DNA from: Elusimicrobiota bacterium
GTDB taxonomy: Bacteria > Elusimicrobiota > Elusimicrobia > UBA1565
Reading direction: 5' to 3'
Assembly (NCBI GenBank): GCA_043819795.1
Contig: JBDREN010000049.1
Coordinates: 2,379 to 66,378 of the forward strand
Length of the DNA: 64,000 nt
Shown: one piece after another, positions 1 through 64,000 of the stretch
Layout: every line of letters begins with the position of its first letter
Numbering within the stretch: position 1 is the stretch's first letter
Notes under the pieces: generated by a model
What the model saw: only the letters and a program-made list of their open reading frames with translations
Databases searched by the model: none
Told to the model about the DNA's origin: nothing
Made by a program: the position numbers and the translations under genes

Positions 1-720
1 CTGCGTTTCGAGGATAAGACCGTATTCGAGCGCGGGCCGGGCTACGCGGTCATGAGGATCGTCCATTACGTCATCATCGTCGCTTCGTCGATGGTGGCGC
101 TGCAGACGATCGGGTTCAGGCTCACCAGCGTGGCCGTCGTCGGTGGCTTCCTGGGGGTAGGCTTGGGTTTCGGCCTGAAGAACGTCACGGAAAATTTCAT
201 ATCCGGCATCATCCTGCTGCTGGAGCAGCCCATCCGCGTCGGCGACAAGGTGAGCGTCCAGGACCTCATCGGGACGGTCAAGAGGATCGGCATCCGCTCC
301 ACGGTCATCGACACCTTCGACAACATCACGCTGATCCTGCCGAACTCGGTCCTGGTCCAGGAGCAGGTCATCAACTGGTCGCACAGCGACCCGAAAATAC
401 GCATCCATGTGCCCTTCGGCGTCGCCTACGGCAGCGACATCCCCCGCCTGCGCGCCGCGGCGATCAAGACGGCCCTGGATGCGCCCCGGGTGCTCAAGAG
501 CCCGTCGCCGGAGCTGCGCTTCCTCGGGTTCGGCGATTCCTCCCTCGACTTCGACCTGCTCGTCTGGATCGACGAGCCCCTAAACCAGTTCGTGGTCAAG
601 AGCGACATCTACTACGCGCTGGAGAGGGCTTTGCGCGAAAGCGGGATCGAGATCCCGTTCCCCCAGCGCGACGTGCACATCAAGACCGCGCGCGGCCTTC
701 AAGGAGCGAAGATCGGCTGA
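1..720 (+). CDS. Mechanosensitive ion channel, MscS family (5' end truncated by the window edge)
   Basis: The reading frame is open from position 1. The translation contains the MscS pore helix and beta-domain signature (GGFLGVGLGFGLKNVTENFISGIILLLEQPIRVGDKV...GTV..IGIRST). The track's first ATG at 52 is probably internal. Confidence 0.8.
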   Translation: MRFEDKTVFERGPGYAVMRIVHYVIIVASSMVALQTIGFRLTSVAVVGGFLGVGLGFGLKNVTENFISGIILLLEQPIRVGDKVSVQDLIGTVKRIGIRSTVIDTFDNITLILPNSVLVQEQVINWSHSDPKIRIHVPFGVAYGSDIPRLRAAAIKTALDAPRVLKSPSPELRFLGFGDSSLDFDLLVWIDEPLNQFVVKSDIYYALERALRESGIEIPFPQRDVHIKTARGLQGAKIG

Positions 721-806
721 GGTGTGCGCTTCTCAAAATCCACGAGCTGTCCCGGGAGTTTGCTAGACTATTTTGAAGGCCAGGCCGGGCGGTTCAGGGG
801 GGGGAC

Positions 807-2240
807 ATGAGAGTCGCAGAGAAGACGAAGTCCGCGCAGGAGGTCTGGGCCAAAGGGTACGGCGTCATCAAGCACGCGCCCGAGACCCAGAGGCGCGTGC
901 GCGCCATGGCCAAGCACTTCAAGGCCACGGGAGACGGGACGCCTCTCTTCGAGATTCTGGCGGCGGCCGACCGGCTCGCGAGCGCGGCCATGTGGCTCAC
1001 GGTGCACGACACCTACGCCAGGAACGTGTACTTGGACGGGCGCAAGCTCGGCCGCGAGGACTTCAAGAAGAGCCCCGAGGGGCACACCGGAGGCTCCCTC
1101 AACATCTGCCCGGCCTACGCGGGCTATCTCGCCGCGAACGCGATCACCGGCCATACCCGGGGCTGGCTCATGGAGCAGGGGCACACGGTCTCGGCGATCG
1201 ACTCCGTGAACCTGCTCGTCGGCAACCTGACGCCGGCCCATGCGGAGCGTTACGACCTGACCAACGAGGGCCTGAGCCGTTTCGTGCGGGACTTCTACTC
1301 CTACCGGCTCAACGACAAGGGCGAGCAGGATTCCCCGCGGGGCAGCCACGTGAACGCCCACACGGCGGGGGGCATCGCCGAAGGCGGGTATCTCGGCTTC
1401 GCCGGCCTGCAGTACGCGCACCTGCCCCTGGCGGGCGAGAGGCTGGTGGCGTTCCTGAGCGACGGCGCCTTCGAGGAGCAGCGCGGCCCGGACTGGGCCC
1501 CGCGATGGTGGCGGCACGCGGACTGCGGCTTGGTCGCGCCCATCATGATCTGCAACGGCAGGCGCATCGACCAGCGCACCACCATGAGCATGTCCGGCGG
1601 CTCGGCCTGGTTCCGCAGGCATCTGGAGCTCAACAACTTCGATCCCATCGTGATCGACGGAAGGGACCCGGCGGCCTTCGCCTGGGCGATCTGGGAGACG
1701 GAGAGAAGGCTCGAGTCCGCTCCCCGGAAATATCCCGTGAGGCTTCCCTACGCGATCGCGGAGACCGTCAAGGGATACGGCTTCCCCGGGCAGGGGACGA
1801 ACGCGGCCCACGGCCTGCCTATAGGCGGCAAGGCGGACGACGAGATGATCCGCGTATTCAATGACGGCGCCGGGAAGCTGCACGTGCCCGCGCAAGAGCT
1901 CAAGGAGGCGGCGGCGAGGTTCCAGCGGCACAAGGACCGGCCCAAGGAGCGGGACCACGCCATGGCGGCGCGGGACGTGAAACTCAAGAGGACGGTCGAG
2001 CCCCCCTGGCTGCGAGTGGACGAGAAGCACATTCCCATGACGATGATCGACTACATGTTCGTCGAGACCTGCCTGGCGAACAAGCACCTCCGGCCCCGCG
2101 TGGGCAACCCGGACGAGCTCCGCTCCAACCGGATGGAGCGCACCTTGGATATCCTCAAGCACCGGGTGACGCTTCCGGAGCGGGGAATGGCGGAGGCGCT
2201 CGACGGGAAGCTGTCTCCGCACGAGGTGATCCTCCGATGA
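807..2240 (+). CDS. Phosphoketolase (XFP) family protein, N-terminal and central portion only (477 aa; possible truncated gene or pseudogene)
   Basis: Clear similarity to xylulose-5-P/fructose-6-P phosphoketolase TPP-binding regions (GHTGGSLNI.., HTAGGIAEGGYLGFAGLQYAHL, FLSDGAFEEQRGPDWAPRWW, APIMICNGRRIDQRTTMS, RVGNPDELRSNRMERT). The ORF is ~477 aa versus ~790-820 aa for characterised XFPs. It stops just after the central domain, 4 nt after the next gene's start. Confidence 0.7.
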   Translation: MRVAEKTKSAQEVWAKGYGVIKHAPETQRRVRAMAKHFKATGDGTPLFEILAAADRLASAAMWLTVHDTYARNVYLDGRKLGREDFKKSPEGHTGGSLNICPAYAGYLAANAITGHTRGWLMEQGHTVSAIDSVNLLVGNLTPAHAERYDLTNEGLSRFVRDFYSYRLNDKGEQDSPRGSHVNAHTAGGIAEGGYLGFAGLQYAHLPLAGERLVAFLSDGAFEEQRGPDWAPRWWRHADCGLVAPIMICNGRRIDQRTTMSMSGGSAWFRRHLELNNFDPIVIDGRDPAAFAWAIWETERRLESAPRKYPVRLPYAIAETVKGYGFPGQGTNAAHGLPIGGKADDEMIRVFNDGAGKLHVPAQELKEAAARFQRHKDRPKERDHAMAARDVKLKRTVEPPWLRVDEKHIPMTMIDYMFVETCLANKHLRPRVGNPDELRSNRMERTLDILKHRVTLPERGMAEALDGKLSPHEVILR

Positions 2241-2815
2241 GCGGCCCGGCATCCGTCGCGAGAAGACTGCTCTTTGTGGGGCTGTTGGCCGCGGTCCTGG
2301 GGCCGCTCGCCGGCTCCGCCCGCGCCGCGGTCTCCCGGGGCATGCACGTGGGCGGCTTCGCCAACGGGGCGAACTGGGGCGTGGGACGCCTCGGCCGCAT
2401 AACGGACACGGGGATCAACTTCGCGCTGCTCTACAGGTATCACATCACCGGAGCGCTCTCCGCGGGAATGGAGGTGCGCCGCATCGACTACGGGGCCACC
2501 GCGGCCTCGGGCACCGAGTCCGACGTGGAGCTGGATTCCTACGCTCTGATCGGCAGGTGGGATGTCCTGCCCAAGTCCGATCTCCGGCCGCATCTGGTCT
2601 GCGGCGTGTCCAGCAACAGGTTCAAGCGGAAGGTCGTCCTCGGCCGCTCCACCTCCGAGTCGTCCTCGTATAAGCCCGGCGGAAGCGTCGCGATCGGCCT
2701 GGACAGGGACTTCGGGAAGGGCTGGACCGTGGGCGGGCAGTTCCGCTACCTGCACGTGGGCTCGGACATCAACGCCCTCGGGCTCCGCCTGGTGATCTCC
2801 TTCAGGTTCGCGTAG
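2237..2815 (+). CDS. Outer-membrane beta-barrel protein (OmpA-like/porin-family beta-barrel)
   Basis: N-terminal signal peptide (LLFVGLLAAVLGPLAGSARA), alternating amphipathic beta-strand pattern, and the C-terminal aromatic signature RLVISFRFA (terminal F-x-F) typical of BAM substrates. Confidence 0.65.
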   Translation: MSGPASVARRLLFVGLLAAVLGPLAGSARAAVSRGMHVGGFANGANWGVGRLGRITDTGINFALLYRYHITGALSAGMEVRRIDYGATAASGTESDVELDSYALIGRWDVLPKSDLRPHLVCGVSSNRFKRKVVLGRSTSESSSYKPGGSVAIGLDRDFGKGWTVGGQFRYLHVGSDINALGLRLVISFRFA

Positions 2816-2877
2816 AGAACCGGCCCACTCGCACGCCGTCCGACCGCGCCGACTGGGGAGAATCCGTCAAAACGCCG

Positions 2878-3351
2878 CTAATCCTGGCCGTGGAGGGAAG
2901 ACGACTTGTCGTCGTGCACGCCGCGGCGTAGCGTCTGAAAGAGCCGCTCGAAGTGATGGACGCTGACAAGGACCGTGACCGAAACAAGCGCCATCGCCAG
3001 GGCCAGGCCGAATTCCCGGAACCCGATGGCGCAGCCGATGGCGGCCAGGAGCCACACCACCGCCGCCGAGGTGATCCCCGTGACGAGACCTTGCCTGTGC
3101 ATCATGAGTCCGGCGCCCAGGAACCCGACGCCGGTGGCCACCTGGCCCAGCACCCGTGTCGGGTCCCCCTGACCCATATGGCGCATGCCTATGTCAATGT
3201 AGGTGAGGGTGCCGAGGCAGATGAGGATGCTGGTCCGGATGCCGATCGGCTTGCCGCGCAGCTGCCTCTCGATGCCGATGATCACGCCGCAGGCTATGGC
3301 GGCCAGGATCTGAAGCCAGAAGATGCGATCCGCGAGAACATGTGCGCCCAT
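2878..3351 (-). CDS. mgtC: MgtC/SapB family membrane protein
   Basis: MgtC signature IIGIERQLRGKPIGIRT and 4-5 TM helices. I set the start to the internal ATG at 3351 (MGAHVLADRIFWLQ...); the longer track ORF running to 3573 adds an arginine-rich non-homologous leader. Confidence 0.75.
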   Translation of the reverse strand: MGAHVLADRIFWLQILAAIACGVIIGIERQLRGKPIGIRTSILICLGTLTYIDIGMRHMGQGDPTRVLGQVATGVGFLGAGLMMHRQGLVTGITSAAVVWLLAAIGCAIGFREFGLALAMALVSVTVLVSVHHFERLFQTLRRGVHDDKSSSLHGQD

Positions 3352-3555
3352 CCCGGGAGTATAACTTACCCATGAACGGCCTGCAAATCGCCGAATCGCC
3401 CCACGCTCCCTTCCTCTCCCCTCACGGAGAGAATTTCGTGCACATCCGCGGCGTTTCGCCGGGCGCGCGCATCTCAGTCCGGGCCAGCTCTCCATCCCGG
3501 CAGCGTAAAAACGGGACGCCGGTGGGGAGAATATGGTTAAATTGATGCCGCTCTC

Positions 3556-5052
3556 ATGCCCGCCGATCCTCAAACGTGGGAATCCCGGAGCCCGTTGCGG
3601 AACTTTCTATTGGAAAGCGTCACGGGGCAGGTCCTGATTTCCCTGACAAGCGGGACCTTCGTGACCGCCTTCGCCGTCAAGCTCGGAGCGTCCAACGCGC
3701 AGGTCGGGATCCTGGCATCCATCGCCGCCCTGTCCCAGCTCGTGCAAATCCCCTCGATCTATCTGATCAACCGCTTGCGGGATCGCAAGATCATCGCCAT
3801 GGCCGGCTTCCTTCTCTCCAAGCTTTCCTGGCTGTTGATCGTCCTGCCCATCTTGTGGGGGGCCCGGTCCGTCCCCATGGGGCGTCTGACCGTCGCCGTG
3901 GCCTTGAGCTCCACCTTCGCGGCGGCGGCGCTCTGCAGCTGGAATTCCTGGCTTCGCGACGTGATCGGGCGCAGCCGCATGGGCGCGTTCTTCGCCAAGC
4001 GGCTGGCCTACAGCAAGGCCGTGGGCATCATCACCGGCCTGTCGGCCGGATTCTTCGTGACGGCTTGGGGGAGCTACTCCCGGGAGACGGTGCTCGCCAG
4101 CTATGCCATCCTCTTCTTGGGCGGCATCCTGTTCGGACTGATGAGCGTGTATTTCGTCTGGACCTCCCCCGAGCCGCCTCAAATCCCGATCGACGTCGGA
4201 TTCCTTTCCTCGATCCTGGAGCCGTTCCGCGACAGGAATTACCGGATGCTCATCATCTTCCTCGCGATGTGGAGCTTTTCGGTCAACCTGGCCGCCCCGT
4301 TCTTCACTGTGTACATGCTCAGGCGGCTGCACTTCACCGTGGCCTTCGTGATGTCCATGTCCGTCTTGAGCAACGTCATGAACCTCATATTCTTCCGGTT
4401 CTGGGGCGCTTTCGCCGACCAGTTCTCCAACAAAGGCGTCCTCGCCGTTTGCGCGCCGCTTTGCATCGTCAGCACCTTGTCTTGGGCTTTCACGACCTTG
4501 CCCGAGCCGCACTTCCTGACCTTGCCGATGGTGATCGCGATACATATAGTGGTGGGCGCGGCCACCGCCGGTGTCATACTGGCGTCGAGCAATATCGGCA
4601 TGAAATTGTCCCCGAAGGGGAAGTCGGCGTCGTTTCTGGCCGCGAGCTCCATCGTAAGCTCCTTGGCGGCCGGCATCGCCCCGGTCATCGGAGGGATGTC
4701 GGCGGACTACTTCGCCAGCCGGGAGCTGTCCCTCCTGCTGACATGGAAGAGTCCGGCGTTGGACCTCGGCTTGCGGGCGATCAGCTTCAGGCACTGGGAC
4801 TTCTTCTTCGCCATCGCGTTCGCGCTCGGACTCTATGCATTGCGGCGCTTGTCCTTGGTCCGGGAGGAGGGGGAGGTGCAGCAGAGGGTCGCCCTCCGGG
4901 AATTCCTCCGGCGCCTGCGCGCGAGAATGCTGGCGTTGACCACGGTCCGCGGGATGCGGCAGTTCATCCTCATGCCCGTGGAATTCCTCCGGGACTTCAC
5001 CGAGGAGGACGATATCCTGCCGCACGCGGAGTCCCGGGAAATCCCACGATGA
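3556..5052 (+). CDS. MFS (major facilitator superfamily) transporter
   Basis: 498 aa with ~12 hydrophobic helices and an MFS-like loop between TM2 and TM3 (LINRLRDRKII). Substrate cannot be inferred. Confidence 0.7.
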   Translation: MPADPQTWESRSPLRNFLLESVTGQVLISLTSGTFVTAFAVKLGASNAQVGILASIAALSQLVQIPSIYLINRLRDRKIIAMAGFLLSKLSWLLIVLPILWGARSVPMGRLTVAVALSSTFAAAALCSWNSWLRDVIGRSRMGAFFAKRLAYSKAVGIITGLSAGFFVTAWGSYSRETVLASYAILFLGGILFGLMSVYFVWTSPEPPQIPIDVGFLSSILEPFRDRNYRMLIIFLAMWSFSVNLAAPFFTVYMLRRLHFTVAFVMSMSVLSNVMNLIFFRFWGAFADQFSNKGVLAVCAPLCIVSTLSWAFTTLPEPHFLTLPMVIAIHIVVGAATAGVILASSNIGMKLSPKGKSASFLAASSIVSSLAAGIAPVIGGMSADYFASRELSLLLTWKSPALDLGLRAISFRHWDFFFAIAFALGLYALRRLSLVREEGEVQQRVALREFLRRLRARMLALTTVRGMRQFILMPVEFLRDFTEEDDILPHAESREIPR

Positions 5053-5071
5053 ACGAAGAGGCGGTATCCTT

Positions 5072-7951
5072 ATGAAGCACACTGCTTGGCTGTCGATCGG
5101 CGCGATGATCCTGTTCGCGGGAGCCGGGTCCGCGGCCCCGTTTCGCCCCCTCGAGCCCAAGGAGGCCGCCGCGCTGATATCGAAGATCCAGGCCAATCCG
5201 CGCGGGCCGTACGAGCGCGTGATGTGGCACTGCCGGGACGGCTCGGTGCTGCCTCCCGCGCCCTATGCCTGCTCCGAGCGCGGCGGCGGCCGGCAATACG
5301 GCGTCCCGAACGCGGACGCGGGGAAGCTGGCTGCGGCCGGGATATACGTCGGCACGGTCTTGGCGTCATTGTCGCCCGAGGATCTGACCGCCGACGGCTA
5401 TTACCGCGCGCGGGCCATTATCGTGGAGAAATTCCTCGAGATCGCGCTGGACGGGTGGGCCTTGCGTTCGGCGAAGTCGTATCGGGGCTTCAGGCAGGCC
5501 GAAGACGAGGAGAAAGCGGCCGAAACCCTTCTGGCGGTATTGGCCCGCGAGGACGGCTGGGCCCTGCGCCATCGCTACCTCGCCGTCCGGCTCGCGCGGT
5601 CCATGCCGGGCGGAGCGGACGCGAGCCTGGCCGATGAGATCCGCGCCCTCGCCGCCAAGATAGCGGACAAGGACCCCGCGTTCCAGGGCATGCGCTCCAA
5701 GATCCACTCCATCATGGAGCCCGGAGACGCCAGCGCGGTGCTGAGCTATTCGGAAACGGCGCCGGCGGCCGCGCCGGCGGCGAGGGAGCTGGCGGAGAAA
5801 ATCCGGGCCTATTACGACCCGCGCCAGTTGCGCGACCGCCTCCGGAGGATCAGACGCTTCTTGCCGGACCGGGGGATCGCAGGCCTGATCGACGAGTTGG
5901 TTTCCGCGGAAGCCGATGTCTTCGAGCGGATACGGATCGTCGAGGAATTGCTGACCCTGGCGGACCGAGCGCTCGGCCAGGCCGCGTCCCGCACCGACGG
6001 GACCCGGCTCCACCTGATCCAACTCATGAGCGCCTTGGAGGATGTCCTGGCCTCGACGACCGCGCAGCTAAGAGGCGCGAGCATGTTCAGGCTTCAGGCG
6101 GTGGAGACCGCGCAGAGGCTGTCGCGGTGCGCCCGGGCGCTCGGGCTTCTCTCGCCGCGCGAGCTGGAGGCCGCCCGGCCGGTCATAGGGCGCATGCGGA
6201 CCGGAGGGGGAGCGGATTACGTCGCCGGGCATCGCCAGCTGATTCGGACCGCCGAATGGGCTCGTGCCCTGGTGCTGTCGGAGCTGGGCATCCCCATCGG
6301 CCGGTACGTCCTGGCCGAAGGCCGGGCGGCGCAGGTCGTGGACGAGCTGCTTCGCAGCGGGGTGATGCTGCCGCTGGCGGCGATCATCGACCGCATCGGC
6401 GCCGACCTGTACTCCCTGCGGGGAGGGAACCATCGCGTCTACGGCGTGAAGGGGGCCGCCGTGCGGGGCGAGAACCCGGGCCTGGCGATCGGGCCGCTTC
6501 GCGTCCGAGAGCATTCCCAATCGCCCAAAGGACTCAAGCGCAACGAGGTGGCGCTCCTATATGAGCTCCCTTCGGAGCTGCCTCCGGTCGCGGGGATCAT
6601 CACCGTGGGCGCGTCCGGCAGCCTATCGCATGTCGCCCTGCTGGTGCGGAATCTGGGGATTCCCTTGGTTTCCGTGGACGGGCGGACCGCCGACGCGATC
6701 AAGGCCTGGGAAGGGCGGGAGGTGGCCGTGGGCGTGAGCGCGGGCGGCCGCGTGGTCTTGGGAGAGCTTATCGCGTTCGGGGAGGAAGACCGGCGGCTGT
6801 TGGGGCGATCGTCGGCCAAGGACCAGCCTTTCCTGAGGATCCCGCGCGAGTCGCTCAACCTCCGCTTCGCGGAGGCCCTCGCGCTGGGCGAGGTGTCGGA
6901 AAAGGATTCCGGGGCGAGGGTCGGGCCCAAGGCCGCGGAGCTGGCCAGGCTCAAGCGTCTGTTCCCGGATCGCGTGAGCGACGCGGCGGTGCTGCCCTTC
7001 GGGCTGTTCGTCGAGCATGTCGACCGGCCGGGGCCGGACGGGGCTCCGTCCCCCCTGGCGAGGCTGCGGTGGGCCTATGCCCAGGCGGCCACAAAAGGCG
7101 CCGAGGAGCGGGAGCGGTTCATGCTGGAAGAGCTCGCCAGGTTCCGCAAGCGGATACTGGAGCTCCCCTTTGCGGATGGGTTCGAGCGGAAGATCGACGA
7201 GGCGCTCGCGCGCGTCGGCCGGCCGGGCGCATTCGGGGTCTTCGTCCGCAGCGACACCAACGTGGAGGACCTCAAGGAGTTCACCGGCGCCGGCCTGAAC
7301 CTGACGGTACCCAACGTCGTAGCGCGCGATTCGGTCTTCTCCGCGATCCGTTCGGTCTGGGCGTCCCCCTATTCCGAACGCTCCTACGCCTGGCGGCAGC
7401 GCATACTCCTCGATCCGGAGCATGTCTATCCGTCGGTCATTCTCCACAAGACCGTTCCCTCCGAAATATCGGGGGTCCTGGTCACGATGGACATGGAGAC
7501 GGGGGATCCGGGCCAGGTCACGGTGAGCGCGAGCGAGGGCGTGGCCGCGGTGGTGGACAGCGGCCTTCCGGAGACGATCGTCGTGCCCAGACAGGGAGGC
7601 GCCCCTCGGTGGCTCTCCTCGTCCCGGACCGCGACCAGGAAGGCGGTCCCCCCGTTGCCGAAAGAGGGGCTCGAGGTGCTCCCCGCCTCCGGCGGCGAGC
7701 CTCTGCTGGGACCGGCAAGGATCAAGGACATCCTCCATGTCGTTTCGCGTCTGGAGACGATCGAACGGGCCGACCCGGCCGTCCCCTGGGATGTGGAGTT
7801 CGGGTTCCTGGGGGATCGGATGTTCCTCATGCAGCTGCGGCCGCTCAAGGTGTCCCGCTCGGCCGTCCGCCAGCCCTATCTGCGGAAGCTCGATCGGGAG
7901 GTCTCGTCGAGGATCGGCGAGGTCGACATGAGCCGGCCGTTGGCAAGGTGA
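5072..7951 (+). CDS. PEP-utilizing-enzyme family protein with signal peptide and permuted domain order (N-terminal unknown domain, then phosphohistidine swivel domain, then PPDK_N ATP-binding domain)
   Basis: Signal-like N-terminus MKHTAWLSIGAMILFAGAGSAAP. The mid-region matches the PEP-utilizers mobile domain (AGIITVGASGSLSHVALLVRNLGIPLVSVDG). The C-terminal ~330 aa match the PPDK_N / PEP-synthase nucleotide-binding domain (VGPKAAELARLK.., VFVRSDTNVEDL..GAGLNLTVPN...AIRSVWASPYSERSYAWRQ...SGVLVTMDMETGD..VTVSASEGVAAVVDSG). Confidence 0.7.
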   Translation: MKHTAWLSIGAMILFAGAGSAAPFRPLEPKEAAALISKIQANPRGPYERVMWHCRDGSVLPPAPYACSERGGGRQYGVPNADAGKLAAAGIYVGTVLASLSPEDLTADGYYRARAIIVEKFLEIALDGWALRSAKSYRGFRQAEDEEKAAETLLAVLAREDGWALRHRYLAVRLARSMPGGADASLADEIRALAAKIADKDPAFQGMRSKIHSIMEPGDASAVLSYSETAPAAAPAARELAEKIRAYYDPRQLRDRLRRIRRFLPDRGIAGLIDELVSAEADVFERIRIVEELLTLADRALGQAASRTDGTRLHLIQLMSALEDVLASTTAQLRGASMFRLQAVETAQRLSRCARALGLLSPRELEAARPVIGRMRTGGGADYVAGHRQLIRTAEWARALVLSELGIPIGRYVLAEGRAAQVVDELLRSGVMLPLAAIIDRIGADLYSLRGGNHRVYGVKGAAVRGENPGLAIGPLRVREHSQSPKGLKRNEVALLYELPSELPPVAGIITVGASGSLSHVALLVRNLGIPLVSVDGRTADAIKAWEGREVAVGVSAGGRVVLGELIAFGEEDRRLLGRSSAKDQPFLRIPRESLNLRFAEALALGEVSEKDSGARVGPKAAELARLKRLFPDRVSDAAVLPFGLFVEHVDRPGPDGAPSPLARLRWAYAQAATKGAEERERFMLEELARFRKRILELPFADGFERKIDEALARVGRPGAFGVFVRSDTNVEDLKEFTGAGLNLTVPNVVARDSVFSAIRSVWASPYSERSYAWRQRILLDPEHVYPSVILHKTVPSEISGVLVTMDMETGDPGQVTVSASEGVAAVVDSGLPETIVVPRQGGAPRWLSSSRTATRKAVPPLPKEGLEVLPASGGEPLLGPARIKDILHVVSRLETIERADPAVPWDVEFGFLGDRMFLMQLRPLKVSRSAVRQPYLRKLDREVSSRIGEVDMSRPLAR

Positions 7952-7958
7952 ACGGGCG

Positions 7959-9269
7959 ATGAGAGCAAGGGCGCCGAGACTTTTGACGCGGCTGGGGCTG
8001 GCTCTGGGCATGGCCTGCCTACGGCAGGGCGCGGCGGCGTACCCGACGGATTCCGGGGAGCGGACCGGCATCCGCCGGTTGTCCTGGCAGGCGCAGGTCG
8101 ACCGGGGCGAGACGCGGGGAGTCAAGAACCCGCCTGGAGGGCGCTGGGGGGAGGATCGGATACGCCTGCGGCTGCTGAGCTCGGGCGCGCGATTCCGGCT
8201 GTCCGAGGACAGCCCCAAGGACCCGGTCCTTCAGAAGGGCCTGACGGACATACTCAAACGCGGGGGTTGGGAGTCGTACGGGGCGGCGATCGTGGACATC
8301 TCCGACCCGGAAGCCCCGAGATACGCGGCCGTCAACGAGCTCAAGCGCCAGATACCGGGCAGCACGGCCAAGGTGCTGGCGGCCGCGGGCATGCTGGAGG
8401 CGCTGCGGTCCCTTTATCCCGACGACATAGCCGCCCGGGAGAGGGCTTTGCGGACGATTCGGGTTCCGGCGGACTCCTGGGCCATGCCCAACTCTCATGA
8501 TGTCCCGATCCTGACGGCCGAGGGGATGTCGATGCGCCCCATCCGCCCCGGCGACGTCTTCTCACTGTGGGAGTGGCTGGACCACGCACTCTCCCCGAGC
8601 TCCAACGCCGCGGGGACCATGGTGTGGCGCGAGGCGGCGCTGCTGCGCTTGTTGGGGCGGGAATATCCCCCGGCGGCTTGGGACGGAAAGCTCTTCGCAC
8701 GGTGGAGCAGGCAGGATTTCACCAAGGCCGCGTTCGATGCGGTCGACGCTCCGCAGGCCGGGGCCGGGCTCGATACGGACCTGTTGCGGATACGTACATT
8801 CTTCACGGCGGGCGCTTCCCGCCACATCCTTTCGTCGAGCAGCGTCGGGACTCCCTTGGGCCTGGCGCAATGGCTGCTCAGCATGGAGCAGGGCAGGATC
8901 GTGGACCCTTGGTCCAGCCTCGAGCTCAAGCGCCTCCTCTACGTCACGCGCAGGCGCATCCGGTCCGCCGCGGCCCCGGAGCTGGCGGAATGCGCCGTAT
9001 ACTTCAAGAGCGGAAGTCTCTACAAGTGCAGACCCGAGGAGGGCTTCGTCTGCAAGAAGTATATGGGCAACGATCAGAACCTGCTCAACTCGCTGGCCTT
9101 GGTCGAAGTCCCGTCCGCGGAGCCCGATGAGGGCGGTCGACACCGCATTTCAGGGGCGTATATCGTGGCCGTGACGTCGAACGTGCTCAAGCGGAACTCG
9201 GCCGACGATCACGCGCGCCTCGCGGGCGCCATCCATCGCTTGCTGACGGGCCGGCAAAAAAAGAAATGA
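7959..9269 (+). CDS. Class A beta-lactamase-like serine hydrolase (Beta-lactamase2 family), secreted
   Basis: Signal peptide. S-x-x-K (PGSTAKVL), S-x-N (SPSSNAAG) and K-S-G (YFKSGSL) motifs are in class-A order and spacing. Confidence 0.65.
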   Translation: MRARAPRLLTRLGLALGMACLRQGAAAYPTDSGERTGIRRLSWQAQVDRGETRGVKNPPGGRWGEDRIRLRLLSSGARFRLSEDSPKDPVLQKGLTDILKRGGWESYGAAIVDISDPEAPRYAAVNELKRQIPGSTAKVLAAAGMLEALRSLYPDDIAARERALRTIRVPADSWAMPNSHDVPILTAEGMSMRPIRPGDVFSLWEWLDHALSPSSNAAGTMVWREAALLRLLGREYPPAAWDGKLFARWSRQDFTKAAFDAVDAPQAGAGLDTDLLRIRTFFTAGASRHILSSSSVGTPLGLAQWLLSMEQGRIVDPWSSLELKRLLYVTRRRIRSAAAPELAECAVYFKSGSLYKCRPEEGFVCKKYMGNDQNLLNSLALVEVPSAEPDEGGRHRISGAYIVAVTSNVLKRNSADDHARLAGAIHRLLTGRQKKK

Positions 9270-10267
9270 CCAAAAATGGCGCCGTGCTCGCCGTGTCCGC
9301 CTTTCTGCTGAGCGTCTTCCCGCATGCCTCGCCGGCGGGAGAGGAAGCCCCGCCGCCCGTCGAGCTGGACTCCAACGGCAATCCCATCGGAGAGGCGGCC
9401 CTCAACTGCAGGGCGAACTATCCTCTTTTGCGCAAGAACGCGGACCTCATGGCCGCGCTCGCGGCGGCGCTGGAGAAGGCCGGATACAGCGAGGCGATAC
9501 GGAAAAGGAAGATGGCGGTTTCCATCGTCGATCTGACGGCCAAGAACCGCGTCTATTACGCGGGCATCAACGGCAACCACATGATGTACGCCGCCAGCCT
9601 CCCGAAGATAGCCGCGCTTCTGGCGTACGTCGAGGCGGTCAAGGACGGCCGGCTGCCCTGGAATGACGATGTCCGGAGGCGGCTCTCGCGCATGATCAAC
9701 GCATCGAGCAACAAGGACGCCACGTGGGCCATCGAGCAGGTGGGCCTCGATTACATCGAAAAGGTCCTGCGCAAGCAGGGCCGGTGTTTCTACGGCGACC
9801 GGTATGGAGGGCAATGGCTGGGCAAGCCGTACCGGAAGGAAAGCAAGGCGAAGAGGGACCCTTTGCGGGGATTGTCTCACGGCGCCACGACCCGCCAGAC
9901 CGCGAGATGGTTCGTTCTGCTGGACAAGGGTTTGCTCGCGGATCCGGTGGGGAGCAGGCGGATGATGGGGGTGATGAGTCCCCCGCAAAAGCGCCACAAA
10001 TTCGTCAAAGGGCTGAAGCCTCTCGGGGACGTCCGTATTCTGGCCAGAAAAAGCGGGACTTGGCGGACCTACCACTCCGACAGCATCCTGGTGGAGCATG
10101 AGAGCGGCGTCCGCTATGTGGCCGTCGGGATGCTGGACCACCCAAGGGGCGGGAGAATCCTCGTCGATCTGATAAGGATCGTCGACCGGCTGATGGTGGG
10201 AGGGAAACACCGCGTTCCTCGGGCGGAGCCCGGCGGGGGCGCCGGATCGCCCGAGATCCCGCGGTGA
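9266..10267 (+). CDS. Class A beta-lactamase-like serine hydrolase (paralog of the preceding gene), secreted
   Basis: Signal peptide. SLPK (S-x-x-K), ASSNKD (S-x-N), an RKE omega-loop-like triad and ARKSGTW (K-S-G). The start overlaps the upstream stop (ATGA). Confidence 0.65.
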   Translation: MTKNGAVLAVSAFLLSVFPHASPAGEEAPPPVELDSNGNPIGEAALNCRANYPLLRKNADLMAALAAALEKAGYSEAIRKRKMAVSIVDLTAKNRVYYAGINGNHMMYAASLPKIAALLAYVEAVKDGRLPWNDDVRRRLSRMINASSNKDATWAIEQVGLDYIEKVLRKQGRCFYGDRYGGQWLGKPYRKESKAKRDPLRGLSHGATTRQTARWFVLLDKGLLADPVGSRRMMGVMSPPQKRHKFVKGLKPLGDVRILARKSGTWRTYHSDSILVEHESGVRYVAVGMLDHPRGGRILVDLIRIVDRLMVGGKHRVPRAEPGGGAGSPEIPR

Positions 10268-10334
10268 GGGTCCGTCCCCGTCCGGACCGGTAGCTTTTCA
10301 GCTCGACCGGCGACGATCCTTCATCGGAGCTCGG

Positions 10335-10622
10335 TCAGTCGGTCCATTCCCGCGACCGAAGGGCCCGGACCTCGTCCTCGAGCTCGGACACCCGGTCTCT
10401 GAGGGTCAGCATCAAGTGGGCTATCCCGACGTCGACGCCGAGGGCGCGGCAGACGCGCTCTATGCGCCGCAGGCGCGGGAGGGCCCGCCGGTCCAGCTCG
10501 ACCCCCTCATCGGTCTCGCGGACCTCGATGACGGACTCTTCGATGGACCGCTGCAGGAAATCCGGCTCGATGAGCAGCGTCTCCGAAAGTCTGAGGATCT
10601 GCGACCGCCTAACCCGCCGCAT
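10335..10622 (-). CDS. cbpM: Chaperone modulator CbpM-like (MerR-like small protein)
   Basis: 95 aa, similar to E. coli CbpM. It sits immediately downstream of, and overlaps, a DnaJ-family gene, which is the classic cbpA-cbpM arrangement. Confidence 0.6.
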   Translation of the reverse strand: MRRVRRSQILRLSETLLIEPDFLQRSIEESVIEVRETDEGVELDRRALPRLRRIERVCRALGVDVGIAHLMLTLRDRVSELEDEVRALRSREWTD

Positions 10623-11595
10623 TCTGGTGCTCCTTCTTCAGCTCCCCCATCAGAGCCTCCGCCTTGTGCGACAGCTCGGACGGGATGTCGACCTCGATGC
10701 GGGCGTAGAGGTCACCGCGGCCCCGCCGCCCGCCGCCGAGTCCCTTGCCCGGGATGCGAAGCCGCGTACCGGCTCTGGTCCCTTTGGGAACGCGGATGCG
10801 CACCCGGCCGAGAGGAGTGGGGACCAGGACCTCCGCTCCGAGCGCGGCGTCCCACGGCATCACCCGGACGGCGGTCTCGATGTCGGAGCCGCTCACCTTG
10901 AACCTCGGATCGGGCTTGAGCCGGACGGTCAAATAAAGATCGCCCGGAGGCTGGCCGTCCCCCGACTTGTTGCCCTGGCCTTTGAGCCTGATCCTGCTGC
11001 CGTCGCGCAGGTCGGAAGGAAGGCGCGAGCGTATCTCCCGAGCGCTTCGCGTCTCTCCCGCGCCCCCGCAGGCCGGGCAGAACGCCTTCCCGGCGTGCCC
11101 CGCGCCCAGGCATTTCGGGCACACTCCCGTGACGGACATTGAAAAAGAGCGCTCTCCTCCCCGGACAGCCTCTTCCAGGGAAAGCTCGATGACCGCCTCG
11201 ATGTCCAGCGAGGCGGGCGGCGCGCTCCATCGCCCCCCAGCGTGGCCGCCGCCGAAGAAGCTTCGGAAGAAGTCGCTGAATATCTCGTCTCCCGAAGCGC
11301 CCGTCTCGAACCTGAAGGAGTCCCGGGCTCTCTCCTGGGCCGGCGGCGGGCGGAAGGCCTGCCCGTCCTTCCAGTGCTCGCCGAGCTGATCGTACTTCGC
11401 CCGGTTCTCGGCGCTGCCCAGGACCTCGTACGCCTCGTTGATCACCTGGAACGCCTTGGTGTGCTCGGCCTTGTCCTTGTCGGGATGAAGGTCGGGATGA
11501 TGCTCCCGGGCAAGACGCCGGTAAGCCTGCTTGATCTCGTCGGAGCTCGCGCCGCGCGGCACGCCCAGGATCTTGTAGTAGTCCTTGTATTTCAC
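10609..11595 (-). CDS. DnaJ-class co-chaperone, CbpA-like (J domain, partial Cys-rich region, DnaJ C-terminal domain)
   Basis: J-domain DYYKILGV...HPD. Only two CxxCxGxG repeats (CPKCLGAGH, CPACGGAGE). I set the start to GTG at 11593-11595 (VKYKDYYKILGV) with an AGG upstream; the track ORF extends to 11799 through a non-homologous leader. Confidence 0.75.
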   Translation of the reverse strand: MKYKDYYKILGVPRGASSDEIKQAYRRLAREHHPDLHPDKDKAEHTKAFQVINEAYEVLGSAENRAKYDQLGEHWKDGQAFRPPPAQERARDSFRFETGASGDEIFSDFFRSFFGGGHAGGRWSAPPASLDIEAVIELSLEEAVRGGERSFSMSVTGVCPKCLGAGHAGKAFCPACGGAGETRSAREIRSRLPSDLRDGSRIRLKGQGNKSGDGQPPGDLYLTVRLKPDPRFKVSGSDIETAVRVMPWDAALGAEVLVPTPLGRVRIRVPKGTRAGTRLRIPGKGLGGGRRGRGDLYARIEVDIPSELSHKAEALMGELKKEHQNAAG

Positions 11596-11743
11596 CAGTA
11601 CCTGCGATGGTATCAAAACCTGCACGACTCCGCCACCAGAAGGACATGCTCCTGGGCGCGGCTCTCCAAGCGAAATGCTAGAGTATCCGCGTCCCCGCGG
11701 ATACCCGCGTCGGATCGGATCGAAAAGTCTTAAGGAGGCGGCG

Positions 11744-12586
11744 ATGGAAATAACCTTCTGGGGATGTCGCGGATCGATCGCGTCTCCGGGGCAGGACACT
11801 CTTCGCTATGGGGGCAACAGCACCTGCCTGGAGATCCGTCCCCGCGAGGGCGGGGTCATCATCCTGGATGCGGGTTCCGGGATGCGTCATCTCGGCAAGA
11901 AGTTGGCGAAGGACGCGGGGATCAACGAGCTCTATCTGTTGCTGACGCACTCGCATTGGGACCATCTGTCGGGCTTCCCGTTCTTCGCGCCCGCCTACAT
12001 GGAGCGGTTCAAGATCAACGTCTATGGGGGGCCCAAGGCTCGGGAATCCCTTAAGCGCTATCTATCGCACCAGATGAGCGCGCCGTACTTCCCCATCGAA
12101 TTCCGCCACTTGAAGGCGACGTTCAACTTCGGCGACGAGTGCCCCCGCATGGAGGAAATAGGCCTCGTGGAGTTCAGCGCGATCCCTCTCAACCATCCCA
12201 ACGGCGGTTATGGATTCAAGCTTTCGAAGCTCGGCAAGAGCCTCGTCTTTCTCACGGACAACGAGCTCGATGGCCGGCATCCCGGCGGGCTCGGATGGAA
12301 GGACTACCTGGACTTCTGCCGCGGGACCGATTTGCTGATCCACGACGCCCAATACACGGACCAGGAGTACGAGAAGACCAGGGGGTGGGGCCACTCCTCA
12401 TATTCCAGCGCCACGCGCTTCGCCATCGAGTCCGGGGCGAGGAGATTCTGCATTTTCCATCACGATCCCGACAGGACCGACGACGACCTTGACCGCCAGG
12501 TGGAATACTGCGCTCGCCTAATACGGGAGGCAGGCGCATCCGTAGAGTGTTTCGCCGCCAGGGAGGGGATGTCGATCCGTCTCTAG
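11744..12586 (+). CDS. MBL-fold metallo-hydrolase
   Basis: THSHWDH (HxHxDH) motif. Start set at ATG 11744 (MEITFWGCRGS), which is preceded by TAAGGAGG; the track ORF from 11585 lacks an RBS. Confidence 0.75.
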   Translation: MEITFWGCRGSIASPGQDTLRYGGNSTCLEIRPREGGVIILDAGSGMRHLGKKLAKDAGINELYLLLTHSHWDHLSGFPFFAPAYMERFKINVYGGPKARESLKRYLSHQMSAPYFPIEFRHLKATFNFGDECPRMEEIGLVEFSAIPLNHPNGGYGFKLSKLGKSLVFLTDNELDGRHPGGLGWKDYLDFCRGTDLLIHDAQYTDQEYEKTRGWGHSSYSSATRFAIESGARRFCIFHHDPDRTDDDLDRQVEYCARLIREAGASVECFAAREGMSIRL

Positions 12587-12709
12587 GACGGATCTTCCGC
12601 CTCGGCGTCGCCGCGCTCGGGCTCCGCCCGGCGGTCGGCTCGCGCCCTTCGTGGCCGAGAGCGGGCGGAAAGGCTTCCCATGCGGCGACGGCCCGGCCAG
12701 GAAGCCCGC

Positions 12710-13045
12710 CTACCTGGACCCGGGCCTCTCCGTCACTTCCCGGTCTTCGGGAAAATTCGAGTTGAAGGAATACGACTTGACCGTCCCATCCGCGCTGAAT
12801 CGGACGTAGAGATCCCGGGTGTCGCGGGCTCCGAGCAGCCGCAGTCTATAGTGGACCCAAGTCGCCGTGGCGTCCCCGTCATCGAGGCCTCTGCGGTATG
12901 GTCCGCCGAGCTCGCGCAGGAGATCCTGCTCCGTGGTCTTCCCCGTCCGGATCTCCGGGACGCGGGAAACATCGAAGGGCCGCCCGATGGTCACGCATCC
13001 GACGGACATGAATGGAATCGCCAGCAATATCAAGAGCGCGCGCAT
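12710..13045 (-). CDS. Small outer-membrane lipoprotein, SmpA/OmlA (BamE-like)
   Basis: Lipobox ...MSVGC, ~110 aa, and the BamE-like pattern (TGKTTEQDLLRELGGP...W.Y...). Start set at the internal ATG 13045. Confidence 0.5.
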   Translation of the reverse strand: MRALLILLAIPFMSVGCVTIGRPFDVSRVPEIRTGKTTEQDLLRELGGPYRRGLDDGDATATWVHYRLRLLGARDTRDLYVRFSADGTVKSYSFNSNFPEDREVTERPGSR

Positions 13046-13441
13046 ACCGCCTCCCGGTCGGCTTCCCGCCGTTGTGCAGAGCCTCCCGCAGCTATCCCCG
13101 TCTGCGCCAAGATGGTACACTTTTGCGCAAGGCTCTTCCAGCTCACCGACGACGGCGCCATCGACGGCGGGAAGAGCGACGGCGTTCTCGCGGCGGAGAT
13201 CCCGATAGCGCCGGGGAGCCGGCGACGCGGGGCAAGCCTTGCGGCGCCGGGTTGACCCGCCGCAGGGGCGCGCGGCCGGCCGGAGAGACTCCATTAAAAG
13301 AAGCGGCCGGAACCGGCGGATTGTGCGCTATGCTGCGGCCCGCGGCGCCCCCCGGCCTATCGACGCGCGGGAGCGGCGCGGGCTAATAGGAGACGTGACT
13401 CCCGTGGATAGGCGACGCGGCGCCCTTCCGCCCAAAGGCGA

Positions 13442-15985
13442 ATGACTTTCCGGCGCGTCGGGCGATTGCTTCTCGTCGCTCTCGGCCTTGCCATGCTCTT
13501 GACCGCGGGAGGCATCGCCCTCCGCCTTCGCGATATGGCCGCCGAGCTCCGCCCCCGGCTGGAGAAAGCCGCATCCAAGCATCTGCGCAGGGAATTGACC
13601 ATCGGGGCCCTGGAGTGGCGCGCGTTTCCAGGGCCCGCCTTGATCGGCAGGAACGTCCTGCTGTTCGAGAAGGACGGCTCCCTTCTGGCGTCGAGCCCCG
13701 AGGTCGTCCTGGAGGCGGCCGTTGGGGAACTGTTGGGCGGGATGGTCGAGATCGAACAGATGACGATCTCTCGGCTGCAGACGCATCTGCTCCGCCGTTC
13801 GGACGGTCTCTGTCCGGTGGCCGAGATGGTGGGGGAGATCGCGCAGGGAGATGCGCCTTCCGGGGCCGACTCCGCGCTCTTCGGGGTCGGGTTCGGGATC
13901 CGCCGGATCGAGCTCACAACGGCGGACATACGCGCTTGGAAGGAAGACGCGCCGCTCGCGCGCACCAGGCTTCTGGCCGACGGCTTCGTCGTGCTCGGCG
14001 GATCGATGCCGTTCCGGCTGGCCGGTCGTTTGGAGCGGGCCGAATCGGGCGGCGACTTGGAGCTGGCGGGGACGTTCGTCCCCGGCCTGGCCGTCCACGC
14101 GAGATCGGAGGGGATGCCGCTGGACGCGCTCCGTGAGATCGCTCCCTCCATCGAGGGATGGACGGGAATGGCCGCGGGCGAGGCCGGCTTGCGGGACGAC
14201 GGCGCGGGGCTTCGCTGGGATGCGGCCGGCACCGTCAAGGGCCTTCGTCCGCCGGGGGAGGCCTCCCTCCCGGAGCTGACCGGCTCCTACGCGCTGTCGT
14301 CCCGTTCGACGTCCACGCTCGTGCTGGCCGCTTCGCATCCTGCGATCCGCGGATCGGCGCGGATGACGTGGGGGGACCCGGCTCGTCCGGGAGTGCGTGT
14401 GGATGTCGACGCGGACCACGTCGACGTCGGGGCGATCCGGGAGATGCTGCTTCGGCCGGCGGGCGAGGCCGGCGTCCCGAGCGACGCGTCGTTCAGGCCC
14501 CCTCCATGGAGACTGTCCGCGCGGATCGGCGGTCTCAGATGGGGCGAGGAGGTCTTGAGACATGCCGTCTTCGAGGGGGCGGGCGCTTCCGACGGCTCGC
14601 TGAAGGCGGGGCCGATCAGCGCCGAGGGATTCGGAGGGCGGTTGCGGGCGGAGATATCGGTCCAGCCGTCCTCCGGACCGGCCGCGGGCTGGAGCGCGCG
14701 CCATGCGCGGCTGGAATGGAGAGCGCGGGACATGCGGCTCGAGCGGGTCCTCCGCGCGCGCGGGTGGCCGCTGAGGGCTTCAGGCACGGTCTCCGGAAGG
14801 GGACGATGGGAGGGGCCGCTGGGGGGACTGCCCGATCTCCATGGCTCGGGACGGGCCGAGCTGATTCTGCGAGAGATCTTTTCCGCGGATATAAGCAGCA
14901 CCACCCCCTTGCTGCCTGAGGTGCGGGGCAAGATCGCGTGGGAGCCGCGGGAGCCCTGGAGCATCGAGCTGAATGCGGGCGACGACTGGTCGGTCCGGGC
15001 CCATGCGCACCCGCCCCCCCTGCGTCGTCTCTCGGCCGAGATCGAGGGGAAGACGCTGGACTTCGAACGCCTCTCCGGATGGACCGCGCTTGTGCGCGAG
15101 GCCGAGGCGCCGGACCCCGGCCGCCCCGCCGATGACGGGTGGGCCATAGACGCTCAGGTGAAGTTCCAGCAGGCCCGATTTCGCGAGGTCCAGCTCGAGG
15201 AGCTGGCCTTGGTGCTGGAGAAGAGGCCGGAGGGACCTGTCCGCATCTCGGGCTTGCGCGCCCGGGGTATGGGAGGCGTTCTGGAGGCCGATCTGGAGCT
15301 ATCCCTCCCCGCGCGGGGAGACCCGCCTGGGCCCGCGTTCTACGGCATCCGATGGAGCACCGATGGAATGGACGTGGAGAGACTCCTGCGCTCTTTCGGC
15401 GCGAAATACATGATATCGGGCGTCGGACGGACCAGCGGCCGCCTGAGAGGGCCCTTGGATCGGCTGAAATGGGGGCATGCAACGGGGACTATCGACATCG
15501 AGGTCGGGGATGGGAACGTCTGGCAGGCTCCCGCCCTCGTCAAAGCCCTATCGACGCTGAGCGTCACATCGGCCTTGCGCAGAATAGGACGAAAGGCCGA
15601 TGTCGGCTTCCCTTTCCGCACTGGGCGGGCTCAGATCGAGCTGGGCGGCGGCAAAGCGGTCATCCGCGCTCCTGCGCACCTTGAGAACCCCAGCCTCAAG
15701 ATCGCCTTCATCGGAACCTACGACCTGGCTGAAGAGACGATAGACGGACGCTTTGTGATCTATTTCCTCACGGTCGTGGACGAGGTCCTGCGCGTAGTCC
15801 CCGGCGTACGCAGACTGCTGTTCAACAAGCGCATGGGGCTGGTGCCCATCTGGGTCGAGGTGAAGGGTCCCCGCCAGGACCCGAAAGTCACGATCCTCCC
15901 GGCAAGGTCGATCTCCGATGCTCTCTGGCAGCCGGTGAGCAGCGTCTTCCACCTCCCGCTGGACCTCATCAAGAAAGCCGAATAG
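13442..15985 (+). CDS. AsmA family outer-membrane biogenesis protein
   Basis: N-terminal TM anchor, 847 aa, long repetitive beta-rich body and a C-terminal AsmA-like region. Confidence 0.65.
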   Translation: MTFRRVGRLLLVALGLAMLLTAGGIALRLRDMAAELRPRLEKAASKHLRRELTIGALEWRAFPGPALIGRNVLLFEKDGSLLASSPEVVLEAAVGELLGGMVEIEQMTISRLQTHLLRRSDGLCPVAEMVGEIAQGDAPSGADSALFGVGFGIRRIELTTADIRAWKEDAPLARTRLLADGFVVLGGSMPFRLAGRLERAESGGDLELAGTFVPGLAVHARSEGMPLDALREIAPSIEGWTGMAAGEAGLRDDGAGLRWDAAGTVKGLRPPGEASLPELTGSYALSSRSTSTLVLAASHPAIRGSARMTWGDPARPGVRVDVDADHVDVGAIREMLLRPAGEAGVPSDASFRPPPWRLSARIGGLRWGEEVLRHAVFEGAGASDGSLKAGPISAEGFGGRLRAEISVQPSSGPAAGWSARHARLEWRARDMRLERVLRARGWPLRASGTVSGRGRWEGPLGGLPDLHGSGRAELILREIFSADISSTTPLLPEVRGKIAWEPREPWSIELNAGDDWSVRAHAHPPPLRRLSAEIEGKTLDFERLSGWTALVREAEAPDPGRPADDGWAIDAQVKFQQARFREVQLEELALVLEKRPEGPVRISGLRARGMGGVLEADLELSLPARGDPPGPAFYGIRWSTDGMDVERLLRSFGAKYMISGVGRTSGRLRGPLDRLKWGHATGTIDIEVGDGNVWQAPALVKALSTLSVTSALRRIGRKADVGFPFRTGRAQIELGGGKAVIRAPAHLENPSLKIAFIGTYDLAEETIDGRFVIYFLTVVDEVLRVVPGVRRLLFNKRMGLVPIWVEVKGPRQDPKVTILPARSISDALWQPVSSVFHLPLDLIKKAE

Positions 15986-16280
15986 AATCGGATCGCCGGG
16001 GATCGTGTCGCCTGCGCGCTCCCCGCGGTCCGCGCCGCCGCGCAGTGGTCAAGACAGGACCCGTTCCCGGCTCGTTGGAATTCCCGCTGCGCGGCAGACC
16101 CATGGGATTTCCGGGCGCGTCAATCGCCCCGGAACCGCCAATGGAAAGCGCGGCACCGCGGGACGATGAGACAGGTGCGGCTTGATACGATGACGCAGGA
16201 GATGCCGGCTCCCGCGCTTCGCAAGGGGTTTTTCAGCACCCTGCTGGCGGGCCGGAGAATTCGGGCGCCGGCCGTGCGGC

Positions 16281-17759
16281 TCAGAGATAGGGGGAGAGCA
16301 GCCGGACGGCGGCGTCCCTGAGCCTCGCGGCGCGATTGCGCAGCATAAGATCCGCGAGTTTGAGCTCCCTCGCGGAGCGGCGTTTGCGGGCCGCGATCCG
16401 CTCCAGCGCGGCGGCCAGGCCCGGGCTGTAGCATTCCAGGTTGAATTCGAAGTTCAGAGCCAGGCTCCTGGGGTCCCAGTTCCCCGATCCGAGAAGGGCC
16501 CAGGACGAATCAACGAGCATCAGCTTGCTGTGGTCGAACGGAGGCGGCGAAAGCCATATCCTGCACCCGCGGGCGAGCAGCTCCGGCAGCAGGGGGTAGG
16601 AGGCCCACTGGACCAGCCGCAGGTTGGAGCGCTCCGGCAGGAGGATGTCCACGCGTACGCCGGCCATGGCCGCCACGCACAGCGCCGTGACCAGCGCCTC
16701 GTCCGGGAGGAAATAGGGCGTCACGACGATCACCGAGCGCCCGGCGCACTCGATCGCGCCCAAGAGCGTCCAGCGCAGCTTGTCGAAATCCTCGTCGGGG
16801 CCGTCGGCGATGCCGCGGGCGAGGACTCCCCCGGCCTCGGCGAGCGGCGGGAACCAGGCCTCTTCCGAAAGACGCTCGCCCGTGCAGAAGAACCAGTCCT
16901 CCGCGAAGACCTCCTGCAGGTCGGCCACCACCGGCCCCTCGACCCGGAAGTGCAGGTCTCGGATCCGCGGGGGCTCCGCGTCCCGCCCTTGGTAGGACTG
17001 GCCGATGTTCAGGCCGCCCGTGAAGCCGGTCCGTCCGTCGGCGACCAGGATCTTCCTGTGGCTGCGCAGGTTCACGTAGGGCATGCCCCACGGGATCATC
17101 GTGGGCATGAAATGCGCGACCCGCACGCCGGCGCGGCGGAGCGAGGACGTGATGGGAGGGACCGAGTAGCGCGCGCCCACGTCGTCTATCAGGACGCGGA
17201 CCTGGACCCCGCGCCGCACGGCGCGGCCGAGGGCCTCCCGGAACGTCGCCCCGACCGCGTCGTTGGAGAAGATATAGGAAGCCAGCGATACGGACCGTTC
17301 GGCCTCGTCGACGGCGCGCAACATCGCCGGGTAGGCCTGCGAGCCGTCTTGAAGCGGGAGTATCCGGTTTCCCGCGAGCAGCGGCCTTCGCGTCACATTG
17401 TCCATCACCCTCGCCAACGGAAGAAGGTGGCGCCGATCGGGCCCCAGGACGGCTCGCAGCGCTTCCGTCCCGGCGGCCTCGCGGCGGCGCGCGAACCGGA
17501 GCTTGCTCGCCCCCTTGCGCAGGCGCACGGCCTTCCTGCGGATCCGGTTGATGCCGAGCAGCATATAGACGCCGGCTCCGATCACCGGGGCGAGCCAGAT
17601 GAGGCCGATCCATCCCGTCGCCGCCCTGGAGTCCCGTTTGTTGACGAGGACGTGGACGGACGCCGCCACGGTGATCGCGAGGGTGAGGGCCCCGGCGATG
17701 TGGGGCTGAAACTGCCGGATCGTCTCGAGAATCGTCGCCGCGATGAGACCTGAGTTCAT
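16281..17759 (-). CDS. cls: Cardiolipin synthase (phospholipase D superfamily, two HKD motifs)
   Basis: Two N-terminal TM helices. HKD motifs HRKILVADG and HSKLMLVDSSWALLGSGN. Confidence 0.85.
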   Translation of the reverse strand: MNSGLIAATILETIRQFQPHIAGALTLAITVAASVHVLVNKRDSRAATGWIGLIWLAPVIGAGVYMLLGINRIRRKAVRLRKGASKLRFARRREAAGTEALRAVLGPDRRHLLPLARVMDNVTRRPLLAGNRILPLQDGSQAYPAMLRAVDEAERSVSLASYIFSNDAVGATFREALGRAVRRGVQVRVLIDDVGARYSVPPITSSLRRAGVRVAHFMPTMIPWGMPYVNLRSHRKILVADGRTGFTGGLNIGQSYQGRDAEPPRIRDLHFRVEGPVVADLQEVFAEDWFFCTGERLSEEAWFPPLAEAGGVLARGIADGPDEDFDKLRWTLLGAIECAGRSVIVVTPYFLPDEALVTALCVAAMAGVRVDILLPERSNLRLVQWASYPLLPELLARGCRIWLSPPPFDHSKLMLVDSSWALLGSGNWDPRSLALNFEFNLECYSPGLAAALERIAARKRRSARELKLADLMLRNRAARLRDAAVRLLSPYL

Positions 17760-17888
17760 CCGGATGGCGAAGGCTGCGGGCTCATGGTCTTCTCCAGGAA
17801 AAGTATATCTCTTTTCATCGAGGCGGCCGCACGCATGGCCGGGCCCGGGAACTTCCGCCCGGCGGCCGCGTAGTGAAGGACGGGGAGG

Positions 17889-18827
17889 GTGGCAGCCAGT
17901 CCATCGTCATCGATGAGCCTTTCTTTGGGCCGCATCACGGCCGGCCTTCGCGTCCGCGATCGCTCTCACGACGCGCTGCGCCGGCGCGTGCTCCGGCTTT
18001 CATCCCCGTTCAGTATCCGGCGTCAGTTGCGCCGCCTGGCCCAAGCGCGCGCGGATCCCGGCAAGACCGTCCGGTTCGCGGTCCTGGGAGACTGCGAGCC
18101 GGGGCGGTTCCGGGTCACGCGGGCCCTGTTCGGCTCGCCGGGGGCCTTTCAGCGGCTGATGGCCGCGATCGCCGAGAGGGAGCCGGAGTTCCTCCTACAG
18201 CTCGGCGACATGGTCAGCCGGGGCACCCTGCGCAACTATGAGCGCCTTTTCGAGACCCTCGCGGAGCTCGATCCGGCCTTCCCGTTCCTCCCCGTGCCCG
18301 GGAACCACGAACGGAGGTCTCCGCATCTGCGGTCGGATTCGCGGCTGTTCCGCGCCTGCTTCGGGAAGAGCAACTACGCGTTCGACCACGGTCCGGCGCG
18401 CTTCGTGGCGGTCGATACCAGCGACCGGCGGCTGACGCGATTGCAGCTGTCCTGGCTGGACCGCGTTCTGCGCACCCCCCTTCGAAAGCTCGTCTTCACC
18501 CACTTCCCGCCGCGTCCCCTGAGGGAATGGACTTCCGTGCTCCGCGTCCCGATGGCGGCCGGCTTCCGCAAGGGGGCGGAGGCGTTCGTCAGGCTCGCGT
18601 CCGCTCATCGGGTGGACCGGGTGTACGTCGGCCACATCCACGCGCTGGCCTCGACGCGCCACGGGGGCGTGGGATACGTCCTCTCCGGCGCCGGGGGTTC
18701 CCCGCTCTATCCCTGGCCGGTGGGCGAGAGAAGGCATCACTTTCTGATCGTACGAGCCGGTCCGCGCGGGATCCGGGAGGAGGTCCGCTACCTCGACGGA
18801 AGCTCGAAGCCGCTGGTCCCGTCCTGA
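17889..18827 (+). CDS. Calcineurin-like metallophosphoesterase
   Basis: GDxxxRG (LQLGDMVSRG), GNHE and GHIH motifs. The exact start is uncertain. Confidence 0.7.
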   Translation: MAASPSSSMSLSLGRITAGLRVRDRSHDALRRRVLRLSSPFSIRRQLRRLAQARADPGKTVRFAVLGDCEPGRFRVTRALFGSPGAFQRLMAAIAEREPEFLLQLGDMVSRGTLRNYERLFETLAELDPAFPFLPVPGNHERRSPHLRSDSRLFRACFGKSNYAFDHGPARFVAVDTSDRRLTRLQLSWLDRVLRTPLRKLVFTHFPPRPLREWTSVLRVPMAAGFRKGAEAFVRLASAHRVDRVYVGHIHALASTRHGGVGYVLSGAGGSPLYPWPVGERRHHFLIVRAGPRGIREEVRYLDGSSKPLVPS

Positions 18828-18830
18828 GCG

Positions 18831-19823
18831 TCACTTCCATCTGGCGCGCCAGCCCCGGGCGTCTATATGGACGAAGGGCGGGTGGCCGGGGTTTCTACGG
18901 TAGCGCGCCAGGCCGCCCGTCAGGCGGCTCAAGACCGGCTTCCCGAACAGCTCGTCGACCAGGCGGTGAAGGACGTCCGCGTCCCTCCAGTCGGACCTGC
19001 CGTCTCCGTTGAGATCGTCCATGTCGCCGTCTTTCGGCGACTGGTCGACGAAGATGTCCGCGCCCCCGCCCCAGAGATGCCTGCTGTGCTTGACCCGGCC
19101 GATCGCGCGGTTGTGGTGGGGGGTGCGGTAGCCGCTCATGATGTGGAAGGTGTCGGCCCGGTGCCCCTTTTTGTTGAGGGCTTCGAGCAGGAGCTCGAGC
19201 TTGAGCAATAGACGCTCCCGCAGCACGAGGTACTTGGGGAAACCGGACTTCTGCTTGCAGAGGAACTGTCCGAGCGAGAAGTGCGGCGAGACGGGGCGCG
19301 CCATGTTCTCGGCGGTCACCTCCACGAAGCCCGCGGGGGGCTTGTAGATGGGAAGGCCCCGGAAAGGCTTGGCCGGATACTCCCCGATGCGGTATCCGTT
19401 CAGGACTCCTTTGCTGACGCGTGAGTAAGGGACCATCACGAAGGCGTTCAGGAGGATGTCGTCCCCGGACTTCACGCGCGACACGCGGAGCGCGAAGGAG
19501 CCGTGCGTCGATGGGGCCTTCCAGACCCACTTCCGCGGCTCTTTGCGGACCACGTCCCCGGCCTCCGCCCACAGCGTGAACTCCTGCGCGTCCTCCCCGT
19601 CCAGCGCCTCGACGTCCAGACTCTCTCCCGGCAGCACGAATACCGCGAAGACCCGGTATGGGACCGGCTCGCCTTTGACCCTGACCACGAACCCGGCCCG
19701 GCCCGGATCGAAGGGGGGATCGGAGCCGGCCGAGATCGGCGCAGGACGAGACAGGGATGCGAGGACGCATACGACAGGCAGAAGCGGAAGCAGCCGCGAG
19801 CTTCGGCCGAGGCGGATGCTCAT
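18831..19823 (-). CDS. Peptidase M15-like / DUF882 (YcbK/MepK-like murein endopeptidase family)
   Basis: Signal peptide. SGYRTPHHNRAIGRVKHSRHLWGGGADI matches the YcbK/DUF882 zinc-peptidase core. Confidence 0.7.
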   Translation of the reverse strand: MSIRLGRSSRLLPLLPVVCVLASLSRPAPISAGSDPPFDPGRAGFVVRVKGEPVPYRVFAVFVLPGESLDVEALDGEDAQEFTLWAEAGDVVRKEPRKWVWKAPSTHGSFALRVSRVKSGDDILLNAFVMVPYSRVSKGVLNGYRIGEYPAKPFRGLPIYKPPAGFVEVTAENMARPVSPHFSLGQFLCKQKSGFPKYLVLRERLLLKLELLLEALNKKGHRADTFHIMSGYRTPHHNRAIGRVKHSRHLWGGGADIFVDQSPKDGDMDDLNGDGRSDWRDADVLHRLVDELFGKPVLSRLTGGLARYRRNPGHPPFVHIDARGWRARWK

Positions 19824-21487
19824 GGCTCAGGCGGCGTCGAGAGTAGAGCCAGCGCGACGGCTTCGTCCCGTTCGTAGACGTCGCGCCGGAAGTGGACCGC
19901 GCCATCGCCTTCGGCCCACGCGGTCCAGTAGAGGAGATGGACCGGTATGGGCCGTGGAAGCCGCACCGTCCGCTCCTCGCCGGCCTCGATGGCGGCAAGG
20001 ATGCTCTCGCGGCTCCACGCGGGATCGTCCTCGAGCGCCCGCACGGCGAGCTCCAGGGGTCTCTCCACGCGGATGCAGCCCGAGCTGAACGTGCGCGTCC
20101 CTTCGGCGAACAGGCGTCTATCCGGCGTGTCGTGCAGGTAGACGCTGAACTCGTTCGGGAGCATGAATTTGATGCGGCCGAGGGCGTTGAGCGGGCCGGG
20201 CTCCTGCACGAGGCGGTACGGGAAGTCCTCCTCATTGAGGGAGGCCCAGCCGACGGAGTCCGGGTCCACCTCCACCGTCTCGCCCCCGCGGCTTTCATAG
20301 ACCCGCATCCGTTGGCGCTTCAGATAGCGAGGATCCCTTTGGATCTCCGGGAGCTTGTCCGCCACCGCGATGCTGCGCGGGACGTTCCATGAGGGGTTGA
20401 GCACCAGGTACGTCATCCTGTCGCTGAACATGGGAGTGCGCCGGTAGGCGCGGCCGATGATGACGCTCATCCTCAGCGCCTCACGGCCGTCTTCCTGCAT
20501 GCGCAGGCTGAAATCCGGGACATTGACCAGGATGTGCCGGTCCCCGAAGTCCTGCGGCATCCATCGCCACCGCTCCATGTTCACGACGATCTGCTGCGCC
20601 CGGCGCGCCGGGGATACGTTGATCTCCGCGATCGTCCGGGCGCCCGCCACCCCGTCCGCGTCGAGCCCGTGGCGCGCTTGGAAGCGGCGGACCGCCCGTT
20701 CCAGCTCTTCGTCATACAGTTCCGGCGCGGCCGTGCCGGTCCGCTCGATGTCGCCCAAGACCGCCAGCCTGCGGCGCAGCAGAGCGACCGCCGCCCGGCG
20801 GGCGCCGGGGCGCAGGACGGGCGCGGAGGGGATGGCCGTCCACTTGGTCCGCGAGCCCAGACTCCGGTAATGCGCCAGAGCCTCGCGCAGCTTCCAGTAT
20901 CCCGGATCCCTCGGCAGAAGGCCTCTAAGGGCGGCGGAGACCTCCCCCGACGCGAGCGCGTCCTCGAGCACCCTCTCGACGTCGCCTTCCCGCCCGTGGA
21001 CATGCCACTCGGCGTCCAGGGACTGCGGGTTCAGCCGGCCGGACAGGAGGTGCGACGCGTAGACCAGAAAGGCGTCCGTCATGAGGATGTCCGCTTCGGC
21101 CGCCATGTCCCGTGCCCGAGGGGATGCCGGGAGATTTTCGGGCGGCAAAGCCTCGATGGCGCTCAGGTGGTAGTCCTCGGGACGCAGCCCTTCCCGATCC
21201 GCATCGCGCAGGGCCGCGAGCAGCCGGCGTCCGCCCGCATTGAGGCCTCCCTCGGCGACCCACGCCGGCAGGAAGCCTCGCCGCTCATAGAAGGCGGGCA
21301 GGGCAAGCCTGGCGTGCACGCGCTCGTGCCGGGAGGATATCCTCGCGGGCAGGCCCGCGGTCTCGATACGGCGCCTTATCCCCTCGGCGACGCGCTGCTC
21401 CCGATCCGCCTGGGCGGCGGCCGGGACGCGGATCGCGCAGAGCGCGCCGAGGCACAGGCCGGCGAGGATGGCGCGGCGGCGCCCCAT
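19820..21487 (-). CDS. L,D-transpeptidase, YcbB/LdtD-like (PG-binding domain plus YkuD catalytic domain)
   Basis: RFQARHGLDADGVAG (PG_binding_1), YkuD-type catalytic region ...HDTPDRRLF..GTRTFSSGCIRVERP. Start set at ATG 21487 (MGRRRAILAGLCLGALCA); the track ORF extends to 21556. Confidence 0.75.
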   Translation of the reverse strand: MGRRRAILAGLCLGALCAIRVPAAAQADREQRVAEGIRRRIETAGLPARISSRHERVHARLALPAFYERRGFLPAWVAEGGLNAGGRRLLAALRDADREGLRPEDYHLSAIEALPPENLPASPRARDMAAEADILMTDAFLVYASHLLSGRLNPQSLDAEWHVHGREGDVERVLEDALASGEVSAALRGLLPRDPGYWKLREALAHYRSLGSRTKWTAIPSAPVLRPGARRAAVALLRRRLAVLGDIERTGTAAPELYDEELERAVRRFQARHGLDADGVAGARTIAEINVSPARRAQQIVVNMERWRWMPQDFGDRHILVNVPDFSLRMQEDGREALRMSVIIGRAYRRTPMFSDRMTYLVLNPSWNVPRSIAVADKLPEIQRDPRYLKRQRMRVYESRGGETVEVDPDSVGWASLNEEDFPYRLVQEPGPLNALGRIKFMLPNEFSVYLHDTPDRRLFAEGTRTFSSGCIRVERPLELAVRALEDDPAWSRESILAAIEAGEERTVRLPRPIPVHLLYWTAWAEGDGAVHFRRDVYERDEAVALALLSTPPEP

Positions 21488-21593
21488 CTTCGAGGAGATC
21501 CCGGGGCAGGGAAGACGCCGCCGCCCGTCGGCGGGGTCACTGCGCGCGGCGGGCATGGCTCCTTTTGGGCCTCCGGATCACGCCGCCGGCGGC

Positions 21594-21977
21594 TCAGGAG
21601 GCGGATCGGGGCTTGAGCAAAAACTCGATCCGTGTCGTCAGATCGGCCGGGGAGAACGGCTTGGTGATCCAGGAGTCGCACCCGGCTGAGAGCCCTTTGA
21701 TGTATTCCTCGTCGTCGTGGAGCGCGGTCAAAAACAGGATGGGGATGTCCCGGCTCGACGCCCTGGCCCGGAGCTGCCGGCAGACGGATATGCCGTCCGG
21801 CCCCGGCATCATGACGTCGAGGATGATGAGGTCGGGCTCGAAATCCGAGACCGCCTCGTCGATGTCGTCCGCCATGTCGAGCGTGCTGACATCGTAGCGT
21901 CTTCCCAGGCATTCCTGGAGCATCGCGCGGACGCCGGGGTCGTCGTCCACGGCAAGTATTCTCTGTTTTGTCGCCAC
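21594..21977 (-). CDS. Single-domain response regulator (CheY-like receiver)
   Basis: ILAVDDDPGVR...DLIILDVMMPG..DG...ITKPF receiver signature. Confidence 0.8.
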   Translation of the reverse strand: MATKQRILAVDDDPGVRAMLQECLGRRYDVSTLDMADDIDEAVSDFEPDLIILDVMMPGPDGISVCRQLRARASSRDIPILFLTALHDDEEYIKGLSAGCDSWITKPFSPADLTTRIEFLLKPRSAS

Positions 21978-22144
21978 CGGGTGAGGACCTCCTCTCTGGA
22001 TATGTATACTACGGGGAGCTCAGAAGAAAGTTCCCGAAGGCGGGGCCCGAAAGCGACCAGGAGAGGGGCCCGTCGGGAAAGCGATGCCGGGAGGGGCCCA
22101 TGCCGGATAGGCGCTCCGCCCGTCTTGGAGAGGGAGATTAAGAC

Positions 22145-22687
22145 ATGGAAGCCGTAAACGCTTTGTTCGCCGGGCCGTGGGGACCCCTCATCATCTTCGC
22201 GCTCCGCATCTGCGACGTGTCGATCGCGACCATCCGGATGCTATTGATGATGCGGAGCGCGAAAATGATCGTGCCGATCCTCGCGTTCTTCGAGATCCTC
22301 ATCTGGATATTCGCGATAGGCAGCGCCATCAAGAACCTCAACAGCCCCTGGCATATCCTGGGCTACGCCGGAGGCTTCGCCACAGGGACCGTCGTGGGGA
22401 TGTGGATCGAGGAGAAGCTCGCCTACGGCTATGCCACGGCCCGCTTCATCTCGAAGAAATCCGGAGCCGAGCTGGGCGCGATCCTCAGGGAGAGGGGGTT
22501 CGGCGTCACCGAGCTCTCGGGCCGGGGCCGCGAGGGCGAGGTGGCCGTCTTCGTCAGCGTTGTCCGGCGCAAAGAGCTTGAGGACCTCGTAGCGGCGGCT
22601 CAGCAGGCGGACCCGGACATCTTCGTGACGGTCGAGGAAACGCGGTCGATCGCCCGGGGATGGCTGTTTCCCAGGAGACGGAAGTAA
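22145..22687 (+). CDS. UPF0316 / DUF2179 family membrane protein
   Basis: Closely resembles B. subtilis YebE-type UPF0316 proteins (N-terminal 3-TM region plus C-terminal soluble domain). Confidence 0.65.
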   Translation: MEAVNALFAGPWGPLIIFALRICDVSIATIRMLLMMRSAKMIVPILAFFEILIWIFAIGSAIKNLNSPWHILGYAGGFATGTVVGMWIEEKLAYGYATARFISKKSGAELGAILRERGFGVTELSGRGREGEVAVFVSVVRRKELEDLVAAAQQADPDIFVTVEETRSIARGWLFPRRRK

Positions 22688-22893
22688 CGCGTGAAGGCGG
22701 TGAGGAAAGGGCGAATGCCTCTCAGGCTCGGGAACTATCTTGCCGGCGCTCCGTAATGTAAGGGACGACATATGAGGGCCGTTGCCGTGGCGAGAACAGC
22801 GGGGATACTGTCCGCGGGGGAGCGCTCCGATATGGGTGCGGCTCTCCCGCTGAGCCTCGCCGGGCGCTACGGGCGCGGCTGGTCCGGGACAAG

Positions 22894-24000
22894 ATGACGG
22901 ACCCCGGCCAGCCGGCGCAGGGCGACCCCGCCGCCTTCAACCCCCTCGACGGGGCCGAGGGGGATCCTTCCGTCTTCTGGGAGGAGGTCGCCGGACTCCG
23001 GAGAGTGGCCGCGGATCGCGCCGAGCCGCTGGAGCGCCGCCTCGAAGCCTTCGAGGACATTATGGAGTCCGAGGTCGGGGACACGTCGTTCTTGCGCGCC
23101 CGCAAGCTGGAGAGCGAGTTCTCCCTGCGCCAGATCTACCTCAAGTTCGAGGGGGGCAACCCCACCGGCACGCAGAAGGACCGCATCGCTTTCTCCCAGG
23201 TGCTCGACGCCATGCGCCGGGGCTTCGACGCCATCACCCTCGCCACCTGCGGGAACTACGGCGTCGCGGCCGCCCTCGCCGCCTCCATGTGCCGGCTGCG
23301 CTGCATCGTGTACGTCCCGGAGACCTACCGCCCGAGCCGGCTGGGCGAGATCCAGGATCTCGGCGCGGAGGTCGTGCGCGCCGGCGGGGACTACGAGGCG
23401 GCGGTGGCCCTTTCCAGCGAGCGCGCCGCCAAGGAGGAGCTCTACGACGCCAATCCAGGAGGCCAGAACACCCTGCTCCAGCTGCGGGCCTACGGGGAGA
23501 TCTCCTATGAGATCTACGACGAGCTGCGCGACGCTCCCGCCGCCGTGGCCGTGCCCGTGTCCAACGGCACCACCCTCGCCGGGATCTACAAGGGCTTCCT
23601 GAGCCTTTACCGCCGGGGCAAGACCTCCCGGATGCCCAGGCTCGTGGCCGGCTCGGCTTTCAACAAGAATCCCATCGTCCTGGCCTTCCGGAGGGGCAGG
23701 CCCGTCTGCGAGGACCTTCCTCCCCATGTGGTCCGGGAGTCCCGGGTCAACGAGCCGCTGATCAACTGGCATTCCAGCGACGGCGACCACGCGCTGGAAG
23801 CCCTCAGGAAGAGCCATGGCTGGGCGCACAACGCCACGGACCGGATGATGACCGACTTCTGCCGCCTGCTCCGCGAGAAGGAGGGCTACCACGTGCTGCC
23901 CGCCTCCACCGCGGGCCTCATCGCCCTGCTGGAGAGGAACAAAAGCGAGCGGCTCCCGAGCGACCGCTACGTGGCCGTCCTGACGGGTAAGAAGGCATGA
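22894..24000 (+). CDS. PLP-dependent enzyme of the tryptophan-synthase-beta / threonine-synthase-like fold
   Basis: IYLKFEGGNPTGTQKDR (PLP-lysine motif, compare NPTGSFKDR), a glycine-rich loop and ~368 aa. Confidence 0.7.
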   Translation: MTDPGQPAQGDPAAFNPLDGAEGDPSVFWEEVAGLRRVAADRAEPLERRLEAFEDIMESEVGDTSFLRARKLESEFSLRQIYLKFEGGNPTGTQKDRIAFSQVLDAMRRGFDAITLATCGNYGVAAALAASMCRLRCIVYVPETYRPSRLGEIQDLGAEVVRAGGDYEAAVALSSERAAKEELYDANPGGQNTLLQLRAYGEISYEIYDELRDAPAAVAVPVSNGTTLAGIYKGFLSLYRRGKTSRMPRLVAGSAFNKNPIVLAFRRGRPVCEDLPPHVVRESRVNEPLINWHSSDGDHALEALRKSHGWAHNATDRMMTDFCRLLREKEGYHVLPASTAGLIALLERNKSERLPSDRYVAVLTGKKA

Positions 24001-25091
24001 CCGGGTTTCCCGAGGGCCGCGCGGTCGTCTACTGCCAGGGAGCCTTCGCCACCCCCAACGGGAAGACGGCGCACGGGCTGGTCCGCTTCACGCGGCGCTA
24101 CGAGGTCCTCTCCGTCGTGGACGGTTCCTGCGCGGGGCGGGACGCCGGCGTGGTGCTGGACGGCAGGCATCGGGGCATCCCCGTCCTGGCGACCCTGGAG
24201 GAGGCCCTGAAGCACGGCAAAGACGCCGGCCGGCCGGCCACCCACCTGGTGGTCGGGCTCGCGCCCGACGGAGGCCGCCTGCCCCCTTCCGCCAAAGATG
24301 ACATGGCGGCGGCCATCCGGGCCGGGCTGCACGTGGACAGCGGGCTGCACGACTTCCTGAGCGAGGACCCGCTGCTGAGCCGGCTGGCCGCGGAGCGGGG
24401 GGTGCGGATCCGCGACGTGCGCAAGCCCCCGTCGCGCAACGAGCTGAGCTCCTTCAGCGGCCGCATCCGCCAAGTCCGCGCCCCGCGGCTCGCGGTGCTC
24501 GGCACGGACTCGGCGCTCGGCAAACGCACGACAGCCGTGCTCCTGACGGAGGCCCTCCGGGGGCTCGGCTGCAACGCGGAGTTCATCGGGACGGGGCAGA
24601 CGTCGTGGCTGCAGGGGGCGCGCCACTGCATCGTGCTGGATTCCATCATCAACGATTTCGTCGCGGGGGAGATCGAGCGCGTCGTCTGCCTCGCGGACGA
24701 GCGCGAGAACCCCGACGTGATCGTCATCGAGGGCCAGGGCAGCCTGCTCAACCCCGCCTATCCGGGGGGCTTCGAGATACTGGCCGCCGCGCGTCCGGAG
24801 CTGATCGTCCTGCAGCACGCCCCGGCCAGGACGCACTACGACGGCTTCCCGGACTGTCCGATGGACCCGCTCGACCGGCAGATCCAGGCGGTCGAGCTCA
24901 TCGGCAGGAGGCCGCCGGCGGCGATCACGCTCAACCACGAGGGATTGGACGAAGGCCGGATCCCGGCCGTCTGCGAGGATATCTCCCGGAGGACCGGCCT
25001 CCCCGTGTTCGACGTCCTGCTCCAGGGCGCGCAGCCGCTCGCCCGGAGGATCCTCTCCGAAGCCAAGTCGCTATGCCGGCCGTCCGCATGA
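23997..25091 (+). CDS. DUF1611 family protein (Rossmann-like N-domain plus P-loop-containing C-domain), function unknown
   Basis: Overall DUF1611 architecture with GTDSALGKRTT P-loop-like motif. Overlaps the upstream stop by 4 nt. Confidence 0.55.
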   Translation: MTGFPEGRAVVYCQGAFATPNGKTAHGLVRFTRRYEVLSVVDGSCAGRDAGVVLDGRHRGIPVLATLEEALKHGKDAGRPATHLVVGLAPDGGRLPPSAKDDMAAAIRAGLHVDSGLHDFLSEDPLLSRLAAERGVRIRDVRKPPSRNELSSFSGRIRQVRAPRLAVLGTDSALGKRTTAVLLTEALRGLGCNAEFIGTGQTSWLQGARHCIVLDSIINDFVAGEIERVVCLADERENPDVIVIEGQGSLLNPAYPGGFEILAAARPELIVLQHAPARTHYDGFPDCPMDPLDRQIQAVELIGRRPPAAITLNHEGLDEGRIPAVCEDISRRTGLPVFDVLLQGAQPLARRILSEAKSLCRPSA

Positions 25092-25110
25092 CGGGGCAGG
25101 AGGTTTTAAG

Positions 25111-27492
25111 ATGACTTCTAGGGACGCGGCCGGCGACGCCCCTAAGCCGCGCCGCAGGGCCGGCGCCGAGCCTTCGAGCCATCTCGCCGCCCTGCTCTGT
25201 CTCGACGAGCTCCGGGTGGGCCCCCCCAGGCTCGAGCCCCGGAGACTGACGGTGCCCTATGCCGCGACCCGCGACGGCCGCGCCGAGAGCCTGGAGCTCG
25301 TCTACAAGTACGACGAGGACGTCTTCGACCCCGAGGACGAAGGCCACCGCAACCTGGCTTCCATGATCGGCGCCCAGGTGGCGCTGAACTACGGCCTGTT
25401 CTGCCGGGGCATCCGCTTCGACGGGACCTACTCGGAGGCGGACCGCCGGTTCATCGTGGAGATGGCCGAGAACACGGCGCGGGAGATCCTGGTAAAGAAG
25501 CTGCTCCAGCCGAACCCGTTCCTCGTGCCGGACTTCGCCCCGCTGCGGCCGGGGAAGCTCGATACGTACTCCCAGGCCCGAATCCGGTTCTCCTCCCCCG
25601 TGACGGGGGACCGTCAGGTGCCCTGGCAATCCTGGGAGACGAGCCACGAGCGGCTCGCGGTGCTCTCCAGCGGCGGCAAGGACAGCCTCCTGAGCTTCGG
25701 CCTGCTCCAGGAGCTCGGCCGGGAGACGCATCCCATCTTCATCAACGAGTCCGGCCGGCACTGGTTCACCGCGTTCAACGCCTTCAAGCGGTTCAAGGAG
25801 GATGTGCCCCTCACGGCCAAGGTCTGGACCAACGCGGACCAGATGTTCTCCTGGATGCTGCGGCGGCTGCCGTTCATCCGCCGGGACTTCTCCGAGGTGC
25901 GCTCCGACGACTACCCGATCCGTCTGTGGACGGTGGCCGTATTCCTGTTCGGCGCCCTTCCGCTCTTGCGCCGGCGCGGCATCGGCCGCCTCGTCATCGG
26001 CGACGAGTACGACACGACGCGCCGCAGGCGGCATCTCGGCATCCGGCACTACGACGGCCTTTTCGACCAGAGCCGCTACTTCGACAATTATGTGTCGCGC
26101 TACTTCCTGGGCAAGGGCTGGGCCGTGAGCCAGTTCTCCCTGCTGCGCCCCTTGTCCGAGCTTCTGGTCCAGAAGACGCTGGTCGAGCGCTATCCCGATC
26201 TCCAGAGGCTGCAGGTCTCCTGCCACGCCGCCCACATGCGGGAGGGGGCGGCGCGGCCCTGCGGCGGCTGCGAGAAGTGCCGCCGCGTGGTCGGGATGCT
26301 CCTGGCCGCGGACGCGGACCCCTCGCGCTGCGGCTACACCCCGGCGCAGGTCGAAAGCTGTCTCTCCCAGATGGGCAGCAAGGGCGTGCATCAGGAGGAA
26401 GCCTGCTGGCGGCACGTGCTGTTCCTGCTGCGATCCAAGGGGCTCCTCCGCCGGGAAGGGCCCCTGATCGCGCGGGCGGAGGAGAAGCCCGAGGCGCTCA
26501 GCCTGCGCTTCGACGGCGAACGCGCGCCCCTGGACGCCGTCCCCGTGGACCTGCGCCGCCCCCTCTACCGCATCCTCCTGGGCCACGCCGCGGGCGCGAT
26601 GAGGCGGGTGGAGCGGCGCTGGGCGCCCTTCGACCTGCTGGCCGACCGCGGTCTCGCGAAGACCTACCCCTTCGAGTTCGAGACCAAGCGTCAGCCGGGG
26701 GAAGGCGCTCCCCGCAGCTATCTTTACGGCGAGCTGACCTGGCCCGAGATGACGGAGAGGCTGCGGAAGGTCGACCTCGCCCTCCTCCCCGTGGGCGCGA
26801 TCGAGCAGCACGGGCCGCACCTGCCGCTCGACACCGACGCATTCGACGCCGCCTACCTGGCGAGCCGGGTCGCCGAGGCGTGCGGCAAGCCCCAGCCCCT
26901 GGTCCTTCCGGGCATCCCATACGGCGTCTCGTATCACCACGACGAATTCAAGGGCACCGTGAGCATCCGGAACGGCACGCTCTCCGGCCTCGTCTACGAC
27001 GTCGGCATGAGCCTGGCCCGCAACGGCATCCGGAAGCTCGTCATCATCAACGGCCACGGCGGGAACAGCCCGGCGCTCAACTACGCCGCGCAGATGATCA
27101 ACCGCGACGCCCGCATCTTCGTCTGCGTCGATACCGGCGAGACCAGCGACGTGGACATCAACGAGCTGATCGAGACGCCCAACGACGTGCACGCCGGCGA
27201 GATCGAGACCAGCACGGCCCTGGCGGTCCGGCCGGAGCTGGTCCGGATGCGCCTGGCCAAGCGCTCCGTCCCGAGGTTCTCCAGCCGCTATCTCGACTTC
27301 AGCTCGAAGCGCAGCATCTCCTGGCACGCCCACACCAAAAGGATCTCCGAGAGCGGCGTGATGGGCGACCCCACGCGCGCGAGCCGGGAGAAGGGCCGGC
27401 GTATCTGGGAGATCATGGTCGCCCACCTGGTCAACCTGGTGGAGGAGCTGAAATCCTTGAGCCTCGAAGAGATATGCCAGCGCCGCTACTGA
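25111..27492 (+). CDS. Fusion protein: N-terminal domain, PP-loop ATP pyrophosphatase (SGGKDS; QueC/Dph6-like with CxxCxxC zinc motif), and C-terminal creatininase-family amidohydrolase
   Basis: PP-loop LAVLSSGGKDSLLSF at ~residue 187 and CGGCEKCRR at ~372. The C-terminal 250 aa carry creatininase signatures LLPVGAIEQHGPHLPLDTD, IINGHGGN and HAGEIETS. Confidence 0.7.
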   Translation: MTSRDAAGDAPKPRRRAGAEPSSHLAALLCLDELRVGPPRLEPRRLTVPYAATRDGRAESLELVYKYDEDVFDPEDEGHRNLASMIGAQVALNYGLFCRGIRFDGTYSEADRRFIVEMAENTAREILVKKLLQPNPFLVPDFAPLRPGKLDTYSQARIRFSSPVTGDRQVPWQSWETSHERLAVLSSGGKDSLLSFGLLQELGRETHPIFINESGRHWFTAFNAFKRFKEDVPLTAKVWTNADQMFSWMLRRLPFIRRDFSEVRSDDYPIRLWTVAVFLFGALPLLRRRGIGRLVIGDEYDTTRRRRHLGIRHYDGLFDQSRYFDNYVSRYFLGKGWAVSQFSLLRPLSELLVQKTLVERYPDLQRLQVSCHAAHMREGAARPCGGCEKCRRVVGMLLAADADPSRCGYTPAQVESCLSQMGSKGVHQEEACWRHVLFLLRSKGLLRREGPLIARAEEKPEALSLRFDGERAPLDAVPVDLRRPLYRILLGHAAGAMRRVERRWAPFDLLADRGLAKTYPFEFETKRQPGEGAPRSYLYGELTWPEMTERLRKVDLALLPVGAIEQHGPHLPLDTDAFDAAYLASRVAEACGKPQPLVLPGIPYGVSYHHDEFKGTVSIRNGTLSGLVYDVGMSLARNGIRKLVIINGHGGNSPALNYAAQMINRDARIFVCVDTGETSDVDINELIETPNDVHAGEIETSTALAVRPELVRMRLAKRSVPRFSSRYLDFSSKRSISWHAHTKRISESGVMGDPTRASREKGRRIWEIMVAHLVNLVEELKSLSLEEICQRRY

Positions 27493-27508
27493 GCCGGCCG
27501 GGGCCGCG

Positions 27509-28579
27509 ATGAGGATCGCCCGCTGCGAGGCCTGGCTCGTGGAGATGCCCCTGTCCGAGCCCTACGAGATCGCCTATGAGAAGGTCGACAAGGCTCGAAA
27601 CGTGTTCCTGCGCGTCGAGACCACCCGGGGGACCTCGGGCTTCGGCTGCGCGGCGCCGGACCCGAACATCACCGGCGAGACCGTCGAGCAGGCGCTGGCC
27701 GCTCTGCGGGACGCGGCCCCGCCCGTCCTGAAAGGGCTCGATCCCCTGCGCCCGGTCATGGTCATGGAGCGGTTCAAGGTGTCTCTTCAGGCCTTCCCCT
27801 CCGCTCGCGCTGCGATCGACATGGCGCTCCACGACATCTTGGGAAAGGAAGCGGGGCTCCCCCTGTGGAAGCTCCTGGGCGGGTTCCGTTCATCCTTCCG
27901 GACCACCGTCACGCTGGGGATCATGGGCGTCCGCGAGTCCGTCGATAGGTCCCTGGAGATGGCGGCCCGCGGCTTCAAGGCGCTGAAGATCAAGGGGGGG
28001 CTGGACGCGGAGCAGGACGTCGAGCGGCTGGTCCGTATCCGGGAAGCGGTGGGGCCCAGGATCGAGCTGCGATTCGACGCCAACCAGGGCTATACGGCCG
28101 AGCAGACGGCGCGGTTCCTCCGCCGGACGCGCCCGGTCAAGCTGGAGCTCATCGAGCAGCCCACGCCGAGCAAGGACCTCGACCAGCTGGAGCGCGCGAC
28201 CCGGATGGCCTCGATCCCCGTGATGGCCGACGAGAGCCTCATCAACCTCCGGGACGCCTTCCGCCTCGTCCGCAGGGGCATCGCGGACATGGTGAACATC
28301 AAGCTGATGAAGTGCGGCGGCATCACGGAGGCTCTCAACATCAACTCGGTGGCCAAGGCCGGGGGCTACGAGGCGATGGTCGGCTGCATGGACGAGTCGG
28401 CCCTTGCGATCGCGGCCGGCCTGGCTTTCGCCCTGTGCCGGCCGAACGTCGCCTATGCGGACCTGGACGGACACCTGGGCCTGGCGGGCGATCCGTTCGA
28501 GGGGTCGGTCGTGCTGAAGGAAGGAGTGCTCTATCCCACCGGGGCTCCGGGCCTGGGCTGCAAGGCGCCGCGGTCATGA
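27509..28579 (+). CDS. Dipeptide epimerase (L-Ala-D/L-Glu epimerase-like), enolase superfamily MR/MLE subgroup
   Basis: KxK motif (ALKIKGG), metal ligands D/E/D (RFDANQGY, ELIEQP, VMADESL) and second catalytic Lys (NIKLMKCGG). Confidence 0.8.
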   Translation: MRIARCEAWLVEMPLSEPYEIAYEKVDKARNVFLRVETTRGTSGFGCAAPDPNITGETVEQALAALRDAAPPVLKGLDPLRPVMVMERFKVSLQAFPSARAAIDMALHDILGKEAGLPLWKLLGGFRSSFRTTVTLGIMGVRESVDRSLEMAARGFKALKIKGGLDAEQDVERLVRIREAVGPRIELRFDANQGYTAEQTARFLRRTRPVKLELIEQPTPSKDLDQLERATRMASIPVMADESLINLRDAFRLVRRGIADMVNIKLMKCGGITEALNINSVAKAGGYEAMVGCMDESALAIAAGLAFALCRPNVAYADLDGHLGLAGDPFEGSVVLKEGVLYPTGAPGLGCKAPRS

Positions 28580-28616
28580 AGAAACACGACACCTCCTCCT
28601 GCCCGCGCCGCGCGGC

Positions 28617-28814
28617 CTAATCCTTTCGATCCAGATCCTCTTCGGCCACGTCCTTCTCCTGCGCCCCCTCGTCCTCCTCGGCGGCATATTCGTCCGCCGT
28701 CTGCTCCTCCTCCTGCGGCGTGTCGTCGTACGCTTCCTCCGCCGGGCCGCGCGCGCAGCCCCAGGAGGCGGACATCAAGACCCACATCGCGAACAACACT
28801 CCAAGCTTCCTCAT
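28617..28814 (-). CDS. Small acidic lipoprotein (65 aa), hypothetical
   Basis: Strong RBS AGGAGGAGAATCGAGG before ATG 28814. Lipobox-like SASWGC, followed by a highly acidic E/D-rich tail. The track ORF extends further upstream to 29075 through a non-coding-looking leader. Confidence 0.45.
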   Translation of the reverse strand: MRKLGVLFAMWVLMSASWGCARGPAEEAYDDTPQEEEQTADEYAAEEDEGAQEKDVAEEDLDRKD

Positions 28815-28833
28815 CCTCGATTCTCCTCCTCCT

Positions 28834-29208
28834 TCAGAGGGGGGCTCTGGCGCCGTGCTTGCGGCGCGGCGCGGGCCGGCCGCCCTTCTTGTTTCTCGCC
28901 GGCCCGGCATCCGAGACGGTCCCGACGCGGAAATACCTCGACTTAGTCCTGCATGATCGGCCGTCTCCGCCTCCGGCCATCCGGGCCGCCAGCTTGTGCC
29001 TTCCGGGCCGCCCCGCCATCCAGTCGAACCACCAGTAGCCCACGGAAGGCCGGCAGTCCTGCCACGGCCCGTCATCGATAGATACCTCCACCGGCTTCCC
29101 GCCGGGGGAGTCGATGCGGACGGTGTAGTCGCCCGGGGCCACCATCTCGTTGAACCTCGGATAATCCACGCGGATCGTCCCGCGCGCCGCTACCTCTTCC
29201 ATCGGCAT
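28834..29208 (-). CDS. Hypothetical protein (124 aa)
   Basis: AAGGAGG lies 8 nt upstream of the ATG. Balanced composition in the N-terminal 80 aa with a basic C-terminus. No recognisable motif. Confidence 0.4.
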   Translation of the reverse strand: MPMEEVAARGTIRVDYPRFNEMVAPGDYTVRIDSPGGKPVEVSIDDGPWQDCRPSVGYWWFDWMAGRPGRHKLAARMAGGGDGRSCRTKSRYFRVGTVSDAGPARNKKGGRPAPRRKHGARAPL

Positions 29209-29286
29209 CCTCCTCGCCTCCTTATGCGGCCTTGCGCGACGGCTTCCGCCGTCCCTGAAATCACGTCGCGGTCCGGCTCCCCTGAT

Positions 29287-30006
29287 TCACAGCGTCCTCT
29301 CCGGAGGTCCCTCTTTGCCCTCCTCTTGGGGCGGAGGCTCTCGGTCCTGGCCGCCGCGCGGCTGGCGTTTCTTGACGGGGACGGGCGGACGGTCCCGCGG
29401 GCGGTCATCGGGAGCCGGTTGCGCGGAAGACGGCGCCGCGGGCTTTAAGGGGATCCTTTGGTGGTCCGCCCCGTAGCCGAATCGTTCCTCGCCGTCCACG
29501 CTGAAGAGCGCCTTGTCGGCCACGCGCCATGCCCCGTCCGTCCGGGCCAACGTGAAGTCCACCACCGCGCGGACGGGACGGTCGTCCAGCTCCAGGTCGC
29601 TGGGCTCCATGAACTCCGCGCGGAGGATGTACTTGTCCGCGCTTACCCGGCGCATCCCCGCGGGATCGATCCTCTTGAACTCCAGGAAGTACGTCTGATC
29701 GAAGGCGCCATCGTCGACGGGGAATAGTCCGCTGCCCTCGTCGACGGCATTCCGGATATGGGCGAGAAGTTCTTTGCGCAGGCTTCGCCGCAATTCCGAG
29801 TCCTCCGCGTTCGGCATCGGCGCGGGCTCTTTGACCGGGCTCCGTCCGGCGCCGCCGTCCGGCGCGGGCGCCGGACTCCGGGCGTCACCGTCGCGGGCTC
29901 GGGCATCGCCGCCGGGGAGCGCCTGCTGCCCCGCCACGGCGGCCGCGAGCACGGCGATCACGACGAGGCGATTCTTCATTGCGCGCCGCTGTTTCCCGAT
30001 GTGCAT
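29287..30006 (-). CDS. Hypothetical secreted protein (signal peptide; Pro/Arg-rich C-terminal tail)
   Basis: MKNRLVVIAVLAAAVAGQQALP signal-like segment. The start could be ATG 30006 or ATG 29979. No recognisable domain. Confidence 0.4.
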   Translation of the reverse strand: MHIGKQRRAMKNRLVVIAVLAAAVAGQQALPGGDARARDGDARSPAPAPDGGAGRSPVKEPAPMPNAEDSELRRSLRKELLAHIRNAVDEGSGLFPVDDGAFDQTYFLEFKRIDPAGMRRVSADKYILRAEFMEPSDLELDDRPVRAVVDFTLARTDGAWRVADKALFSVDGEERFGYGADHQRIPLKPAAPSSAQPAPDDRPRDRPPVPVKKRQPRGGQDREPPPQEEGKEGPPERTL

Positions 30007-30045
30007 ATTTACACTACGCGGTTGACGGCGGGAAGTTCCGGAGCG

Positions 30046-30083
30046 GCCTGCCGGTCAGCCTGCCGGTCAGGCCTGCCGGTCAG
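30046..30083. repeat. Three tandem direct repeats of (g)cctgccggtcag (12-13 bp period)
   Basis: gcctgccggtcag / cctgccggtcag / gcctgccggtcag read directly. They lie in the divergent intergenic region between 29287-30006 (minus) and 30196 (plus). Confidence 0.8.
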
Positions 30084-30195
30084 GGCGCAGGGCACAGGGT
30101 TGCCAAGCCGCTCCCGCAAGGTTAGAATCCGGGGGACGGCGAACGGGGTCTATGGCGAGCCCTGAGCCCGCGCCTTCCGGCGCAGGAGGAATACG

Positions 30196-30825
30196 ATGTT
30201 CATGAAGTTCAAGAAAGCCCTCTATAAAAATTTCATGGCCGGACTGCTGGTGGTCGTGCCGATCGGCGCGACCTGGATGATCCTGCGGTTCGTGGCGCGC
30301 AGGCTGGACGCCGTGCTGCCCCTGCCCGTCCCGGGCCTGGGCGTGGTGGTCGTCCTGGTCGTGATCGTGCTCGTCGGCGCGCTCGGCAGGCTGTTCGCCG
30401 TGCGCAGGGCGATCGACCTTGGCAACCGCTTCCTGGCCAGCGTGCCGCTGGTCAATAAGATATACGAGCCCTTGCGGCAGATCCTGCACTTTCTGCTGGC
30501 CAAGAAGCCCCATGCCTTCGGGCAGCCGGCCCTCATCGAGTTCCCGCGCAGGGGCATGCGCAGCCTGTGCTTCGTGACCGGGGCCGCTTCCGGGTCCGTC
30601 CGGGAAGCCATGGGCGAGGACTCCGTGCACGTGTTCTGTCCGACCTCGCCCAATCCCACCTCGGGCTTTCTCCTCGTCGTCCCCCGTAGGGACGTGGTCC
30701 TTCTGAGGATGGGCGTGGAGGAGGCGCTGCGCCTGATCCTCTCCGGGGGCATGGTCGGCGCCCAAGCCGCGCAGCCCAGGGCTCAAGCCGCAGGCGAGGA
30801 GCGCTCGCACGAGAAGCCCGATTGA
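30196..30825 (+). CDS. DUF502 family membrane protein
   Basis: Two N-terminal TM helices and a DUF502-like conserved core (PLVNKIYEPLRQIL...GFLLVVPRRDVV). Confidence 0.65.
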   Translation: MFMKFKKALYKNFMAGLLVVVPIGATWMILRFVARRLDAVLPLPVPGLGVVVVLVVIVLVGALGRLFAVRRAIDLGNRFLASVPLVNKIYEPLRQILHFLLAKKPHAFGQPALIEFPRRGMRSLCFVTGAASGSVREAMGEDSVHVFCPTSPNPTSGFLLVVPRRDVVLLRMGVEEALRLILSGGMVGAQAAQPRAQAAGEERSHEKPD

Positions 30826-30941
30826 CGGGCCCGTGGTTGGGCCGGCTCGTCCGTTGTCCGCCCGTCGGGAACTTCTTCACCGAGGCTCCGTAGTGCAGGC
30901 AGGACGCCTTCGGAGCGGGATGATTATCAGGGAGGATCCAT

Positions 30942-32255
30942 ATGCCCACGCGCACGTTGGCCGTTGCCGCCGTCCGGCAGCTGATCGAAGCCGATCCTAG
31001 ACGGGCCGCGTTCTTCCTAGAGGGCCTCGACATCAATGATGCGGGAGCCATGCTGGCCGCCTTGCCGCCGTCCTCCGCGCGCCGCCTCTTCAAGCACCTC
31101 CAGCCCGCCTTCGCGGGCAGGATGCTGAGCGCCTTGCGGCCGGACAGTGTCGCCGCGGTCCTGGAGAGTGTCGAGCCCGAAGCCGCGGTCGATGCCTTCC
31201 GCTCCATGGAGAACGGGGTCCGTCAGACGGTGCTGGGCGCTCTTTCCGAGCAGAGGAAGATCGCGCTTCAGGAGCTGTTGGCCTATCCGGAAGGGAGCGC
31301 GGGCAGGCTCATGAGCACCGACGTCGTGTCCTTCATCCAGGGGACCAAGGTGCGCGAAGTCATCCAGAGGCTGCGCGCGGCCGTCAGGAAGGGCTCGTCG
31401 CCGACGTACGCCTACGTCGTCGATGAGGACCGGAAGCTCAAGGGGGTCCTGGTGATGCGGGACCTGCTCTTCGCGGATTCGGGCGCGCCGATCGAGAGCG
31501 TGATGAGCCCGGGGGTCAAGGCCGTATCCGGCTTCACGGACCGCGAGGATTTGGTCCAGCTGGCCAAGGAGAGACGCTACCTCTCGGTGCCGGTGGTGGA
31601 CGCGGACGGACGGATCCTCGGCTCGGTGCGCATGGCCGAGCTCCTGGAGTCCAGCCAGGAGGAGGCCGGCGAGGACATCCAGCTCATGTTCGGCGGGAGC
31701 GCGGACGAGAGGCCGTTCTCTCCGGTCTCGTTCAAGCTGGCGCGAAGGCTGCCGTGGCTCCATGTGAACCTCGTTACGGCCTTCATGGCCGGGGCGGTGG
31801 TGGCCCTCTTCGAGGGACTGATCAGCCAGCTGGCCGTGCTCGCGGTGTTCCTGCCGATCATCGCGGGGCAGGGGGGCAACGCCGGGACCCAGACGCTGTC
31901 CGTGGTCCTGCGCGGCCTCATCATGCGGGAGATCCGGCCCCGGGACGCTTGGCGCGCGATCGTCAGGGAGTCGGGGGTGGGCGCGATCACCGGCCTGGTC
32001 ACGGGCGTGGTGACCGCAGGCGTGGCGTGGCTGTGGAAGGGGAACCTGTTTCTGGGGCTCGTCGTGGGGCTCGCCATGATCGTGAACCTGGTCGCGGCGG
32101 GGGCCGCGGGCGCGGTCATACCGCTGGCCATGAAGAGGCTCGGCTTCGACCCGGCCCAATCCTCGGGCATCATCCTTACCACGGTGACGGACGTCGTCGG
32201 TTTCTTCGCCTTCCTGGGCTTCGCGTTCCTGTTCCGGAGCCGGCTCATCGGATGA
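30942..32255 (+). CDS. mgtE: Magnesium transporter MgtE
   Basis: MgtE N-domain, tandem CBS-like region (VVDEDRKLKGVLVMRDLL, SVPVVDADGRILGSVRMAELL) and C-terminal 5-TM MgtE pore domain (PIIAGQGGNAGTQT). Confidence 0.85.
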   Translation: MPTRTLAVAAVRQLIEADPRRAAFFLEGLDINDAGAMLAALPPSSARRLFKHLQPAFAGRMLSALRPDSVAAVLESVEPEAAVDAFRSMENGVRQTVLGALSEQRKIALQELLAYPEGSAGRLMSTDVVSFIQGTKVREVIQRLRAAVRKGSSPTYAYVVDEDRKLKGVLVMRDLLFADSGAPIESVMSPGVKAVSGFTDREDLVQLAKERRYLSVPVVDADGRILGSVRMAELLESSQEEAGEDIQLMFGGSADERPFSPVSFKLARRLPWLHVNLVTAFMAGAVVALFEGLISQLAVLAVFLPIIAGQGGNAGTQTLSVVLRGLIMREIRPRDAWRAIVRESGVGAITGLVTGVVTAGVAWLWKGNLFLGLVVGLAMIVNLVAAGAAGAVIPLAMKRLGFDPAQSSGIILTTVTDVVGFFAFLGFAFLFRSRLIG

Positions 32256-32268
32256 GCGCGCGCCGCGA

Positions 32269-35200
32269 TCACCGGAAGGCGAAGTTGAGCAGGATGTCGA
32301 TGACGTACGTGCCGTCGCTCGAGTCGCGGCCCTCCAGGCTCCAGCGGGGCGAGAGCGTGTAACGCGCCTCGACGCGCCTCTGCCCCGCGGGTCCCAGCGT
32401 CTGGCCGTAGGTCACGAAGAGCCGCTTCGTGAGATACTTCCCGGCGGTCACGTCCGCTTCCCGCGCCCCCCTGGCACGCACCTGGAAGGTGTCGATCTTG
32501 GCCTTGCGGATGACGTGCCGATGGAGGCTCCGGGAGACGTACTCGGTGAACAGCCGGGCCGCTTCCTCCCGCTTCTTCTTGGAGTCGCTCTCCGATCCCA
32601 GATCGTAGACGGGCTTTCCCAGGGTGAGCATGGAGATGATGTCGCGCTGCTCCATGGGGGGCTCCGAGCTCAGAGACACGACGGGCCGGCTGGCCGTGCC
32701 GCTCAGGTCAAGGAAGACCTTGGCCCGCGTGCCCTGGTCCACGTAGACGGCTCGGACGTCGATGGTGGGATCCGGGGGAGCCGCGCCCGAGAACTCGGCG
32801 CGCCCTTCCCGGATATCGAACGGCCGGCCGTAGATGACGTAGCGGCCCTGCAGGGTCCGCACCGCGCCCAGGATCCGGGCGGGCTCGCTTTGCTCTTTCT
32901 TCACGAGGAGCTCGCCTTTGGTCTCTATGTCGCTCGCGCCCTGCCGGAACCAGGCGTTCCTGTCGAAGCGCACGCGCAGGTCGAGCTGCAGCGGGGACAT
33001 CTCCGCCCGCGCGGAAGCCTTCAACTCCCGGGCCCCGCGCGCGGGGGCGCGCGGGGAGGCCGGAGCCTCGGGCTTCTTGGGGGGCGGCATGAATTCGGCC
33101 TCGGAGAGCGCGATCGTCCCTCCCACCCGGAGGGCTTTCCAGGCTCCTTTCAGGCCGACGTCGAGGTCCGCCTCTCCCGAGAGGCCGGCCTCGGAGCGGA
33201 AAGGAAGGTTCCGCGCCGAGACGAGTAGATCAGGCCCGTCCAGCCCGGCCTCGCCGGACAGCGTCAGGGTCCCGCGCGGCTCCTCTATCTTCCGTTCGAA
33301 TATCCCGGAGAGCCTTCGGGCGACGCGCCGCAGCAGGCCGGCCAGCGGCGGCTCCTGTCCCAGAGGGACCGCCGATCCCCGCAACGACAGGGCCGGTCGT
33401 CCTTCTCCAACGGCGCTTAGGGTCACGCCGGTCAGCGTTATCCCGGCCGCGGGGATGCGGACGGCTTCCGCGCGCAGAGCCGCCTCGCCGTCGCAGAACG
33501 GCGCGCCGGCGCGCCGGCCGACGCGCATCCGCCCCGAGAGCCGGCTTGACTCCGGAACGATCGCGTCGGACCAAGCGGCCAGGGGAGCGGGATCGAACCC
33601 GTCCGCTTCCAGGTCCACGAGGAAGTCGGGGGTCTCGCCCCCGCCGAAAGCCAGCGGCGCCGTGCCGCGGAGGGTCAGCGTTCCCCCTCCGGATTCCCAG
33701 AGCAGAGTCTCGACGCGCAGGGTCTTCCCGTCGGAGGAGAGCCTGCCAGAAATGTCGCCCAGCGGCCGTCTCCGCCAATGCCCGTCTCGGAGCCGGAAGG
33801 CCGCCTTCCCCGACGGCGCGGACAGCGCGCCTTTCAGCTCGATCGCGGCGTCCACCTCTCCGTCCAATGGGACCGTGCGGACGCCTATGTGCCGCAGAAA
33901 GGCGGGGTCGAAGCCGGACGCGGTCATCCGGAGGCGCTCGAAGATGGTCCCCCTCGCGGCCGCGTCGACCGCGAGCCGCGCCTTCCCATCCGAGACCGCG
34001 AGGCTCGAGACCGACCAGGCGCCGGACCCGATCTCGGTCTTGAACGGCGTCGAGCTGCGGTATACCCGCCCCGCGTATGCTTGAAGCTCTTTCCAACGCA
34101 CGGTCCAGACGCCGCCGGCGAGCGCGCCGCTCCCTCTCGCCGCCAAAGTACCGCCGGAGACCGCCGCCTCCCAATCGGTCGTGTGCGAGGAGGTCGAGCC
34201 TGAGAGGGATACCCGCGCCTCATCCAGGGAGACCGCCCCGGCGCGCAGTCCCGCCGCGACCACCCGCACGTCCATGACGGCCGGCCGCAAGCCGCGGCCC
34301 GCGGCGGTGAATGCCGCGCTGGAGAGGCGGATGGTTTCGTGGTCCAGGCCTTCCATCCGGCCTTCGGCCCGCCATCGCAAGGCCGGCCACGTTCCGGAGA
34401 CCGATCCCGCGGCCCGCATCCCCGCCGCCCAGGTCCCGGCCAGGCGTCGGATCGCGGCCGCGTCCGCCTCCAGCGTCCAGGTCGCCCGAACGACGCCGGA
34501 CTCGAAGGAGCCTAGGGAGGAGGCGGAGGCTCCCGCCGTGGAGAGCTCCACGCGCCAGTCCGTTCTTCCCTCCGCCGTATGTCCCTTCGCCTGGAGGCGG
34601 AGGCCTCCCTCCTCTTGCAGATCGAACAGGCCCGCGGATATTCCTCCCGGACCGGGACCGCCGCCCTTTGCCTGGAGGTCGCCGGAGACGGGCGCGATCC
34701 GGAAAGGCAGGGCGATCATCAAGTCGGCCGGGTCCAGCCGGGCCAGGTTCCCCTGGAAATGCCAGGCGTTCTCCTTGTCCGAGCGGGCGGCGACAGAGAG
34801 CGACGGTTTCCGTCGCTTCTTGATCTCGGCGTTGGCCTTCCAGCCTTCCGCATCGCGGGTCCACCGGAAGGACCCCTCGATGTCGCGGTCCCAGCGCAGG
34901 GTCGTGTTCACGGAGAGAGGGGCAAAACCGACCGTGCCTGTGGCATTCATCTCCCGCCCCGCCATGCGCCACGTGGCTGATTCGAGGTGAACGCGCTCTT
35001 CGTCCACGCGCAGGCGGGCGTCCAGACGTTCGATCCGGCCGGGCAGGATCGCGGAAGGGGGCTCCCATATGATGGCCCCCTCCTGGATGCTGGCTCGGAG
35101 GAGGGATATGATCCAGGCCGGCTTCTTGCGCGCGGAAGAATCCGGCAGGGATGTTTCCCCGGGCGGTTTGAGCCGCAGGGTCGGCCGGGTCAGCGCCAGC

Positions 35201-35493
35201 GATGTCACGATCACGCGCTTGCGCAACAAAGACTTCGCGTCTACCTTCATGGCCAAGCGGGGAACCGCGAGGACGCCTGCGGGCCAGCTCAGCTCGACGT
35301 CGTGGAGCACGAGGCCTTCGGCGGGGCTTCCCGATACGCCGCCGACTTCCACGCGCACGCCCGTCCGGGCCTCGAGCCAGGAGGCCGCTTTTTCGACGAA
35401 CGGTCCCGGAATCCTGAGCGCCGCGGTCGCCGGCCCGGCGACGGCCGCCATCGCCGCCGCGAGGAGCGCAAAGTGAAGGGGCTTGCGGCCCAT
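32269..35493 (-). CDS. tamB: Translocation and assembly module subunit TamB (DUF490 C-terminus)
   Basis: N-terminal signal-anchor MGRKPLHFALLAAAMAAVAG, >1000 aa beta-rich body and DUF490-like C-terminus. I set the start to ATG 35491-35493, which overlaps the tamA stop (ATGA); the track ORF continues to 36213 in a non-homologous leader. Confidence 0.75.
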   Translation of the reverse strand: MGRKPLHFALLAAAMAAVAGPATAALRIPGPFVEKAASWLEARTGVRVEVGGVSGSPAEGLVLHDVELSWPAGVLAVPRLAMKVDAKSLLRKRVIVTSLALTRPTLRLKPPGETSLPDSSARKKPAWIISLLRASIQEGAIIWEPPSAILPGRIERLDARLRVDEERVHLESATWRMAGREMNATGTVGFAPLSVNTTLRWDRDIEGSFRWTRDAEGWKANAEIKKRRKPSLSVAARSDKENAWHFQGNLARLDPADLMIALPFRIAPVSGDLQAKGGGPGPGGISAGLFDLQEEGGLRLQAKGHTAEGRTDWRVELSTAGASASSLGSFESGVVRATWTLEADAAAIRRLAGTWAAGMRAAGSVSGTWPALRWRAEGRMEGLDHETIRLSSAAFTAAGRGLRPAVMDVRVVAAGLRAGAVSLDEARVSLSGSTSSHTTDWEAAVSGGTLAARGSGALAGGVWTVRWKELQAYAGRVYRSSTPFKTEIGSGAWSVSSLAVSDGKARLAVDAAARGTIFERLRMTASGFDPAFLRHIGVRTVPLDGEVDAAIELKGALSAPSGKAAFRLRDGHWRRRPLGDISGRLSSDGKTLRVETLLWESGGGTLTLRGTAPLAFGGGETPDFLVDLEADGFDPAPLAAWSDAIVPESSRLSGRMRVGRRAGAPFCDGEAALRAEAVRIPAAGITLTGVTLSAVGEGRPALSLRGSAVPLGQEPPLAGLLRRVARRLSGIFERKIEEPRGTLTLSGEAGLDGPDLLVSARNLPFRSEAGLSGEADLDVGLKGAWKALRVGGTIALSEAEFMPPPKKPEAPASPRAPARGARELKASARAEMSPLQLDLRVRFDRNAWFRQGASDIETKGELLVKKEQSEPARILGAVRTLQGRYVIYGRPFDIREGRAEFSGAAPPDPTIDVRAVYVDQGTRAKVFLDLSGTASRPVVSLSSEPPMEQRDIISMLTLGKPVYDLGSESDSKKKREEAARLFTEYVSRSLHRHVIRKAKIDTFQVRARGAREADVTAGKYLTKRLFVTYGQTLGPAGQRRVEARYTLSPRWSLEGRDSSDGTYVIDILLNFAFR

Positions 35494-37022
35494 CAGAAGG
35501 CCTCCCCCAGGCTGAAGTGGACGCGCCAGTCCGAGCCGTCGGCGGGCTGCCGGCTGAGCTTGTAGCCCGCGTCCAGCCGCAGCGGGCCGACCGGCGTCCT
35601 CAGGCGCAGCCCGAAGCCCGTCCCGTAGCGCCACTGGCCCGGGACCGCGAGGTCCTCGTGCGCGGCTACTTGGCCGCCGTCCACGAACACCGCCCCCCAG
35701 AACCGCCATGCGAGGGGGAAGCGCAGCTCCGCGTTGGCGCCCGTCATCACGTTCCCGCCCAGGGGCGCGCCCAGGCTGTCCACGGGCCCCACGCCGCGCT
35801 CGCGGTAGCCGCGGACCGTGTTCGCGCCCCCCATGAAGAAGCGCTCGTAGACCGGGACCTCCGACGCGCGTCCGAACTGACGTACGACTCCGGCGCGAGC
35901 CGAGAAGGCGGCGGTGAGCCTCTTCCATGGCGTCCAGTAACGGGACGCTTCCAGGCTCGCCCGGTTGAGGTGGACGTCGCCGCCCAGCACGCCGCCGGAG
36001 CGCTCGATGCGTCCCTGCAGGAGAGCCCCCTTGGTCGGGAAGAAGGGATCGTCGGTCGTGTCCCGGTTGGCGAGCAGGGCGACGGAGCTGGCCAGGTCGT
36101 GACGCCGCGCGGACGCGGCGGTTTCCGGGTTCAGGTTGAAGAGCGCCGAGCGCTGGAGCTTGTACAGGAAGGTCCCCCGGAGCCGGTAAGGCAGCGCCCG
36201 GCCCAGGCTGCACTGCCCCCCGGCCCTTTCGATGTCGTAGCCGCGGCGGTCTTCCCTGCGCCAGGAGGCCTGAAGGCGGTTCTCGATATCGGTTCCGAGG
36301 AGGTGGCGGTTGACGAACTCGCCGCGGTACTCCAGCCAGATGCGGGAGTAGAGGGCGCCGAACTCGGTCCGGTAGGCGCGTCCCAGGAAGTTGCCGTGCG
36401 TGAGCCGGGCCGAGAAGCGCTCCTGCTCTTCGGACCCGTAACCGACGCCGGTGTTGACCGACTTCATCGGCTTCTCTTGAAGCCCGATGAGGACCTCCGC
36501 CGTTTTCGCCGCCGTCGTGGAGGCGCGGATGCTCAGGTCCTCGAAGAAGCCGAGGCCGTAGAGACGGCTCTGGGCCGTGAAGAGGAGCGGCCTCTCGTAC
36601 GGGTCGCCCGGGCGGTAGGGCAGTTCCCTGCGGACATGCTTCTCCTTGACGGCGCTGAGCCCTTCGATGCGTGTCTCCCCGAAGCGGTAGAGGGGGCCTT
36701 CCGTCGACCGGAGCGTCAGCTCGAACGCTCCCTCCCGCCGGACCACCCGGCTCTCCACCGAGGCCTCCAGGTATCCGCTGTTCTGCAGAAGAGAGAGGAG
36801 GCTCTCGGTCGCGAAGTCCACCTTGGCGGGTTCGTAGGGATCGCCCGCGTGGACCGCGACCGCCGCGTCCACTCTGGACCGCGGGAGCGAAGGCGCGCCT
36901 TCGATCAGGACCGACGAGAAGGTGGTGGTGGATGCGGGAGCGGCGTCGGCGCCGGCCCAGGAAGGACTCCGTGCCGAGAGAGCGCCGATGACGGCCGCGG
37001 CTAGGAAGAGAGAGCGCGTCAT
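35493..37022 (-). CDS. tamA: Omp85-family outer-membrane protein TamA/BamA-like (POTRA domains plus D15 beta-barrel)
   Basis: Signal peptide MTRSLFLAAAVIGALSA, POTRA-like repeats and a C-terminal barrel ending ...VHFSLGEAF. Start set at ATG 37022; the track ORF extends to 37679. Confidence 0.75.
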   Translation of the reverse strand: MTRSLFLAAAVIGALSARSPSWAGADAAPASTTTFSSVLIEGAPSLPRSRVDAAVAVHAGDPYEPAKVDFATESLLSLLQNSGYLEASVESRVVRREGAFELTLRSTEGPLYRFGETRIEGLSAVKEKHVRRELPYRPGDPYERPLLFTAQSRLYGLGFFEDLSIRASTTAAKTAEVLIGLQEKPMKSVNTGVGYGSEEQERFSARLTHGNFLGRAYRTEFGALYSRIWLEYRGEFVNRHLLGTDIENRLQASWRREDRRGYDIERAGGQCSLGRALPYRLRGTFLYKLQRSALFNLNPETAASARRHDLASSVALLANRDTTDDPFFPTKGALLQGRIERSGGVLGGDVHLNRASLEASRYWTPWKRLTAAFSARAGVVRQFGRASEVPVYERFFMGGANTVRGYRERGVGPVDSLGAPLGGNVMTGANAELRFPLAWRFWGAVFVDGGQVAAHEDLAVPGQWRYGTGFGLRLRTPVGPLRLDAGYKLSRQPADGSDWRVHFSLGEAF

Positions 37023-37075
37023 GAAGGGCAACCCTTTGGATCCTCCGCTCGGGCCGTGGGCCGAGATCGCGCGCT

Positions 37076-38254
37076 TCAGGACCTTTCGGCCCCGGCGCCG
37101 AATGCGTGCATCTTGTCCACGACCGCGGGGATCTCCTCCGCCGACACGTTTCCCAGGGCTAACCGGACGCAGCGCTCTTGTCCGGGACCGAAGAAGGTCC
37201 CCGGCAGCATGATGATGTTCTCTTTCCGGAGGAAGCCGCGGCAGATCTCGTCGGCCGAGGCGCACATGTCGGACTCCAGGTAGACGAAGAAGGCGCCGGC
37301 GGCGCGCAGGCGGAAGCGCGATGGCCGGCTCGCGAAAGCGTCTTGGAAGGCCTTCAGCCGGGCGCGCATCATCTCGATCTTCCCCTCGAGCCAGGCCCTG
37401 GAGGCGCGCAAGCCCCCGAGCGCCGCGGCCTGGCCTATGCTCGGGGCGCAGATGACGTTGGTGTCGTGGACCTTCATGAACTCGCGGAGGAACCGCGTGG
37501 AGGCCGCTACGAAGCCCACGCGCAAGCCCGTCAGGCTGAAGGTCTTGGAGTAGGAATGGACGGCGACCGCGTGCTCCTCGAAGCCCTCGATGTTCAGTAC
37601 CGAGGCGGGCCGAGGATAGGCGTCGTGGAAGTAGTTGTAGACCTCGTCGGAGATGAGGACGACCCCGCGCTCGCGGCACAGCGCGAAGAGGGCGTCGACC
37701 TCCTCCTGAGCGCTGGACCTCCCGGTGGGGTTGCAGGGATTGACCAGGACGACGGCCCGGGTTCTGGGGCCCAGGGCCCTCTCGATCTCAGCCAAGGGCA
37801 GGGGGAAGCCGGCCGCGGGGTCCCGCACGATCTCCACCGGCTTGAGGCCGCGGATGACCGCCGCCATGTAGTAGTTGAAATAGTAAGGCGCCAGGAATAC
37901 GATCTCGTCGCCCGCCTCGGCCAGGGTGTTCAGGACGGAGAAGAACGCGTTATTGGCTCCGGCCGTGAGGCAGATGCTCTCCGCCGCGGGGGGGCGGGCG
38001 TAGAGCCTTCCTAGCTCCTGGGCGATGGCCTCTCTGAGCTCTCGCGTGCCCTCGTCCGCGGTGTAGTGCGAGTAGTCGTCCGTGTTCAGGAACCTCTTGA
38101 GAGCGAGGCGGATCTCTTCGGGAGGGGGGTAGTCGGGTACGGCCTGGCTCAGGTCGTAGACCTTCTTGGCCGGGTCCGTCGTCTTCTCGGCCAGGTCCTT
38201 GAAGTCGCAGATGGGAGGATAGTATAGGTCTCGGATGGCTTTGGGCAGGTCCAT
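37076..38254 (-). CDS. Pyridoxal-phosphate-dependent aminotransferase, class I/II
   Basis: SYSKTFSLTGLRVG (PLP-lysine motif), NPCNPTG. Start set at ATG 38254 (MDLPKAIRDL). Confidence 0.8.
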   Translation of the reverse strand: MDLPKAIRDLYYPPICDFKDLAEKTTDPAKKVYDLSQAVPDYPPPEEIRLALKRFLNTDDYSHYTADEGTRELREAIAQELGRLYARPPAAESICLTAGANNAFFSVLNTLAEAGDEIVFLAPYYFNYYMAAVIRGLKPVEIVRDPAAGFPLPLAEIERALGPRTRAVVLVNPCNPTGRSSAQEEVDALFALCRERGVVLISDEVYNYFHDAYPRPASVLNIEGFEEHAVAVHSYSKTFSLTGLRVGFVAASTRFLREFMKVHDTNVICAPSIGQAAALGGLRASRAWLEGKIEMMRARLKAFQDAFASRPSRFRLRAAGAFFVYLESDMCASADEICRGFLRKENIIMLPGTFFGPGQERCVRLALGNVSAEEIPAVVDKMHAFGAGAERS

Positions 38255-38357
38255 AGCTGATGGCCAGTATATTAAAAAAACGCGGCCATAGCTCAGCTTC
38301 TCGTCGCACGGTTTTGTATTATGCTGGACCGACGCATCGCAGTCCGGAGGCGTGCCC

Positions 38358-39686
38358 ATGACCGCAGCGATCAGCCGTTTTTTCGAGCTCGAGGAGCGGA
38401 ACACGAACGTCCGCACGGAGCTGGCCGCGGGGCTGACCACGTTCATGACCATGGCCTATATCATCTTCGTCCAGCCCCAGGTCTTGGGAGCGGCCGGGAT
38501 GGACAAGGGGGCGGTCCTGGTGGCCACGTGCCTCTCCAGCGCCTTGGCGTGCTTTCTGATGGGCATCCTGGCCAACTATCCCATCGCCCAGGCCCCGCTG
38601 ATGGGCGAGAACTTCTTCTTCGCCTACACGGTGATCCTGGGTATGGGGATACCCTGGGAGAAGGCCCTGGGGCTGGTATTCCTGTCGGGCGTGCTTTTCT
38701 TGGCCCTGACGCTGACCCAGGTGCGCGAGATGATCGTGAACTCCGTGCCGGAGGGGCTCAAGTACGGGATCGCGGTGGGGATAGGCTTCTTCGTCACGCT
38801 GATCGGCTTGAAAGAGGCCGGAGTGGTGGTGTTCACCGAGGCCGCCCCGAAGCTGGGGCCCGTCACGAGCCTTCCCGTGGCCCTCTCCTTGGCGGGCTTC
38901 ACGCTGATGGCCGTCTTGACGGCCCGGCGGGTGAAGGGCGCCGTGCTCATCGGGATCCTGGCCACTGGAGTCGCGGCCTGGGCCTGCGGCCTGGTCGTCT
39001 ACGAGGGGCTCGTCAGCGCGCCTCCCTCGCTGTCCCCGACGTTCCTGAAGTTCGATCTCGCGGGGCTGTGGCGCTGGGAGTACCTCTCCCTGATCATCGT
39101 ATTCCTCTACATGACCCTCTTCGATACCGTGGGCACCCTCCTCGGCGTGAGCATTCAGGCGGACCTCCTCAAGGACGGCAAGCTCCCCCGGGCCTCCCGG
39201 GCGCTCATGGCGGACGCCGTGGCCACCACCGTGGGCGCGTGTCTGGGGACCTCCACGGTCTCGAGCTACATCGAGAGCAGCACGGGGGTAAGGGTGGGAG
39301 GCAGGACGGGGCTCACCGCCGTGACGGTCGGAGGCTTGTTCCTGGCGGCGCTCTTCGCGTTCCCGCTGGTGCGCATGATCAGCGGGGGCGTTGAGATCGC
39401 GGGCGGCCACATGATCCATCCCATCACGGCCCCGGCGTTGATCCTCGTCGGAGCCTTCATGGTGGAGGGCCTGCGGCGCATCGACTGGAAGGACTTCACC
39501 GAGTCCATGCCCGCCTTCCTGACGATCGTATGCATCCCCTTCACGTTCAGCATCGCCGAGGGCATCGCGATCGGGTTCATCTCCTATCCGATCCTCAAGG
39601 CCGCCGCCGGCCGGCCGCGGGACGCCAGCCCCCTGGTCTGGGTCATGGCGACGTTGTTCGTGCTGCGCTACGTCTTTCTTGATTAG
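38358..39686 (+). CDS. NCS2-family nucleobase permease (AzgA/PbuG-like guanine/hypoxanthine permease type)
   Basis: ~13 TM helices with an NCS2/AzgA-like conserved core. Start set at ATG 38358, 7 nt after GGAGG; the track lists a GTG start at 38352. Confidence 0.75.
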   Translation: MTAAISRFFELEERNTNVRTELAAGLTTFMTMAYIIFVQPQVLGAAGMDKGAVLVATCLSSALACFLMGILANYPIAQAPLMGENFFFAYTVILGMGIPWEKALGLVFLSGVLFLALTLTQVREMIVNSVPEGLKYGIAVGIGFFVTLIGLKEAGVVVFTEAAPKLGPVTSLPVALSLAGFTLMAVLTARRVKGAVLIGILATGVAAWACGLVVYEGLVSAPPSLSPTFLKFDLAGLWRWEYLSLIIVFLYMTLFDTVGTLLGVSIQADLLKDGKLPRASRALMADAVATTVGACLGTSTVSSYIESSTGVRVGGRTGLTAVTVGGLFLAALFAFPLVRMISGGVEIAGGHMIHPITAPALILVGAFMVEGLRRIDWKDFTESMPAFLTIVCIPFTFSIAEGIAIGFISYPILKAAAGRPRDASPLVWVMATLFVLRYVFLD

Positions 39687-40126
39687 GCGGGGCGGATGTA
39701 CTTCGCGGGGACTTCGCCGGTGAGCCAGGTCCCGCTCGCGTTGAAGAATCGGTAGCGGTCCTTGAACATCCCCCCGGAGTCCACCCTCAGCACCGCCGGT
39801 GTGCCGCGCCTGCGTCCGACACTGCGGGCGGTCTTCGTATCCGGTGAGAGATGCACGTACTGCCTGCGCATGGGCTTGATGCCGTGCGCCAGGATCGAGG
39901 CCACGCTGGACTGCGCGGTTCCATGGAAGAGCGTCGAAGGAGGGCGCGCGGGCTCGTATTGGAGGTCCACCGGCGCCGAGTGGCCGTAGTTGGCCCTGAT
40001 ATGCCTGCCGTCCATCGACAGGGAGAGCCTAGGCTTATCCCCGTCGACGACCACTCCCTCGACGTCCCGCCCGGTGAGAGGGAAATCGTGGCGCTTACAG
40101 GCATCGAGCAAGGCCTTGAGTTCCAC
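39683..40126 (-). CDS. kptA: RNA 2'-phosphotransferase Tpt1/KptA family
   Basis: LFHGTAQSSVASILAHGIKPMRRQYVHLS matches the KptA catalytic HGT / HxH core. The only canonical start in frame is GTG 40126, but conserved N-terminal KptA sequence continues upstream to a CTG at 40223-40225 (see findings). Confidence 0.7.
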   Translation of the reverse strand: MELKALLDACKRHDFPLTGRDVEGVVVDGDKPRLSLSMDGRHIRANYGHSAPVDLQYEPARPPSTLFHGTAQSSVASILAHGIKPMRRQYVHLSPDTKTARSVGRRRGTPAVLRVDSGGMFKDRYRFFNASGTWLTGEVPAKYIRPA

Positions 40127-40461
40127 CCAGCCGCCCGGAGCCAGACGGAGCCCCAGGCGCTCCGGGTGATGCCTCAGGTGCCTGCTCAGGTACTTGCTTA
40201 TCTTGACGAGGCGTGAGCTGCGCAGAGACTACCTCTTCTTGTGTCCGCAGTCCGACCGGCCGGCCTCGCCGTCGCATTCGTTGTCCGAGCCGTCGCAGGC
40301 TTCGGCGGACGGCGCCACGGGAAATTGTACATTGTCCGGAGCGCGGGGCTCAAGGCCGCCGGGAGGGGCCGCCGGGAGGGGCGCTCAAGGTGGCGGGTGG
40401 TTTGCGGGCCCGGCATTTTCTGGTATAGTTTCAAGTATACACCCCGTTTCTGGAGGCGGAT

Positions 40462-41577
40462 ATGGCTGACATCAGGCTGATAAGACTCGCGAAGATACTT
40501 GTCGAATATTCGCTTGGGATCAAGAAGGGCGATTATCTGGCGATCCAGGGCGCGGTCGTGGCGCAGCCCCTCATGAAAGAGGTGACGCGCCTTGCCGCGC
40601 GCAAGGGCGCCATGGTCGACGTCTACACCAATCTGCCCGAGATCAAGAGGGTCTTCCTGGAGAACGCCGGTCCCGACCAGCTGAAGCGGACGCCGCTTCT
40701 GATGAAGACGTTCCTCGGGGACTACGACAAGAACCTGACGCTCTTCGGCGAGACGAACACCCGGGAGCTCAACAGCCTCCCGCCCCAGAAGCTGAAGGCG
40801 TCCATGCAGGGGGTCAAGAAGATCCGCGAGAAGTTCTTCAAGCGGATGGGGGAGAACAAGGTCAGCTGGTGCGGCAGCATATTCCCCACCAACCCGCTCG
40901 CCCAGGAGGCGGGGATGGCGCTCGAGGAGTACGAGGATTTCGTCTATGGCGCGTGCTTCTGCGATAAGCCGGATCCCGTGGCCCTCTGGAAGAAGATGTC
41001 CCGGAAGCAGGAGAAGGTGGCGGCTTTCCTCAACAGGGCCAAAGAGATCCATATCATGGCCCCGGGCACCGATCTCAGGGCGAGCGTCAAAGGGCGCAGG
41101 TGGGTGAACTGCGACGGCAAAGTAAACCTGCCCGACGGAGAGGTCTTCACCGGCCCGGTCGAGACGAGCATCAACGGGCATATCCGGTTCTCTTTCCCGG
41201 GGATCTATATGTCCAAAGAGGTCGACGACATCTACCTGGAGTTCAAGGACGGCAAGGTGGTCAAGGCCCGGGCCGCGAAGGGAGAGGGACTGCTGCACCA
41301 GCTTCTGAAGACCGACGCGGGCGCGCCGTTCGTGGGCGAGCTGGCCGTCGGGACGAACCACGGGATCCAGACCTTCACGCGCAACATGCTCTTCGACGAA
41401 AAGATCGGGGGCACGGTCCACCTCGCCATCGGCGCCGGGTTCCCCGAGACCGGCTCGAAGAACAGGTCCTCGCTCCACTGGGACATGCTCTGCGACATGC
41501 GCAAGGGCGGGAGGCTCTCCGTCGACGGCAAGCTCGCCTACAAGAACGGCAAGTTCGTCGACAATCGTTTGAACTGA
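40462..41577 (+). CDS. Aminopeptidase, M29 (AmpS/PepS, thermophilic metalloprotease) family
   Basis: 371 aa, M29-like core (ELAVGTNHGIQTF..., GTVHLAIGAGFPETG). Confidence 0.75.
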   Translation: MADIRLIRLAKILVEYSLGIKKGDYLAIQGAVVAQPLMKEVTRLAARKGAMVDVYTNLPEIKRVFLENAGPDQLKRTPLLMKTFLGDYDKNLTLFGETNTRELNSLPPQKLKASMQGVKKIREKFFKRMGENKVSWCGSIFPTNPLAQEAGMALEEYEDFVYGACFCDKPDPVALWKKMSRKQEKVAAFLNRAKEIHIMAPGTDLRASVKGRRWVNCDGKVNLPDGEVFTGPVETSINGHIRFSFPGIYMSKEVDDIYLEFKDGKVVKARAAKGEGLLHQLLKTDAGAPFVGELAVGTNHGIQTFTRNMLFDEKIGGTVHLAIGAGFPETGSKNRSSLHWDMLCDMRKGGRLSVDGKLAYKNGKFVDNRLN

Positions 41578-41705
41578 GGCGCGGAGGAATACCGCCGTCC
41601 GCCGTCCGTTCGTCGGCGGGGCGCTCTGCTCGGCATCTCCACCTTCCGGAAATCCCGGCGGCGTTCTCGCGACTTTAATGCCAAAATAGAACGTCATCCG
41701 CACGG

Positions 41706-44700
41706 TTGGCGGCGGCGCTTGATGACAAGCGGGGACGTAACTTCTTACACTACATCAAGGACATGAGAGCGGGAAGAGCGGGCAGCGAAAAGGCCAGGCT
41801 CGCGGCCGCGGCCGAGTCGGGGCTGCTCGATACGCCGCCGGAGGAGCGTTTCGACCGCATCACGCGGATCGCCCGGCGGCATTTCGGGACCTCGGTGGCC
41901 TACATCTCCCTGGTGGACGCCGACCGCGAGTGGTTCAAGTCCCGGCAGGGACTGCGCCTGCGGTCCGTCCCGCGGGAAGTCTCGTTCGGCGCGCGGGTCG
42001 TCCGGAAGAGCGGGGTATTCTCTCTCGTGGACGCCCGCAAGGACCCGAAGTTCTCCGAGCATCCCCTGGTGGCCGGAGGGCCGCGCGTCCGGTTCGTGGC
42101 GGCATGCCCGCTTTCCACATCGGACGGAAGCCGGGTCGGCGCTCTGGCGATCGCGGACCGGAAGCCCAGACGGCTGGGGAAAGGGGATCTCGGCGCGCTG
42201 CGCGACCTGGCCCGGATCGCCGAGGCGGAGCTGCGCGCTTCCGGGGCTCATGATCCGGCCGCCGGGACGCTCCGGCGGGTCCGGGACCTGCAGGACTTCG
42301 TGGACAACGTGCCCGAGCTCATCCAAAGCGTCGCTCCCGACGGGAGTTTCCGGTACGTGAACCGGGCCTGGCGCCGGGCCCTGGGCTACGACGAGGATGA
42401 TGTCGCGCGGCTCAACCTCTTCGACATCATCGCCCCGGAGAGTTTCGCGCATTGCCAGGACGTCTTTAAAAGGGTGATGTCCGGGGAGTACGTCCAAGAC
42501 ATGGAGGCGGTGTTCCTCGCCAAGGGCGGGGGCAAGGTATTCCTTTCCGGGAGCGCGAACTGCCACATGGAAAGCGGCAAGCCCACGCACACCCGGGCCA
42601 TTTTCAGAGACGTCACGGAGCAGAAGCGCGCGGAGGCCGAGTTGCGGAAGCGGACGTATGAGCTCGGCGAACGGGTCAAGGAGCTGAACTGCCTCTACGG
42701 GATCTCGGCTCTGTCCGAGAGGGCGGATATCTCGTTGGAGGAGTTCCTCCAGGAGACCGCGGAGCTCATCCTCCGTTCGTGGCAGTATCCGGAGGTCACC
42801 TGCGCGCGCATCACTTTGGAGGGCCGGGAGTTCAGGACGAGGAACTTCCGCGAGAGTCCCTGGAAACAAACCGCGGACCTCCAGGCGCGCGGCGCGCGGT
42901 TCGGCTCCGTCGAGGTGTATTACCTCGAGAAACGGCCGCGGCGCTACGAAGGCCCCTTTCTCAAGGAGGAGCGGAGGCTGCTCAACGCTATCGCGGAGCG
43001 GTTGGGGAAGATCGCGCAGCGCCGGCGAGTGGAGGACGCTCTCAGGAAGGGCGAGGCCGGTTACAGGACGCTCGTGGACAACCTGCCGCAGAAGGTTTTC
43101 CTGAAGGACGAAAATTCCGTCTACCTGTCCTGCAATGAGAGGTACGCGCGCGACCTGAAGATCCGTCCCGAGGAGATCCTGGGAAGGACGGACTACGAGT
43201 TCTTCCCCCGGGAGCTCGCCGAGAAATACAGGACCGACGACAAGAGGATCATGGAGTCGGGCAGGATCGAGGATCTGGAGGAGGAGTACATAGAGGACGG
43301 CCGGCGGGCGATCATCCAGACCGTAAAGACGCCGATCAAGGACGACTCGGGCGTCGTCGTCGGGGTGCTGGGCATCTTCTGGGACATCACGGAGCGCAAG
43401 CGGGCGGAGCAGAAGCTGCGCCAGCTGTCGCTCGCCGTCGAGCACAGCCCGAACATCGTGATGATCACCGATCCCGAGGGCAAGATCGAATACGTCAATC
43501 CGGCGTTCTCCTCGGTGGCCGGATACGCGCCCGAGGACGTGCTCGGGCGGGGCGCGGGGGAGCTGGGCGAGCAGTCCGCCGAGGAGCAGGGGCGGATGTG
43601 GGCCGCCATCAGGTCCGGCACGGTATGGCGGGGAGAGTTCCCGAACAAGACCAAGTCCGGCGGGTCCTACTGGGAGCTGGCCTCGATCGCTCCGATCAAG
43701 GACGAGGACGGGAATATCACTCATTTCGTCAAGGTCGCGCAGGACATCACCGAGCGCAAGCGCATGGAGGCCGAGCTGGCCAAGGCCCGGGACCAGGCCC
43801 TGGCGGCGGCCAAGGCCAAGGCCCAGTTCCTGGCCAAGATGAGCCACGAGCTTCGCACGCCCCTCAACGCCATCATCGGCATGAGCGACCTGCTCTTGGA
43901 TACCCCGCTCAAGCACCAGCAGCGGGAATACGCGTCCACGGTCCACGATTCCGGCGAGGTGCTGCTGTCCTTGATCAACGACGTCCTGGACTTCTCCAAG
44001 CTCGAGGTCGGGAAGCTCCAGCTGGAAAGCGTCGAGTTCGACCTTCGCTTGCTCTTAGAGGAGGCGGCCCAGCTCTGCTCGTTCCAGGCCCACGCGAAGG
44101 GGCTGGAGGTGCTGCTCGCCATGCCCGACGACGTGCCGAGCGCCCTGCGCGGGGATTCGGGCCGGCTGCGCCAGATCCTGATGAATTTCCTGGGCAACGC
44201 CGTGAAGTTCACGGAGAAGGGCCAGGTGGTCCTGCTCGCGTCCAAGGAAGAGGAGGACGAGCGGCGCGCGATGCTGCGGCTGGCGGTGGCGGATACGGGC
44301 CTCGGGATCGAGCCCGAGACGCAGGCCCGCCTGTTCGAGGCCTTCACCCAGGCGGACGCCTCGACCACCAGGAGGTTCGGCGGGACGGGTCTCGGGCTGG
44401 CCATCTCGCGGCAGATCATCGAGCGGATGGGAGGAGAGTTCGGGGTCGAGAGTTCTCCGGGCATCGGCTCGACCTTCTGGTGCCGGGTTCCTTTCGAGAA
44501 GGCGCCGGGCGAGGGCTCCGCCGAGGCCGCGCGCAAGCCGGATTTCTCGGGCGCGCGGGTGCTCGTGGTCGACGACAACGCGGCCAACCGCGAGATCATG
44601 CGCGAGCGGCTCTCGGGCTGGGGGATGCGGCCGGATGTGGCCGCGGGAGCCCCCGAGGCGCTGGACAGGCTGCGGCGGGAGGCGGCGGGACCGGACCCGC

Positions 44701-45680
44701 ACCGTCTCCTGCTCACGGACATGCGGATGCCGGAGACGGACGGCGCGGACCTGGCGCGGGAGGTGCGCCGGGACCCGGCCTTGGCGGACGTTCCGATCGT
44801 GGTGATGACCTCGCTGGGGCAGTCGCTTCCCGCGGACCAGGCGCGCGAGGCCGGGATCGTGGGCTGGCTCTACAAGCCGGTCCGGTCGGCGGAGCTTCTC
44901 GCCTGTCTCGCCTTGGTCCTGGGCAAGGGCGGGCGGGAGCCCGCGGGGCCGGCGCCCGCACCTCCTCGATGGCGCGCGCGACGCAGACAGCGTCTTCGCG
45001 TGCTTCTCGTCGAGGATAACCCCGTGAACCGGAAAGTAGCCCTGATCCAGCTCGACAGGCTGGGGTACCAGGCCGACGCGGCGGCCAACGGCCTGGAGGC
45101 GCTCCGCGCGTTCGAGAAGGGCTCCTATGACCTGGTGCTCATGGACTGCGAGATGCCGGAGATGGACGGCTATCAGGCGACCGCGGAGATCCGCCGCCGC
45201 GAGGGGGCCCAGGATCGCGTCCCCATCATCGCCATGACGGCGCACGCGCTGAAAGGGGACCGCGAGAAGTGTCTGGCGGCCGGGATGGACGACTACGTCT
45301 CCAAGCCGGTCCGGTTCAAGGACCTGTCGGCGGCGCTGGCGCGCTGGGAGGATCCGCTGGACCGTTCCGTCGTGGACGATCTGCGCGAGGTCGCCGGCGA
45401 TGTGAGCGAGGTGGCCGGCGTCTTCCTGGAGGACGCCCCGAAGCGGATCGCGGCGATGCGCGGAGCCGTCTCGGCGGGCGATTCCCATAAGCTCGCTTTC
45501 GAGAGCCACCAGCTCAAGGGCGCGAGCGGCAGCATTGGCGCGAGGCGTCTGCGCCGGCTCTGCGCCCGGATCGAGGCGATCGCCAAGTCGGGCGCCGTCT
45601 CCGAGGTCGAGGGGCTCCTCAGCGGGCTGGAGGACGAGTTCCAGGAGGTTCAGGCGGGGCTCGAGAGGAATACTAGATAG
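41706..45680 (+). CDS. Hybrid sensor histidine kinase: GAF, multiple PAS/PAC, HisKA, HATPase_c, two receiver domains and a C-terminal Hpt domain
   Basis: GAF (FGTSVAYISLVDADREWF), several PAS/PAC repeats, H-box MSHELRTPLNAI, G-box GTGLGLAI, receivers (VLVVDDNAANR; VLLVEDNPVNR...DLVLMDCEMPEMDG) and Hpt (HQLKGASGSIGARRL). The start is uncertain (a TTG at 41706 per the track, or ATG 41763). Confidence 0.8.
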   Translation: MAAALDDKRGRNFLHYIKDMRAGRAGSEKARLAAAAESGLLDTPPEERFDRITRIARRHFGTSVAYISLVDADREWFKSRQGLRLRSVPREVSFGARVVRKSGVFSLVDARKDPKFSEHPLVAGGPRVRFVAACPLSTSDGSRVGALAIADRKPRRLGKGDLGALRDLARIAEAELRASGAHDPAAGTLRRVRDLQDFVDNVPELIQSVAPDGSFRYVNRAWRRALGYDEDDVARLNLFDIIAPESFAHCQDVFKRVMSGEYVQDMEAVFLAKGGGKVFLSGSANCHMESGKPTHTRAIFRDVTEQKRAEAELRKRTYELGERVKELNCLYGISALSERADISLEEFLQETAELILRSWQYPEVTCARITLEGREFRTRNFRESPWKQTADLQARGARFGSVEVYYLEKRPRRYEGPFLKEERRLLNAIAERLGKIAQRRRVEDALRKGEAGYRTLVDNLPQKVFLKDENSVYLSCNERYARDLKIRPEEILGRTDYEFFPRELAEKYRTDDKRIMESGRIEDLEEEYIEDGRRAIIQTVKTPIKDDSGVVVGVLGIFWDITERKRAEQKLRQLSLAVEHSPNIVMITDPEGKIEYVNPAFSSVAGYAPEDVLGRGAGELGEQSAEEQGRMWAAIRSGTVWRGEFPNKTKSGGSYWELASIAPIKDEDGNITHFVKVAQDITERKRMEAELAKARDQALAAAKAKAQFLAKMSHELRTPLNAIIGMSDLLLDTPLKHQQREYASTVHDSGEVLLSLINDVLDFSKLEVGKLQLESVEFDLRLLLEEAAQLCSFQAHAKGLEVLLAMPDDVPSALRGDSGRLRQILMNFLGNAVKFTEKGQVVLLASKEEEDERRAMLRLAVADTGLGIEPETQARLFEAFTQADASTTRRFGGTGLGLAISRQIIERMGGEFGVESSPGIGSTFWCRVPFEKAPGEGSAEAARKPDFSGARVLVVDDNAANREIMRERLSGWGMRPDVAAGAPEALDRLRREAAGPDPHRLLLTDMRMPETDGADLAREVRRDPALADVPIVVMTSLGQSLPADQAREAGIVGWLYKPVRSAELLACLALVLGKGGREPAGPAPAPPRWRARRRQRLRVLLVEDNPVNRKVALIQLDRLGYQADAAANGLEALRAFEKGSYDLVLMDCEMPEMDGYQATAEIRRREGAQDRVPIIAMTAHALKGDREKCLAAGMDDYVSKPVRFKDLSAALARWEDPLDRSVVDDLREVAGDVSEVAGVFLEDAPKRIAAMRGAVSAGDSHKLAFESHQLKGASGSIGARRLRRLCARIEAIAKSGAVSEVEGLLSGLEDEFQEVQAGLERNTR

Positions 45681-45712
45681 TATAAGGCGCAGTTTCCGGA
45701 GGAGGCCGCCAT

Positions 45713-47005
45713 ATGACATCCGAAACCCGTGGGTACGCGATCGTCTTGAGCGCGCTCCTGCTTCTGGCCGGGGGAGCCGGGGCCGGTCATGCGGCGCCGG
45801 ACAAGCTGGGGAAGGTCAACGTCCTGGGCGTCTGGAAAGGCGAGGAGCTGCGCAGCTTCCGGGCCGTGGTGAAGCCGTGGGAAAAGGAGACGGGCGGCAA
45901 GATGCGTTTCGAGGGCAGCCGGGACCTGTCGGCCGTCTTGACGGCTCGGGCGGCGAAGGGCGACGCGCCCGACGTCGCCATCCTGCCCAATCCCGGCCTC
46001 ATGGTCCAGCTGGCGAAGACGAAGAAGCTCGTCCCCCTCGACGGGATGCTGGATATGACGCATTTCGAGGCGGAGTACGCGCGGACCTGGATCGAGCTGG
46101 GATCGGTGGAGGGCAGCCTCTACGGCGTCTTCTACAAGGCCGCCAACAAGAGCACGCTTTGGTACAGCCCCCAGCAGTTCTCCGACCACCAGTGGCCGAT
46201 CCCGCGGACCTGGAAGAGCCTCCTGGCGGTGTCGGAAAGGATCCACGAGGAGGGCAAGACCCCCTGGGCCCTGGGCCTGGAAAGCGGGGATGCGAGCGGC
46301 TGGCCGGCCACCGACTGGATCGGCGAGATCCTGCTCAAGGAGTACGGCCCGGAGAAATACGACGCGTGGGTCGCGCATGAGATCCCCTGGACCGACGAAG
46401 CCGTGCGCTCGGCGTGGGAGAATTTCGGGCGGATCGCGCACGGCGAGGGATACGTGGCGGGAGGCGCTTCCGGGATATTGACCACCGGCTTCCGGGAAGC
46501 GGCGTACCGGGTCTTCCGGAAGCCACCGAAGGCGTATCTCTACTTCCTCGGGAGCTTTACCAAGAAATTCATCACCGAGCGGTTCTCCGGCCTGATGCCG
46601 GCGAAGGACTATTCCTTCATCCCGTTCCCGGCCTTGAACCCCGCATACAGCGGGGCCGTGACCGGCGGGGCGGACGTGGTCGTCGTGTTCAAGGACAACG
46701 CGACCACGCGCTCGTTCATCAACTATCTCGCCTCGGCCGAGGCTCAGGAGATCTGGGTCGAGCGCGGGGGCTTCACGGCCGTCAACCGGAAGGTCAGGCT
46801 CCACAGCTATCCCGACTGGGTCTCCGCGCGGATCGCCTTGCAGCTGTCGAACGCCAAGGTCTTCCGCTTCGACGCCGACGACCAGATGCCGGCCGAGGTC
46901 CAGAAGGCCTTCTGGAAGGGAGCGCTCGACTACGTCCGTGATCAGGCGAGCCTGGACCGCGTCCTCGAAGACATCGAAGCCGTCGCCCGGAAGGCCTACC
47001 GGTAG
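45713..47005 (+). CDS. Extracellular solute-binding protein (ABC transporter SBP family 1-like), secreted
   Basis: Signal peptide and ~430 aa periplasmic-binding-protein fold. No cognate permease or ATPase genes in the window. Confidence 0.65.
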   Translation: MTSETRGYAIVLSALLLLAGGAGAGHAAPDKLGKVNVLGVWKGEELRSFRAVVKPWEKETGGKMRFEGSRDLSAVLTARAAKGDAPDVAILPNPGLMVQLAKTKKLVPLDGMLDMTHFEAEYARTWIELGSVEGSLYGVFYKAANKSTLWYSPQQFSDHQWPIPRTWKSLLAVSERIHEEGKTPWALGLESGDASGWPATDWIGEILLKEYGPEKYDAWVAHEIPWTDEAVRSAWENFGRIAHGEGYVAGGASGILTTGFREAAYRVFRKPPKAYLYFLGSFTKKFITERFSGLMPAKDYSFIPFPALNPAYSGAVTGGADVVVVFKDNATTRSFINYLASAEAQEIWVERGGFTAVNRKVRLHSYPDWVSARIALQLSNAKVFRFDADDQMPAEVQKAFWKGALDYVRDQASLDRVLEDIEAVARKAYR

Positions 47006-47177
47006 CGTTGAAGCGGCCCGCTCGTAATGGGAAGGCCGTTCCCAAGCGAATCCGCGAGAGAGTGAGCGTCCTGGCCGGGTCGCCGCGTCTGTGTCTCCCC
47101 GGAAGGAACGAATGAATGCGTAGGCCGCGGGGCGAGCTTGCGGCGCTGGAAAGAATCCGCCGGTGTTGAACGCCGGT

Positions 47178-47220
47178 CCGCACGGCTGGGGATAGATCGG
47201 GAAAGTCCCCAGCCGTGCGG
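47178..47220. other. Perfect 15-bp GC-rich hairpin (ccgcacggctgggga / tccccagccgtgcgg, 13-nt loop) followed by TGCTTTG
   Basis: Read directly. Could be an intrinsic terminator with a weak U-tract, or part of a structured RNA. Confidence 0.5.
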
Positions 47221-47470
47221 TGCTTTGAGGCCTGCCCGAGTATCCTAGCCCGAATTCCCCGTCTGGATCGCTGGATTCGACGCAAGATGCCGGGACTTTT
47301 CTGTGCGAAATGTCTCGACCGCACGGTTTCCTGACAGGGAGTGGAAGCGGCATTTCCTCGTGGTGACGCTTGGTCATGCCGCAGCGGGTACGCTCTCCAA
47401 ATTCCGCGTTGAACTGGCCTCGGCCTCTTGCATCTCGGTCCCACGCGCCCAACTGGGGAATCCGGGCCAG

Positions 47471-47773
47471 GTGTAGTGAACCATAAATCCCTTGACATTC
47501 GGGCGATCGATTTCGGCCTCCGGCTAGGCGCGGGGAGCGCGCATGCCCGCAGGTATGTAAGCGACGAGCAACGACGCCGGAAGCCAAAAGCGCCCGCCCC
47601 CTCCTCCTTGACGCGGACAGCGGCGAAATTCTATGGAAAGGGGAGGCCCGATCCCGGCCGATTCCCACGTTGCTCCTCGGTTGCATAGCTTAAGCCATGC
47701 GCCCTCATCGCGCCTCGAAATCGACTCGGGCTCGGGCCTCCAAATGACAAGGGATTTATGATTCACTACACTA
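47471..47773. mobile_element. Candidate MITE-like element: ~303 bp bounded by ~32-bp imperfect terminal inverted repeats (29/32 core identity, extended similarity with one 12-nt indel)
   Basis: Left arm gtgtagtgaaccataaatcccttgacattcgg. Right arm ccaaatgacaagggatttatgattcactacac is its near-exact reverse complement. The interior is non-coding. Two mirror-image 86-aa ORFs on opposite strands are artefacts of this symmetry. Confidence 0.45.
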
Positions 47774-47941
47774 GCGATGGCCACTTACTGATTCGGATGG
47801 GGCAAATCCTTTCTATAGCGCAGTATTGTTAAATATGAAACATGTGGCGCTGCTAAACGTTGCAAAAGAGAAACTAGAAGCAGTTTGGAGGCATTCTGAA
47901 CTGGTCAAAAAGAACGAAAAAAACGCAACTATTGGTGGCTA

Positions 47942-47970
47942 TTGCAAAATGGAACGATATCTGCTATAAT
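47942..47970 (+). promoter_or_regulatory. Sigma-70-type promoter (TTGCAA, 17 bp spacer, TATAAT) for the downstream sigma-54 activator gene
   Basis: TTGCAA at 47942-47947, exactly 17 nt of spacer, TATAAT at 47965-47970, ~40 nt upstream of ATG 48011. Embedded in an unusually AT-rich stretch. Confidence 0.55.
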
Positions 47971-48010
47971 AGAACCATAGCATACGTTTCCAGCCGCCGG
48001 GAGTTGATAT

Positions 48011-49369
48011 ATGCAGTTTGAAGGCCAAGGTCGTTTTTTCGAGACCATCCTCCGTTGTGTCGCTGACGGCGTGTTCACGGTGGACCGCGACTGGCGTATC
48101 ACCTCCTTCAATAAGGCGGCCGAGCGCATCACGGGCATGAGCGCCCGGCAGGCCATGGGCAAGAGATGCTCCGAAGTCTTTCACGCGGACCTCTGCGGTG
48201 ACGGCTGCGCCATCAGGCGGGCTCTCGAGACCAAACGCGAGGTCATCGAGCAGCCGGCCAATATCCGCGACCAGCGCGGCAGGGCGATCCCGATAAGCAT
48301 CAGCGCGGCCGTGCTTCGGGGGGAGGACGGGACCGTCCTCGGCGGGGTCGAGACGTTCCGCGACCTGTCGGCCATCGAGCAGCTCAGGCGCGAGATCCGG
48401 AGCCAGTACACCTTCGAGGAGATCGTCGGCAAGAGCGAGGCTTTCCAGAAGGTGTTCTCCATCCTGCCGGACGTCGCCGCCAGCGAGAGCACGGTCCTCA
48501 TCGAAGGCCCGAGCGGCTCCGGCAAACAGCTCCTGGCGCGGACCATACACAACCTGAGCCCCCGCCGGGATCGGCCTTACGTCGTGGCGAACTGCGGGAT
48601 GATGCCGTCCGGCCGCTGCGCGTCCGAGCTTTTCGGCCACGTGCGAGGCGCCTTCAAGGACGCCAAGGGGGACCGGCTCGGCCGCATCGCGCAGGCCGAA
48701 GGGGGGACCATCTTCCTGGACGAGATCGGCGACCTGTCGATGGAGAGCCAGGTCAGGCTCCTCAAGGTCCTTCGGGACGGAGAATACGAGCCGCTGGGCG
48801 GCGTCAGTCCCCGGCGCGCCGATGTGCGCGTGGTCGCTGCCACGAGCAAGAGCCTGCCGGATCTGGTCGGGCGGGGGCTTTTCCGCGACGATCTCTACTT
48901 CCGCCTGGCGGTGGTGCGGCTGAGCATACCGCCCCTGTCCGAGCGGCGCGAGGACATCCCCTGCCTGGTCGAGCACTTCGTCCAGCGCTTCAACGCCAAG
49001 CGCGGCAAGAGCATCCAGGGGGTGACGCCCGCGGCCATGGAGCTTCTCATGCGCCATGGTTTTCCCGGGAACGTGCGCGAGCTGGAGAACCTGATCGAAT
49101 GCGGCTTCGCTCTATGCCACGGCGGATGGATGGACGTCGGCCATCTGCCCGAGGATCTGAGGCCGTCGCGGCGGCCGGGCGCCGCCGGGCGCCGCCTCGA
49201 GGGCGCGTCCCTGCTCCGGCACATCGAGGCGGACGCGGTCCGCGCCTCCTTGGGGCGGAACGCGGGCCATCTCGGCCGCACGGCCGAGGAGCTGGGCATC
49301 AGCCGGACCACGTTGTGGCGCAAGATGAACAAGTACGCCATCGAAGCGGACGAGTTCCGGGCCGGTTGA
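48011..49369 (+). CDS. Sigma-54-dependent transcriptional activator with N-terminal PAS sensor (no receiver domain) and C-terminal Fis-type HTH
   Basis: PAS (VFTVDRDWRITSFNKAAERITG) with a Cys cluster (CSEVFHADLCGDGC). AAA+ sigma-54 interaction domain (LIEGPSGSGKQLLA, GAFKDA, ESQVRLLKVL...FRDDLYFRL). HTH_8 (ELGISRTTLWRKMNKY). Confidence 0.85.
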   Translation: MQFEGQGRFFETILRCVADGVFTVDRDWRITSFNKAAERITGMSARQAMGKRCSEVFHADLCGDGCAIRRALETKREVIEQPANIRDQRGRAIPISISAAVLRGEDGTVLGGVETFRDLSAIEQLRREIRSQYTFEEIVGKSEAFQKVFSILPDVAASESTVLIEGPSGSGKQLLARTIHNLSPRRDRPYVVANCGMMPSGRCASELFGHVRGAFKDAKGDRLGRIAQAEGGTIFLDEIGDLSMESQVRLLKVLRDGEYEPLGGVSPRRADVRVVAATSKSLPDLVGRGLFRDDLYFRLAVVRLSIPPLSERREDIPCLVEHFVQRFNAKRGKSIQGVTPAAMELLMRHGFPGNVRELENLIECGFALCHGGWMDVGHLPEDLRPSRRPGAAGRRLEGASLLRHIEADAVRASLGRNAGHLGRTAEELGISRTTLWRKMNKYAIEADEFRAG

Positions 49370-49388
49370 CCCGGGGGGAGAGAACGCG

Positions 49389-50762
49389 GTGAGCACCCAA
49401 AGGAAATACAGCTACTTCGTCGAGCCCAAGGCGCTCGAGGTCGCGGAGCGTCCGCGAAAATTCCTCATGGCATTCGCGGCCGTGCTGAAGAACGCCAGCT
49501 ACGGGCTGGCGCTCGATACGTACGCGCGCCTGAGCACCAAATGCGGGCGTTGCGTGGCCTCCTGTCAGCTCTATCAGACCACGCGCGAGGAGCGGGACAT
49601 CCCCTGCCATCGCTCCGAGCTCCTGCTGCGGGTGTACCGGCGGTACTTCACGCATTCGGGCCGCCTCAAGGCCAAGATATTCAGCGGTTTCGAGTTGACG
49701 GACGCCTACTTGGACGAGATGGGCGAGGCCTACTACCGCTGCACCGCCTGCCGGCGGTGCAAGGCCACCTGCCCCATGGGCATCGACCACGCCCTGGTCA
49801 CTCATCTGGCCCGGTGGCTGCTCTCGGAGATCGACGTCATCCCCAAGGCGCTGTTGGTGGCGACGCGCGAGCAGCTCGAGGGCGTCGGCAATACCTCGGC
49901 CATCCCGGTCCCCGCGCTCAAGGACACCTGCGAGTTTCTGGAGGAGGAGCTCAAGGAGATCACCGGCGTGGACATCAAGTTCCCCATGGATGTCGAGGGC
50001 GCCGAGTACGTCTTCTTCCCGGCGGTCTCGGACTATCTGCTCGAGGCGGACACCCTCATGGGCAACGCGGCCGTCATGCACGTCACCGGCGGGTCGTGGA
50101 CCATCGGCACGGGCAACTACGACGGCATCAACTACGGCCTGTTCTACAGCGATCGCATGATGGAGCGGATCGTCAACAACGTCGTCAAGGAGGTCCGCCG
50201 CCTCAAGGGGAGGAAGGTCCTCGTCGGCGAATGCGGCCACGCCACTCGCAGCGCCTGGTACGTGCCGGCCTTCGGCGGCCCGGACGCGCCGCCGGTGGTC
50301 AATTGCTTGCAGTACGCCCACCGGATGCTCGAGGCCGGGAAGCTCCCCCTGAAGAAAGAGCTTATCAAGGAGCGGGTCACCTATCACGATCCGTGCAATA
50401 TCGCCAGGAGCGGGCGGATCACCGAGGAGCCTCGGGAGCTCCTTAAGGCTATCTGCGGGGACTTCGTGGAGATGACGCCGAACCGCGCGGAGAACTACTG
50501 CTGCGGCGGAGGCGGCGGCACGGTCTCCATCGACGAGATCCGGGCTTTCCGCACGGGTCTCATGGGAAAGCGCAAGGCGGATCAGATCCGCGCGACCGGC
50601 GCCAAATACGTCGTGTCGCCCTGCGCCAACTGCAAGAAACAGCTCCGCGAGGTCTGCGAGGACAACGGCCTCAACGAGGTCGAGGTCGTGGGCCTGCACG
50701 ACCTGCTGCTGAAGGCGATCGACTTCGGGGTCCCCGAGAAGAAAGGAGAGGACGATGGGTGA
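49389..50762 (+). CDS. DsrK/HdrD/HmcF-like iron-sulfur oxidoreductase (CCG-domain protein)
   Basis: Ferredoxin-type CxxCxxCxxxCP motifs (CGRCVASCQ; CTACRRCKATCP) and C-terminal CCG-domain motifs (PCNIA...YCCGGGGG...SPCANC). Confidence 0.75.
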   Translation: MSTQRKYSYFVEPKALEVAERPRKFLMAFAAVLKNASYGLALDTYARLSTKCGRCVASCQLYQTTREERDIPCHRSELLLRVYRRYFTHSGRLKAKIFSGFELTDAYLDEMGEAYYRCTACRRCKATCPMGIDHALVTHLARWLLSEIDVIPKALLVATREQLEGVGNTSAIPVPALKDTCEFLEEELKEITGVDIKFPMDVEGAEYVFFPAVSDYLLEADTLMGNAAVMHVTGGSWTIGTGNYDGINYGLFYSDRMMERIVNNVVKEVRRLKGRKVLVGECGHATRSAWYVPAFGGPDAPPVVNCLQYAHRMLEAGKLPLKKELIKERVTYHDPCNIARSGRITEEPRELLKAICGDFVEMTPNRAENYCCGGGGGTVSIDEIRAFRTGLMGKRKADQIRATGAKYVVSPCANCKKQLREVCEDNGLNEVEVVGLHDLLLKAIDFGVPEKKGEDDG

Positions 50763-51465
50763 GCTAGAGATCTGGACCGAGTGGGCGCGCGGGCCGCTGT
50801 TCAGGGCCGCGCTGGCGTTCATGATCCTGGGCCTTCTGCGTCACGCGGCGTTGACCATATGGGAGCTGGCGGGGATCATGTACCGCGCCGGCGACAAGGC
50901 CTTCCCGTGGAGGCGGGCATTCTCCGCCACGCTAAAATGGCTTTTCCCGGTGGGGCAGATCAAGAACCGTGTCCTCTACAGCCTGACCACGCTCGGCTTC
51001 CATGCCGCCGTCATCATCGTTCCCGTTTTTCTCGCGGGCCACGTCGCGCTCTGGGAGCGGGGCACGGGCCTGTGCTGGCCGACCATCCCCAACGGCGTGG
51101 CGGACGTGCTGACGATCATGGCCGTGCTCGCGGCGGCCTTGCTCGTGGCGGAGCGCGCGGCCGCGCGGGACTCCCGGGCGCTGAGCCGCTTCCAGGACTA
51201 CGCCTTGCCCCTGCTCGTGGCCGCGCCCTTCGCGACCGGCTTCCTGGTCATGCATCCGGCTTTAAACCCGTTCGGCCATGAAGCGACGATTCTGGTCCAC
51301 GTGTTGAGCGCGGATATTCTGTTCATCCTCATCCCGCTGACCAAGCTGAGCCACATGATCCTGCTCCCGGGCACGCAGATCATCTCCGAGCTGTCCTGGC
51401 ATTTCCCGCCGGACGCCGGCAGGAAAGTGGGCGTCGATCTCGGGAAGGAGAAGCAACCCATATGA
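50755..51465 (+). CDS. DsrM/HmcE/NarI-like di-heme b membrane subunit
   Basis: Five TM helices with conserved His pairs placed as in the nitrate-reductase gamma family. Translationally coupled to flanking genes. Confidence 0.65.
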   Translation: MGELEIWTEWARGPLFRAALAFMILGLLRHAALTIWELAGIMYRAGDKAFPWRRAFSATLKWLFPVGQIKNRVLYSLTTLGFHAAVIIVPVFLAGHVALWERGTGLCWPTIPNGVADVLTIMAVLAAALLVAERAAARDSRALSRFQDYALPLLVAAPFATGFLVMHPALNPFGHEATILVHVLSADILFILIPLTKLSHMILLPGTQIISELSWHFPPDAGRKVGVDLGKEKQPI

Positions 51466-52595
51466 AGAAGCCCGTCGCCATCCTTACGGACACGACGCTC
51501 TGCACCGGCTGCGAGGAATGCGTCGCGGCGTGCAAGAAGGAGAACGGCCTGGGCGAGGATCGCCGGTGGCGCTGGCAAAGCTCCGTGAGCGAGCTTTCCG
51601 CGTCGCGCTTCACCGCAATCATCCGTCGGCCCGGCAACCGCTACGTCCGCCAGCAGTGCCGGCACTGCGTGGACCCGGCGTGCGTGAGCGCCTGCATCGT
51701 GGGCGCGCTGCGGAAGACGGAAGAAGGCGCGGTGGTCTACGACCAGGATAAGTGCATCGGCTGCCGTTACTGCATGCTGGCCTGCCCCTACGGGATCCCG
51801 CGCTACGATTGGGAGAAGCCGATCCCGTACATCAGGAAGTGCACGCTCTGCTATGACAGGCTTGAGGAGGGAAAGGCCCCCGCCTGCGTGGAGGCCTGCC
51901 CCGAGAAGGCGACGATATTCGGCTCCCGCTCCGATATGCTGGCCGAGGCCCATCGGCGCCTGAAACGGCATCCCGGGAAGTACGTCCAGAAGGTCTACGG
52001 GGAACGCGAGGTGGGGGGGACGTCGGTCCTCTACATCTCGGACATACCCCTTGATTTCCTCGGCTGGCAGACCGATCCCGGCGAGCGGCCGCTGCCGGAC
52101 CTCACGTGGGCCGCCCAAAGGAAGATCCCGGCCGCGGCTCTGGGGGTGTTCGGGCTCATGGGCGGCACCTACTGGGTCATCGGCCGGAGGATGCAGGCCG
52201 CGGCGCGGGCGGGCCTGAAAGACGCGCCCCGGGAAGGGGACGCCCCGTCCGTGGGGCACGGGCATCCGGAGCAGGGAGGGGCCCTCTCCGGCCTGAAGAC
52301 GGCCCTGTGGATGCCTCTCGGCGTGGTGGCGGCCGTGACCATCGTGCGTTTCGCGCGGAATCTGGACGCGGCCGCGAGCCTCGGGGACGGAGCCCTCTGG
52401 ACCCTGTGGCTCGCCCTCGGCGTGGCGGGAGGCACCGGTCTCGGGGCGGGGATCCATTGGCTCGCCGCCCGCCGCAAGAAGGCGCCGGAGGAGGACGCGG
52501 AGCCCGAGGAAGGAACTCCCACCCCGCCCGTCCAGGCGTCGAAGACTTCCGTTCCCAAGCAGATCGCGGGCGACGGCGGCCCGAAGGAGCGATAG
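51462..52595 (+). CDS. DsrO/HmcB/PsrB-like four-cluster [4Fe-4S] ferredoxin-type subunit with C-terminal membrane anchor
   Basis: Four CxxCxxCxxxC(P) motifs (CTGCEECVAAC, CRHCVDPACVSAC, CIGCRYCMLACP, CTLC...ACVEACP) and 2-3 C-terminal TM helices. No obvious Tat signal. Confidence 0.7.
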   Translation: MKKPVAILTDTTLCTGCEECVAACKKENGLGEDRRWRWQSSVSELSASRFTAIIRRPGNRYVRQQCRHCVDPACVSACIVGALRKTEEGAVVYDQDKCIGCRYCMLACPYGIPRYDWEKPIPYIRKCTLCYDRLEEGKAPACVEACPEKATIFGSRSDMLAEAHRRLKRHPGKYVQKVYGEREVGGTSVLYISDIPLDFLGWQTDPGERPLPDLTWAAQRKIPAAALGVFGLMGGTYWVIGRRMQAAARAGLKDAPREGDAPSVGHGHPEQGGALSGLKTALWMPLGVVAAVTIVRFARNLDAAASLGDGALWTLWLALGVAGGTGLGAGIHWLAARRKKAPEEDAEPEEGTPTPPVQASKTSVPKQIAGDGGPKER

Positions 52596-52599
52596 GGCG

Positions 52600-54561
52600 A
52601 TGATGCCTCTGAGAAGAATCAAGAGCCTGCTCTGGTTCGTCCTGGGCGCGGGCATGGTGACCATCGCCGCGCGGCTGCTCACCGGGCTCGGCGCGGTCAC
52701 CAACCTGTCCCACAACGTTTCCTGGGGCCTGTGGAACGCGGTCAAGATCAGCATCGTGCCCCTCTCGGCCGGAGGGTTCGTTTTGGCTGCGATCGTCTAC
52801 GTCTTCCATATGGAGAGGTTCCGTCCCGTGCTCCGTTTGGCCATCCTTACGGGGTTTTTGGGCTACTCGACCTTCGCCACGATGCTCATGTTCGATATCG
52901 GGGTGCCCTACCGGATATGGCATCCCATGGTCTACTGGCAGCACCATTCCGTGCTCTTCGAAGTGGCGTGGTGCGTGATGCTGTATCTGACCGTGCTGGC
53001 CCTCGAGTTCTTGCCCAACGTGCTGGAGCATCCTCTGCTGAAGCACCCCCTGCTCCAGAAGGGATACAAGCTCCTGAAGAGCGCGACCGTACCCCTGGTG
53101 ACCGCGGGGATCGTGCTGTCCACGCTGCACCAGTCGTCGTTGGGCTCGCTGTTTTTGATCGTCCCCCACCGTCTCGATCCCTTATGGTACAGCCCGCTGA
53201 TACACGCGCTCTTCCTGGTCTCCGCCGTCGGGATGGGGCTTCTGGTGATCGCCGTGGAGGCGGTCCTGATCGAGCGTCTCTACGGCGTCAAGGCGCCGCT
53301 GGACGTCCTCGCCCCTTTGGCCCGCGCGGGCGCGGTGGTGATGGCCCTCTTCTTGGCCGTCAGGCTGGCCGACCAGGTCGCTCGCGGGGTGCTCCCGGGT
53401 GCTCTGAGCACATCTCCGATGGCGGCGGCATTCGTCCTTGAGACTCTGATCGCCTCGATCGTGCCGCTGCTGCTTCTGCGCAGGAGCGTCCGCGAGAGCC
53501 GCGGGGGCCTGTTCGCCTGCTCTCTTTCCGCGGTGCTGGGAGTCGTCTGGTACAGGTCGAACGTCGCCTTGCTGGCCATCGACTGGGGCGAGGCGGCCTA
53601 TTTCCCGGCGTGGACCGAGTTCGCCCTGTGCTTCGGCATACTGGCCGGGTCGGGCTTGGTGTTCTTCTTGCTGCTGGAGAACCTGGACATTTATTACGGG
53701 CCGGCCGCATCCGGCCGTGACCGCGAGCCGCAGGTGCCGGGGTTGGCGTTCGAGGCTTGGCTGGCGGACGCGAGGATCACCGCGGCCAGGCGCTATTCCC
53801 TGTTCATCGTGGCGGGCGCGGCGGCGGCCGTCTTGTTTCTCCCCGAGGGCACGGTGTTCGGAGCCAGGCCCGCGGACACGCCGGCGGCGCAGGCCCGGCG
53901 GGTCCGGGGCTTGTCGGTCCGGACCGGCGGCGGACGCGTCAGCACGCTGCGCCTCGGCGAGAGGCCGGTCCCCGCTAAGGGCCGAGTGAAGCGCCTGCCG
54001 CTTTACCTGATTGACGGCGACCGCGATGAGGACGCGGTCCTCTTCGATCACGCGGGCCATGTCAAGCGGGCGGGCGGCGAGAAGCGCTGCGGGGTGTGCC
54101 ATCACCTGAACATGCCGCTCGACGAGAACACCTCCTGCCATGAATGTCATCGCGACATGTACGAGCCCGCCTCCGTGTTCAGCCACGCATCGCATGTGCG
54201 CGAACTCGGGGGGAACGCGGGCTGCGTCAAGTGCCATGAGGATCCTCTCGTGGTGAAGGACCGCCGGACGGCCGTCGCTTGCGGGGAATGCCACTCCGAT
54301 TCGGCGGCAAAGGGCTCCTTCGTCGAGGCGCCGGGGCCGAGGTGGGGGGCCGCGCCGGGCTACGCGGACGCGATGCACGGCCTCTGCGAGAGTTGTCATA
54401 AGAAGAAGGCGAAAGAAGAGCCGGGCCGTTATCCCGCGGCGCTGGGGCGTTGCGCCGCCTGCCACGATACGGACCGCCCCATGGATATCCGTCGGATGGC
54501 GCCGCGAAGTGATAGAATGCGGGCCATGCGCGCCGAGGAACGCGGGCTCTCGGGCGGCTGA
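52600..54561 (+). CDS. NrfD/PsrC/DsrP-like polytopic membrane subunit fused to a C-terminal hexaheme cytochrome c domain (DsrJ/HmcA-like)
   Basis: ~10 TM helices of the NrfD family over ~430 aa, then a soluble C-terminal domain with six CxxCH motifs (CGVCH, CHECH, CVKCH, CGECH, CESCH, CAACH). Confidence 0.7.
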   Translation: MMPLRRIKSLLWFVLGAGMVTIAARLLTGLGAVTNLSHNVSWGLWNAVKISIVPLSAGGFVLAAIVYVFHMERFRPVLRLAILTGFLGYSTFATMLMFDIGVPYRIWHPMVYWQHHSVLFEVAWCVMLYLTVLALEFLPNVLEHPLLKHPLLQKGYKLLKSATVPLVTAGIVLSTLHQSSLGSLFLIVPHRLDPLWYSPLIHALFLVSAVGMGLLVIAVEAVLIERLYGVKAPLDVLAPLARAGAVVMALFLAVRLADQVARGVLPGALSTSPMAAAFVLETLIASIVPLLLLRRSVRESRGGLFACSLSAVLGVVWYRSNVALLAIDWGEAAYFPAWTEFALCFGILAGSGLVFFLLLENLDIYYGPAASGRDREPQVPGLAFEAWLADARITAARRYSLFIVAGAAAAVLFLPEGTVFGARPADTPAAQARRVRGLSVRTGGGRVSTLRLGERPVPAKGRVKRLPLYLIDGDRDEDAVLFDHAGHVKRAGGEKRCGVCHHLNMPLDENTSCHECHRDMYEPASVFSHASHVRELGGNAGCVKCHEDPLVVKDRRTAVACGECHSDSAAKGSFVEAPGPRWGAAPGYADAMHGLCESCHKKKAKEEPGRYPAALGRCAACHDTDRPMDIRRMAPRSDRMRAMRAEERGLSGG

Positions 54562-54565
54562 AACC

Positions 54566-55681
54566 ATGGCCCCCAAAGAGATAGAAAGCTGGCTTCGATC
54601 GAGCCTCTTTAACGAGGTCCCGGTGAGCATCTGCGTGATCGACCGGGGTTTCCGGATCATCGAGGCGAACCGGAGGTTCAGGGAGGAATACGGCCCCTGG
54701 AAGGACCGGGCGTGCCACGAGGTCTGCAAGGGTCTGGAGGAGCCCTGCGAGCGTTGCGGCGCGGTCAAGACCTTCTCGGACGGGCGCGTGCGCAACCGGG
54801 AGGAGACGGGAGCGGGCGGGAAGCACTACCTGGTGCACATGGTCCCCATCACCACCGACGGCGGGGATATCTCCTACGTCATCGAGACGTTCACGGATAT
54901 CACGCAGGTGAAGCAGCTGGAGGGCGAGAAGCGCGAAGCCGAGCGTCTGGCCGCCGTCGGCGAGACCGTGGCCGGCATCGCCCACGGCATGAAGAACGTG
55001 CTTACCGGGCTCGAAGGCGGCGTCTATGCCGTCAATACGGGCATCCAGCATGGCGACGACGAGAGGATCACCGAAGGCTGGGCCATGCTCGAGGAGAATA
55101 TCGCGCGCATCTCGGAGTTTGTCAAGGAGTTCCTGGCTTTCTCCAAGGGGCGCATCGCGCGGGTGGCCTTCGTGGACCCCAACGCCCCGGCGCGGGCGGT
55201 CTTTGAGCTCTTCCGGGAGAAGGCCGCGCAGGCGGGCATCGAGCTGAAGGCGGACCTGCAAGAGGGGATTCCTCCCGCGCCCCTGGACGAGCAGGGGATC
55301 CACGCCTGCCTGGCCAACCTCGTATCGAACGCCCTGGACGCCTGCTCCATGGGCGAGCAGCGGCGCGCGTGCGTGGTGACGATTCGCTCCCGGGAGCGCA
55401 GCGGGACGCTAGTGTACGAGGTTGCGGACAACGGCCGCGGGATGGACTACGAGATCAGTAGGAAAGTGTTTTCGAGGTTCTTCAGCACGAAGGGCTCGGA
55501 CCGGGGCACGGGTCTGGGGCTGCTCACCACTAAGAAGACCATCCACCAGCACGGCGGCCGGGTCTCGTTCAGCTCCGAGGAGAGCAGGGGCTCGGTGTTC
55601 CGCATCGAGCTTCCCCGGGAAAGACTGCCCAAGCCGGGCGGGAAGCCCGCCCAACGACAGGCCGCGGAAGGAGACGCCTGA
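54566..55681 (+). CDS. PAS-domain sensor histidine kinase (cytoplasmic; PAS with Cys4 cluster)
   Basis: PAS (ICVIDRGFRIIEANRRF) with CHEVCKGLEEPCERC. H-box AHGMKNVL, N/G boxes (LVSNALDA, GTGLGL). Start set at ATG 54566. Confidence 0.8.
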   Translation: MAPKEIESWLRSSLFNEVPVSICVIDRGFRIIEANRRFREEYGPWKDRACHEVCKGLEEPCERCGAVKTFSDGRVRNREETGAGGKHYLVHMVPITTDGGDISYVIETFTDITQVKQLEGEKREAERLAAVGETVAGIAHGMKNVLTGLEGGVYAVNTGIQHGDDERITEGWAMLEENIARISEFVKEFLAFSKGRIARVAFVDPNAPARAVFELFREKAAQAGIELKADLQEGIPPAPLDEQGIHACLANLVSNALDACSMGEQRRACVVTIRSRERSGTLVYEVADNGRGMDYEISRKVFSRFFSTKGSDRGTGLGLLTTKKTIHQHGGRVSFSSEESRGSVFRIELPRERLPKPGGKPAQRQAAEGDA

Positions 55682-56229
55682 TGGACAAAGAGAACGCCAA
55701 AGGACGCGCCGAGGATAAGACCGTACTCGTGGTCGATGACGAGCCGAACGTGCGCCGCCACCTGGCCCACATCCTAGAGGACGCCGGCTTCAAGGTCCTT
55801 ACGGCCTCCGATGGGGATGAGGCCCTGAAGACCATCCGGGAGCGGCGCCCGGACATCATCTCGCTCGACCTGGTCATGCCGCGCAAGAGCGGGCGCCGGC
55901 TGCTCTACGAGCTGAAGAAGGATAAGGAGCTCTCCCGCATCCCGGTGGTCATCGTCACCGCGCACGCCCAGGACGAGCTGGGCCAGAGCGACATGGAAGC
56001 CATCAGGGAGAGCATGATCATATCGGGCCCGGGCTTCTATCTGGAGAAGCCGGTTAGGCCCATGGACTACGTGCGCTGCATCCAGGAAGCCCTGGGCATC
56101 GAAGTGGCGGATCAAGCCGCGGACAAAGTCAGCCTCAAGGACGAGCTGAAGCGGCAGATGCAGGGGGCGGAGCCGCACGCGCTGCGCCGCGCCCTCGAGG
56201 CGTTGAGAAAGAAAGGCCCGCCGCGCTAG
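55681..56229 (+). CDS. Response regulator, receiver domain with C-terminal extension (no DNA-binding domain recognised)
   Basis: VLVVDDEPNVRRHL...DIISLDLVMPRKSG...VVIVTAH receiver signature. Confidence 0.75.
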   Translation: MDKENAKGRAEDKTVLVVDDEPNVRRHLAHILEDAGFKVLTASDGDEALKTIRERRPDIISLDLVMPRKSGRRLLYELKKDKELSRIPVVIVTAHAQDELGQSDMEAIRESMIISGPGFYLEKPVRPMDYVRCIQEALGIEVADQAADKVSLKDELKRQMQGAEPHALRRALEALRKKGPPR

Positions 56230-56248
56230 AGGGCCGAGGAGACCTGCG

Positions 56249-56602
56249 ATGGCGAAGAAGATCCTGATCGTCGAAGACGAGCCGCACGTCGTGAAGTATC
56301 TCGAGATGTTCCTCCACGACGCGGGCTTCCAGACGGTATCCGCGAGCGACGGTCAGACGGGTCTGGAGCTGGCCAAGCGCGAGAAGCCGGACCTGGTGAT
56401 CCTGGACCTTATGATGCCGAAGAAGACGGGGACGGACTTCTACCGGAAGCTCTCCAGGGACAAGGAGCTCGGCGATACCCCCGTCATCGTGGTCAGCGGT
56501 CTGGCCGGCCGAGATCTCGTCGTCAGGAAGCCTGCGGCGGTGTTCGACAAGCCCCCGGACCGCGAGGGGCTCATCGCCGCCATCAAGAAAGCCCTCCCGT
56601 AG
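56249..56602 (+). CDS. Single-domain response regulator (CheY-like)
   Basis: ILIVEDEPHVVKYL...DLVILDLMMPKKTG..PVIVVSG. Confidence 0.8.
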   Translation: MAKKILIVEDEPHVVKYLEMFLHDAGFQTVSASDGQTGLELAKREKPDLVILDLMMPKKTGTDFYRKLSRDKELGDTPVIVVSGLAGRDLVVRKPAAVFDKPPDREGLIAAIKKALP

Positions 56603-56651
56603 AGCCCCGGCTTCTGGAGCTTGCCCGGAGCAGGTATCCGGGCGACCGCCC

Positions 56652-56676
56652 CGGCAGGAACGTTGCGTGCTATAAT
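56652..56676 (+). promoter_or_regulatory. Candidate sigma-54 (-24/-12) promoter cGGcaggaacgttGCg overlapping a TATAAT box, upstream of the hydrogenase operon
   Basis: GG at 56653-56654 and GC at 56665-56666, separated by exactly 10 nt (consensus TGGCAC-N5-TTGCA). TATAAT at 56671-56676. A sigma-54 activator is encoded at 48011. Confidence 0.4.
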
Positions 56677-56708
56677 CCTGTGAGAACGCGGCGCCGGGGG
56701 GAAGTCCG

Positions 56709-57752
56709 ATGCTGTACAAGGTGATCACGAAGGCCGAGTTTCGGAAGTTCGTCGACGGCCTGATCCAGGACAACCAGACTATAGGCCCCAAGCGGGTCGC
56801 CACGGACGCGAAAGGCAAGCCCGTCTACCAGTTTGTCGAGGTCCGCTCCTTCGACGAGTTGGACCTCGACTACACGATCACCTACTCCTCGGTGAAGAAT
56901 TTCTTCCACCCCTTCCGCGAGGAGCTGTCTCGTTTCAAGCTGAAAGATGACGATTGGGAGCAGGAGATCGAATACCGCGTCAATCCGAGGGTCATCATCG
57001 GCGTGCGGCCGTGCGACATCAACGCCTTGGCGATCCTGGACAAGGTGTTCTTGAGCGGGAGATTCCCCTCGCCGTACTACATCGCCCGGCGCCGGAACAC
57101 CTTCCTGATCGGAATGGACCATCTGCCCCTGGATGACTGCTTCTGCGAGTCCCTGAACCGGCACGCCCCGCGCGAGGGGTTCAACCTCTACTGCTCGGAC
57201 ATCGGGGACAGATACTATCTCTCGATCCTTTCCTCAAAGGCCTTCAGCTTCCTCAAGAACGTGAGGACGAGCGAGCCCTCCAAGGCGGACAACAAAAGAT
57301 ACATCGAGAGAAGAAAGCTCATCAAACGGAGCTTCAAGACCAAGGTGGAGGTCTCGGGCCTGCCGAGCTTCCTGGACATCGAGTTCAAGTCCCCGATATG
57401 GGATAAATGGGGGGACAAGTGCCTGAACTGCGGGACATGCGCCATGGTCTGCCCCACGTGCTACTGCTACGGGGTGGAGCAGTCCGTGGACGTGGACCTG
57501 AAGACCGCCCGCAAGGAGCGCATGCTGTACTCCTGCAACGTCGTGGATTTCGCGGAGGTGGCCGGAGGGCACAACTTCAGGCCGAAGAAGGCGGACAGGC
57601 TGAAGTACCGGTTCTATCACCATTACAGGGGTTTCGAGGAGAACGCCGACGAGCAGATCTGCGTTGGCTGCAACCGGTGCGGCAGGGCCTGCCTGGCGGG
57701 GATCAACCCGAAGGACGTGATCAACGACTTGAGGCTGGAGACCGGAGAATGA
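56709..57752 (+). CDS. Group 3b [NiFe]-hydrogenase beta subunit / anaerobic sulfite reductase AsrA-like iron-sulfur subunit
   Basis: AsrA/HydB-like Cys clusters ([16 protein letters not shown]; [14 protein letters not shown]). Confidence 0.75.
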
Positions 57753-58663
57753 AGGCGGGATTCAAAATACCCAGGCAGGACATCAATCTCGAGCCGTTCA
57801 TGACGGCGCCTCCCCAGTTCAACCGCAAGACCATCGTCATGCGCACGGACAAGGTCTACAAGTGCGAGCTCATCAACATCGTCGAGCTGACCTCCATGGA
57901 GAAGCTCTTCCATCTCAAGATCATCGACCCCCGCGAGAGGAAGCTGTTCTCCTTCCGGCCGGGACAGTTCGTGATGGTCCAGGTGCCCGGCTCCGGGGAG
58001 GTCCCGGTCTCCATATCGAGCTCGAGCAACAACCGGGAGTTCCTGGAGCTGTGCGTCCGCAGGGCGGGGCGCACCACCGGCATGCTGCACCGGGCCCGGA
58101 TCGGCGCGAAGGTGGGGATCCGCGGGCCCTTCGGCTCGTCTTTCCCCATGGAGGAGATGGCTGGCCACAACGTCCTGCTGATCGCCGGAGGGCTCGGCCT
58201 GGCCCCCCTGCGCGCCCCCATCTGCTGGGTCAACGAGCGCCGGGACCAGTACGGCGACGTCCACATCCTCTACGGCGCCAAAGAGCCTTCCCAGATGCTC
58301 TTCACGTACGAATTCAAGGAATGGGAACGGGTGAACCACATCAATCTGCTGACCATCGTCGAGAAGGCGGACAAGGCCTGGAAGGGCGGGACGGGCCTCA
58401 TCACCGAGCTCTTCAGGGATTTCTCCATCAAGCCGCTCGACACCTACGCGATCGTGTGCGGGCCGCCCGTCATGTTCAAGTTCGTGTGCGGGCATCTGGA
58501 CTCCATCGGGGTTCCCATGAACCGCATGTTCGTCTCCCTGGAGCGGCGGATGCACTGCGGCATGGGCAAGTGCTGCCGGTGCATGGTGGGCTCGACGTTC
58601 ACCTGCGTGGAAGGCCCCGTGTTCGACTACTGGAGCGTCATGAATTTGAAGGAGGCGATTTGA
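57749..58663 (+). CDS. Group 3b [NiFe]-hydrogenase gamma subunit / AsrB-like FAD-NAD(P) oxidoreductase with [2Fe-2S] cluster
   Basis: Ferredoxin-reductase-type FAD/NAD-binding fold ([20 protein letters not shown]) and C-terminal CGMGKCCRC...C cluster. Start set at ATG 57749, overlapping the upstream stop. Confidence 0.75.
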
Positions 58664-59415
58664 GATACCTCGGCATCGAGCTCAAGAAGCCCAGGATCGC
58701 CGTCTTCGACTTCACCTGCTGCGAGGGCTGCGAGCTGCAGCTGGCGAACAAGGAGGAGACCCTGGTCGATTTCCTCTCCCTTGTCGAGGTCGTGAACTTC
58801 CGGGAGGTGTCCTCGGACAAGAGCGAGGACTACGAGATCGCCTTCGTGGAGGGGGCGGTCTCGAGGGAGGATGAGGTCGCTCGCCTGAAGAAGATCAGGG
58901 TGAACGCGAAGGTCCTCGTGGCTTTCGGCGCCTGCGCCTGCTTCGGCGGCGTGAACCAGATCAAGAACAAGTTCCCGCTCAAGTCGGTCGTCCGAGAGGT
59001 GTACGGCAGGCACCGCGTGGCCACGTCCAAGGTGCGGAAGATCAGCGAAGTGGTCAAAGTGGATCTCGAGATCCCGGGCTGTCCGGTCTCCAAGAAAGAG
59101 GTGGAAAGGATCGTCGTCGCTCTGGTCACGGGCGCGGGCATCAGCCTGCCGAAGTACCCCGTCTGCCTCGAGTGCAAGGCGAAGTGCAACGTCTGCGTCC
59201 TGGACCTCGGGCAGATCTGCCTGGGTCCGATCACGCGCGCGGGCTGCGATTCGCCCTGCCCATCCGGGGGGACCGCGTGCCTGGGCTGCAGGGGGCCGGC
59301 GCCCGAGGCCAATTACGAGTCGTTCCTGCGGATATTGAAAGACCGGGGCTTCAAGGCCCCGGAGATCAAGGAGAGGCTCGAGTTCTACGGCGCCTTCAAC
59401 GGGGTCATGAGATGA
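58660..59415 (+). CDS. [NiFe]-hydrogenase small (delta) subunit, group 3 type
   Basis: Proximal-cluster Cys ligands ([10 protein letters not shown]; GACACFGG; PGCP). TTG start at 58660 after AGGAGG. The track ORF in this frame is artificially extended upstream. Confidence 0.75.
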
Positions 59416-60686
59416 AGCGCGCCAGGGAGATCACCGTACGCCATGTGACCCGGGTCGAGGGCCACGGCGACATCCATATCAAGGTGAAAGACGGCCGGCT
59501 CGTGGATGCGCGGTGGGCCGTGGTGGAGACCCCGCGTTTCTTCGAGGCCATGCTCAAGGGCATGTCCCATGATCTGGCGCCCATACTGACGGCCAGGATC
59601 TGCGGCATCTGCTCCATAGGCCACTGCCTGGCGAGCCTGAGGGCGGTGGAGAGGGCCATGGACGTCAAGGTCCCGGAGACCGCGCGGCTGTTGCGCCTGC
59701 TCGCCAAGCACGGCGAGACCCTTCAGAGCCACGCGCTCCACGTGTTCTTCCTGTCCGCGCCCGATCTCTTCAAGGTGGGGAGCGTCATCCCCCTGATCAA
59801 GTCCCATCCCGAGGTCGTCGGCATCGCGGCCAGGCTCAAGAAGCTGGGAAACGACGCTTGCGACCTGATCGCGGGGCGGACCACGCACCCGGTGAGCCTG
59901 GTGGTGGGCGGGCTCAGCAGGCTGCCCACGGACAAGCAGATCGAGGAGCTGAGGGGCGCGTTCCTTGCGAGGCTGCCGGACATGCGCGCGGCCGTCGACC
60001 TCTTCAAGACGCTTCCCATGCCGGACTTCCAGCGGGAGACGGAGTTCGTGTCATTGAAGGGCCAGGGGGACTATCCCTGGATCGGGGGGGATCTCGTGTC
60101 GTCCGACGGCGTCCGCAGGCCGGAGGACGGCTACCTGGCCATGACGAACGAATACAAAGTGGAGTTCAGCACCTCGAAGTTCGCCAAGCTGAGTAGGGAG
60201 TCCTTCGCGGTCGGCGCCCTGGCGAGGTTCAACAACAATCACAAGCATCTGCGGCCGGAGGCGAAGGGAGCCGCCAAGGCGCTGGGCTTGAGTCCCCTGA
60301 GCCACAACCCTTTCATGAACAACGTGGCCCAGCTCGTGGAATGCTATCACGTGATGCTGGAGTCCATCGAGTTGCTGGACGGGCTTCTGGGCCGCCGGGG
60401 AAAGACCGCGTCCCGTCCTTATAAAGTGAAGGCCGGCCGGGGCGTCGCCGCCGTGGAGGTGCCCCGGGGCATCCTCTACCACGAATACGAGCTCGACAAG
60501 AAGGGCAAGGTCGTCAGGGCGAACTGCGTCATCCCCACCACGCAGAACCACGCCAACATCCACCACGATCTCCGGGCGCTCGCCGCGCGGCTGGTGCGGG
60601 AAGGCAAAAGCGACGGGGAGATCACTTTGCTGAGCGAGATGCTGGTCCGGTCCTACGACCCCTGCATCTCCTGCTCCGTCCACTAG
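59412..60686 (+). CDS. [NiFe]-hydrogenase large (alpha) subunit, group 3b type
   Basis: N-terminal Ni-Fe ligands [10 protein letters not shown] and C-terminal DPCISCSVH. The protein ends exactly at the His, with no C-terminal extension. Start ATG 59412 overlaps the small-subunit stop. Confidence 0.85.
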
Positions 60687-61591
60687 AGCAGATCTTTCGC
60701 CTCGGGGAAGCTCGTCTGGGTGCCGGACGAGCGCACGCTGAGGGCGGCCACGCGGTTGGCCCGCCGTACCGCTTCGGGCAGCGCCGTGCCGGAGGCCAGG
60801 AAGAAGGCCAGGCTGCCCACGAACGCGTCCCCGGCTCCGGTCGTGTCGACGGCCTTCACGGGCTCGACGGGCACGTGCTCGGCGCCGCCGCCGGCGACTA
60901 GCAGGCTGCCCCGCTCTCCCAGGGTCAGGATCACCGTCCCCGCTCCGCGCTCCACGAGGACGCGCGCCGCGGCCTCGGCCTCCTTTGGGGTCCCCACCGG
61001 CATGCCGGTCAGGAGCTCGGTCTCGCTCTCGTTGGGGCAGAAGACGTCGCTCAGCCGGTAGAGCTCCTCCGGCAGGTCCGGACGGGCCGGCGCCGGATTG
61101 AAGATGGTCCTTACTCCTTCCTGGCGGGCGATGCGCAGGGCGGCCAAGGAGACCTCCAGGGGGATCTCCAGCTGGCAGACCAGTATCCGGGCGGCGGCGA
61201 TCGACCGGCGCCCGGCCTCGATCTCACCCTCGGTCAGCAGATCGTTGGCTCCGGTCACGATGATGATGGAGTTGCGCCCTTCCGGGTCCACGGCGATCGG
61301 GGCCACTCCCGAGAACGCCCGGTCGGTGAGATGCACATGCCGGGTGTCCACTCCCAGGGACTCGAAGTTCTTCAAGGTGTCCTTGCCGAAGACGTCGTCT
61401 CCCAGCTTGGCCACCATGGCGACGTCGCCTCCCAGTTTGGCGGCCATGACCGCCTGGTTGGCGCCCTTGCCCCCGAATCCCATGTGGAAGCGGGTCCCAT
61501 GCAGAGTCTCGCCCACGCGGGGCAGCCTCGGCACGTAACTGATCAGATCGAGATTGCATGCCCCCACGACGCAGATCTTCGGTCTATCCAT
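60683..61591 (-). CDS. rbsK: Ribokinase (PfkB family)
   Basis: GGKGANQA and DTTGAGDAF motifs. 302 aa. Confidence 0.85.
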   Translation of the reverse strand: MDRPKICVVGACNLDLISYVPRLPRVGETLHGTRFHMGFGGKGANQAVMAAKLGGDVAMVAKLGDDVFGKDTLKNFESLGVDTRHVHLTDRAFSGVAPIAVDPEGRNSIIIVTGANDLLTEGEIEAGRRSIAAARILVCQLEIPLEVSLAALRIARQEGVRTIFNPAPARPDLPEELYRLSDVFCPNESETELLTGMPVGTPKEAEAAARVLVERGAGTVILTLGERGSLLVAGGGAEHVPVEPVKAVDTTGAGDAFVGSLAFFLASGTALPEAVRRANRVAALSVRSSGTQTSFPEAKDLL

Positions 61592-61706
61592 GTGGCTTCC
61601 TCCTGAGCGTGCGGCCGGCCAGCTCGTAGATGGTATGAAAAAAAGCGGGCGGCGGACCCGGGCCCGAGTCCCGCCGGAAGCATCCTACATGTGTTCGGTC
61701 AGGTTA

Positions 61707-61735
61707 TTGATTTGGGAGTACAGTTAAGCTATACT
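61707..61735 (+). promoter_or_regulatory. Sigma-70-type promoter (TTGATT, 17 bp spacer, TATACT) for the MerR-family gene, overlapping a 16/20 imperfect palindrome
   Basis: TTGATT at 61707-61712, TATACT at 61730-61735. Palindrome gctatactatatagagtagc spans the -10 region. Confidence 0.45.
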
Positions 61736-61756
61736 ATATAGAGTAGCTTTGTAATA

Positions 61757-62272
61757 ATGGTAGACCCTGCAAAGGCTTTTACCGAACCTGTGATTGCGAT
61801 CGGGACGCTGGCTGAGAAGAGCGGCCTTTCCGTATCCGCGATCCGGAAGTACGAGGCGGAGGGCCTGCTCATTCCCTTTCGGACGCCTTCCGGCCATCGC
61901 CTGTTTTCTCACGAGGACATGGACCGGGTGAAGATCATCCGCCACATGATCCAGGAGCTGGGCCTGAACATCGAGGGCATCAGGAGGCTGCAGGCGCTGC
62001 TTCCGTGCTGGGAGCTGGTCCGGTGCTCGGAGGATAAGCGAAGCGAGTGCCCGGCCTACAAAGACAACTCCAAGCCGTGCTGGATGGTCCGGGGAGGGGA
62101 CTGCAGCGCGCGCGGGAACGAATGCCGCAGCTGCGCGGTGTACCGGTTCGGCTCGCAGTGCACCGAGGACATCAAGCGCGTGGTGCACAACCGGGCGGCT
62201 CCGGAGGAGCTGAGCGAGGAAGTGCGGAAGGCTTTGAACAGGCTGGAACAACCTGAGAAGGGGGATAGATGA
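61757..62272 (+). CDS. MerR-family transcriptional regulator with C-terminal Cys-rich (8 Cys) domain
   Basis: MerR HTH (IGTLAEKSGLSVSAIRKYEAEGLL) and a C-terminal segment CWELVRC...C..C...C..C..C..C. Confidence 0.75.
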   Translation: MVDPAKAFTEPVIAIGTLAEKSGLSVSAIRKYEAEGLLIPFRTPSGHRLFSHEDMDRVKIIRHMIQELGLNIEGIRRLQALLPCWELVRCSEDKRSECPAYKDNSKPCWMVRGGDCSARGNECRSCAVYRFGSQCTEDIKRVVHNRAAPEELSEEVRKALNRLEQPEKGDR

Positions 62273-63156
62273 TAGTCATACTCACCTATGTCGCGTTGAT
62301 CGTGTTCGGGGCGGGATTCCTTTATAGAGGCTTAAGCATCGCGATGATGCCGGTGCATCTGCGATGGGAGCTCGCGCCCGTGCCGCACGAAAAAGGAAGA
62401 GCCCATTACGGGGGGTCTTACCTGGAGGAGTTCGAGTGGTGGACCAAGCCCAGGGAGAAGTCGCTTGTGGGCGAAGCCTTCTACATGTTCCAGGAGATCG
62501 TCTTCCTCAAGGGAGTCTGGGAGCACAACCGCTCTTTGTGGGTGTTCTCCTTCCCGTTCCATTTCGGTTTGTACCTGCTCGTCGGCATGGGGGGGTGCCT
62601 CATCCTGGCGTCTTTCGGCGTCCCATTCTTCGGCCCGGCGGCTTTGGCCCTCGGAGGAGCGGGCTACGTGCTGGGCAGCGTCGGGACCTTGGGGCTCCTT
62701 GCCAGGCGCGCCTTCGACCCCAAGCTCAAGCCCTTCACCAGCATGGCGTCGTATTTCAACCTCCTGTTCCTGGCGGCGGTGTTCGTGACCGGCTGCGTCG
62801 CGTTGTTCTCGGGGGGCTTTCTGGCGGACATGACCTCCTACCTCAAGGCCGTCGCCTTCGCCGAGGCGGGGCCGGCGCTGGGCGCCGCGATCTCGACGCA
62901 CATCGCCGTGGGGATGCTCTTCCTCGTCTACCTGCCGTTCACCTACATGATGCATTTCGTGGCCAAGTACTTCACCTACCACGAAGTGCGGTGGAACGGC
63001 GAGCCCATGTCGGGCAATGACGCCATGCAGGAAGAGGTCAAGAAGCTGCTCGGGCAGACCGTGACGTGGTCCGCTCCACACATCGGCGCCGACGGCAAGA
63101 AGAACTGGGTCGATATCGCCACCGCGGGGACAGCCAAGGAGAAAAAAGATGCCTAA
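62269..63156 (+). CDS. NarI/DsrM/HdrE-like heme-b membrane subunit (second copy)
   Basis: Five to six TM helices with conserved His residues. Confidence 0.55.
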   Translation: MIVILTYVALIVFGAGFLYRGLSIAMMPVHLRWELAPVPHEKGRAHYGGSYLEEFEWWTKPREKSLVGEAFYMFQEIVFLKGVWEHNRSLWVFSFPFHFGLYLLVGMGGCLILASFGVPFFGPAALALGGAGYVLGSVGTLGLLARRAFDPKLKPFTSMASYFNLLFLAAVFVTGCVALFSGGFLADMTSYLKAVAFAEAGPALGAAISTHIAVGMLFLVYLPFTYMMHFVAKYFTYHEVRWNGEPMSGNDAMQEEVKKLLGQTVTWSAPHIGADGKKNWVDIATAGTAKEKKDA

Positions 63157-64000
63157 GCCCCTGAGAGTCGAGGATTTCGGGAAGAACGAAGGGCAGCAGC
63201 TGACCAGCGTCGACATGAGCGACCTGGTCCCCCTGCCGCCCCCTTACGACAAGATCGAGGAGCAGCCGGTATGGAAGGAGATCAAGCCGGAGGCGAAGGA
63301 GAAGATGGCCTGCAACCTCGACGGGGTGGTCGCCTGCAGCCTGCCCAAGCCCAAGGACGCCGCCGAGGAGCAGGAGATCGTCGACAAGTTCGTCTCGGGC
63401 CTTAGGAAAATCCTGACGAAAGAGAACAATTGGACCTTCCTCCAGCCGCTTATGCTGTCTTTGGAGTACTGCGCCAAGTGCCAGACCTGCAACGACGCCT
63501 GCCCGGTCTACGAATTCAGCGGCAAGAACGACCTCTACCGGCCCACTTACCGTTCCGAGGTGTGGCGGCGCCTGGTCAACAAGTACGTCAAGTCCGGCCC
63601 CAAGTGGCTGGCGAAGTTCAAGCACGGGGATATCGACCTTAACTGGACGACGGTCTCGAGGCTCTACGAGCTTGCCTACCGCTGCACCTTGTGCCGCCGC
63701 TGCGCGCAGGCCTGCCCCATGGGAGTCGACAACGGGCTCATCACCCACGAGCTGCGCAAGATCTTCAGCCAGGAGCTGGGCTGGGCCCCGAAGGAGCTCC
63801 ATGAGAAGGGCACCGTGCTGCAGCTCGATGTCGGCTCCTCGACGGGCATGAGCCCCCTGGTGGTCAAGGACAACATCGAGTTCGTGGACGAGGACTTCTC
63901 CGAGGAGTCCGGCCTGGACGCCAAGACTCCGTGGGACAAGGAGGGCGCGGAGGTCCTGCTCATCCATAACGCGGGCGAGATCATGACCTGGCCGGAGAAC
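63149..64000 (+). CDS. DsrK/HdrD-like iron-sulfur oxidoreductase, second copy (3' end beyond the window)
   Basis: Not in the ORF track because no stop occurs before 64000. Frame read manually from ATG 63149 (RBS AAGGAG). CAKCQTCNDACP and CTLCRRCAQACPMG motifs are paralogous to the 49389 gene. Confidence 0.65.
   Translation, partial: MPKPLRVEDFGKNEGQQLTSVDMSDLVPLPPPYDKIEEQPVWKEIKPEAKEKMACNLDGVVACSLPKPKDAAEEQEIVDKFVSGLRKILTKENNWTFLQPLMLSLEYCAKCQTCNDACPVYEFSGKNDLYRPTYRSEVWRRLVNKYVKSGPKWLAKFKHGDIDLNWTTVSRLYELAYRCTLCRRCAQACPMGVDNGLITHELRKIFSQELGWAPKELHEKGTVLQLDVGSSTGMSPLVVKDNIEFVDEDFSEESGLDAKTPWDKEGAEVLLIHNAGEIMTWPEN

Follow-up and report, generated by a model that had tools for sequence, protein, structure and literature searches.

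The open reading frame at positions 807 to 2240 (+ strand) of the 64-kb window, by which we mean the whole stretch of DNA that was analysed, encodes 477 residues and belongs, with an internal deletion, to a phosphoketolase-like (XFP-like) family. About 304 codons have been removed from it in frame, and its native 3' end has been retained. We put at roughly three in four the chance that this remnant gene reflects a real, recent and inactivating deletion, that is, that it is a very young pseudogene. NCBI lists the product, MFH1723685.1, as a 'hypothetical protein' of an Elusimicrobiota MAG, encoded on a contig of 91,408 nt. The preliminary description of this DNA had offered two readings: a pseudogene that a rearrangement had cut and that was decaying, or a genuine short paralog. 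Of the first we keep the pseudogene, but not the rearrangement or the decay, as the deletion is a clean one at an LDGK-coding repeat, the 3' end is native and no decay is visible. The second we do not keep, as no comparable form was found among the relatives surveyed, and Pyr-domain residues that every ThDP enzyme needs are missing.

The reading frame and its retained domains

The reading frame was correctly described at the outset: its translation is confirmed, and it matches Pfam XFP_N with 41.2 bits against a gathering cut-off of 23.7. GC3 is 0.92, equal to that of the neighbouring genes, and the composition is host-like; GC3 also marks out the + strand frame as the real one. A Shine-Dalgarno-like run of eight G residues, read from the sequence, lies at positions 794 to 801 (+), 5 nt upstream of the ATG at 807. 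We note that homopolymers as long as this one, which stands directly before the start codon, are prone to length change. A scan of window positions 600 to 3100 found no sigma-70-like promoter, and nothing informative came from the promoter and terminator scan and the repeat search around the gene. At the 3' end, the TGA stop (2238 to 2240) overlaps the ATG of the next reading frame (2237 to 2239) in the sequence ATGA, an overlap that had been recorded before. The next gene, of 192 codons at 2237 to 2815 (+), had been taken for an outer-membrane beta-barrel protein with a signal peptide, and it does match Pfam OMP_b-brl (E 1.1e-8), is named 'outer membrane beta-barrel protein' by NCBI and begins with a sequence that, read by eye, is signal-peptide-like. 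It is a neighbour of the remnant and no part of the enzyme.

What does the remnant keep of its parent enzyme? Aligned with the family and with XFP, its PP (diphosphate-binding) domain is complete. The core of this domain, residues 51 to 291 (positions 957 to 1679, +), is the segment that XFP_N matches. The PP-domain histidines are present, with H93, H126 and H181 the equivalents of His64, His97 and His142, and the equivalent of His320 is H335 (positions 1809 to 1811), which lies beyond the PP core. The ThDP diphosphate and Mg motif (GDG...N) is represented by S218-D219-G220...N250. An AlphaFold model of the domain, with a pTM of 0.78, has its closest folds among phosphoketolases (E 6e-12) and matches their PP domains best. 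The central Pyr domain survives only as its first third, about 55 residues. Within this stub, residues 416 to 456 at positions 2052 to 2174 (+) match positions 5 to 44 of the 177 in Pfam XFP with 20.7 bits, just under the cut-off, and residues 430 to 477 are modelled with pLDDT below 50. The earlier statement that the product aligns with the N-terminal and central parts of XFP is right for the PP domain, and for the Pyr domain it is right for that first third only.

The segment that is gone corresponds to residues 467 to 770 of the full-length relative P0007, in which Pfam XFP spans residues 412 to 581 and the C-terminal domain residues 600 to 745. The break therefore starts within the XFP domain, and not after the central domain as had been proposed; the Pyr domain has lost two thirds of its length, and nothing is left of the C-terminal domain. 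The equivalents of Glu479, Tyr501, Asn549, His553 and Lys605 all lie inside the deleted segment. That of Glu479, the cofactor-activating residue, which is part of the family motif LNEE, is found in P0007 just 7 residues past the junction. ThDP enzymes of this superfamily form each active site from two subunits, one of which contributes its PP domain and the other its Pyr domain. Since the Pyr-domain residues that such a site needs are all deleted, the 477-residue product should be unable to act alone as a ThDP enzyme, a loss of activity that we deduce from sequence.

The junction and the origin of the deletion

The similarity of the remnant to its homologs begins at residue 1 and ends at residue 467 or 469, as seen with 12 tblastn queries, 58 genome loci and 150 representatives, and no alignment in an exhaustive search reached past query residue 469. 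The nine residues that follow, L469-SPHEVILR477, together with the TGA stop (positions 2211 to 2240, +), match the ends of the relatives P0003, P0004, P0006, P0007 and P0010 in the same frame. By tblastn, the last 10 to 24 residues of several full-length homologs match positions 2163 to 2234, again in that frame. Against a profile of the family C-terminus, the octamer LSPHEVIL scores 17.5 bits and ranks first among the 113,315 six-frame octamers of the window; the runner-up scores 13.1. As the tail matches the family C-termini, the stop codon of the remnant is native too. The loss of about 330 C-terminal residues that had been described is instead an internal, in-frame loss of about 304 codons, followed by the native last 9 residues and the stop. 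A six-frame tblastn search with 12 full-length relatives found no trace in the 64-kb window of the missing stretch of about 900 nt, which would encode residues ~470 to 765.

One might think of another event, in which a rearrangement or insertion brought in the outer-membrane protein gene and truncated the C-terminus, or in which a full-length gene was frameshifted. The reading frame does, after all, fall about 300 residues short of its relatives, and next to it stands an unrelated gene which is a neighbour in none of the related loci. Its last nine codons and its stop, however, belong to the family itself, so the 3' end has not been replaced, and the missing part is present in no frame downstream or elsewhere in the window. 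The true frameshift cases in the family (L041 and L060 to L063) moreover look quite different. We give truncation or frameshift hardly any credence, and the idea that correcting a frameshift or sequence error would restore a product of about 800 residues falls with the six-frame search.

The junction itself, GCG CTC GAC GGG AAG at positions 2196 to 2210 (+), encodes A464-L-D-G-K468 and represents two in-frame direct repeats merged into one; in the window it reads GCGCTCGACGGGAAGCTGTCTCC. At the protein level, the window has AEALDGK followed by LSPHEVILR and the stop, where P0007 (residues 460 to 473) has AEALDGK followed by VITALNEE; the C-terminal end of P0007 reads AVLDGK followed by LSPHGVVLT and the stop. 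At the P0007 locus, L001, the two copies of the repeat are GCG CTG GAC GGC AAG (residues 462 to 466) and GTG CTC GAC GGC AAG (residues 766 to 770), which lie in the same frame and 912 nt, or 304 codons, apart. The two sites share GACGGCAAG, with 12 of 13 nt identical, and the repeat is exact over 9 nt. Of 115 full-length relatives, P0007 alone has LDGK at both sites, and the two halves of the window junction correspond to its half-sites. In most other family members the two sites share 4 to 7 nt. The LDGK repeat is presumably a peculiarity of the remnant's subclade which the ancestor of the remnant shared, the nearest relative being 73% identical.

What sequence of events would account most simply for this structure? 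The ancestor would have been a full-length, ThDP-dependent phosphoketolase-like gene encoding about 780 residues, in which a repeat of about 13 to 15 nt coding for A/V-L-D-G-K was present twice in the same frame, with one copy some 55 residues inside the Pyr domain and the other 9 codons ahead of the stop. Undeleted, the junction would read GACGGGAAG and then GTn ATC ACn. Replication slippage, or recombination that may have been microhomology-mediated, would have removed about 912 nt between the copies. Because the repeats are in register, the product remained in frame and kept the native tail, the stop and the 4-nt overlap with the next gene. We infer, as the most likely case for each, that the direct ancestor carried the repeat, that slippage was the mechanism and that the organism itself has the deletion.

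Spontaneous deletions between short direct repeats were classically described for lacI of E. coli. The remnant is like them in that one merged copy is left, the repeats are of about 9 to 15 nt and several hundred nucleotides are lost. Its one special trait by comparison is that both repeats code for LDGK in frame, so that the frame and the native stop survive.

Does the deletion belong to the organism or to the contig? It is possible to imagine that the organism has the full-length gene, and that the contig, through an assembly or consensus artefact or by representing a minority allele, jumps from one repeat copy to the other. The junction lies exactly on a repeated motif, where assemblers can mis-join, and the remnant is as conserved as its intact relatives, which would be expected if the true gene were intact. 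The deletion is also known from a single MAG contig, with no independent copy; look-ups with the exact products of the remnant, the outer-membrane protein gene and the upstream MscS gene brought up no second copy of the population, and no metagenome or genome contig matched a 27-nt pattern taken from immediately before the junction. Against a mis-join stands the length of the repeat. It would be about 13 to 15 nt long, and only 9 nt are exact in the sole relative that has it. Short-read assemblers normally use k-mers longer than 13 to 15 nt, which makes a jump across such a repeat unlikely. Flanking sequence, frame and codon usage are, in addition, continuous over the junction. We consider an artefact or minority allele unlikely.

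The family of the parent gene

Across residues 1 to 468 the remnant is 60 to 73% identical to XFP-like homologs of 770 to 830 residues. Its closest relatives are in Planctomycetota MAGs (72 to 73% identity), and no Elusimicrobiota relatives were seen among the homologs found. The family is a large one, with 3208 matches at E of 1e-3 or below in many phyla, and it includes proteins of cultured Comamonas, Thauera, Cupriavidus gilardii, Variovorax and Diaphorobacter. Among the 55 complete family genes in 58 species-representative genomes, 52 encode 766 to 813 residues. With such full-length members as P0007 and P0002 the remnant shares its start and its C-terminal tail motif; it differs from them in its ~304 missing codons, in having no acetate kinase neighbour and in the substitution N336G. 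It belongs to the clade by descent, not by architecture.

How close is this clade to the phosphoketolases that have been studied? The best PDB chain for the remnant is 8io8, at 24 bits; its best NCBIfam phosphoketolase model gives 40.3 bits, where the cut-offs are 777 to 1518. Full-length relatives score 129 to 163 bits with the NCBIfam phosphoketolase models and are also below the cut-offs, and the identity of the family to structurally solved phosphoketolases is about 16 to 23%. Judged by these scores, the remnant is a member of a separate XFP-like clade that is only remotely related to canonical XFP. A profile of the full-length members nonetheless aligns end to end with the Bifidobacterium phosphoketolase (E 6e-40). 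The full-length relatives carry the domains in the order PP, Pyr, C-terminal, which is also the order in XFP of Bifidobacterium (PDB 3AI7, 3AHC and 8IO6) and of cyanobacteria (8IO8); compared with XFP, the remnant is without the residues equivalent to about 474 to 800, save for the last 9.

The list of active-site residues of phosphoketolase, with their roles, is taken from PMC10547157. The family keeps the equivalents of His64, His97, His142, His320, Glu479, Tyr501, Asn549, His553 and Lys605, and its pocket differs from that of Bifidobacterium XFP in having Asn for Gln321, Asn for Gln546 and Lys for His548. Gene context points in the same direction as the retained residues. In 40 of 58 related loci an acetate kinase gene precedes the family gene on its own strand, no more than 5 kb away; in about 38 the two are directly adjacent, and one is also found upstream of the family gene in L003 and L063. 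With the active-site residues kept and acetate kinase as the usual neighbour, the family is very probably of the phosphoketolase type; the parent enzyme is most likely a divergent ThDP-dependent enzyme of this type that would form acetyl phosphate.

The family has been given a different name in the databases. NCBI records call it 'xylulose 5-phosphate 3-epimerase', which is apparently a misnomer, and the JGI label is 'phosphoketolase'. A limited literature search on the NCBI name and on divergent phosphoketolase clades brought up only UlaE-type epimerases or unrelated genomes, and no paper on the family was found.

Age, neighbours and short forms

Has the remnant begun to decay? Across its 477 codons there are 0 stop codons and 0 frameshifts. 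Of 162 positions with a conservation of 97% or more, it departs from the family at 2, which places it at rank 42 of 116; the median number of departures is 1. Its mean identity to an outgroup is 0.655, against 0.625 to 0.652 for the others of its subclade, so that it is the least diverged member. Neither the conservation test nor the relative-rate test nor GC3 gave any sign of decay. One of the two departures, N336G (codon 336, positions 1812 to 1814), places Gly where 113 of 115 relatives (98%) have Asn. This position is the equivalent of the active-site residue Gln321, beside His320 of the Bifidobacterium phosphoketolase, and the change is a weak hint at relaxed constraint. The second departure is M438L. 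The lack of decay fits a very recent deletion; it would fit an artefact, or continued selection, equally well.

Continued selection would imply a useful protein consisting of a PP domain only, such as one subunit of a split ThDP enzyme, or a ThDP-binding or regulatory protein. The reading frame is intact, a Shine-Dalgarno-like sequence precedes it, GC3 is host-like at 0.92 and there is no excess of substitutions. Active split transketolases with a separate PP subunit do exist, and one of them (PDB 6yak) is among the fold matches of the remnant, which is itself essentially one PP domain of the transketolase/phosphoketolase fold. In the split-gene transketolase the cut is at a domain boundary, the partner gene is adjacent and the form is conserved; in the remnant the break is inside the Pyr domain, leaving a stub for which disorder is predicted (pLDDT below 50 from residue 430), and neither the adjoining sequence nor the rest of the 64-kb window contains a reading frame for a Pyr or C-terminal domain. 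Acetate kinase, the usual partner, is likewise missing from the window. The native 9-residue tail indicates derivation by deletion rather than a gene that evolved to be short, and the architecture is unique among the members surveyed.

The survey had a bearing on the earlier suggestion that short XFP-like reading frames might recur in relatives. None of the 477-residue type was found in 58 genome loci, among the best 120 of the 3208 matches, or among 387 representatives from the exhaustive search, in which the other short members were frameshift splits or fragments. L041, L060, L061, L062 (P0101) and L063 (P0083) were considered as similar short forms and set aside as frameshift splits, in which the full length of the gene is present. 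P0101 might be taken for a short form broken at the same site, but it ends near the junction only by coincidence of its frameshift. In the split genes L062:748-3173 (JGI 3300068089) and L063:1888-4313 the remainder continues in another frame. L060 and L061, from MFD-labelled MAGs, have several frame changes within one gene, which may be indel errors and not real pseudogenes.

On this evidence a functional short form is quite improbable. We think it very improbable, in particular, that a PP-only product is expressed and retained in order to pair with a Pyr and C-terminal domain protein encoded elsewhere, or as a ThDP-binding, regulatory or dominant-negative subunit; if it were, the lack of decay would reflect selection and not youth. 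An intact second copy, or a Pyr and C-terminal domain partner, may lie elsewhere in the genome, outside the 64-kb window.

The surroundings of the remnant are not those of its relatives. The genes around it encode an MscS channel (upstream), the outer-membrane protein, MgtC, an MFS transporter and a PPDK_N-like protein. In 63 related loci the outer-membrane protein and MscS genes are never neighbours of the family gene. The window contains no acetate kinase gene, the gene upstream of the remnant being that of the MscS channel, and no gene related to the phosphoketolase pathway is found in the rest of its 64 kb.

Some other genes of the window may be recorded here. The PPDK_N-like protein, of 959 residues (5072 to 7951, +), has a PPDK_N (ATP-grasp) domain at residues 685 to 934, a weak PEP-utiliser mobile domain and an apparent N-terminal signal peptide, which is unusual for an enzyme of such kind. 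Directly downstream of its gene, at 7959 to 9269 (+), is a reading frame of 436 residues with a coding-like GC3 of 0.84 and no Pfam match. A 793-residue reading frame at 25111 to 27492 (+) has a creatininase domain at residues 541 to 777 only, its N-terminal 540 residues being without a Pfam match; the + strand run around it encodes a PALP enzyme, a DUF1611 protein and a protein like mandelate racemase and enolase.

What does the remnant mean for the organism and for the family? This gene gives no ground for ascribing phosphoketolase-type activity to the MAG. For annotation the lesson is that an intact-looking reading frame with a good Pfam match can be a deletion pseudogene, and that a native C-terminal tail fused to an N-terminal half is the tell-tale sign of one. 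As biology, the remnant is a routine deletion between short direct repeats. The parent family is the more interesting subject: it is large and widespread, it is linked to acetate kinase, and it is only about 20% identical to the phosphoketolases that have been studied, from which it is set apart by three differences in the pocket.

Follow-up and report, generated by a model that had tools for sequence, protein, structure and literature searches.

A conserved cell-envelope gene module of double-membraned bacteria with a predicted exported histidine-swivel dikinase and two PBP-A-like serine enzymes

Three adjacent genes of an Elusimicrobiota bacterium, named here A, B and C, very probably form the core of a real, conserved and exported cell-envelope module that is widespread among double-membraned bacteria. 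Our best reading, to which we give a probability of about 0.5, is that A is a periplasmic dikinase phosphorylating an envelope substrate, that B and C handle the same substrate and that an NTT-like transporter delivers the ATP. An exported dikinase together with a relative of nucleotide transporters implies ATP-driven chemistry in a compartment held to be ATP-free. The first-pass annotation of this DNA had taken the combination for an undescribed one; in the literature that could be searched, no description of the module or of the combination was found.

The locus was analysed in a 64-kb stretch of DNA, called the window hereafter. The ORF check of the window found the three ORFs exactly where the first-pass annotation had placed them, and A, B and C are real ORFs in one tight operon, with the following features.

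3556..5052, + strand: MFS transporter, same strand as A and 19 nt upstream (MFS_1 only; module membership doubtful)
5072..7951, + strand: gene A, predicted exported His-swivel dikinase, 959 aa (ORF; at least 474 genomic relatives; AlphaFold pLDDT 83.8, pTM 0.81)
5072..5137, + strand: signal peptide of A, Sec-type, aa 1 to about 22, MKHTAWLSIGAMILFAGAGSAA (heuristic call; low pLDDT in the model)
5138..6460, + strand: novel N-terminal domain of A, presumed acceptor-binding, aa 23-463 (no Pfam or PDB match)
6461..6790, + strand: phosphohistidine swivel domain of A, aa 464-573, H520 codon at 6629-6631 (Pfam and family profile against the PDB)
6869..7906, + strand: C-terminal ATP-grasp nucleotide-binding domain of A, aa about 600-945 (PPDK_N)
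7959..9269, + strand: gene B, predicted exported, enlarged acyl-serine enzyme of class-A/PBP-A fold, 436 aa (model, Foldseek, motifs, synteny)
9266..10267, + strand: gene C, predicted exported PBP-A-like serine enzyme, 333 aa (Beta-lactamase2, PBP-A relative, motifs, synteny)
10269..10288, + strand: terminator-like hairpin with a T-rich tail (consensus match only)

A and B are separated by 7 nt, and B and C overlap by ATGA, as already noticed in the first pass. The hairpin at 10269-10288 sits 3' of C and is the probable end of the operon. The MFS gene upstream of A is generic and doubtfully belongs to the module; its family spans methanogens, Planctomycetota and WOR-3, and it adjoins A only in Elusimicrobiota. 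As a candidate TLC-like transporter it was rejected, with no match in hmmsearch and a hhalign probability of 0.7%. Envelope-biogenesis genes (AsmA-like, TamB and cardiolipin-synthase-like) are also present near the trio in the window.

A is encoded in at least 474 genomes of about 10 diderm phyla, all carriers of the module being diderm taxa. In 64 of 70 loci the gene directly 3' of A is B, its start overlapping the stop of A by 4 nt in 35/68, and C is present in 60 of 80 related loci. The 35 loci with full flanks include at least 27 with C, 25 with an NTT-like gene and 22 with all four genes. In the clade closest to the window (identity 47-50%), A-B-C is accompanied by a convergent NTT-HEAT-cNBD gene. 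Chance is excluded because all three genes are conserved in synteny across phyla. The possibility, raised in the first pass, that B and C belong to a housekeeping clade conserved beside unrelated genes did not hold, the two genes travelling with A across phyla. Signal-peptide-like N-termini, judged by a heuristic (a hydrophobic segment, K/R upstream of it and small residues at -3/-1), were found in 78/79 homologues of A, 72/73 of B and 58/58 of C, and in the window proteins too.

Pfam places a PPDK_N domain (PF01326) in A at aa 685-934, i.e. at the C-terminus, with an E value of 6e-25, and a weak PEP-utilizers swivel match at aa 503-534. The swivel domain is supported by the family profile against the PDB (E 8e-5), in which the predicted catalytic His, H520, aligns with the catalytic His of PpsA. 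These matches, together with the signals in 78/79 homologues, bear out the first-pass view that A combines ATP-grasp and phosphohistidine domains with a secretion signal. The domains follow the order N-domain, His, ATP-grasp, which is permuted with respect to PpsA and RPH, and the PEP/pyruvate TIM barrel (PF02896, PEP-utilizers_C) was not found in A with Pfam. With the NCBIfam equivalog models A reaches 70-84 bits, where the cut-offs are 883-999; the best PEP synthase score is 84 bits for NF004881 (cut-off 883), and the rph model NF041857 gives 71.5 (cut-off 999). Of the label 'PEP-synthase/rifampin-phosphotransferase-like', the ATP-grasp and His domains can be kept; the permuted order, the unrelated acceptor domain and the scores speak against the rest.

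Across 80 homologues with identities of 28-80%, H520, K620, R726, E732, D733, D907, E909, Q921 and R923 are invariant (80/80). A carries, as judged from its sequence, the residue set of the His-swivel dikinase superfamily, namely a phospho-acceptor His and ATP/Mg ligands, and is probably an active member of it. The N-domain, of about 440 aa in total, is laid out as a small alpha/beta subdomain with C54/C67 followed by an all-helical body. It is found only within the A architecture (451 clusters at 50% identity). No Pfam match was obtained for aa 24-476 even at E 10, and comparison with the PDB by sequence and fold gave nothing beyond generic helical bundles. C54, W129, Q142, R191, R208, K210, H212 and W396 are nevertheless invariant in 80/80 homologues, and R138 (79/80) and C67 (76/80) nearly so.

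The motifs of B are S135xxK138, S214xN216 and K350-S-G352, with a Cys pair C357/C365, and those of C are S111xxK114, S147xN149 and K262-S-G264; in each family, conservation of SxxK, SxN and KSG is 90% or higher. B has no match in Pfam. Its model (pLDDT 92.3) matched class A beta-lactamases and PBP-A in Foldseek with E ~1e-9 and TM 0.72, the matches including LRA-5, CTX-M and PBP-A (the latter at E 3e-8, TM 0.74), as well as the PBP-A L158E mutant entry 2j9o. C matches Beta-lactamase2 in Pfam (E 3e-13), and its best solved relative in HMMER is PBP-A 2j7v, at a marginal E of 6e-3. Both proteins show the class A motifs and fold, the latter from Foldseek for B and from Pfam for C. In the HMMER alignment, L200 of C aligns with L158 of PBP-A, a position that we take to be the equivalent of Glu166 in class A enzymes; the equivalence is reportedly due to Urbach et al. 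2008. No conserved Glu was found in the omega loop of the C family, and by this alignment C lacks the Glu166 general base of class A beta-lactamases.

B is enlarged: it exceeds PBP-A by 170 aa and carries the Cys pair and, at its N-terminus, a conserved extension (YPxDxxERTGIRRL). The first-pass annotation had called B and C paralogous. Their similarity is remote (BLASTP E 0.03, hhalign E 7e-4), and they are not close paralogues but separate families, each conserved on its own, that share one fold. Its description of both as exported 'class-A beta-lactamase-like hydrolases' is right for the fold, the motifs and the signal-like N-termini; B and C appear closer to PBP-A-type DD-peptidases, and C has Leu at the Glu166 position.

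The periplasm is, in the textbook view, a compartment without ATP. In our preferred reading, the Sec pathway would export A, whose C-terminal ATP-grasp domain would bind ATP in the periplasm; H520 of the swivel domain would accept the beta-phosphate of ATP, yielding AMP and Pi in the manner of PpsA, RPH and GWD, and the swivel domain would swing to the novel Arg/Lys/His-lined N-domain and phosphorylate an oxygen on a bound envelope substrate. B, translationally coupled to A, and C, which is likewise exported and has the fold of B, would as PBP-A-like acyl-serine enzymes bind or process the substrate of A. A dedicated, distant NTT/TLC-type transporter, present in most lineages, would be the simplest route of ATP to the periplasmic dikinase. 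What the data show directly are the genes and their synteny, the domains with their catalytic residues and the signal-like N-termini; the periplasmic location, the dikinase chemistry, the ATP export and the nature of the acceptor are what we infer from them. The most plausible substrate would be D-Ala-terminated or cross-linked peptidoglycan peptides or muropeptides; a peptidoglycan-related acceptor is a tentative proposal and, taken by itself, a rather unlikely one. The basis of this link is PBP-A, the nearest characterised relative of C, though a weakly similar one (E 6e-3); it is a periplasmic DD-carboxy/endopeptidase acting on muropeptides (PMC11189452).

The acceptor could be another envelope component, for example LPS/lipid A, periplasmic glucans, capsule, or a protein of the periplasm or outer membrane, with B and C as accessory proteins that bind or process it and have no relation to peptidoglycan. 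The GWD-like domain order suggests a polymer acceptor, the invariant Arg/Lys/His cluster of the N-domain fits an anionic substrate, and the AsmA-like, TamB and cardiolipin-synthase-like genes of the window lie close by. This alternative is unlikely, considering that no carbohydrate-binding module or any recognisable domain was found in the N-domain, that periplasmic glucans are not universal across the module-bearing phyla and that both partners show the PBP fold and keep their acyl-serine motifs intact, known proteins of this kind acting on D-Ala-containing peptides or beta-lactams.

The first-pass annotation had proposed antibiotic or xenobiotic inactivation, which in the periplasm would mean that A phosphorylates a drug as RPH does rifampin and that B and C hydrolyse beta-lactams or related compounds. 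This idea found no positive support and is improbable. The acceptor domain of A is unlike the RIF-binding domain, full-length RPH can be aligned over only 325 residues, the score with the rph model is far below its cut-off, rifamycins act in the cytoplasm, and C shares its Leu at the Glu166 position with the non-lactamase PBP-A. Additionally, no full-length homologue was found on 72,556 plasmids and no PADLOC or resistance model matched; synteny across about 10 phyla, in an ancient chromosomal module with a dedicated transporter, looks like physiology and not like a mobile resistance trait.

C and a distant relative of NTT/TLC ATP/ADP transporters accompany A-B in most loci, and the reciprocal search agrees. 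The NTT-like neighbours match Pfam TLC with E values of 9e-18 and 4e-12; their TIGR00769 scores of 23-60 bits against a cut-off of 387 place them very distant from characterised ATP/ADP exchangers. The long form is an NTT-HEAT-cNBD fusion, a type reported from free-living bacteria by Major et al. 2017, to whom its function was unknown (PMC5381601). Starting from the NTT-like gene, C adjoins it almost everywhere and A-B-C is found in 15 of 23 well-flanked loci; some C-NTT pairs have no A-B within 10 kb, and it may therefore be C, not A, that the transporter serves. An NTT-like gene was not found in the 64-kb window with an HMM of the module NTT-like genes and tblastn, and it is absent also from 8 fully flanked loci, which counts against the proposed ATP supply in the window locus. 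This fourth partner, invisible from the window and seen in most other lineages, shifts the question to how ATP would reach the periplasm. Two further points count against the proposal: periplasmic ATP could leak out through porins, and AMP, the nucleotide that dikinases release, is not exchanged by classical NTTs. Taken together, the chance that the NTT-like protein supplies A with ATP falls a little short of even.

The transport could also run in reverse, the NTT-like protein importing a nucleotide or phosphorylated product and A acting on nucleotides or regenerating ATP from AMP and a phosphodonor outside the cytoplasm. In favour of this reading, characterised NTTs are all importers or exchangers (PMC5381601), dikinases such as PPDK catalyse reversible reactions, and the NTT-like gene pairs more tightly with C than with A. 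Such a salvage is very improbable in view of the two PBP-fold partners with no obvious role in it, the lack in A of a PEP/pyruvate or other known phosphodonor domain, and the result that the module contains no conserved nucleotidase or phosphatase.

The N-terminal hydrophobic segment of A, by strong sequence inference, looks like a cleavable Sec signal and not like the cytoplasm-retaining anchor considered in the first pass, and A is predicted to be periplasmic. The hydrophobic core measures 11-16 aa in A, and its length is 13-14 aa across the A, B and C homologues; the Cys pairs C54/C67 of A and C357/C365 of B are consistent with periplasmic disulfides. It is very improbable that the stretch is instead a membrane anchor or a mis-called start, in which case A would use the ordinary ATP of the cytoplasm at the inner face of the membrane and the periplasm would contain only B and C. 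In favour of this alternative, ATP-grasp enzymes are otherwise cytoplasmic, the export call is heuristic, and in about 10/79 homologues a permissive count finds an apolar stretch of 19 residues or more. Against it, the median core of 13 aa is too short to span a membrane, K/R upstream in 73/79 homologues points to N-in and hence C-out, AXA-like sites occur in all and textbook signal peptides in many (e.g. MKKQLLLLLSYFVLINPAFA|D), the conserved mature domain always begins directly after the segment, the Cys pair is conserved, translation of A is coupled to that of an exported partner, and a cytoplasmic enzyme would not need a dedicated relative of nucleotide transporters.

Compared with known systems, A differs from RPH, PpsA and PPDK by its permuted order, the absence of the PEP/pyruvate TIM barrel and of the RIF-binding domain, equivalog scores about 10-fold under the cut-offs and its predicted export, these enzymes being cytoplasmic; PPDK_N is present as in PEP synthase, not in the N-terminal position. 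The dikinase relatives of the phenylphosphate synthase/HpeHI and PigC/RedH types are cytoplasmic, act on small aromatic or pyrrole substrates and differ from A in acceptor domains and partners. The PBP-A (Tll2115) family, which provides the best solved sequence relative of C and a structural match of B, has SxxK, SxN and K(S/T)G in common with both, at a very remote distance (E 6e-3, 13-18% identity). Among Gram-negative bacteria, a precedent for an enzyme that depends on ATP and bears a signal peptide is Lig E (PMC10799422; bioRxiv 10.64898/2026.03.22.713542). Its fold and chemistry are unrelated to those of A, and we know of no dedicated nucleotide transporter for it. The module transporter of other lineages matches Pfam TLC and TIGR00769, its long form having the NTT-HEAT-cNBD architecture already reported (PMC5381601); the direction proposed for the module is export, while the characterised NTTs bring ATP into plastids and intracellular parasites. 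The catalytic core of potato GWD1 consists of a central (acceptor) domain, a His domain and a C-terminal, RPH-like ATP-binding domain (PMC13553574). A resembles GWD1/PWD of plants and algae in this linear order, with an acceptor domain of about 440 aa first and an RPH-like ATP domain last; the likeness is one of domain order, the N-domain of A having shown no detectable similarity in sequence or fold to the solved domains of the PDB. Unlike GWD, A is bacterial, has neither CBM45 nor CBM20, bears a signal peptide and is accompanied by PBP-fold and NTT-like partners. Its presumed chemistry would be that of GWD, ATP + acceptor + H2O -> AMP + Pi + acceptor-phosphate, via a pivoting phospho-His.

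Three open reading frames on one strand, A, B and C, which had been reported in the first-pass annotation, lie exactly where it had placed them, in a window with a G+C content of 65-70%. A and B are 7 nt apart and an ATGA is common to the end of B and the start of C. The genes and features referred to here are the following.

807-2240, plus strand: ORF of 477 aa, with weak XFP_N (E = 1e-10) and XFP (E = 4e-4) matches only
2881-3573, minus strand: MgtC-family gene
3556-5052, plus strand: MFS transporter, 498 aa, ending 19 nt 5' of A (NCBI start 18 codons further downstream, 480 aa)
5072-7951, plus strand: A, putative exported His-swivel dikinase, 959 aa
7959-9269, plus strand: B, putative acyl-serine enzyme of the class A beta-lactamase/PBP-A fold, 436 aa
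9266-10267, plus strand: C, a second putative acyl-serine enzyme of this fold, 333 aa
10269-10288: hairpin with a T-rich tail, 3' of C
10335-10622, minus strand: MerR_2 (CbpM-like) gene
10609-11799, minus strand: DnaJ/DnaJ_C (CbpA-like) gene, the two overlapping each other and converging on the end of C
13442-15985, plus strand: AsmA-like gene
16284-17759, minus strand: PLD/cardiolipin-synthase-like gene
19823-21556, minus strand: YcbB/LdtD-type L,D-transpeptidase (Scaffold, PG_binding_1 and YkuD domains)
25111-27492, plus strand: large gene
30942-32255, plus strand: MgtE magnesium transporter
32272-36213, minus strand: TamB
41706-45680, plus strand: large gene
52600-54561, plus strand: large gene

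The clustering of envelope-biogenesis genes (AsmA-like, PLD/cardiolipin-synthase-like, L,D-transpeptidase and TamB) near the module may be a coincidence or a faint tie to cell-wall remodelling. The ORF at 807-2240 is far shorter than a phosphoketolase, and either is a truncated or divergent relative or has an inflated start; the long N-terminal extension of the MgtC ORF, as listed, is probably spurious. Of the other large genes, that at 25111-27492 codes for a protein of 793 aa whose C-terminal part is a creatininase domain and whose 540-aa N-terminus is without assignment, that at 41706-45680 for a 1324-aa hybrid kinase (GAF-PAS-HisKA-HATPase-2xREC-Hpt), and that at 52600-54561 for an NrfD-type membrane protein joined to multihaem cytochrome c3/c7 domains.

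The domain content of A was established by Pfam, which places PPDK_N at residues 685-934 (E = 6e-25) and a PEP-utilizers match, below threshold, at residues 503-534. A profile of 19 family members compared with the PDB matched PEP synthase with the ATP-grasp (E = 1e-29) and, separately, with the His domain (E = 8e-5), the segment GSLSH(520)VALLxRNLGIP of A aligning on GGRTSHAAIVSRELGIP of PEP synthase. The AlphaFold model (pLDDT 83.8, pTM 0.81) presents a low-confidence signal segment (residues 1-22), a small alpha/beta subdomain (29-100), an all-helical body (102-450), a beta-rich swivel domain (464-565) and an ATP-grasp (600-945), a layout supported by Foldseek. Taken together, Pfam, profile and model give the order acceptor-like N-domain, His domain, ATP-grasp, and no PEP/pyruvate TIM barrel is present in A. 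The NCBIfam equivalogs PpsA, RPH, PigC and RedH score A at 50-84 bits against cut-offs of 598-1350 which, together with the architecture, rules out that A is one of these enzymes. The initial description of A as PEP-synthase/RPH-like is then correct for its ATP-grasp and His domains, which match PEP synthase, and fails for the permuted domain order and the equivalog scores.

Conservation was computed over 80 genomic homologues of A with 28-80% identity. H520, K620, R726, E732, D733, D907, E909, Q921 and R923 are present in 80/80, as are C54, W129, Q142, R191, R208, K210, H212 and W396 of the N-domain, while R138 is found in 79/80 and C67 in 76/80. A carries all the catalytic features of a His-swivel dikinase, and it is conserved in the way expected of an active enzyme whose acceptor site is defined and basic. 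The N-domain, presumed to bind the acceptor, gave no Pfam hit with the threshold relaxed to E = 10 and nothing convincing in the PDB by sequence or fold comparison. Searched against 1.84 billion representative proteins, it turned up in 451 clusters. In the best 150 matches listed, it always lies at residues ~25-500 of full-length proteins of ~950-1000 aa, the shorter entries look like fragments, and other architectures, which were sought, do not occur.

The presence of export signals was examined, heuristically, by inspecting in every homologue the stretch N-terminal to the first conserved mature residues. A strongly hydrophobic segment is found in 78/79 members of the A family, 72/73 of the B family and 58/58 of the C family, with K or R at most 10 aa upstream in 73/79, 72/73 and 51/58, respectively. 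The apolar core has a median length of 13-14 aa (interquartile range 11-16) and ends with small -3/-1 residues in essentially all homologues. A, B and C thus have signal-peptide-like N-termini, many of which are textbook Sec signals, as in A of Agaribacterium (MKKQLLLLLSYFVLINPAFA, followed by DSQ), A of Halioglobus (MKLKRLLLLALPFCLALALPVQA, followed by DTA) and B of a Terriglobia MAG (MKALLVLLLCLLLAAPAGLLA). Retention of A by a cytoplasm-facing anchor is unlikely, since hydrophobic cores of this length do not suffice to anchor a protein in the membrane and, even were the segment an anchor, the protein body would come to lie outside according to the positive-inside rule. The near-invariant Cys pairs of A and B fit an oxidising compartment, and every taxon carrying the module is diderm. 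From these sequence features we infer a periplasmic location for A.

C matches Beta-lactamase2 in Pfam (E = 3e-13), and its best solved relative is PBP-A/Tll2115 (E = 6e-3). D198-P-L200 of C aligns on N-P-L158 of PBP-A, L158 reportedly occupying the position of class A Glu166 (Urbach et al.); the entry of the PBP-A L158E mutant, 2j9o, is among the Foldseek matches. No conserved Glu was found across the C family in the loop aligned with the L158 region. B has no sequence match in Pfam, NCBIfam or the PDB, and its model (pLDDT 92.3) matches class A beta-lactamases and PBP-A (Foldseek E ~1e-9 to 1e-8, TM 0.71-0.74) at 13-18% identity. The SxxK, SxN and KSG motifs are kept by at least 90% of the members of both families. 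In the B family, with no fewer than 1,735 B-like proteins, C357 and C365 are kept as well. B and C, first described as paralogous, are only remotely similar (BLASTP E = 0.03, hhalign E = 7e-4), which rules out recent paralogues; they are two families of one fold, each conserved in its own right. PBP-A itself works in the periplasm as a DD-carboxy/endopeptidase with specificity for amidated muropeptides (PMC11189452).

A scan of one genome per GTDB species revealed at least 474 loci encoding full-length relatives of A, in about ten phyla, of which 80 were kept (L001-L080). These belong to Elusimicrobiota, Bdellovibrionales, Myxococcota, Desulfobacterota, Acidobacteriota, Gemmatimonadota, Nitrospirota, Spirochaetales, Gamma-, Beta- and Zeta-proteobacteria (with the cultured Parahaliea maris, P. 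aestuarii and Agaribacterium haliotis) and Bacteroidota (the cultured Polaribacter aestuariivivens and an uncultured Dokdonia genome). By tblastn, 75/80 loci contain B and 60/80 contain C. In 64 of the 70 loci with enough downstream sequence, the gene immediately 3' of A, and on its strand, is B. The start of B overlaps the stop of A by 4 nt in 35/68, and C usually comes after B, on the opposite strand in 44 loci versus the same strand in 15.

Unbiased clustering of all ORFs flanking the A loci yielded one further recurrent neighbour, in two forms: a membrane protein of ~430-470 aa and a protein of ~1000 aa that also has HEAT repeats and a cNMP-binding domain, i.e. an NTT-HEAT-cNBD fusion. Both match the Pfam ATP/ADP transporter family TLC (E = 9e-18 and 4e-12). 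An HMM of the module NTTs detected this NTT-like gene in 52/80 A loci, for the most part no more than 2.6 kb from A. Where the flanks reach 6 kb or more on each side (35 loci), C is present in at least 27, the NTT-like gene in 25 and the complete set of four genes in 22. A, B and C are co-inherited across phyla with this nucleotide-transporter relative. In a reciprocal scan of metagenome contigs with the NTT-like alignment (80 kept of 589 relatives), C is immediately upstream of, and divergent from, the NTT-like gene in nearly every locus with sequence there, and of 23 loci flanked by 5 kb or more at each end, 15 have the full A-B-C(-)-NTT(+) arrangement. At least six reciprocal loci have the divergent C-NTT pair and neither A nor B at a distance of 10 kb or less (L123, L131, L133, L135, L148 and L156, at ~9000-11250 in each). 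From this synteny, the module is built from A-B and C-NTT, each a very tight pair and the two usually found together, and C-NTT is suggested to be a functional unit of its own, able to work apart or distant from the dikinase. In L005, L015, L039, L042, L073 and L078 two different NTT-like genes occur, a short form of ~430-470 aa and a long one of ~720-1170 aa with HEAT repeats and sometimes a cNMP-binding domain, which hints at two transport activities or at a regulated carrier beside an unregulated one. NTTs and NTT-HEAT(-cNBD) fusions of free-living bacteria were described by Major et al. 2017, who stated their functions to be unknown and mention neither export nor the periplasm (PMC5381601).

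In the clade nearest the window (47-56% identity; L002, L040 and L161), A-B-C is followed by a convergent NTT-HEAT-cNBD gene, a slot that the opposite-strand cbpM/cbpA-like pair fills in the window. The module-NTT HMM found no NTT-like gene anywhere in the 64 kb, and L001, a relative with 80% identity, likewise has none up to 10 kb from A. The MFS gene is not its stand-in, as this HMM does not match it and the hhalign probability of 0.7% is below that of a generic MFS control (18%). The MFS family is broad (methanogens, ANME archaea, Planctomycetota, WOR-3 and Zixibacteria) and, among the A loci, adjoins A-B-C only in Elusimicrobiota; it is probably an operon passenger or a lineage-specific recruit. 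The fully flanked acidobacterial loci L006, L008 and L012 (Terriglobia/Bryobacterales, ~9950-14200) contain A-B only, with neither C nor an NTT-like gene within 10 kb, and L008 and L012 have an ordinary MFS_1 gene ~5 kb downstream. The NTT-like transporter may be encoded elsewhere in the window organism, and evidently is for eight other fully flanked loci.

We infer a mechanism in which H520 of A would take the beta-phosphate of ATP and hand it to an acceptor bound to the N-domain, this same molecule would be worked on by C and by B, whose translation is coupled to that of A, and the NTT-like protein would swap cytoplasmic ATP for periplasmic AMP or ADP. Many diderms would deliberately supply the periplasm with ATP: a dedicated exporter of the NTT/TLC type would fuel a His-swivel dikinase which, with two PBP-like enzymes, would phosphorylate or activate a substrate of the envelope, for instance peptidoglycan peptides, a reading to which we give a probability of about 0.35. 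As the acceptor itself, peptidoglycan peptides or muropeptides are a doubtful candidate, favoured because B and C share the PBP fold, keep their acyl-serine motifs intact and, at least in C, lack a Glu166 equivalent, and because peptidoglycan is, to our knowledge, the one periplasmic polymer common to all carrier phyla. The acceptor may instead be LPS, glucans or proteins, and the NTT-like transporter may act in salvage or import. Antibiotic inactivation by A-B-C, the function first proposed, is weakened by the unrelated acceptor domain of A, the PBP-like character of C, the ancient, syntenic and chromosomal nature of the module and the lack of any full-length homologue on 72,556 plasmids. On this last result a mobile resistance element was likewise rejected, and anti-phage defence was discarded as PADLOC gave no match.

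The periplasm is held to contain no ATP, a premise of envelope biology and the accepted reason for TonB, Tol-Pal, Lpt, Lol, Bam and the "stored energy" of D-Ala-D-Ala transpeptidation. A putatively exported A, with invariant ATP-binding and phosphohistidine residues in hundreds of genomes and usually beside an ATP/ADP-translocase relative, challenges this premise. If the proposed ATP supply is true, the module would be a new ATP-driven extracytoplasmic cell-wall chemistry, contradicting the textbook "ATP-free periplasm", and if the acceptor is peptidoglycan, a new route of cell-wall modification that might serve as a drug target. The module would also give the NTT and NTT-HEAT-cNBD proteins of free-living bacteria a first function that is concrete and testable, and identifies two large uncharacterised PBP-fold families, B and C, as putative phosphotransferase partners. 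Tests are feasible because Parahaliea maris, P. aestuarii, Agaribacterium haliotis and Polaribacter aestuariivivens are cultivable carriers.

The components of the module belong to known superfamilies; within the His-swivel dikinases, the A family is new in its acceptor domain and its export, and the B family is without family assignment. At the system level, a dedicated ATP supply for periplasmic phosphorylation would be categorically new, if confirmed. The combination had been thought not to be a described system, and indeed neither the four-gene module nor any periplasmic dikinase was found when 8 million full-text papers were searched for periplasmic ATP, NTT export and exported PEP/pyruvate-binding proteins. 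Compared with known systems, the domain order of PpsA and RPH is permuted relative to A, whereas the catalytic core of potato GWD1 has the same order, with a central domain at 483-926, His at 931-1050 and ATP at 1069-1387 (PMC13553574), and Lig E offers a precedent for an ATP-dependent enzyme targeted to the periplasm (PMC10799422).

Follow-up and report, generated by a model that had tools for sequence, protein, structure and literature searches.

A putative dikinase with GWD-type domain order and a predicted export leader, encoded beside two PBP-like serine enzymes and a transporter in an Elusimicrobiota genome

The window analysed here, a 64,000-nucleotide stretch of contig JBDREN010000049.1 from an Elusimicrobiota bacterium, contains a gene for a putative dikinase of 959 residues, preceded by a transporter gene and followed by genes for two serine enzymes, here named BL436 and BL333. 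The features of this region are the following:

3556..5052, + strand: MFS_1 transporter gene (498 aa), with its stop 20 nt ahead of the dikinase start; likely the first gene of the operon
5072..7951, + strand: dikinase gene (959 aa), encoding a leader, a helical N-terminal domain, a His swivel domain and an ATP-grasp domain, in this sequence
5072..5140, + strand: signal-peptide-like leader, dikinase residues 1-23 (MKHTAWLSIGAMILFAGAGSAAP)
5141..6436, + strand: N-terminal domain, dikinase residues 24-455, the presumed acceptor-binding domain
6437..6781, + strand: phospho-histidine swivel domain, about residues 456-570, with the His520 codon at 6629-6631
6872..7906, + strand: ATP-grasp (PPDK_N) nucleotide-binding domain, about residues 601-945
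7959..9269, + strand: BL436 gene, a predicted exported protein of 436 aa with the class A beta-lactamase / PBP fold, starting 7 nt past the dikinase stop
9266..10267, + strand: BL333 gene, a predicted exported PBP-A-like serine enzyme of 333 aa, whose start overlaps the BL436 stop
10269..10288, + strand: terminator-like hairpin right after the BL333 stop, weak and found by consensus scan only; possible operon end

In the window these genes follow one another closely or overlap, and a Shine-Dalgarno-like GAAGAGG is found upstream of the dikinase ATG at 5072. The dikinase is predicted to be co-transcribed with the two putatively exported serine enzymes. An alternative ORF at 3576-5075 was discarded as a wrong-frame shadow of the MFS_1 gene.

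Pfam PPDK_N (PF01326) matched dikinase residues 685-934 with 88.7 bits against a cut-off of 27 (E 5.8e-25), so that the complete PPDK_N domain which the first-pass annotation had placed on the C-terminal side is present there, and the similarity is not spurious. The N-terminal residues ~6-315 of the NCBIfam PEP-synthase and rifampin-phosphotransferase (RPH) models aligned to dikinase residues 605-930, and Foldseek aligned the ATP-grasp domain to the isolated ATP-binding domain of RPH (5hv6) with a TM-score of 0.84, normalised by target length (E 1.8e-12). Four motifs of this domain are invariant in the 24 aligned sequences, namely GPK620, VRSDTNVEDL (725-734, including R726), D907-x-E909 and Q921-x-R923. 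For the swivel domain, PF00391 gave a weak match on the single dikinase sequence (residues 503-534, E 0.0011, 19 bits, under the 23.1 cut-off), while all 24 of the 24 aligned homologues matched it, with a best E of 2e-6. The boundaries of this domain, drawn earlier at residues ~500-590, were moved to about 456-570. His520 lies in the motif SLSHVA (codon CAT); it is invariant and aligns with the catalytic TSH histidine of PEP synthase (PPS). By its ATP-grasp and His domains with their conserved catalytic residues, the protein belongs, as judged from sequence, to the PEP-utilising / His-swivel dikinase superfamily.

In PEP synthase and pyruvate, phosphate dikinase (PPDK) the order of domains is ATP-grasp, His domain and TIM barrel. 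The family profile aligned with PEP synthase 8a8e in two stretches of swapped order, query residues 680-944 with PPS 102-376 (1.6e-29) and 467-547 with PPS 384-467 (4.5e-5). Pfam, NCBIfam and this profile alignment thus bear out the earlier observation that the swivel domain precedes PPDK_N, the reverse of PEP synthase, PPDK and RPH. The PEP-binding TIM barrel had also been reported missing, and indeed no Pfam PEP-utilizers_C match was obtained in the dikinase at E up to 1; the protein stops 14 residues after the ATP-grasp domain. Members of the family are labelled in databases as 'PEP/pyruvate-binding domain-containing protein' or 'phosphoenolpyruvate synthase', names that would fit an ordinary PEP synthase or PPDK of central metabolism. 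The absence of the barrel by itself already refutes this identity, and the swapped domains, the leader peptide and the scores of the NCBIfam PEP-synthase/RPH-type models (50-84 bits, against cut-offs of 600-1000) point the same way, leaving it a negligible probability. The rifampin phosphotransferase model NF041857 scored 71.5 bits against a cut-off of 999, over the ATP-grasp domain only.

The ~450-residue N-terminal region had been described as lacking any recognisable motif. Residues 24-455 gave zero Pfam matches even at E 10, but the first 23 residues form the signal-peptide-like leader, which had been overlooked; the first-pass annotation was silent on the leader and on the conserved partner genes. 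In residues 1-455, Pfam searched up to E 10 gave no match to the CBM45 or CBM20 starch-binding modules. In the AlphaFold2 model of the dikinase (pLDDT 85, pTM 0.82), the portion N-terminal to the His domain shows, besides the leader, only a short hairpin and a helical domain; the invariant Cys54 and Cys67 lie in this small beta hairpin, after which come ~20 helices. The N-domain has many invariant charged residues across the alignment, and its conserved motifs are NPRGPY, WxCxDG, RGFRQxEDE, LRxKIH and VDDxLRSG, the last with an invariant R428. The comparison of this domain with an RPH-like protein gave E 0.034 over 33 columns.

The order of domains in the family is the one already known from glucan, water dikinase (GWD), the starch kinase of plants, and is not itself new. 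Potato GWD1 has a central domain (483-926; PDB 9HA9), a His domain (931-1050, with H992) and an ATP-binding domain (1069-1387) (PMC13553574). Profile-profile comparison of the family with 18 GWD sequences was colinear over 565 columns (E 2.2e-18). The His domains matched each other with E 5.4e-7 and the ATP domains with E 1.3e-14, against 0.28 and 0.52 for the cross-domain controls. The N-domain and His domain together matched the central and His domains of GWD (E 4.5e-7), while the N-domain alone gave E 0.016 over 22 columns against the GWD central domain, which is not significant by itself. The helix with the invariant R428 lies 92 residues ahead of His520, as R904 of GWD1 lies 88 residues ahead of H992.

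The first-pass annotation had proposed a circularly permuted or independently assembled enzyme. Its premises stand, since the order is swapped relative to PPS, PPDK and RPH and the barrel is absent, but the arrangement is neither peculiar nor newly assembled: it is not a one-off permutation, because GWD1 has the same order, the alignment with GWD is colinear and the architecture recurs in at least 590 species genomes. A related possibility is that the rearrangement occurred independently inside the PPS/RPH lineage, with a convergent likeness to GWD in order only. In single-sequence profile comparisons the ATP-grasp domain was indeed nearer to an RPH-like protein (E 4.8e-16, 289 columns) than to plant GWD (4.3e-8, 180 columns), and the His domain nearer to the RPH swivel domain (6.6e-4) than to one single GWD (0.51). 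The PPS/RPH-type VRSxxxxEDL motif is kept, which GWD1 lacks at that site, and the GWD-type phospho-His model PF22973 matched 8 of 24 members, all below threshold (best E 0.016). Against this stand the colinear alignment with the 18 GWD sequences, which starts in the final helix of the N-domain, crosses the His domain and continues into the ATP domain, and the agreement with GWD1 in domain sizes and Arg-to-His spacing. Independent rearrangement is considered unlikely, if worth keeping in mind, and common descent with GWD the more probable source of the shared order. This alternative concerns evolutionary history only and would leave the proposed mechanism unchanged.

At least 590 species genomes encode the dikinase architecture, whose members fall into at least 676 clusters at 50% identity. 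Among the carriers are the cultured species Parahaliea maris (L083) and Agaribacterium haliotis (L051). The family matches are almost all from diderm phyla, with one partial match in a 'Clostridia' MAG. No description of the dikinase family or of its gene module was found in the literature, and PADLOC gave no defence-system match. By sequence, this is a large group of bacterial GWD-type dikinases, hitherto without a name beyond the generic label.

A hydrophobic Sec-type leader was detected in 105 of the 116 complete members by a heuristic hydrophobicity test, and that of the window dikinase ends in SAA-P. The N-domain profile always starts 15-60 residues inside the protein, and leaders with textbook n, h and c regions are present in the lower-GC members too. 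Both partner proteins, BL436 and BL333, have leaders as well. The invariant Cys54 and Cys67 of the dikinase and the conserved Cys pair of BL436 (Cys357/Cys365) were counted in favour of export. The dikinase is thus predicted to be exported, contrary to every characterised relative, although the leader could instead act as a membrane anchor that is not cleaved, and the periplasm is not a place where ATP-dependent enzymes are expected. The diderm origin of nearly all family matches was also counted on the side of export.

The hydrophobic N-terminus would have a different meaning if the protein were a cytoplasmic small-molecule phosphotransferase, either an RPH-like antibiotic or xenobiotic kinase or a phenolic phosphate synthetase; it would then be a start-codon artefact or a membrane tether, and the neighbours would be a resistance island. 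In its favour, the ATP-grasp domain has its best matches, by structure and by sequence, in RPH and PPS; the neighbouring genes encode beta-lactamase-fold proteins together with an MFS transporter; and at least 90% of members share a Met at alignment position 39, in principle an internal start. For the window protein, a start at this Met was discarded: Ile stands at that position, and the ATG at 5072 has a Shine-Dalgarno-like sequence ahead of it. The stretch before position 39 contains conserved residues and a helix that was modelled with confidence, and the n/h/c leaders of lower-GC members also speak against an artefact. Nor does the synteny of three genes, kept in many phyla and in no fewer than 590 species, resemble a mobile resistance island, and the RPH domain order and the RIF-binding domain are missing. 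A cytoplasmic phosphotransferase of this kind is regarded as distinctly unlikely.

Synteny was counted in 86 related loci. In 80 of these a BL436 homologue immediately follows the dikinase gene, and BL333 is present in 62. Clustering of the ORFs in the flanks revealed no conserved component besides the dikinase, BL436, BL333 and the transporter; a cluster that merged the dikinase with BL436 was dismissed as an artefact of read-through ORFs, such as one in locus L011. The motifs of BL436 are S135/K138 (STAK), S214/N216 (SSN) and K350-S-G (KSG), conserved in at least 96%, and those of BL333 are S111/K114 (SLPK), S147/N149 (SSN) and K262-S-G (KSG), conserved in 98-100%. Relatives of BL436 gave faint to weak Beta-lactamase2 matches, and the comparison of BL436 with the PDB gave a marginal match to OXY-1 and no significant solved relative. 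BL333 matched Pfam Beta-lactamase2 with 50 bits, and its profile matched the PBP-A Tll2115 with 9.4e-6. No specific NCBIfam family was found for BL436, BL333 or the MFS protein.

The strict genomic coupling of the dikinase to BL436, in which start and stop codons overlap or lie side by side, and the nucleophilic Ser motifs kept in both partners would also suit a protein as phospho-acceptor, in which case the dikinase would phosphorylate a PBP-like partner, for example at its active-site serine, as a regulatory switch. There is no precedent for this in the enzyme superfamily, and the dedicated, conserved acceptor domain of 430 residues is reminiscent of the domains with which GWD and RPH bind their substrates, making a protein acceptor very improbable.

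The gene upstream of the dikinase was assigned to MFS_1 by Pfam (62 bits), and its product showed no similarity to the TLC profile. MFS homologues with 39% identity flank the module in three other loci (L004, L007 and L066), or four with the window included. A TLC-like gene was detected by tblastn in 46 of the 86 loci, and in 34 of these it lies at most 500 nt from a module gene; all nine TLC-like proteins tested with Pfam TLC (PF03219) scored over the cut-off. A further five loci contain HEAT/cNBD fusions, so that ~51 of the 86 have an adjacent NTT/TLC-type transporter, in many cases as a fusion with HEAT and cNMP-binding domains; L031 and L039 are examples of loci with an NTT-like neighbour. 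No tblastn match to an NTT/TLC gene was obtained in the 64-kb window, where MFS_1 takes the adjoining position. In ~35 of the 86 loci, many of them from Acidobacteriota, no adjacent transporter was found even with ample flanks. The TLC-like neighbours are very distant from the characterised ATP/ADP translocases of TIGR00769 (46 bits against a cut-off of 387). Fusions of the NTT-HEAT(-cNBD) type have been described in free-living bacteria, with their function left unknown (Major et al. 2017, PMC5381601), and the route of ATP into the periplasm has been flagged as unresolved (review PMC7432876).

With modest confidence, the reading preferred here is an exported GWD-type dikinase that would act in the cell envelope on ATP from a dedicated adjacent transporter. 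By analogy with GWD, RPH and PPS, ATP would be bound by the C-terminal ATP-grasp domain and its beta-phosphate handed to His520 on the mobile His domain, with release of AMP and Pi. The His domain would then pivot to the N-terminal helical domain and pass the phosphate to a hydroxyl of the bound acceptor, most likely a cell-wall or envelope component. A pivoting-His mechanism has been published for GWD1 (PMC13553574). Because of the Sec-type leader and the predicted co-transcription with two putatively exported serine enzymes, the reaction is placed in the periplasm or cell envelope, where it may occur on or beside the substrate of these two enzymes. ATP would be supplied by the module-adjacent transporter, of the NTT/TLC type in most relatives and MFS_1 in the window.

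A more specific and tentative proposal, to which we give limited credence, is that the module is a dedicated extracytoplasmic phosphorylation system, in which the NTT or MFS protein would move ATP over the inner membrane, the dikinase would phosphorylate peptidoglycan or another envelope glycan, and the PBP-like enzymes would remodel or degrade the product. The model for such phosphorylation of an envelope polymer is the phosphorylation of starch by GWD, which opens starch to hydrolases. If true, the NTT and NTT-HEAT-cNBD transporters of free-living bacteria would gain their first function, and ATP would have a defined route into the periplasm.

More surprising than the domain order is the combination of an export signal with a conserved cluster containing two PBP-type enzymes and, mostly, a nucleotide transporter; this combination suggests that phosphorylation driven by ATP takes place outside the cytoplasm. 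Should the export signal and the linkage mean what they seem to, a His-swivel dikinase would operate in a compartment where ATP chemistry is unexpected. A meaningful linkage would also imply a conserved envelope module of three to four genes in at least 590 bacterial species and a concrete role for the NTT-type transporters of free-living bacteria, whose function is given as unknown (PMC5381601), and would bear on how ATP reaches the periplasm (PMC7432876). The pair of PBP / beta-lactamase-fold proteins may be relevant to the biology of the cell wall or to interactions with beta-lactams.

Compared with known systems, BL436 and BL333 keep the SxxK, SxN and KSG motifs of PBP-A (Tll2115) and the class A beta-lactamase fold, but the similarity is very distant and BL436 is ~170 residues longer. 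The NTT/TLC-type neighbours either pass Pfam TLC or have the membrane-HEAT-cNMP_binding architecture of the transporters described previously (PMC5381601), while being very distant from the characterised ATP/ADP exchangers.

With PEP synthase and PPDK the family shares homologous ATP-grasp and swivel domains and an aligned catalytic His, but these two domains are swapped, the PEP/pyruvate TIM barrel is absent, and an N-domain of 430 residues and a leader are additional. RPH and phenolic phosphate synthetase (BsPPS/YvkC) offer the closest solved ATP-grasp domain, and likewise consist of three modules (ATP-grasp, substrate-binding and His swivel) without a TIM barrel; they phosphorylate the hydroxyl of a non-metabolic acceptor, as the family may do by analogy. 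However, RPH has the order ATP-grasp, substrate, His, whereas the family has substrate, His, ATP-grasp; the substrate domains are unrelated and RPH is cytoplasmic.

GWD1 (alpha-glucan, water dikinase; EC 2.7.9.4) and phosphoglucan, water dikinase (PWD) of plants and algae differ from the family in several respects. GWD has a plastid transit peptide where the family has a Sec-type leader; CBM45 and CBM20 are absent from the family, whose N-domain has no significant sequence similarity to the GWD central domain outside one helix; and the VRSxxxxEDL motif sets the ATP-grasp domain of the family apart. The gene context, with PBP-like enzymes and an NTT transporter, is also different, and lends no support to a glucan substrate. 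In both groups, a helical acceptor ('central') domain of ~430-445 aa is followed by a His domain of ~110-120 aa and a C-terminal ATP-binding domain of ~320-345 aa (PMC13553574), and an acidic-acidic-x-x-Arg helix is kept ~90 residues ahead of the catalytic His. By analogy, the dikinase chemistry is presumably common to both.

The gene for the dikinase lies in a tight array, a probable operon, on the forward strand of the window, followed by two genes for PBP/class A beta-lactamase-fold proteins (BL436 and BL333, of 436 and 333 aa):

3556-5052, forward strand, MFS_1 transporter (498-aa ATG ORF)
5072-7951, forward strand, dikinase (959-aa product)
7959-9269, BL436
9266-10267, BL333
10269-10288, terminator-like hairpin

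The three gaps between these genes are 19, 7 and -4 nt. A 499-aa GTG ORF (3576-5075, forward strand) that apparently overlaps the dikinase start was discarded as a wrong-frame shadow of the MFS_1 gene. Further upstream, a 477-aa ORF (807-2240, forward strand) gave weak matches to the phosphoketolase N-terminus (XFP_N, 41 bits; XFP, 20.7 bits, under the cut-off); it is much shorter than phosphoketolase and is overlapped by a reverse-strand ORF (768-2252); either strand may be the coding one. Envelope- or membrane-related genes surround the array (52-720, 2237-2815, 2878-3573 on the reverse strand, 11585-12586 and 13442-15985), with products that comprise an MscS-type channel fragment, an outer-membrane beta-barrel protein, MgtC, a metallo-beta-lactamase-fold protein and an AsmA-like protein; in other genomes the module is not accompanied by conserved copies of any of these genes.

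Pfam placed PPDK_N at residues 685-934 of the dikinase (E 5.8e-25), while the PEP-utilizers match of the single sequence (residues 503-534) reached 19 bits, under the 23.1 cut-off. The N-terminal ATP-grasp part of the NCBIfam PEP synthase (PPS) and rifampin phosphotransferase (RPH) models aligned with residues 605-930, with scores far under the family cut-offs. The protein was aligned with 23 full-length homologues, which share 33-80% identity and are each about 950-1030 aa long; the invariant positions include His520 in G-S-L-S-H-V and the signature residues of the ATP-grasp domain (GPK620, VRSDTNVEDL, D907-x-E909 and Q921-x-R923), and all 24 members matched PF00391. The family profile matched PEP synthase 8a8e in two pieces of reversed order (ATP-grasp, 1.6e-29; swivel, 4.5e-5), with His520 opposite the PPS catalytic His, and no TIM barrel was found in the dikinase. 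These results confirm the first-pass annotation in that the His swivel precedes the ATP-grasp domain and the TIM barrel is absent; the swivel boundaries needed correction to about 456-570, and a leader peptide (residues 1-23) had been overlooked. An AlphaFold2 model fed with the 24-sequence alignment (pLDDT 85, pTM 0.82) showed the leader, a short hairpin bearing Cys54 and Cys67 (both invariant), a run of about 20 helices that reaches residue 450, a His domain rich in beta structure (464-565) and then the ATP-grasp domain.

By a heuristic hydrophobicity test, 105 of the 116 complete family members begin with a hydrophobic leader, and many of these leaders look like textbook signal peptides with Ala-x-Ala-like ends. 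Some belong to proteins of lower-GC genomes, in which an open frame is unlikely to arise by chance. Just upstream of the ATG at 5072 stands an SD-like GAAGAGG. A conserved Met at alignment column 39 was considered as an alternative start, which is ruled out in the window protein since it has Ile there. The BL436 and BL333 products also carry leaders.

Flanking genes were compared in 86 related loci. A BL436 homologue lies downstream of the dikinase in 80. In 62 loci the flanks contain a BL333 homologue, in many cases directly adjoining and in convergent orientation. The SxxK, SxN and KSG motifs are conserved at 96% or better in both families, and the only solved relative of the BL333 profile was PBP-A Tll2115 (9.4e-6). 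A nucleotide transporter (TLC/NTT) family gene was found in the flanks of 46 loci, 34 of them with it at most 500 nt from a module gene. These genes form three divergent subtypes; all nine of the encoded proteins tested passed the Pfam TLC cut-off. The TLC-like proteins are very distant from characterised exchangers. The association is frequent, not universal: many Acidobacteriota loci lack an adjacent membrane gene, and the window has the MFS_1 gene instead. Homologues of this gene, at 39% identity, were found in three other loci, one with both transporter types. In five further loci, membrane-HEAT(-cNMP_binding) proteins of NTT-HEAT(-cNBD) type adjoin the module. Such HEAT-type fusions occur among the genes of the module or at a distance of 43-512 nt from it:

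L002, 13565-16804, reverse strand, membrane-HEAT-cNMP_binding protein (about 1010-1090 aa, as in the next three)
L008, 12125-15163, reverse strand, same type
L064, 3611-6688, reverse strand, same type
L074, 1893-5153, forward strand, same type
L005, 10019-12874, reverse strand, and L081 and L036, further entries of the group, which include NTT-HEAT proteins

The membrane-HEAT-cNMP_binding proteins have the architecture that Major et al. 2017 (PMC5381601) described as NTT-HEAT-cNBD; that study found such NTTs to be widespread among free-living bacteria and assigned them no function. Gene position links this fusion family of unassigned function to the dikinase module.

The family is large. The His plus ATP-half profile matched hundreds of proteins at 95-100% profile coverage, and the N-domain profile 676 representatives at 50% identity, 290 of them at 1e-30 or better. 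Complete members have 940-1040 aa, and their N-domain invariably begins 15-60 residues from the N-terminus; proteins of 800-896 aa have the same N-domain and are truncated gene calls. Scanning one genome per species gave at least 590 loci, in Gamma-, Beta-, Delta- and Zetaproteobacteria, Acidobacteriota, Gemmatimonadota, Myxococcota, Spirochaetes, Bacteroidota, Bdellovibrionota and Elusimicrobiota, with Parahaliea maris and Agaribacterium haliotis among the cultured carriers. The window dikinase is identical to a protein of an Elusimicrobiota MAG. One contig labelled Nitrosopumilus sp. MAG (CAXQPB010000182.1, L024) carries the full bacterial module of dikinase, both PBP-like genes and a TLC-like gene, which is probably a binning error and less likely horizontal transfer. 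In a Spirochaetales MAG (L011, 3694-11283, forward strand), one stop-free frame of 2530 codons spans an upstream gene together with the dikinase and the BL436 homologue; this may reflect a true fusion or a mere lack of stop codons.

The module of a dikinase, two PBP-like proteins and a nucleotide transporter is conserved, and we found no description of it in the searchable literature. This module and the predicted export, rather than the domain order, are the interest of the finding. The sequences themselves show the identities and order of the domains, the conservation of the catalytic residues, the leader and the synteny; for the chemistry, localisation, ATP route and acceptor we infer the following. 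The C-terminal ATP-grasp domain would bind ATP and transfer the beta-phosphate to His520, with release of AMP and Pi; next, the His domain would swing to the N-domain, whose conserved charged residues (R428, RGFRQxEDE, LRxKIH) may bind the acceptor and catalyse the transfer. An envelope site for the reaction is suggested by the leader and by the partner proteins, which are predicted to be exported. A review describes the ATP route into the Gram-negative periplasm as unknown (PMC7432876), and the neighbouring transporter is a candidate ATP supply.

The domain order had been read as a circular permutation or an independent assembly, but it is the known arrangement of glucan, water dikinases (GWD), here in a widespread unnamed family. 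In potato GWD1, CBM45_1 and CBM45_2 are followed by an all-helical central domain with 20 helices (483-926), the His domain with H992 (931-1050) and a C-terminal ATP-binding domain (1069-1387), an arrangement said to differ dramatically from PPDK and RPH (JBC 2026, PMC13553574). Except for the CBMs, layout and domain sizes are the same in the dikinase. GWDs of plants and GWD-like proteins of bacteria, each with PF22973 and PF01326, were retrieved, and an alignment of 18 of them was compared with the family by hhalign.

Profile comparisons between the dikinase family and GWD (hhalign)
Dikinase family against GWD: E 2.2e-18, Prob 99.0%, colinear alignment of 565 columns
His domain against GWD His domain: E 5.4e-7
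ATP domain against GWD ATP domain: E 1.3e-14
N-domain plus His against GWD central plus His: E 4.5e-7, single contiguous stretch
N-domain against the available tail of the GWD central domain: 0.016, only 22 columns
Control, N-domain against ATP domain: 0.28
Control, His domain against central domain: 0.52

The 22 columns set the family helix V-D-(D/E)-x-L-R-S-G, with invariant R428, opposite the GWD helix with E900/E901/R904, which is proposed to aid phosphate transfer (PMC13553574); the helix Arg lies 92 residues from the catalytic His in the family and 88 in GWD1. An annotated GWD isoform, P0296 (Rhododendron vialii alpha-glucan water dikinase isoform X2), has LSYVSV around residue 270, Tyr replacing the phospho-accepting His of the GWD consensus LSHV. 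Six bacterial proteins with PF22973 and PF01326 (P0361, P0365, P0380, P0388, P0393 and P0409, from Planctomycetes, Gemmataceae, Nitrospirales and Limisphaerales MAGs) share 44-49% identity with the C-terminus of the plant GWD, indicating that true GWD homologues also occur in bacteria, separate from the dikinase family. Against single sequences, the ATP-grasp domain of the dikinase matches an RPH-like protein (4.8e-16) more closely than it does a plant GWD (4.3e-8), and the PF22973 matches of the family are all sub-threshold; for these reasons we file the dikinase as GWD-like in architecture and proposed mechanism and not as a GWD.

Follow-up and report, generated by a model that had tools for sequence, protein, structure and literature searches.

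A conserved operon combining a PLP enzyme, a DUF1611 protein, a PP-loop–creatininase fusion and an MR_MLE enzyme in anaerobic bacteria

Introduction

What is made, or broken down, by an operon in which a PLP enzyme, a DUF1611 protein, a PP-loop protein fused to a creatininase-family domain and an enolase-superfamily enzyme are encoded side by side? The question is raised by a locus in a stretch of 64,000 nucleotides of an Elusimicrobiota bacterium, the whole of which is called the window here. An earlier note on this DNA read the four genes as a tightly packed operon and as a self-contained module for making or degrading a modified (D-)amino acid or dipeptide, and could match it to no pathway; a literature search on the domain combinations of the operon likewise yielded no publication describing it. 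The operon is widespread but has no assigned pathway.

Organisation of the operon

The four genes are all read in the forward direction, between positions 22894 and 28579, and their junctions are a 4-nt overlap followed by gaps of 19 and 16 nt, which bears out the tight operon (Table 1). The HMM comparisons proposed in the earlier note recovered the PALP, DUF1611, creatininase and MR_MLE domains. In sequence comparisons the catalytic motifs are intact in every domain, and the operon is predicted to carry five enzyme activities.

Table 1. Coordinates of the operon genes, of the domains of the fusion protein and of the upstream membrane-protein gene in the window.
Feature	Position	Strand	Remarks
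Fold-type II PLP enzyme, threonine-synthase-like (NCBIfam PRK06381)	22894–24000	+	Invariant core gene
DUF1611 protein, DgcN-like putative N-acyltransferase	23997–25091	+	Pfam; start overlaps PLP-gene stop (ATGA)
793-residue fusion: QueC/MurL-like PP-loop adenylating module (residues 1–540) and creatininase-family metallo-amidohydrolase (541–793)	25111–27492	+	
Fusion, N-terminal alpha/beta subdomain (residues 21–177)	25171–25641	+	Strongly conserved
Fusion, QueC-like PP-loop core (residues about 175–400)	25633–26310	+	
Fusion, creatininase-family domain	26731–27492	+	Metal and catalytic residues intact
Enolase-superfamily (MR_MLE) enzyme, dipeptide-epimerase group	27509–28579	+	Pfam, PDB matches
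UPF0316-type small membrane protein (DUF5698 and DUF2179)	22145–22687	+	Pfam; NCBIfam PRK04164

The PLP enzyme and the DUF1611 protein

The first protein matches Pfam PALP with an E-value of 8.6e-54 and contains the PLP lysine, K95, within the sequence NPTGTQKDR. It had been described as having the beta-replacement/gamma-elimination fold; fold-type II stands, and its closer identity is threonine-synthase-like, since it passes the NCBIfam model PRK06381, named "threonine synthase", with 408.7 bits (cut-off 266). It fails the canonical thrC model TIGR00260 (87.8 bits against a cut-off of 167.1), although threonine synthases are its nearest solved structures (E 4e-26). At the positions of T88 and R160 of threonine synthase, which we take to be ligands of the substrate phosphate, a pairwise alignment places Y122 and Q196, a comparison to which we attach low weight. 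The database label "threonine synthase" for this gene is probably misleading.

The DUF1611 protein consists of a Rossmann-like amino-terminal domain and a P-loop carboxy-terminal domain, has 2obn, 2g0t and 7xrj as relatives in the PDB, and shares the Walker-like motif LGTDSAxGKRTTA with 59 orthologues. The family had been taken to have no assigned function, but it has a characterised relative in DgcN, a D-glutamate N-acetyltransferase (PMC10845958, PMC11747546). The operon protein scores 162.6 bits against the NCBIfam DgcN model and fails its cut-off of 480.

The PP-loop–creatininase fusion

The architecture of the fusion protein is common to nearly all of its 120 best homologues, which are about 770–810 residues long. 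Its PP-loop module, to which the fold of QueC and Cap9 is assigned, contains the sequence SSGGKDS (25666–25686), in agreement with the SGGxDS motif of QueC, and a four-cysteine motif (C371–C390, 26221–26280) that matches the structural zinc site of QueC and not a three-cysteine Fe-S site. No QueC sequence model in Pfam or NCBIfam matches the module. Weak matches to MurL aside, the amino-terminal half of the fusion has no significant match in Pfam, NCBIfam or the PDB, whether searched as a single sequence or as a profile; against MJ0690 it matches in the PP-loop motif only (E 0.2). Reassignment to TilS or another tRNA-modifying ATPase, an outcome that the earlier note had held against its own reading, was rejected: the TilS model does not match, tRNA-binding domains are absent and the closest fold is another one.

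MurL is the sole curated family matched by the superfamily of the PP-loop module, with 29 of 32 members matching (best E 2.7e-7). The homology is remote, the window protein scoring 24.7 bits against the MurL model NF041275 and the superfamily 15–38 bits, where the cut-off is 700. One protein (P0253) bridges the two families, matching the PP-loop family of the operon with E 5.9e-37 and MurL with E 7.2e-10 over 225 residues; a search seeded with it returned only six relatives, none of them named MurL.

The creatininase domain reaches the gathering score of Pfam PF02633. Its best NCBIfam match is MftE (150.9 bits, cut-off 172), and it reaches 112.3 bits with the model of true creatininase, where 235 are demanded, so that both are failed. 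The database label "creatininase" for this gene is probably misleading, and no radical-SAM or precursor gene, as in the mftABC context, is found near the operon.

The MR_MLE enzyme

The last enzyme aligns from end to end with the dipeptide epimerases 3rit (E 2.6e-69), 3jva and 1jpm/YkfB, with E-values from 1e-62 to 1e-69. Still present are the KxK motif, the Asp/Glu/Asp metal ligands, a second catalytic lysine and the DxD motif, which serves the ammonium group of the substrate; in the alignment to these three structures, the corresponding sequences LKIKGG, DANQG, EQP, ADES, NIKLMK and DLDGH are all conserved in 58 orthologues. The dipeptide epimerase of the earlier note is upheld as far as the motifs of the group go. 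It is not upheld at the level of a named activity: all NCBIfam equivalog cut-offs are missed, those of the L-Ala-D/L-Glu epimerases with 212 bits (cut-off 500) and 121 bits (cut-off 343) and that of DgcA with 170.1 bits (cut-off 400), while at position 24 the arginine that binds the glutamate side chain in YkfB is a conserved glutamate in the operon's orthologues.

Distribution and operon variants

The fusion is present in at least 587 species genomes. The genes co-occur elsewhere, which the earlier note had made a test of its reading: all four are found in the same order, with the fusion gene separating those for the DUF1611 protein and the MR_MLE enzyme, in 62 of the 81 fetched loci. The carriers are anaerobic bacteria of a dozen phyla, mostly from sulfidic sediments, and include Desulfobacterales (with the cultured Desulfosarcina variabilis, NZ_CP159846.1), Ignavibacteria, Latescibacterota, Zixibacteria, Calditrichota, Gemmatimonadota, Holophagae, Planctomycetota, Bacteroidales, Krumholzibacteria and Elusimicrobiota; between these phyla the operon proteins are 55–72% identical.

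Several variants bear on the function. Seven Desulfobacterales loci lack both the DUF1611 and the MR_MLE gene, from which it follows that acylation and epimerisation are not essential to the core reaction. Elsewhere the PP-loop and creatininase parts are encoded by two genes (L003), the DUF1611 protein is fused to the PP-loop module (P0124), the operon reads PALP-DUF1611-PP-loop-GNAT, or the PP-loop module is fused to a methyltransferase. A Thorarchaeota cluster combines a PP-loop protein with a Ddl-like ATP-grasp ligase, a GNAT protein and a PALP enzyme that shares 42% identity with that of the window. The PALP, DUF1611 and PP-loop proteins co-diverge, their respective identities being 59, 60 and 46% in locus L087 and 46, 46 and 36% in L088; the PALP partners in L088 and in L085 fall under the same model, PRK06381. 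By these comparisons the PLP and PP-loop enzymes form the invariant core, to which the DUF1611 protein, creatininase domain, epimerase, GNAT and methyltransferase are exchangeable accessories.

Genomic neighbourhood and regulation

Of 82 loci, 24 have a gene for a DUF2179 membrane protein of the YitT or UPF0316 type, in most cases read in the direction of the operon and at a distance of 0–370 nt from it; that of the window lies 207 nt upstream in the same direction. Its product is probably an accessory or transport partner. Genes for Mg2+ transporters are found near the operon in 18 of the 82 loci, a statistical association that ignores the kinship of the loci, and MscS, GroEL/Hsp20 and Usp are among the further neighbours. 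No peptide or amino-acid uptake genes recur near the operon.

Promoters of the sigma54 type were found at 10 of 67 loci, as compared with 2 of 84 controls. Regulators of the NtrC type are present at 18 loci, and both features are seen in some Desulfobacterales; the window has a weak sigma54-like site, with 7 of 11 positions matched. Rfam motifs were found neither in the window between 21900 and 29400, at E-values up to 1, nor, at gathering thresholds, in 12 related loci. Next to the operon the 82 loci have no short ORF that is conserved; the only clusters there are antisense translations of neighbouring genes.

Genes for an LD-transpeptidase and an M15 peptidase are located upstream in the window. 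They are encoded on the opposite strand and do not recur as neighbours of the operon, and a link of the operon to peptidoglycan was rejected.

A proposed pathway and its alternatives

We consider it most likely, with a probability of roughly 0.4, that the operon encodes a conserved ATP-using pathway in which an N-acylated amino acid or dipeptide is made or has its stereochemistry inverted, the steps beyond the domain assignments being ones that we infer. An amino-acid building block would be formed by beta- or gamma-replacement on the PLP enzyme and N-acylated by the DgcN-like DUF1611 protein. The PP-loop module would then adenylate a carboxylate, with release of AMP and PPi as in QueC, Cap9 and MurL, leading either to an amide or to a labile alpha-proton, the latter as has been proposed for MurL and possibly via a five-membered cyclic intermediate. 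The fused creatininase-type amidohydrolase would open the ring or cleave the amide, the dipeptide-epimerase-like enzyme would bring the two configurations of the N-acyl amino acid or dipeptide into equilibrium, and the DUF2179 membrane protein may handle substrate or product, which could possibly be a stress metabolite or protectant. The module that had been proposed is retained in part, with biosynthesis favoured over catabolism because the GNAT and methyltransferase tailoring enzymes are exchangeable, uptake genes are absent and the neighbours are those of stress and ion homeostasis. The variant operons with a GNAT or a PP-loop–methyltransferase fusion, and the Thorarchaeota ATP-grasp cluster, support a biosynthetic role. 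Several points sit less easily with this pathway: the similarity to MurL is remote, seven Desulfobacterales loci do without the DUF1611 and MR_MLE genes, the association with ion transporters is a statistical one that leaves phylogeny out of account, a MurL-like module next to an MR_MLE epimerase looks redundant if only stereochemistry is inverted, and the sigma54-type promoters and NtrC-type regulators of some Desulfobacterales are just as compatible with a catabolic operon.

That catabolic reading, in which D-amino acids or dipeptides from peptidoglycan would be salvaged by an extended route of the DgcN-DgcA type, seems to us rather unlikely. A D-amino acid would be acylated by the DUF1611 protein and its N-acyl form racemised by the MR_MLE enzyme, after which the creatininase domain would remove the acyl group and the PLP enzyme would convert or deaminate the L-product; the PP-loop module would supply an ATP-driven irreversible step. 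The DgcN-DgcA pathway is built from the same two families (PMC10845958, PMC12363236), the closest relatives of the MR_MLE enzyme act in murein-peptide catabolism, the hosts are sediment anaerobes, and the regulatory signals and the peptidase and transpeptidase genes of the window could be read in the same way. Those peptidoglycan genes, however, are the unconserved neighbours on the opposite strand, both proteins fall far below the DgcN and DgcA cut-offs, and the glutamate-binding arginine of YkfB is replaced. Moreover, uptake systems do not recur, the DUF1611 and MR_MLE genes lie outside the invariant core, GNAT and methyltransferase are typical tailoring enzymes, and the PLP enzyme resembles threonine synthase and not a dehydratase.

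Sulfur-containing amino acids are synthesised via thiocarboxylates by the CysO/CysM/Mec and MetM/MetO systems. By analogy, the PP-loop module might adenylate a carrier carboxylate on the way to a thiocarboxylate, which the PLP enzyme would join to O-phospho-(homo)serine; after an S-to-N acyl shift, the amidohydrolase would free cysteine or homocysteine. Such a scheme would explain exactly the three invariant components, namely the PLP enzyme, the PP-loop enzyme as the adenylating one and the amidohydrolase, and would fit the sulfidic, anaerobic sediments in which most hosts live. We nevertheless hold it to be very unlikely, as no ThiS/CysO-like carrier gene or conserved small ORF recurs near the operon, the four-cysteine site is of the QueC zinc type, the putative phosphate ligands of threonine synthase are replaced, and the DUF1611, MR_MLE, GNAT and methyltransferase proteins are left without a role. 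Maturation of a ribosomal peptide, in which the MftE-like domain would clip a modified carboxy-terminal unit and the Cap9/MurL-like module adenylate a peptide terminus, draws on the best match of the creatininase domain and on the action of Cap9 on a protein amino-terminus and of MurL on a peptide carboxy-terminus (PMC5808125 for MurL). The chance of this is slight in the extreme, given that the MftE cut-off is missed, that no conserved short ORF accompanies the operon and that no radical-SAM enzyme or RRE partner recurs near it. Just as improbable is a paralogue of QueC or TilS that modifies nucleosides, tRNA or deazapurines and whose amino-acid neighbours are unrelated to it. It would account for the QueC-like fold and for the JGI annotation "7-cyano-7-deazaguanine synthase-like" of some homologues, but the QueC and TilS models are all below significance, queD, queE, folE and tgt are absent from the neighbourhoods, the fusion has no tRNA-binding domain, and the PP-loop protein co-diverges with the amino-acid enzymes across phyla and is sometimes fused to them.

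The fusion itself might act as an ATP-driven epimerase or converter: adenylation of an N-acyl amino acid or dipeptide at its alpha-carboxylate would give an oxazolone- or imidazolone-type five-membered ring, which would racemise and be opened stereoselectively by the creatininase-type domain. We regard this specific mechanism as unlikely. If it were true, the fusion and a dedicated PLP enzyme would together define a widespread, previously unknown route by which a dozen anaerobic phyla obtain an amino-acid metabolite that is D-configured or modified in another way and that may be a stress solute, and the orphan enzyme MurL would join the QueC-like PP-loop superfamily. A QueC-like PP-loop would give a structural and mechanistic frame to MurL, an enzyme that the literature presents as having no known domains and as a proposed antibiotic target. 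More generally, once the pathway is solved, sediment anaerobes would be seen to have a new amino-acid or dipeptide metabolite and DUF1611 would gain a second function; with Desulfosarcina variabilis in culture, the question is directly testable.

Comparison with known systems

The NAGGN osmolyte pathway consists of Ngg (a GNAT domain fused to an ATP-grasp ligase), AsnO (a PP-loop amidotransferase) and a peptidase. The operon resembles it in its putative set of N-acyltransferase, peptide- or amide-forming enzyme, PP-loop enzyme and hydrolase, in its stress and ion-homeostasis neighbours and, for the Thorarchaeota variant, in the presence of a GNAT protein, an ATP-grasp ligase and a PP-loop protein. 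The analogy would be one of logic only, the PP-loop module being QueC-like and not Asn-synthetase-like, and DUF1611 not being Ngg. With QueC and Cap9, which convert a carboxylate to an amide, the module shares the fold, and with QueC also the PP-loop motif and the four-cysteine zinc site, but it is only 14–18% identical to them, has extra amino- and carboxy-terminal subdomains, and lacks the deazapurine or CBASS context.

When the MR_MLE enzyme is compared with YkfB, 3rit and 3jva, the alignment covers the full length and shows no loss of catalytic residues or of the DxD motif; the equivalog scores, the replacement of Arg24 and the absence of a murein-peptide catabolic context set it apart. 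The DgcN-DgcA route of D-glutamate catabolism (EC 2.3.1.312 and EC 5.1.1.25) likewise combines a DUF1611 protein and an MR_MLE enzyme in one operon and first acylates, then racemises its substrate (PMC10845958, PMC11747546). In our operon the fusion gene comes between the two genes, which some lineages do without, the proteins are far below the equivalog cut-offs, and the MR_MLE enzyme retains the DxD of dipeptide epimerases.

In the alternative D-glutamate route of Xanthomonas, the ligase MurD2 is paired with MurL, an ATP- and Mg-dependent, AMP-forming, unidirectional enzyme that epimerises the carboxy-terminal residue of a peptide (PMC5808125, PMC8788868). MurD2 and all other Mur ligase genes are absent from the 82 neighbourhoods, as is a UDP-MurNAc context from the operon, whose module exceeds MurL by about 90 residues, carries a fused creatininase domain and always occurs with a PLP enzyme. 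Remote as the similarity is, the two systems are alike in that MurL is the only curated sequence match of the PP-loop superfamily, that an acylating or ligating enzyme is encoded alongside, and that adenylation of a carboxylate is implied in both.

Operon layout

The four ORFs of the operon, all on the forward strand, lie exactly where the earlier note had placed them, and its description of tight coupling holds: genes 1 and 2 share an ATGA start/stop overlap, a gap of 19 nt containing a GGAGG ribosome-binding site precedes gene 3, and 16 nt separate genes 3 and 4. All four have a GC3 of 0.91–0.93, in a window of 67% GC, which is a signature of real genes; the long opposite-strand ORFs are compositional artefacts. 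The window matches a contig of an Elusimicrobiota MAG, from which P0001 shows 100% identity to the gene 3 protein. The lipoprotein-like ORF converging on the operon end has a signal/lipobox-like amino-terminus and a very acidic tail (MRKLGVLFAMWVLMSASWGC...), and was not found in related loci.

Features of the operon and its surroundings in the window
Feature	Position	Strand	Remarks
Gene 1, PLP enzyme	22894–24000	+	ORF
Gene 2, DUF1611 protein	23997–25091	+	ORF
Gene 3, PP-loop/creatininase fusion	25111–27492	+	ORF
Gene 4, MR_MLE enzyme	27509–28579	+	ORF
Lipoprotein-like ORF, 65 aa	28617–28814	-	Convergent; good ribosome-binding site
DUF2179 membrane protein	22145–22687	+	UPF0316 type
MgtE	30942–32255	+	
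Peptidase_M15 and YkuD-type LD-transpeptidase (Scaffold + PG_binding_1) gene pair	18831–21556	-	Upstream
Sigma54 activator, then CCG/Fe-S protein genes and an NrfD-like membrane subunit fused to a multihaem cytochrome c3 domain	48011–54561	+	Looks like a respiratory membrane complex

Domain structure of the enzymes

Comparisons with Pfam, NCBIfam and the PDB bear out the PALP, DUF1611, creatininase and MR_MLE domains previously proposed. Gene 1 encodes a fold-type II PLP enzyme (PALP, E = 8.6e-54) that retains the PLP lysine. Its score clears the threshold for NCBIfam PRK06381 'threonine synthase' (408.7 versus 266 bits) but not the one for canonical thrC (87.8 versus 167.1 bits); among solved structures, threonine synthases come closest, at E-values of 4e-26 or weaker. 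In the alignment, Tyr and Gln occupy two positions that we take to be substrate-phosphate ligands in the Thermus threonine synthase. Gene 2 (DUF1611_N and DUF1611) has 2obn, 2g0t and 7xrj as PDB relatives and reaches 162.6 bits against the DgcN model (cut-off 480). Gene 4 (MR_MLE_N and MR_MLE_C) can be aligned end to end with the solved dipeptide epimerases 3rit (E = 2.6e-69), 3jva and YkfB (1jpm); the KxK motif, metal ligands, second lysine and DxD motif are retained, and Arg24 of YkfB is replaced by a family-conserved Glu.

In the gene 3 fusion, the creatininase-family domain (residues 541–777, 245 bits) has invariant metal and catalytic residues and stays under the equivalog cut-offs of MftE and creatininase. 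The preceding PP-loop module carries two extra parts, a helical region (around residues 400–535) and an amino-terminal alpha/beta subdomain, for which a structural-neighbour search gave nothing informative. MurL is the only curated family reached by the module, NF041275 being matched by 29 of 32 members (best E = 2.7e-7). P0253, a standalone relative, has an E-value of 5.9e-37 against the module profile and of 7.2e-10, over 225 residues, against MurL; for other distant members MurL is likewise the sole match. MurL has been described as lacking known domains and is proposed to act by adenylation of an alpha-carboxylate (PMC5808125, PMC8788868).

Conservation and operon variants

Of the 120 best homologues, nearly all retain the fusion architecture of about 790 residues. 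When each species was represented by a single genome, carriers numbered at least 587 and came from many phyla, the cultured Desulfosarcina variabilis among them. In the co-occurrence survey proposed earlier, all four genes stand together, in the same order, in 62 of 81 non-redundant loci. Nine more are incomplete solely through contig ends, seven (Desulfobacterales) have only PALP and the fusion, and three are irregular. Compared with the window proteins, the median identity is 64% (PALP), 60% (DUF1611), 55% (PP-loop module), 72% (creatininase domain) and 59% (MR_MLE).

The module profile search returned 570 clusters at 50% identity. In locus L003 the two parts of the fusion are separate genes; protein P0124 joins DUF1611 to the PP-loop module, with the creatininase separate, and in P0123 a methyltransferase takes the place of the creatininase. 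More distant standalone PP-loop forms are found in PALP-DUF1611-PP-loop(-GNAT) operons, in which the three proteins co-diverge. A Thorarchaeota locus (L085, JBHLSA010000039.1, 1837–5981) combines a MurL-like PP-loop protein with a Ddl-like ATP-grasp ligase, GNAT and a PALP of the PRK06381 type, 42% identical to the window's PLP enzyme. The PLP and PP-loop enzymes are thus the invariant pair; DUF1611 is frequent, and the accessory places are filled interchangeably by creatininase with MR_MLE, by GNAT and by methyltransferase. The L085 host is an Asgard archaeon, in which peptidoglycan synthesis is not expected. Another MurL-like standalone protein (P0271; L084, JGI 3300069122 contig, 2599–3999) is on a contig that looks phage-like, made up of many short, co-directional, unannotated ORFs.

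Genomic neighbourhood

A DUF2179 membrane protein, of YitT type in Desulfobacterales, is encoded in 24 of 82 loci (including L008–L072). About 20 of these have its gene as an immediate, co-directional neighbour of the operon, and the distance is usually 0–370 nt. The system may thereby have a fifth gene, whose product might be a transporter. Genes for Mg2+ transporters (CorA, MgtE, CNNM) are no more than 7 kb from the operon in 18 of 82 loci (for instance in L014, L019, L039, L069 and L082) and make up 20 of 1153 ORFs, which we estimate, from raw counts ignoring phylogeny, to be far above chance expectation. Further recurrent neighbours are the genes for MscS, GroEL/Hsp20, Usp and transporters of K+ and Na+/H+. 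GroEL is close by in six loci; in Latescibacterota CP070677.1 (L001/L014; 2982–6885 in L001), groES-groEL-hsp20 lies directly upstream in the same direction, with 37 nt from the hsp20 stop to the PALP start, hinting at stress-linked expression.

NtrC-type regulators are near the operon in 18 loci, and sigma54-like promoters, chiefly those of Desulfobacterales, were detected in 10 of 67 upstream regions versus 2 of 84 controls, with phylogeny ignored. Neither Rfam elements at the operon, nor a conserved short ORF beside it, nor a recurrent peptide-uptake system nearby was found. In other genomes, the upstream peptidoglycan-remodelling pair is not a conserved neighbour of the operon. By eye, lysine-2,3-aminomutase-like radical-SAM genes were seen a few kb away in L035, L036, L060 and L072, accompanied in all but L060 by genes for Ddl-like ATP-grasp and (also by eye) GNAT-deacetylase fusion proteins, a set reminiscent of beta-lysine-type solute or modification clusters.

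Proposed mechanism

From the established domain assignments, intact catalytic motifs, gene coupling and core identity, we infer a five-step model. The PLP enzyme would produce an amino acid, which the DUF1611 protein would N-acylate; the PP-loop module would activate the carboxylate, giving an amide or making the alpha-proton labile; the creatininase domain would resolve an activated or cyclic intermediate, or deacylate; and the MR_MLE enzyme would equilibrate the stereocentre. This is the most economical general model, with a probability of roughly 0.4. Our most confident step is carboxylate adenylation, which the characterised relatives QueC, Cap9 and MurL all perform; the earlier note had spoken of ATP-dependent carboxylate activation. 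A specific adenylate-cyclise-hydrolyse sequence is decidedly doubtful. That note had left open whether the operon makes or degrades its compound; biosynthesis of a small metabolite is favoured over catabolism by the exchangeable tailoring enzymes, the missing uptake genes and the neighbours linked to stress and ion homeostasis.

DgcN-type salvage of D-amino acids or muropeptides would account for two genes and suit sigma54 control, but fits neither the core nor the tailoring variants, and we consider it unlikely. Synthesis of Cys or Hcy by way of a thiocarboxylate would be a neat account of the core trio, but lacks a carrier gene; it is very unlikely. RiPP maturation, for which there is no precursor gene, is scarcely credible, and just as improbable is a deazapurine or tRNA role, at odds with both gene context and model scores.

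Comparison with known systems

In membership tests the locus falls outside QueC, MurL, DgcN and DgcA, gene 4 outside the L-Ala-D/L-Glu epimerases, the creatininase domain outside MftE and creatininase, and gene 1 outside canonical ThrC; the superfamily is shared in each case. The combination of enzymes is previously undescribed, and no publications on the operon were found in the literature. Characterised relatives of three components (MurL, DgcN-DgcA and the dipeptide epimerases) act on the stereochemistry of amino acids that are N-acylated or peptide-bound, and members of the creatininase family open cyclic amides with a five-membered ring or cleave amides beside a lactam. In its logic, the operon resembles known acylate-epimerise-deacylate and ligase plus ATP-dependent epimerase schemes.
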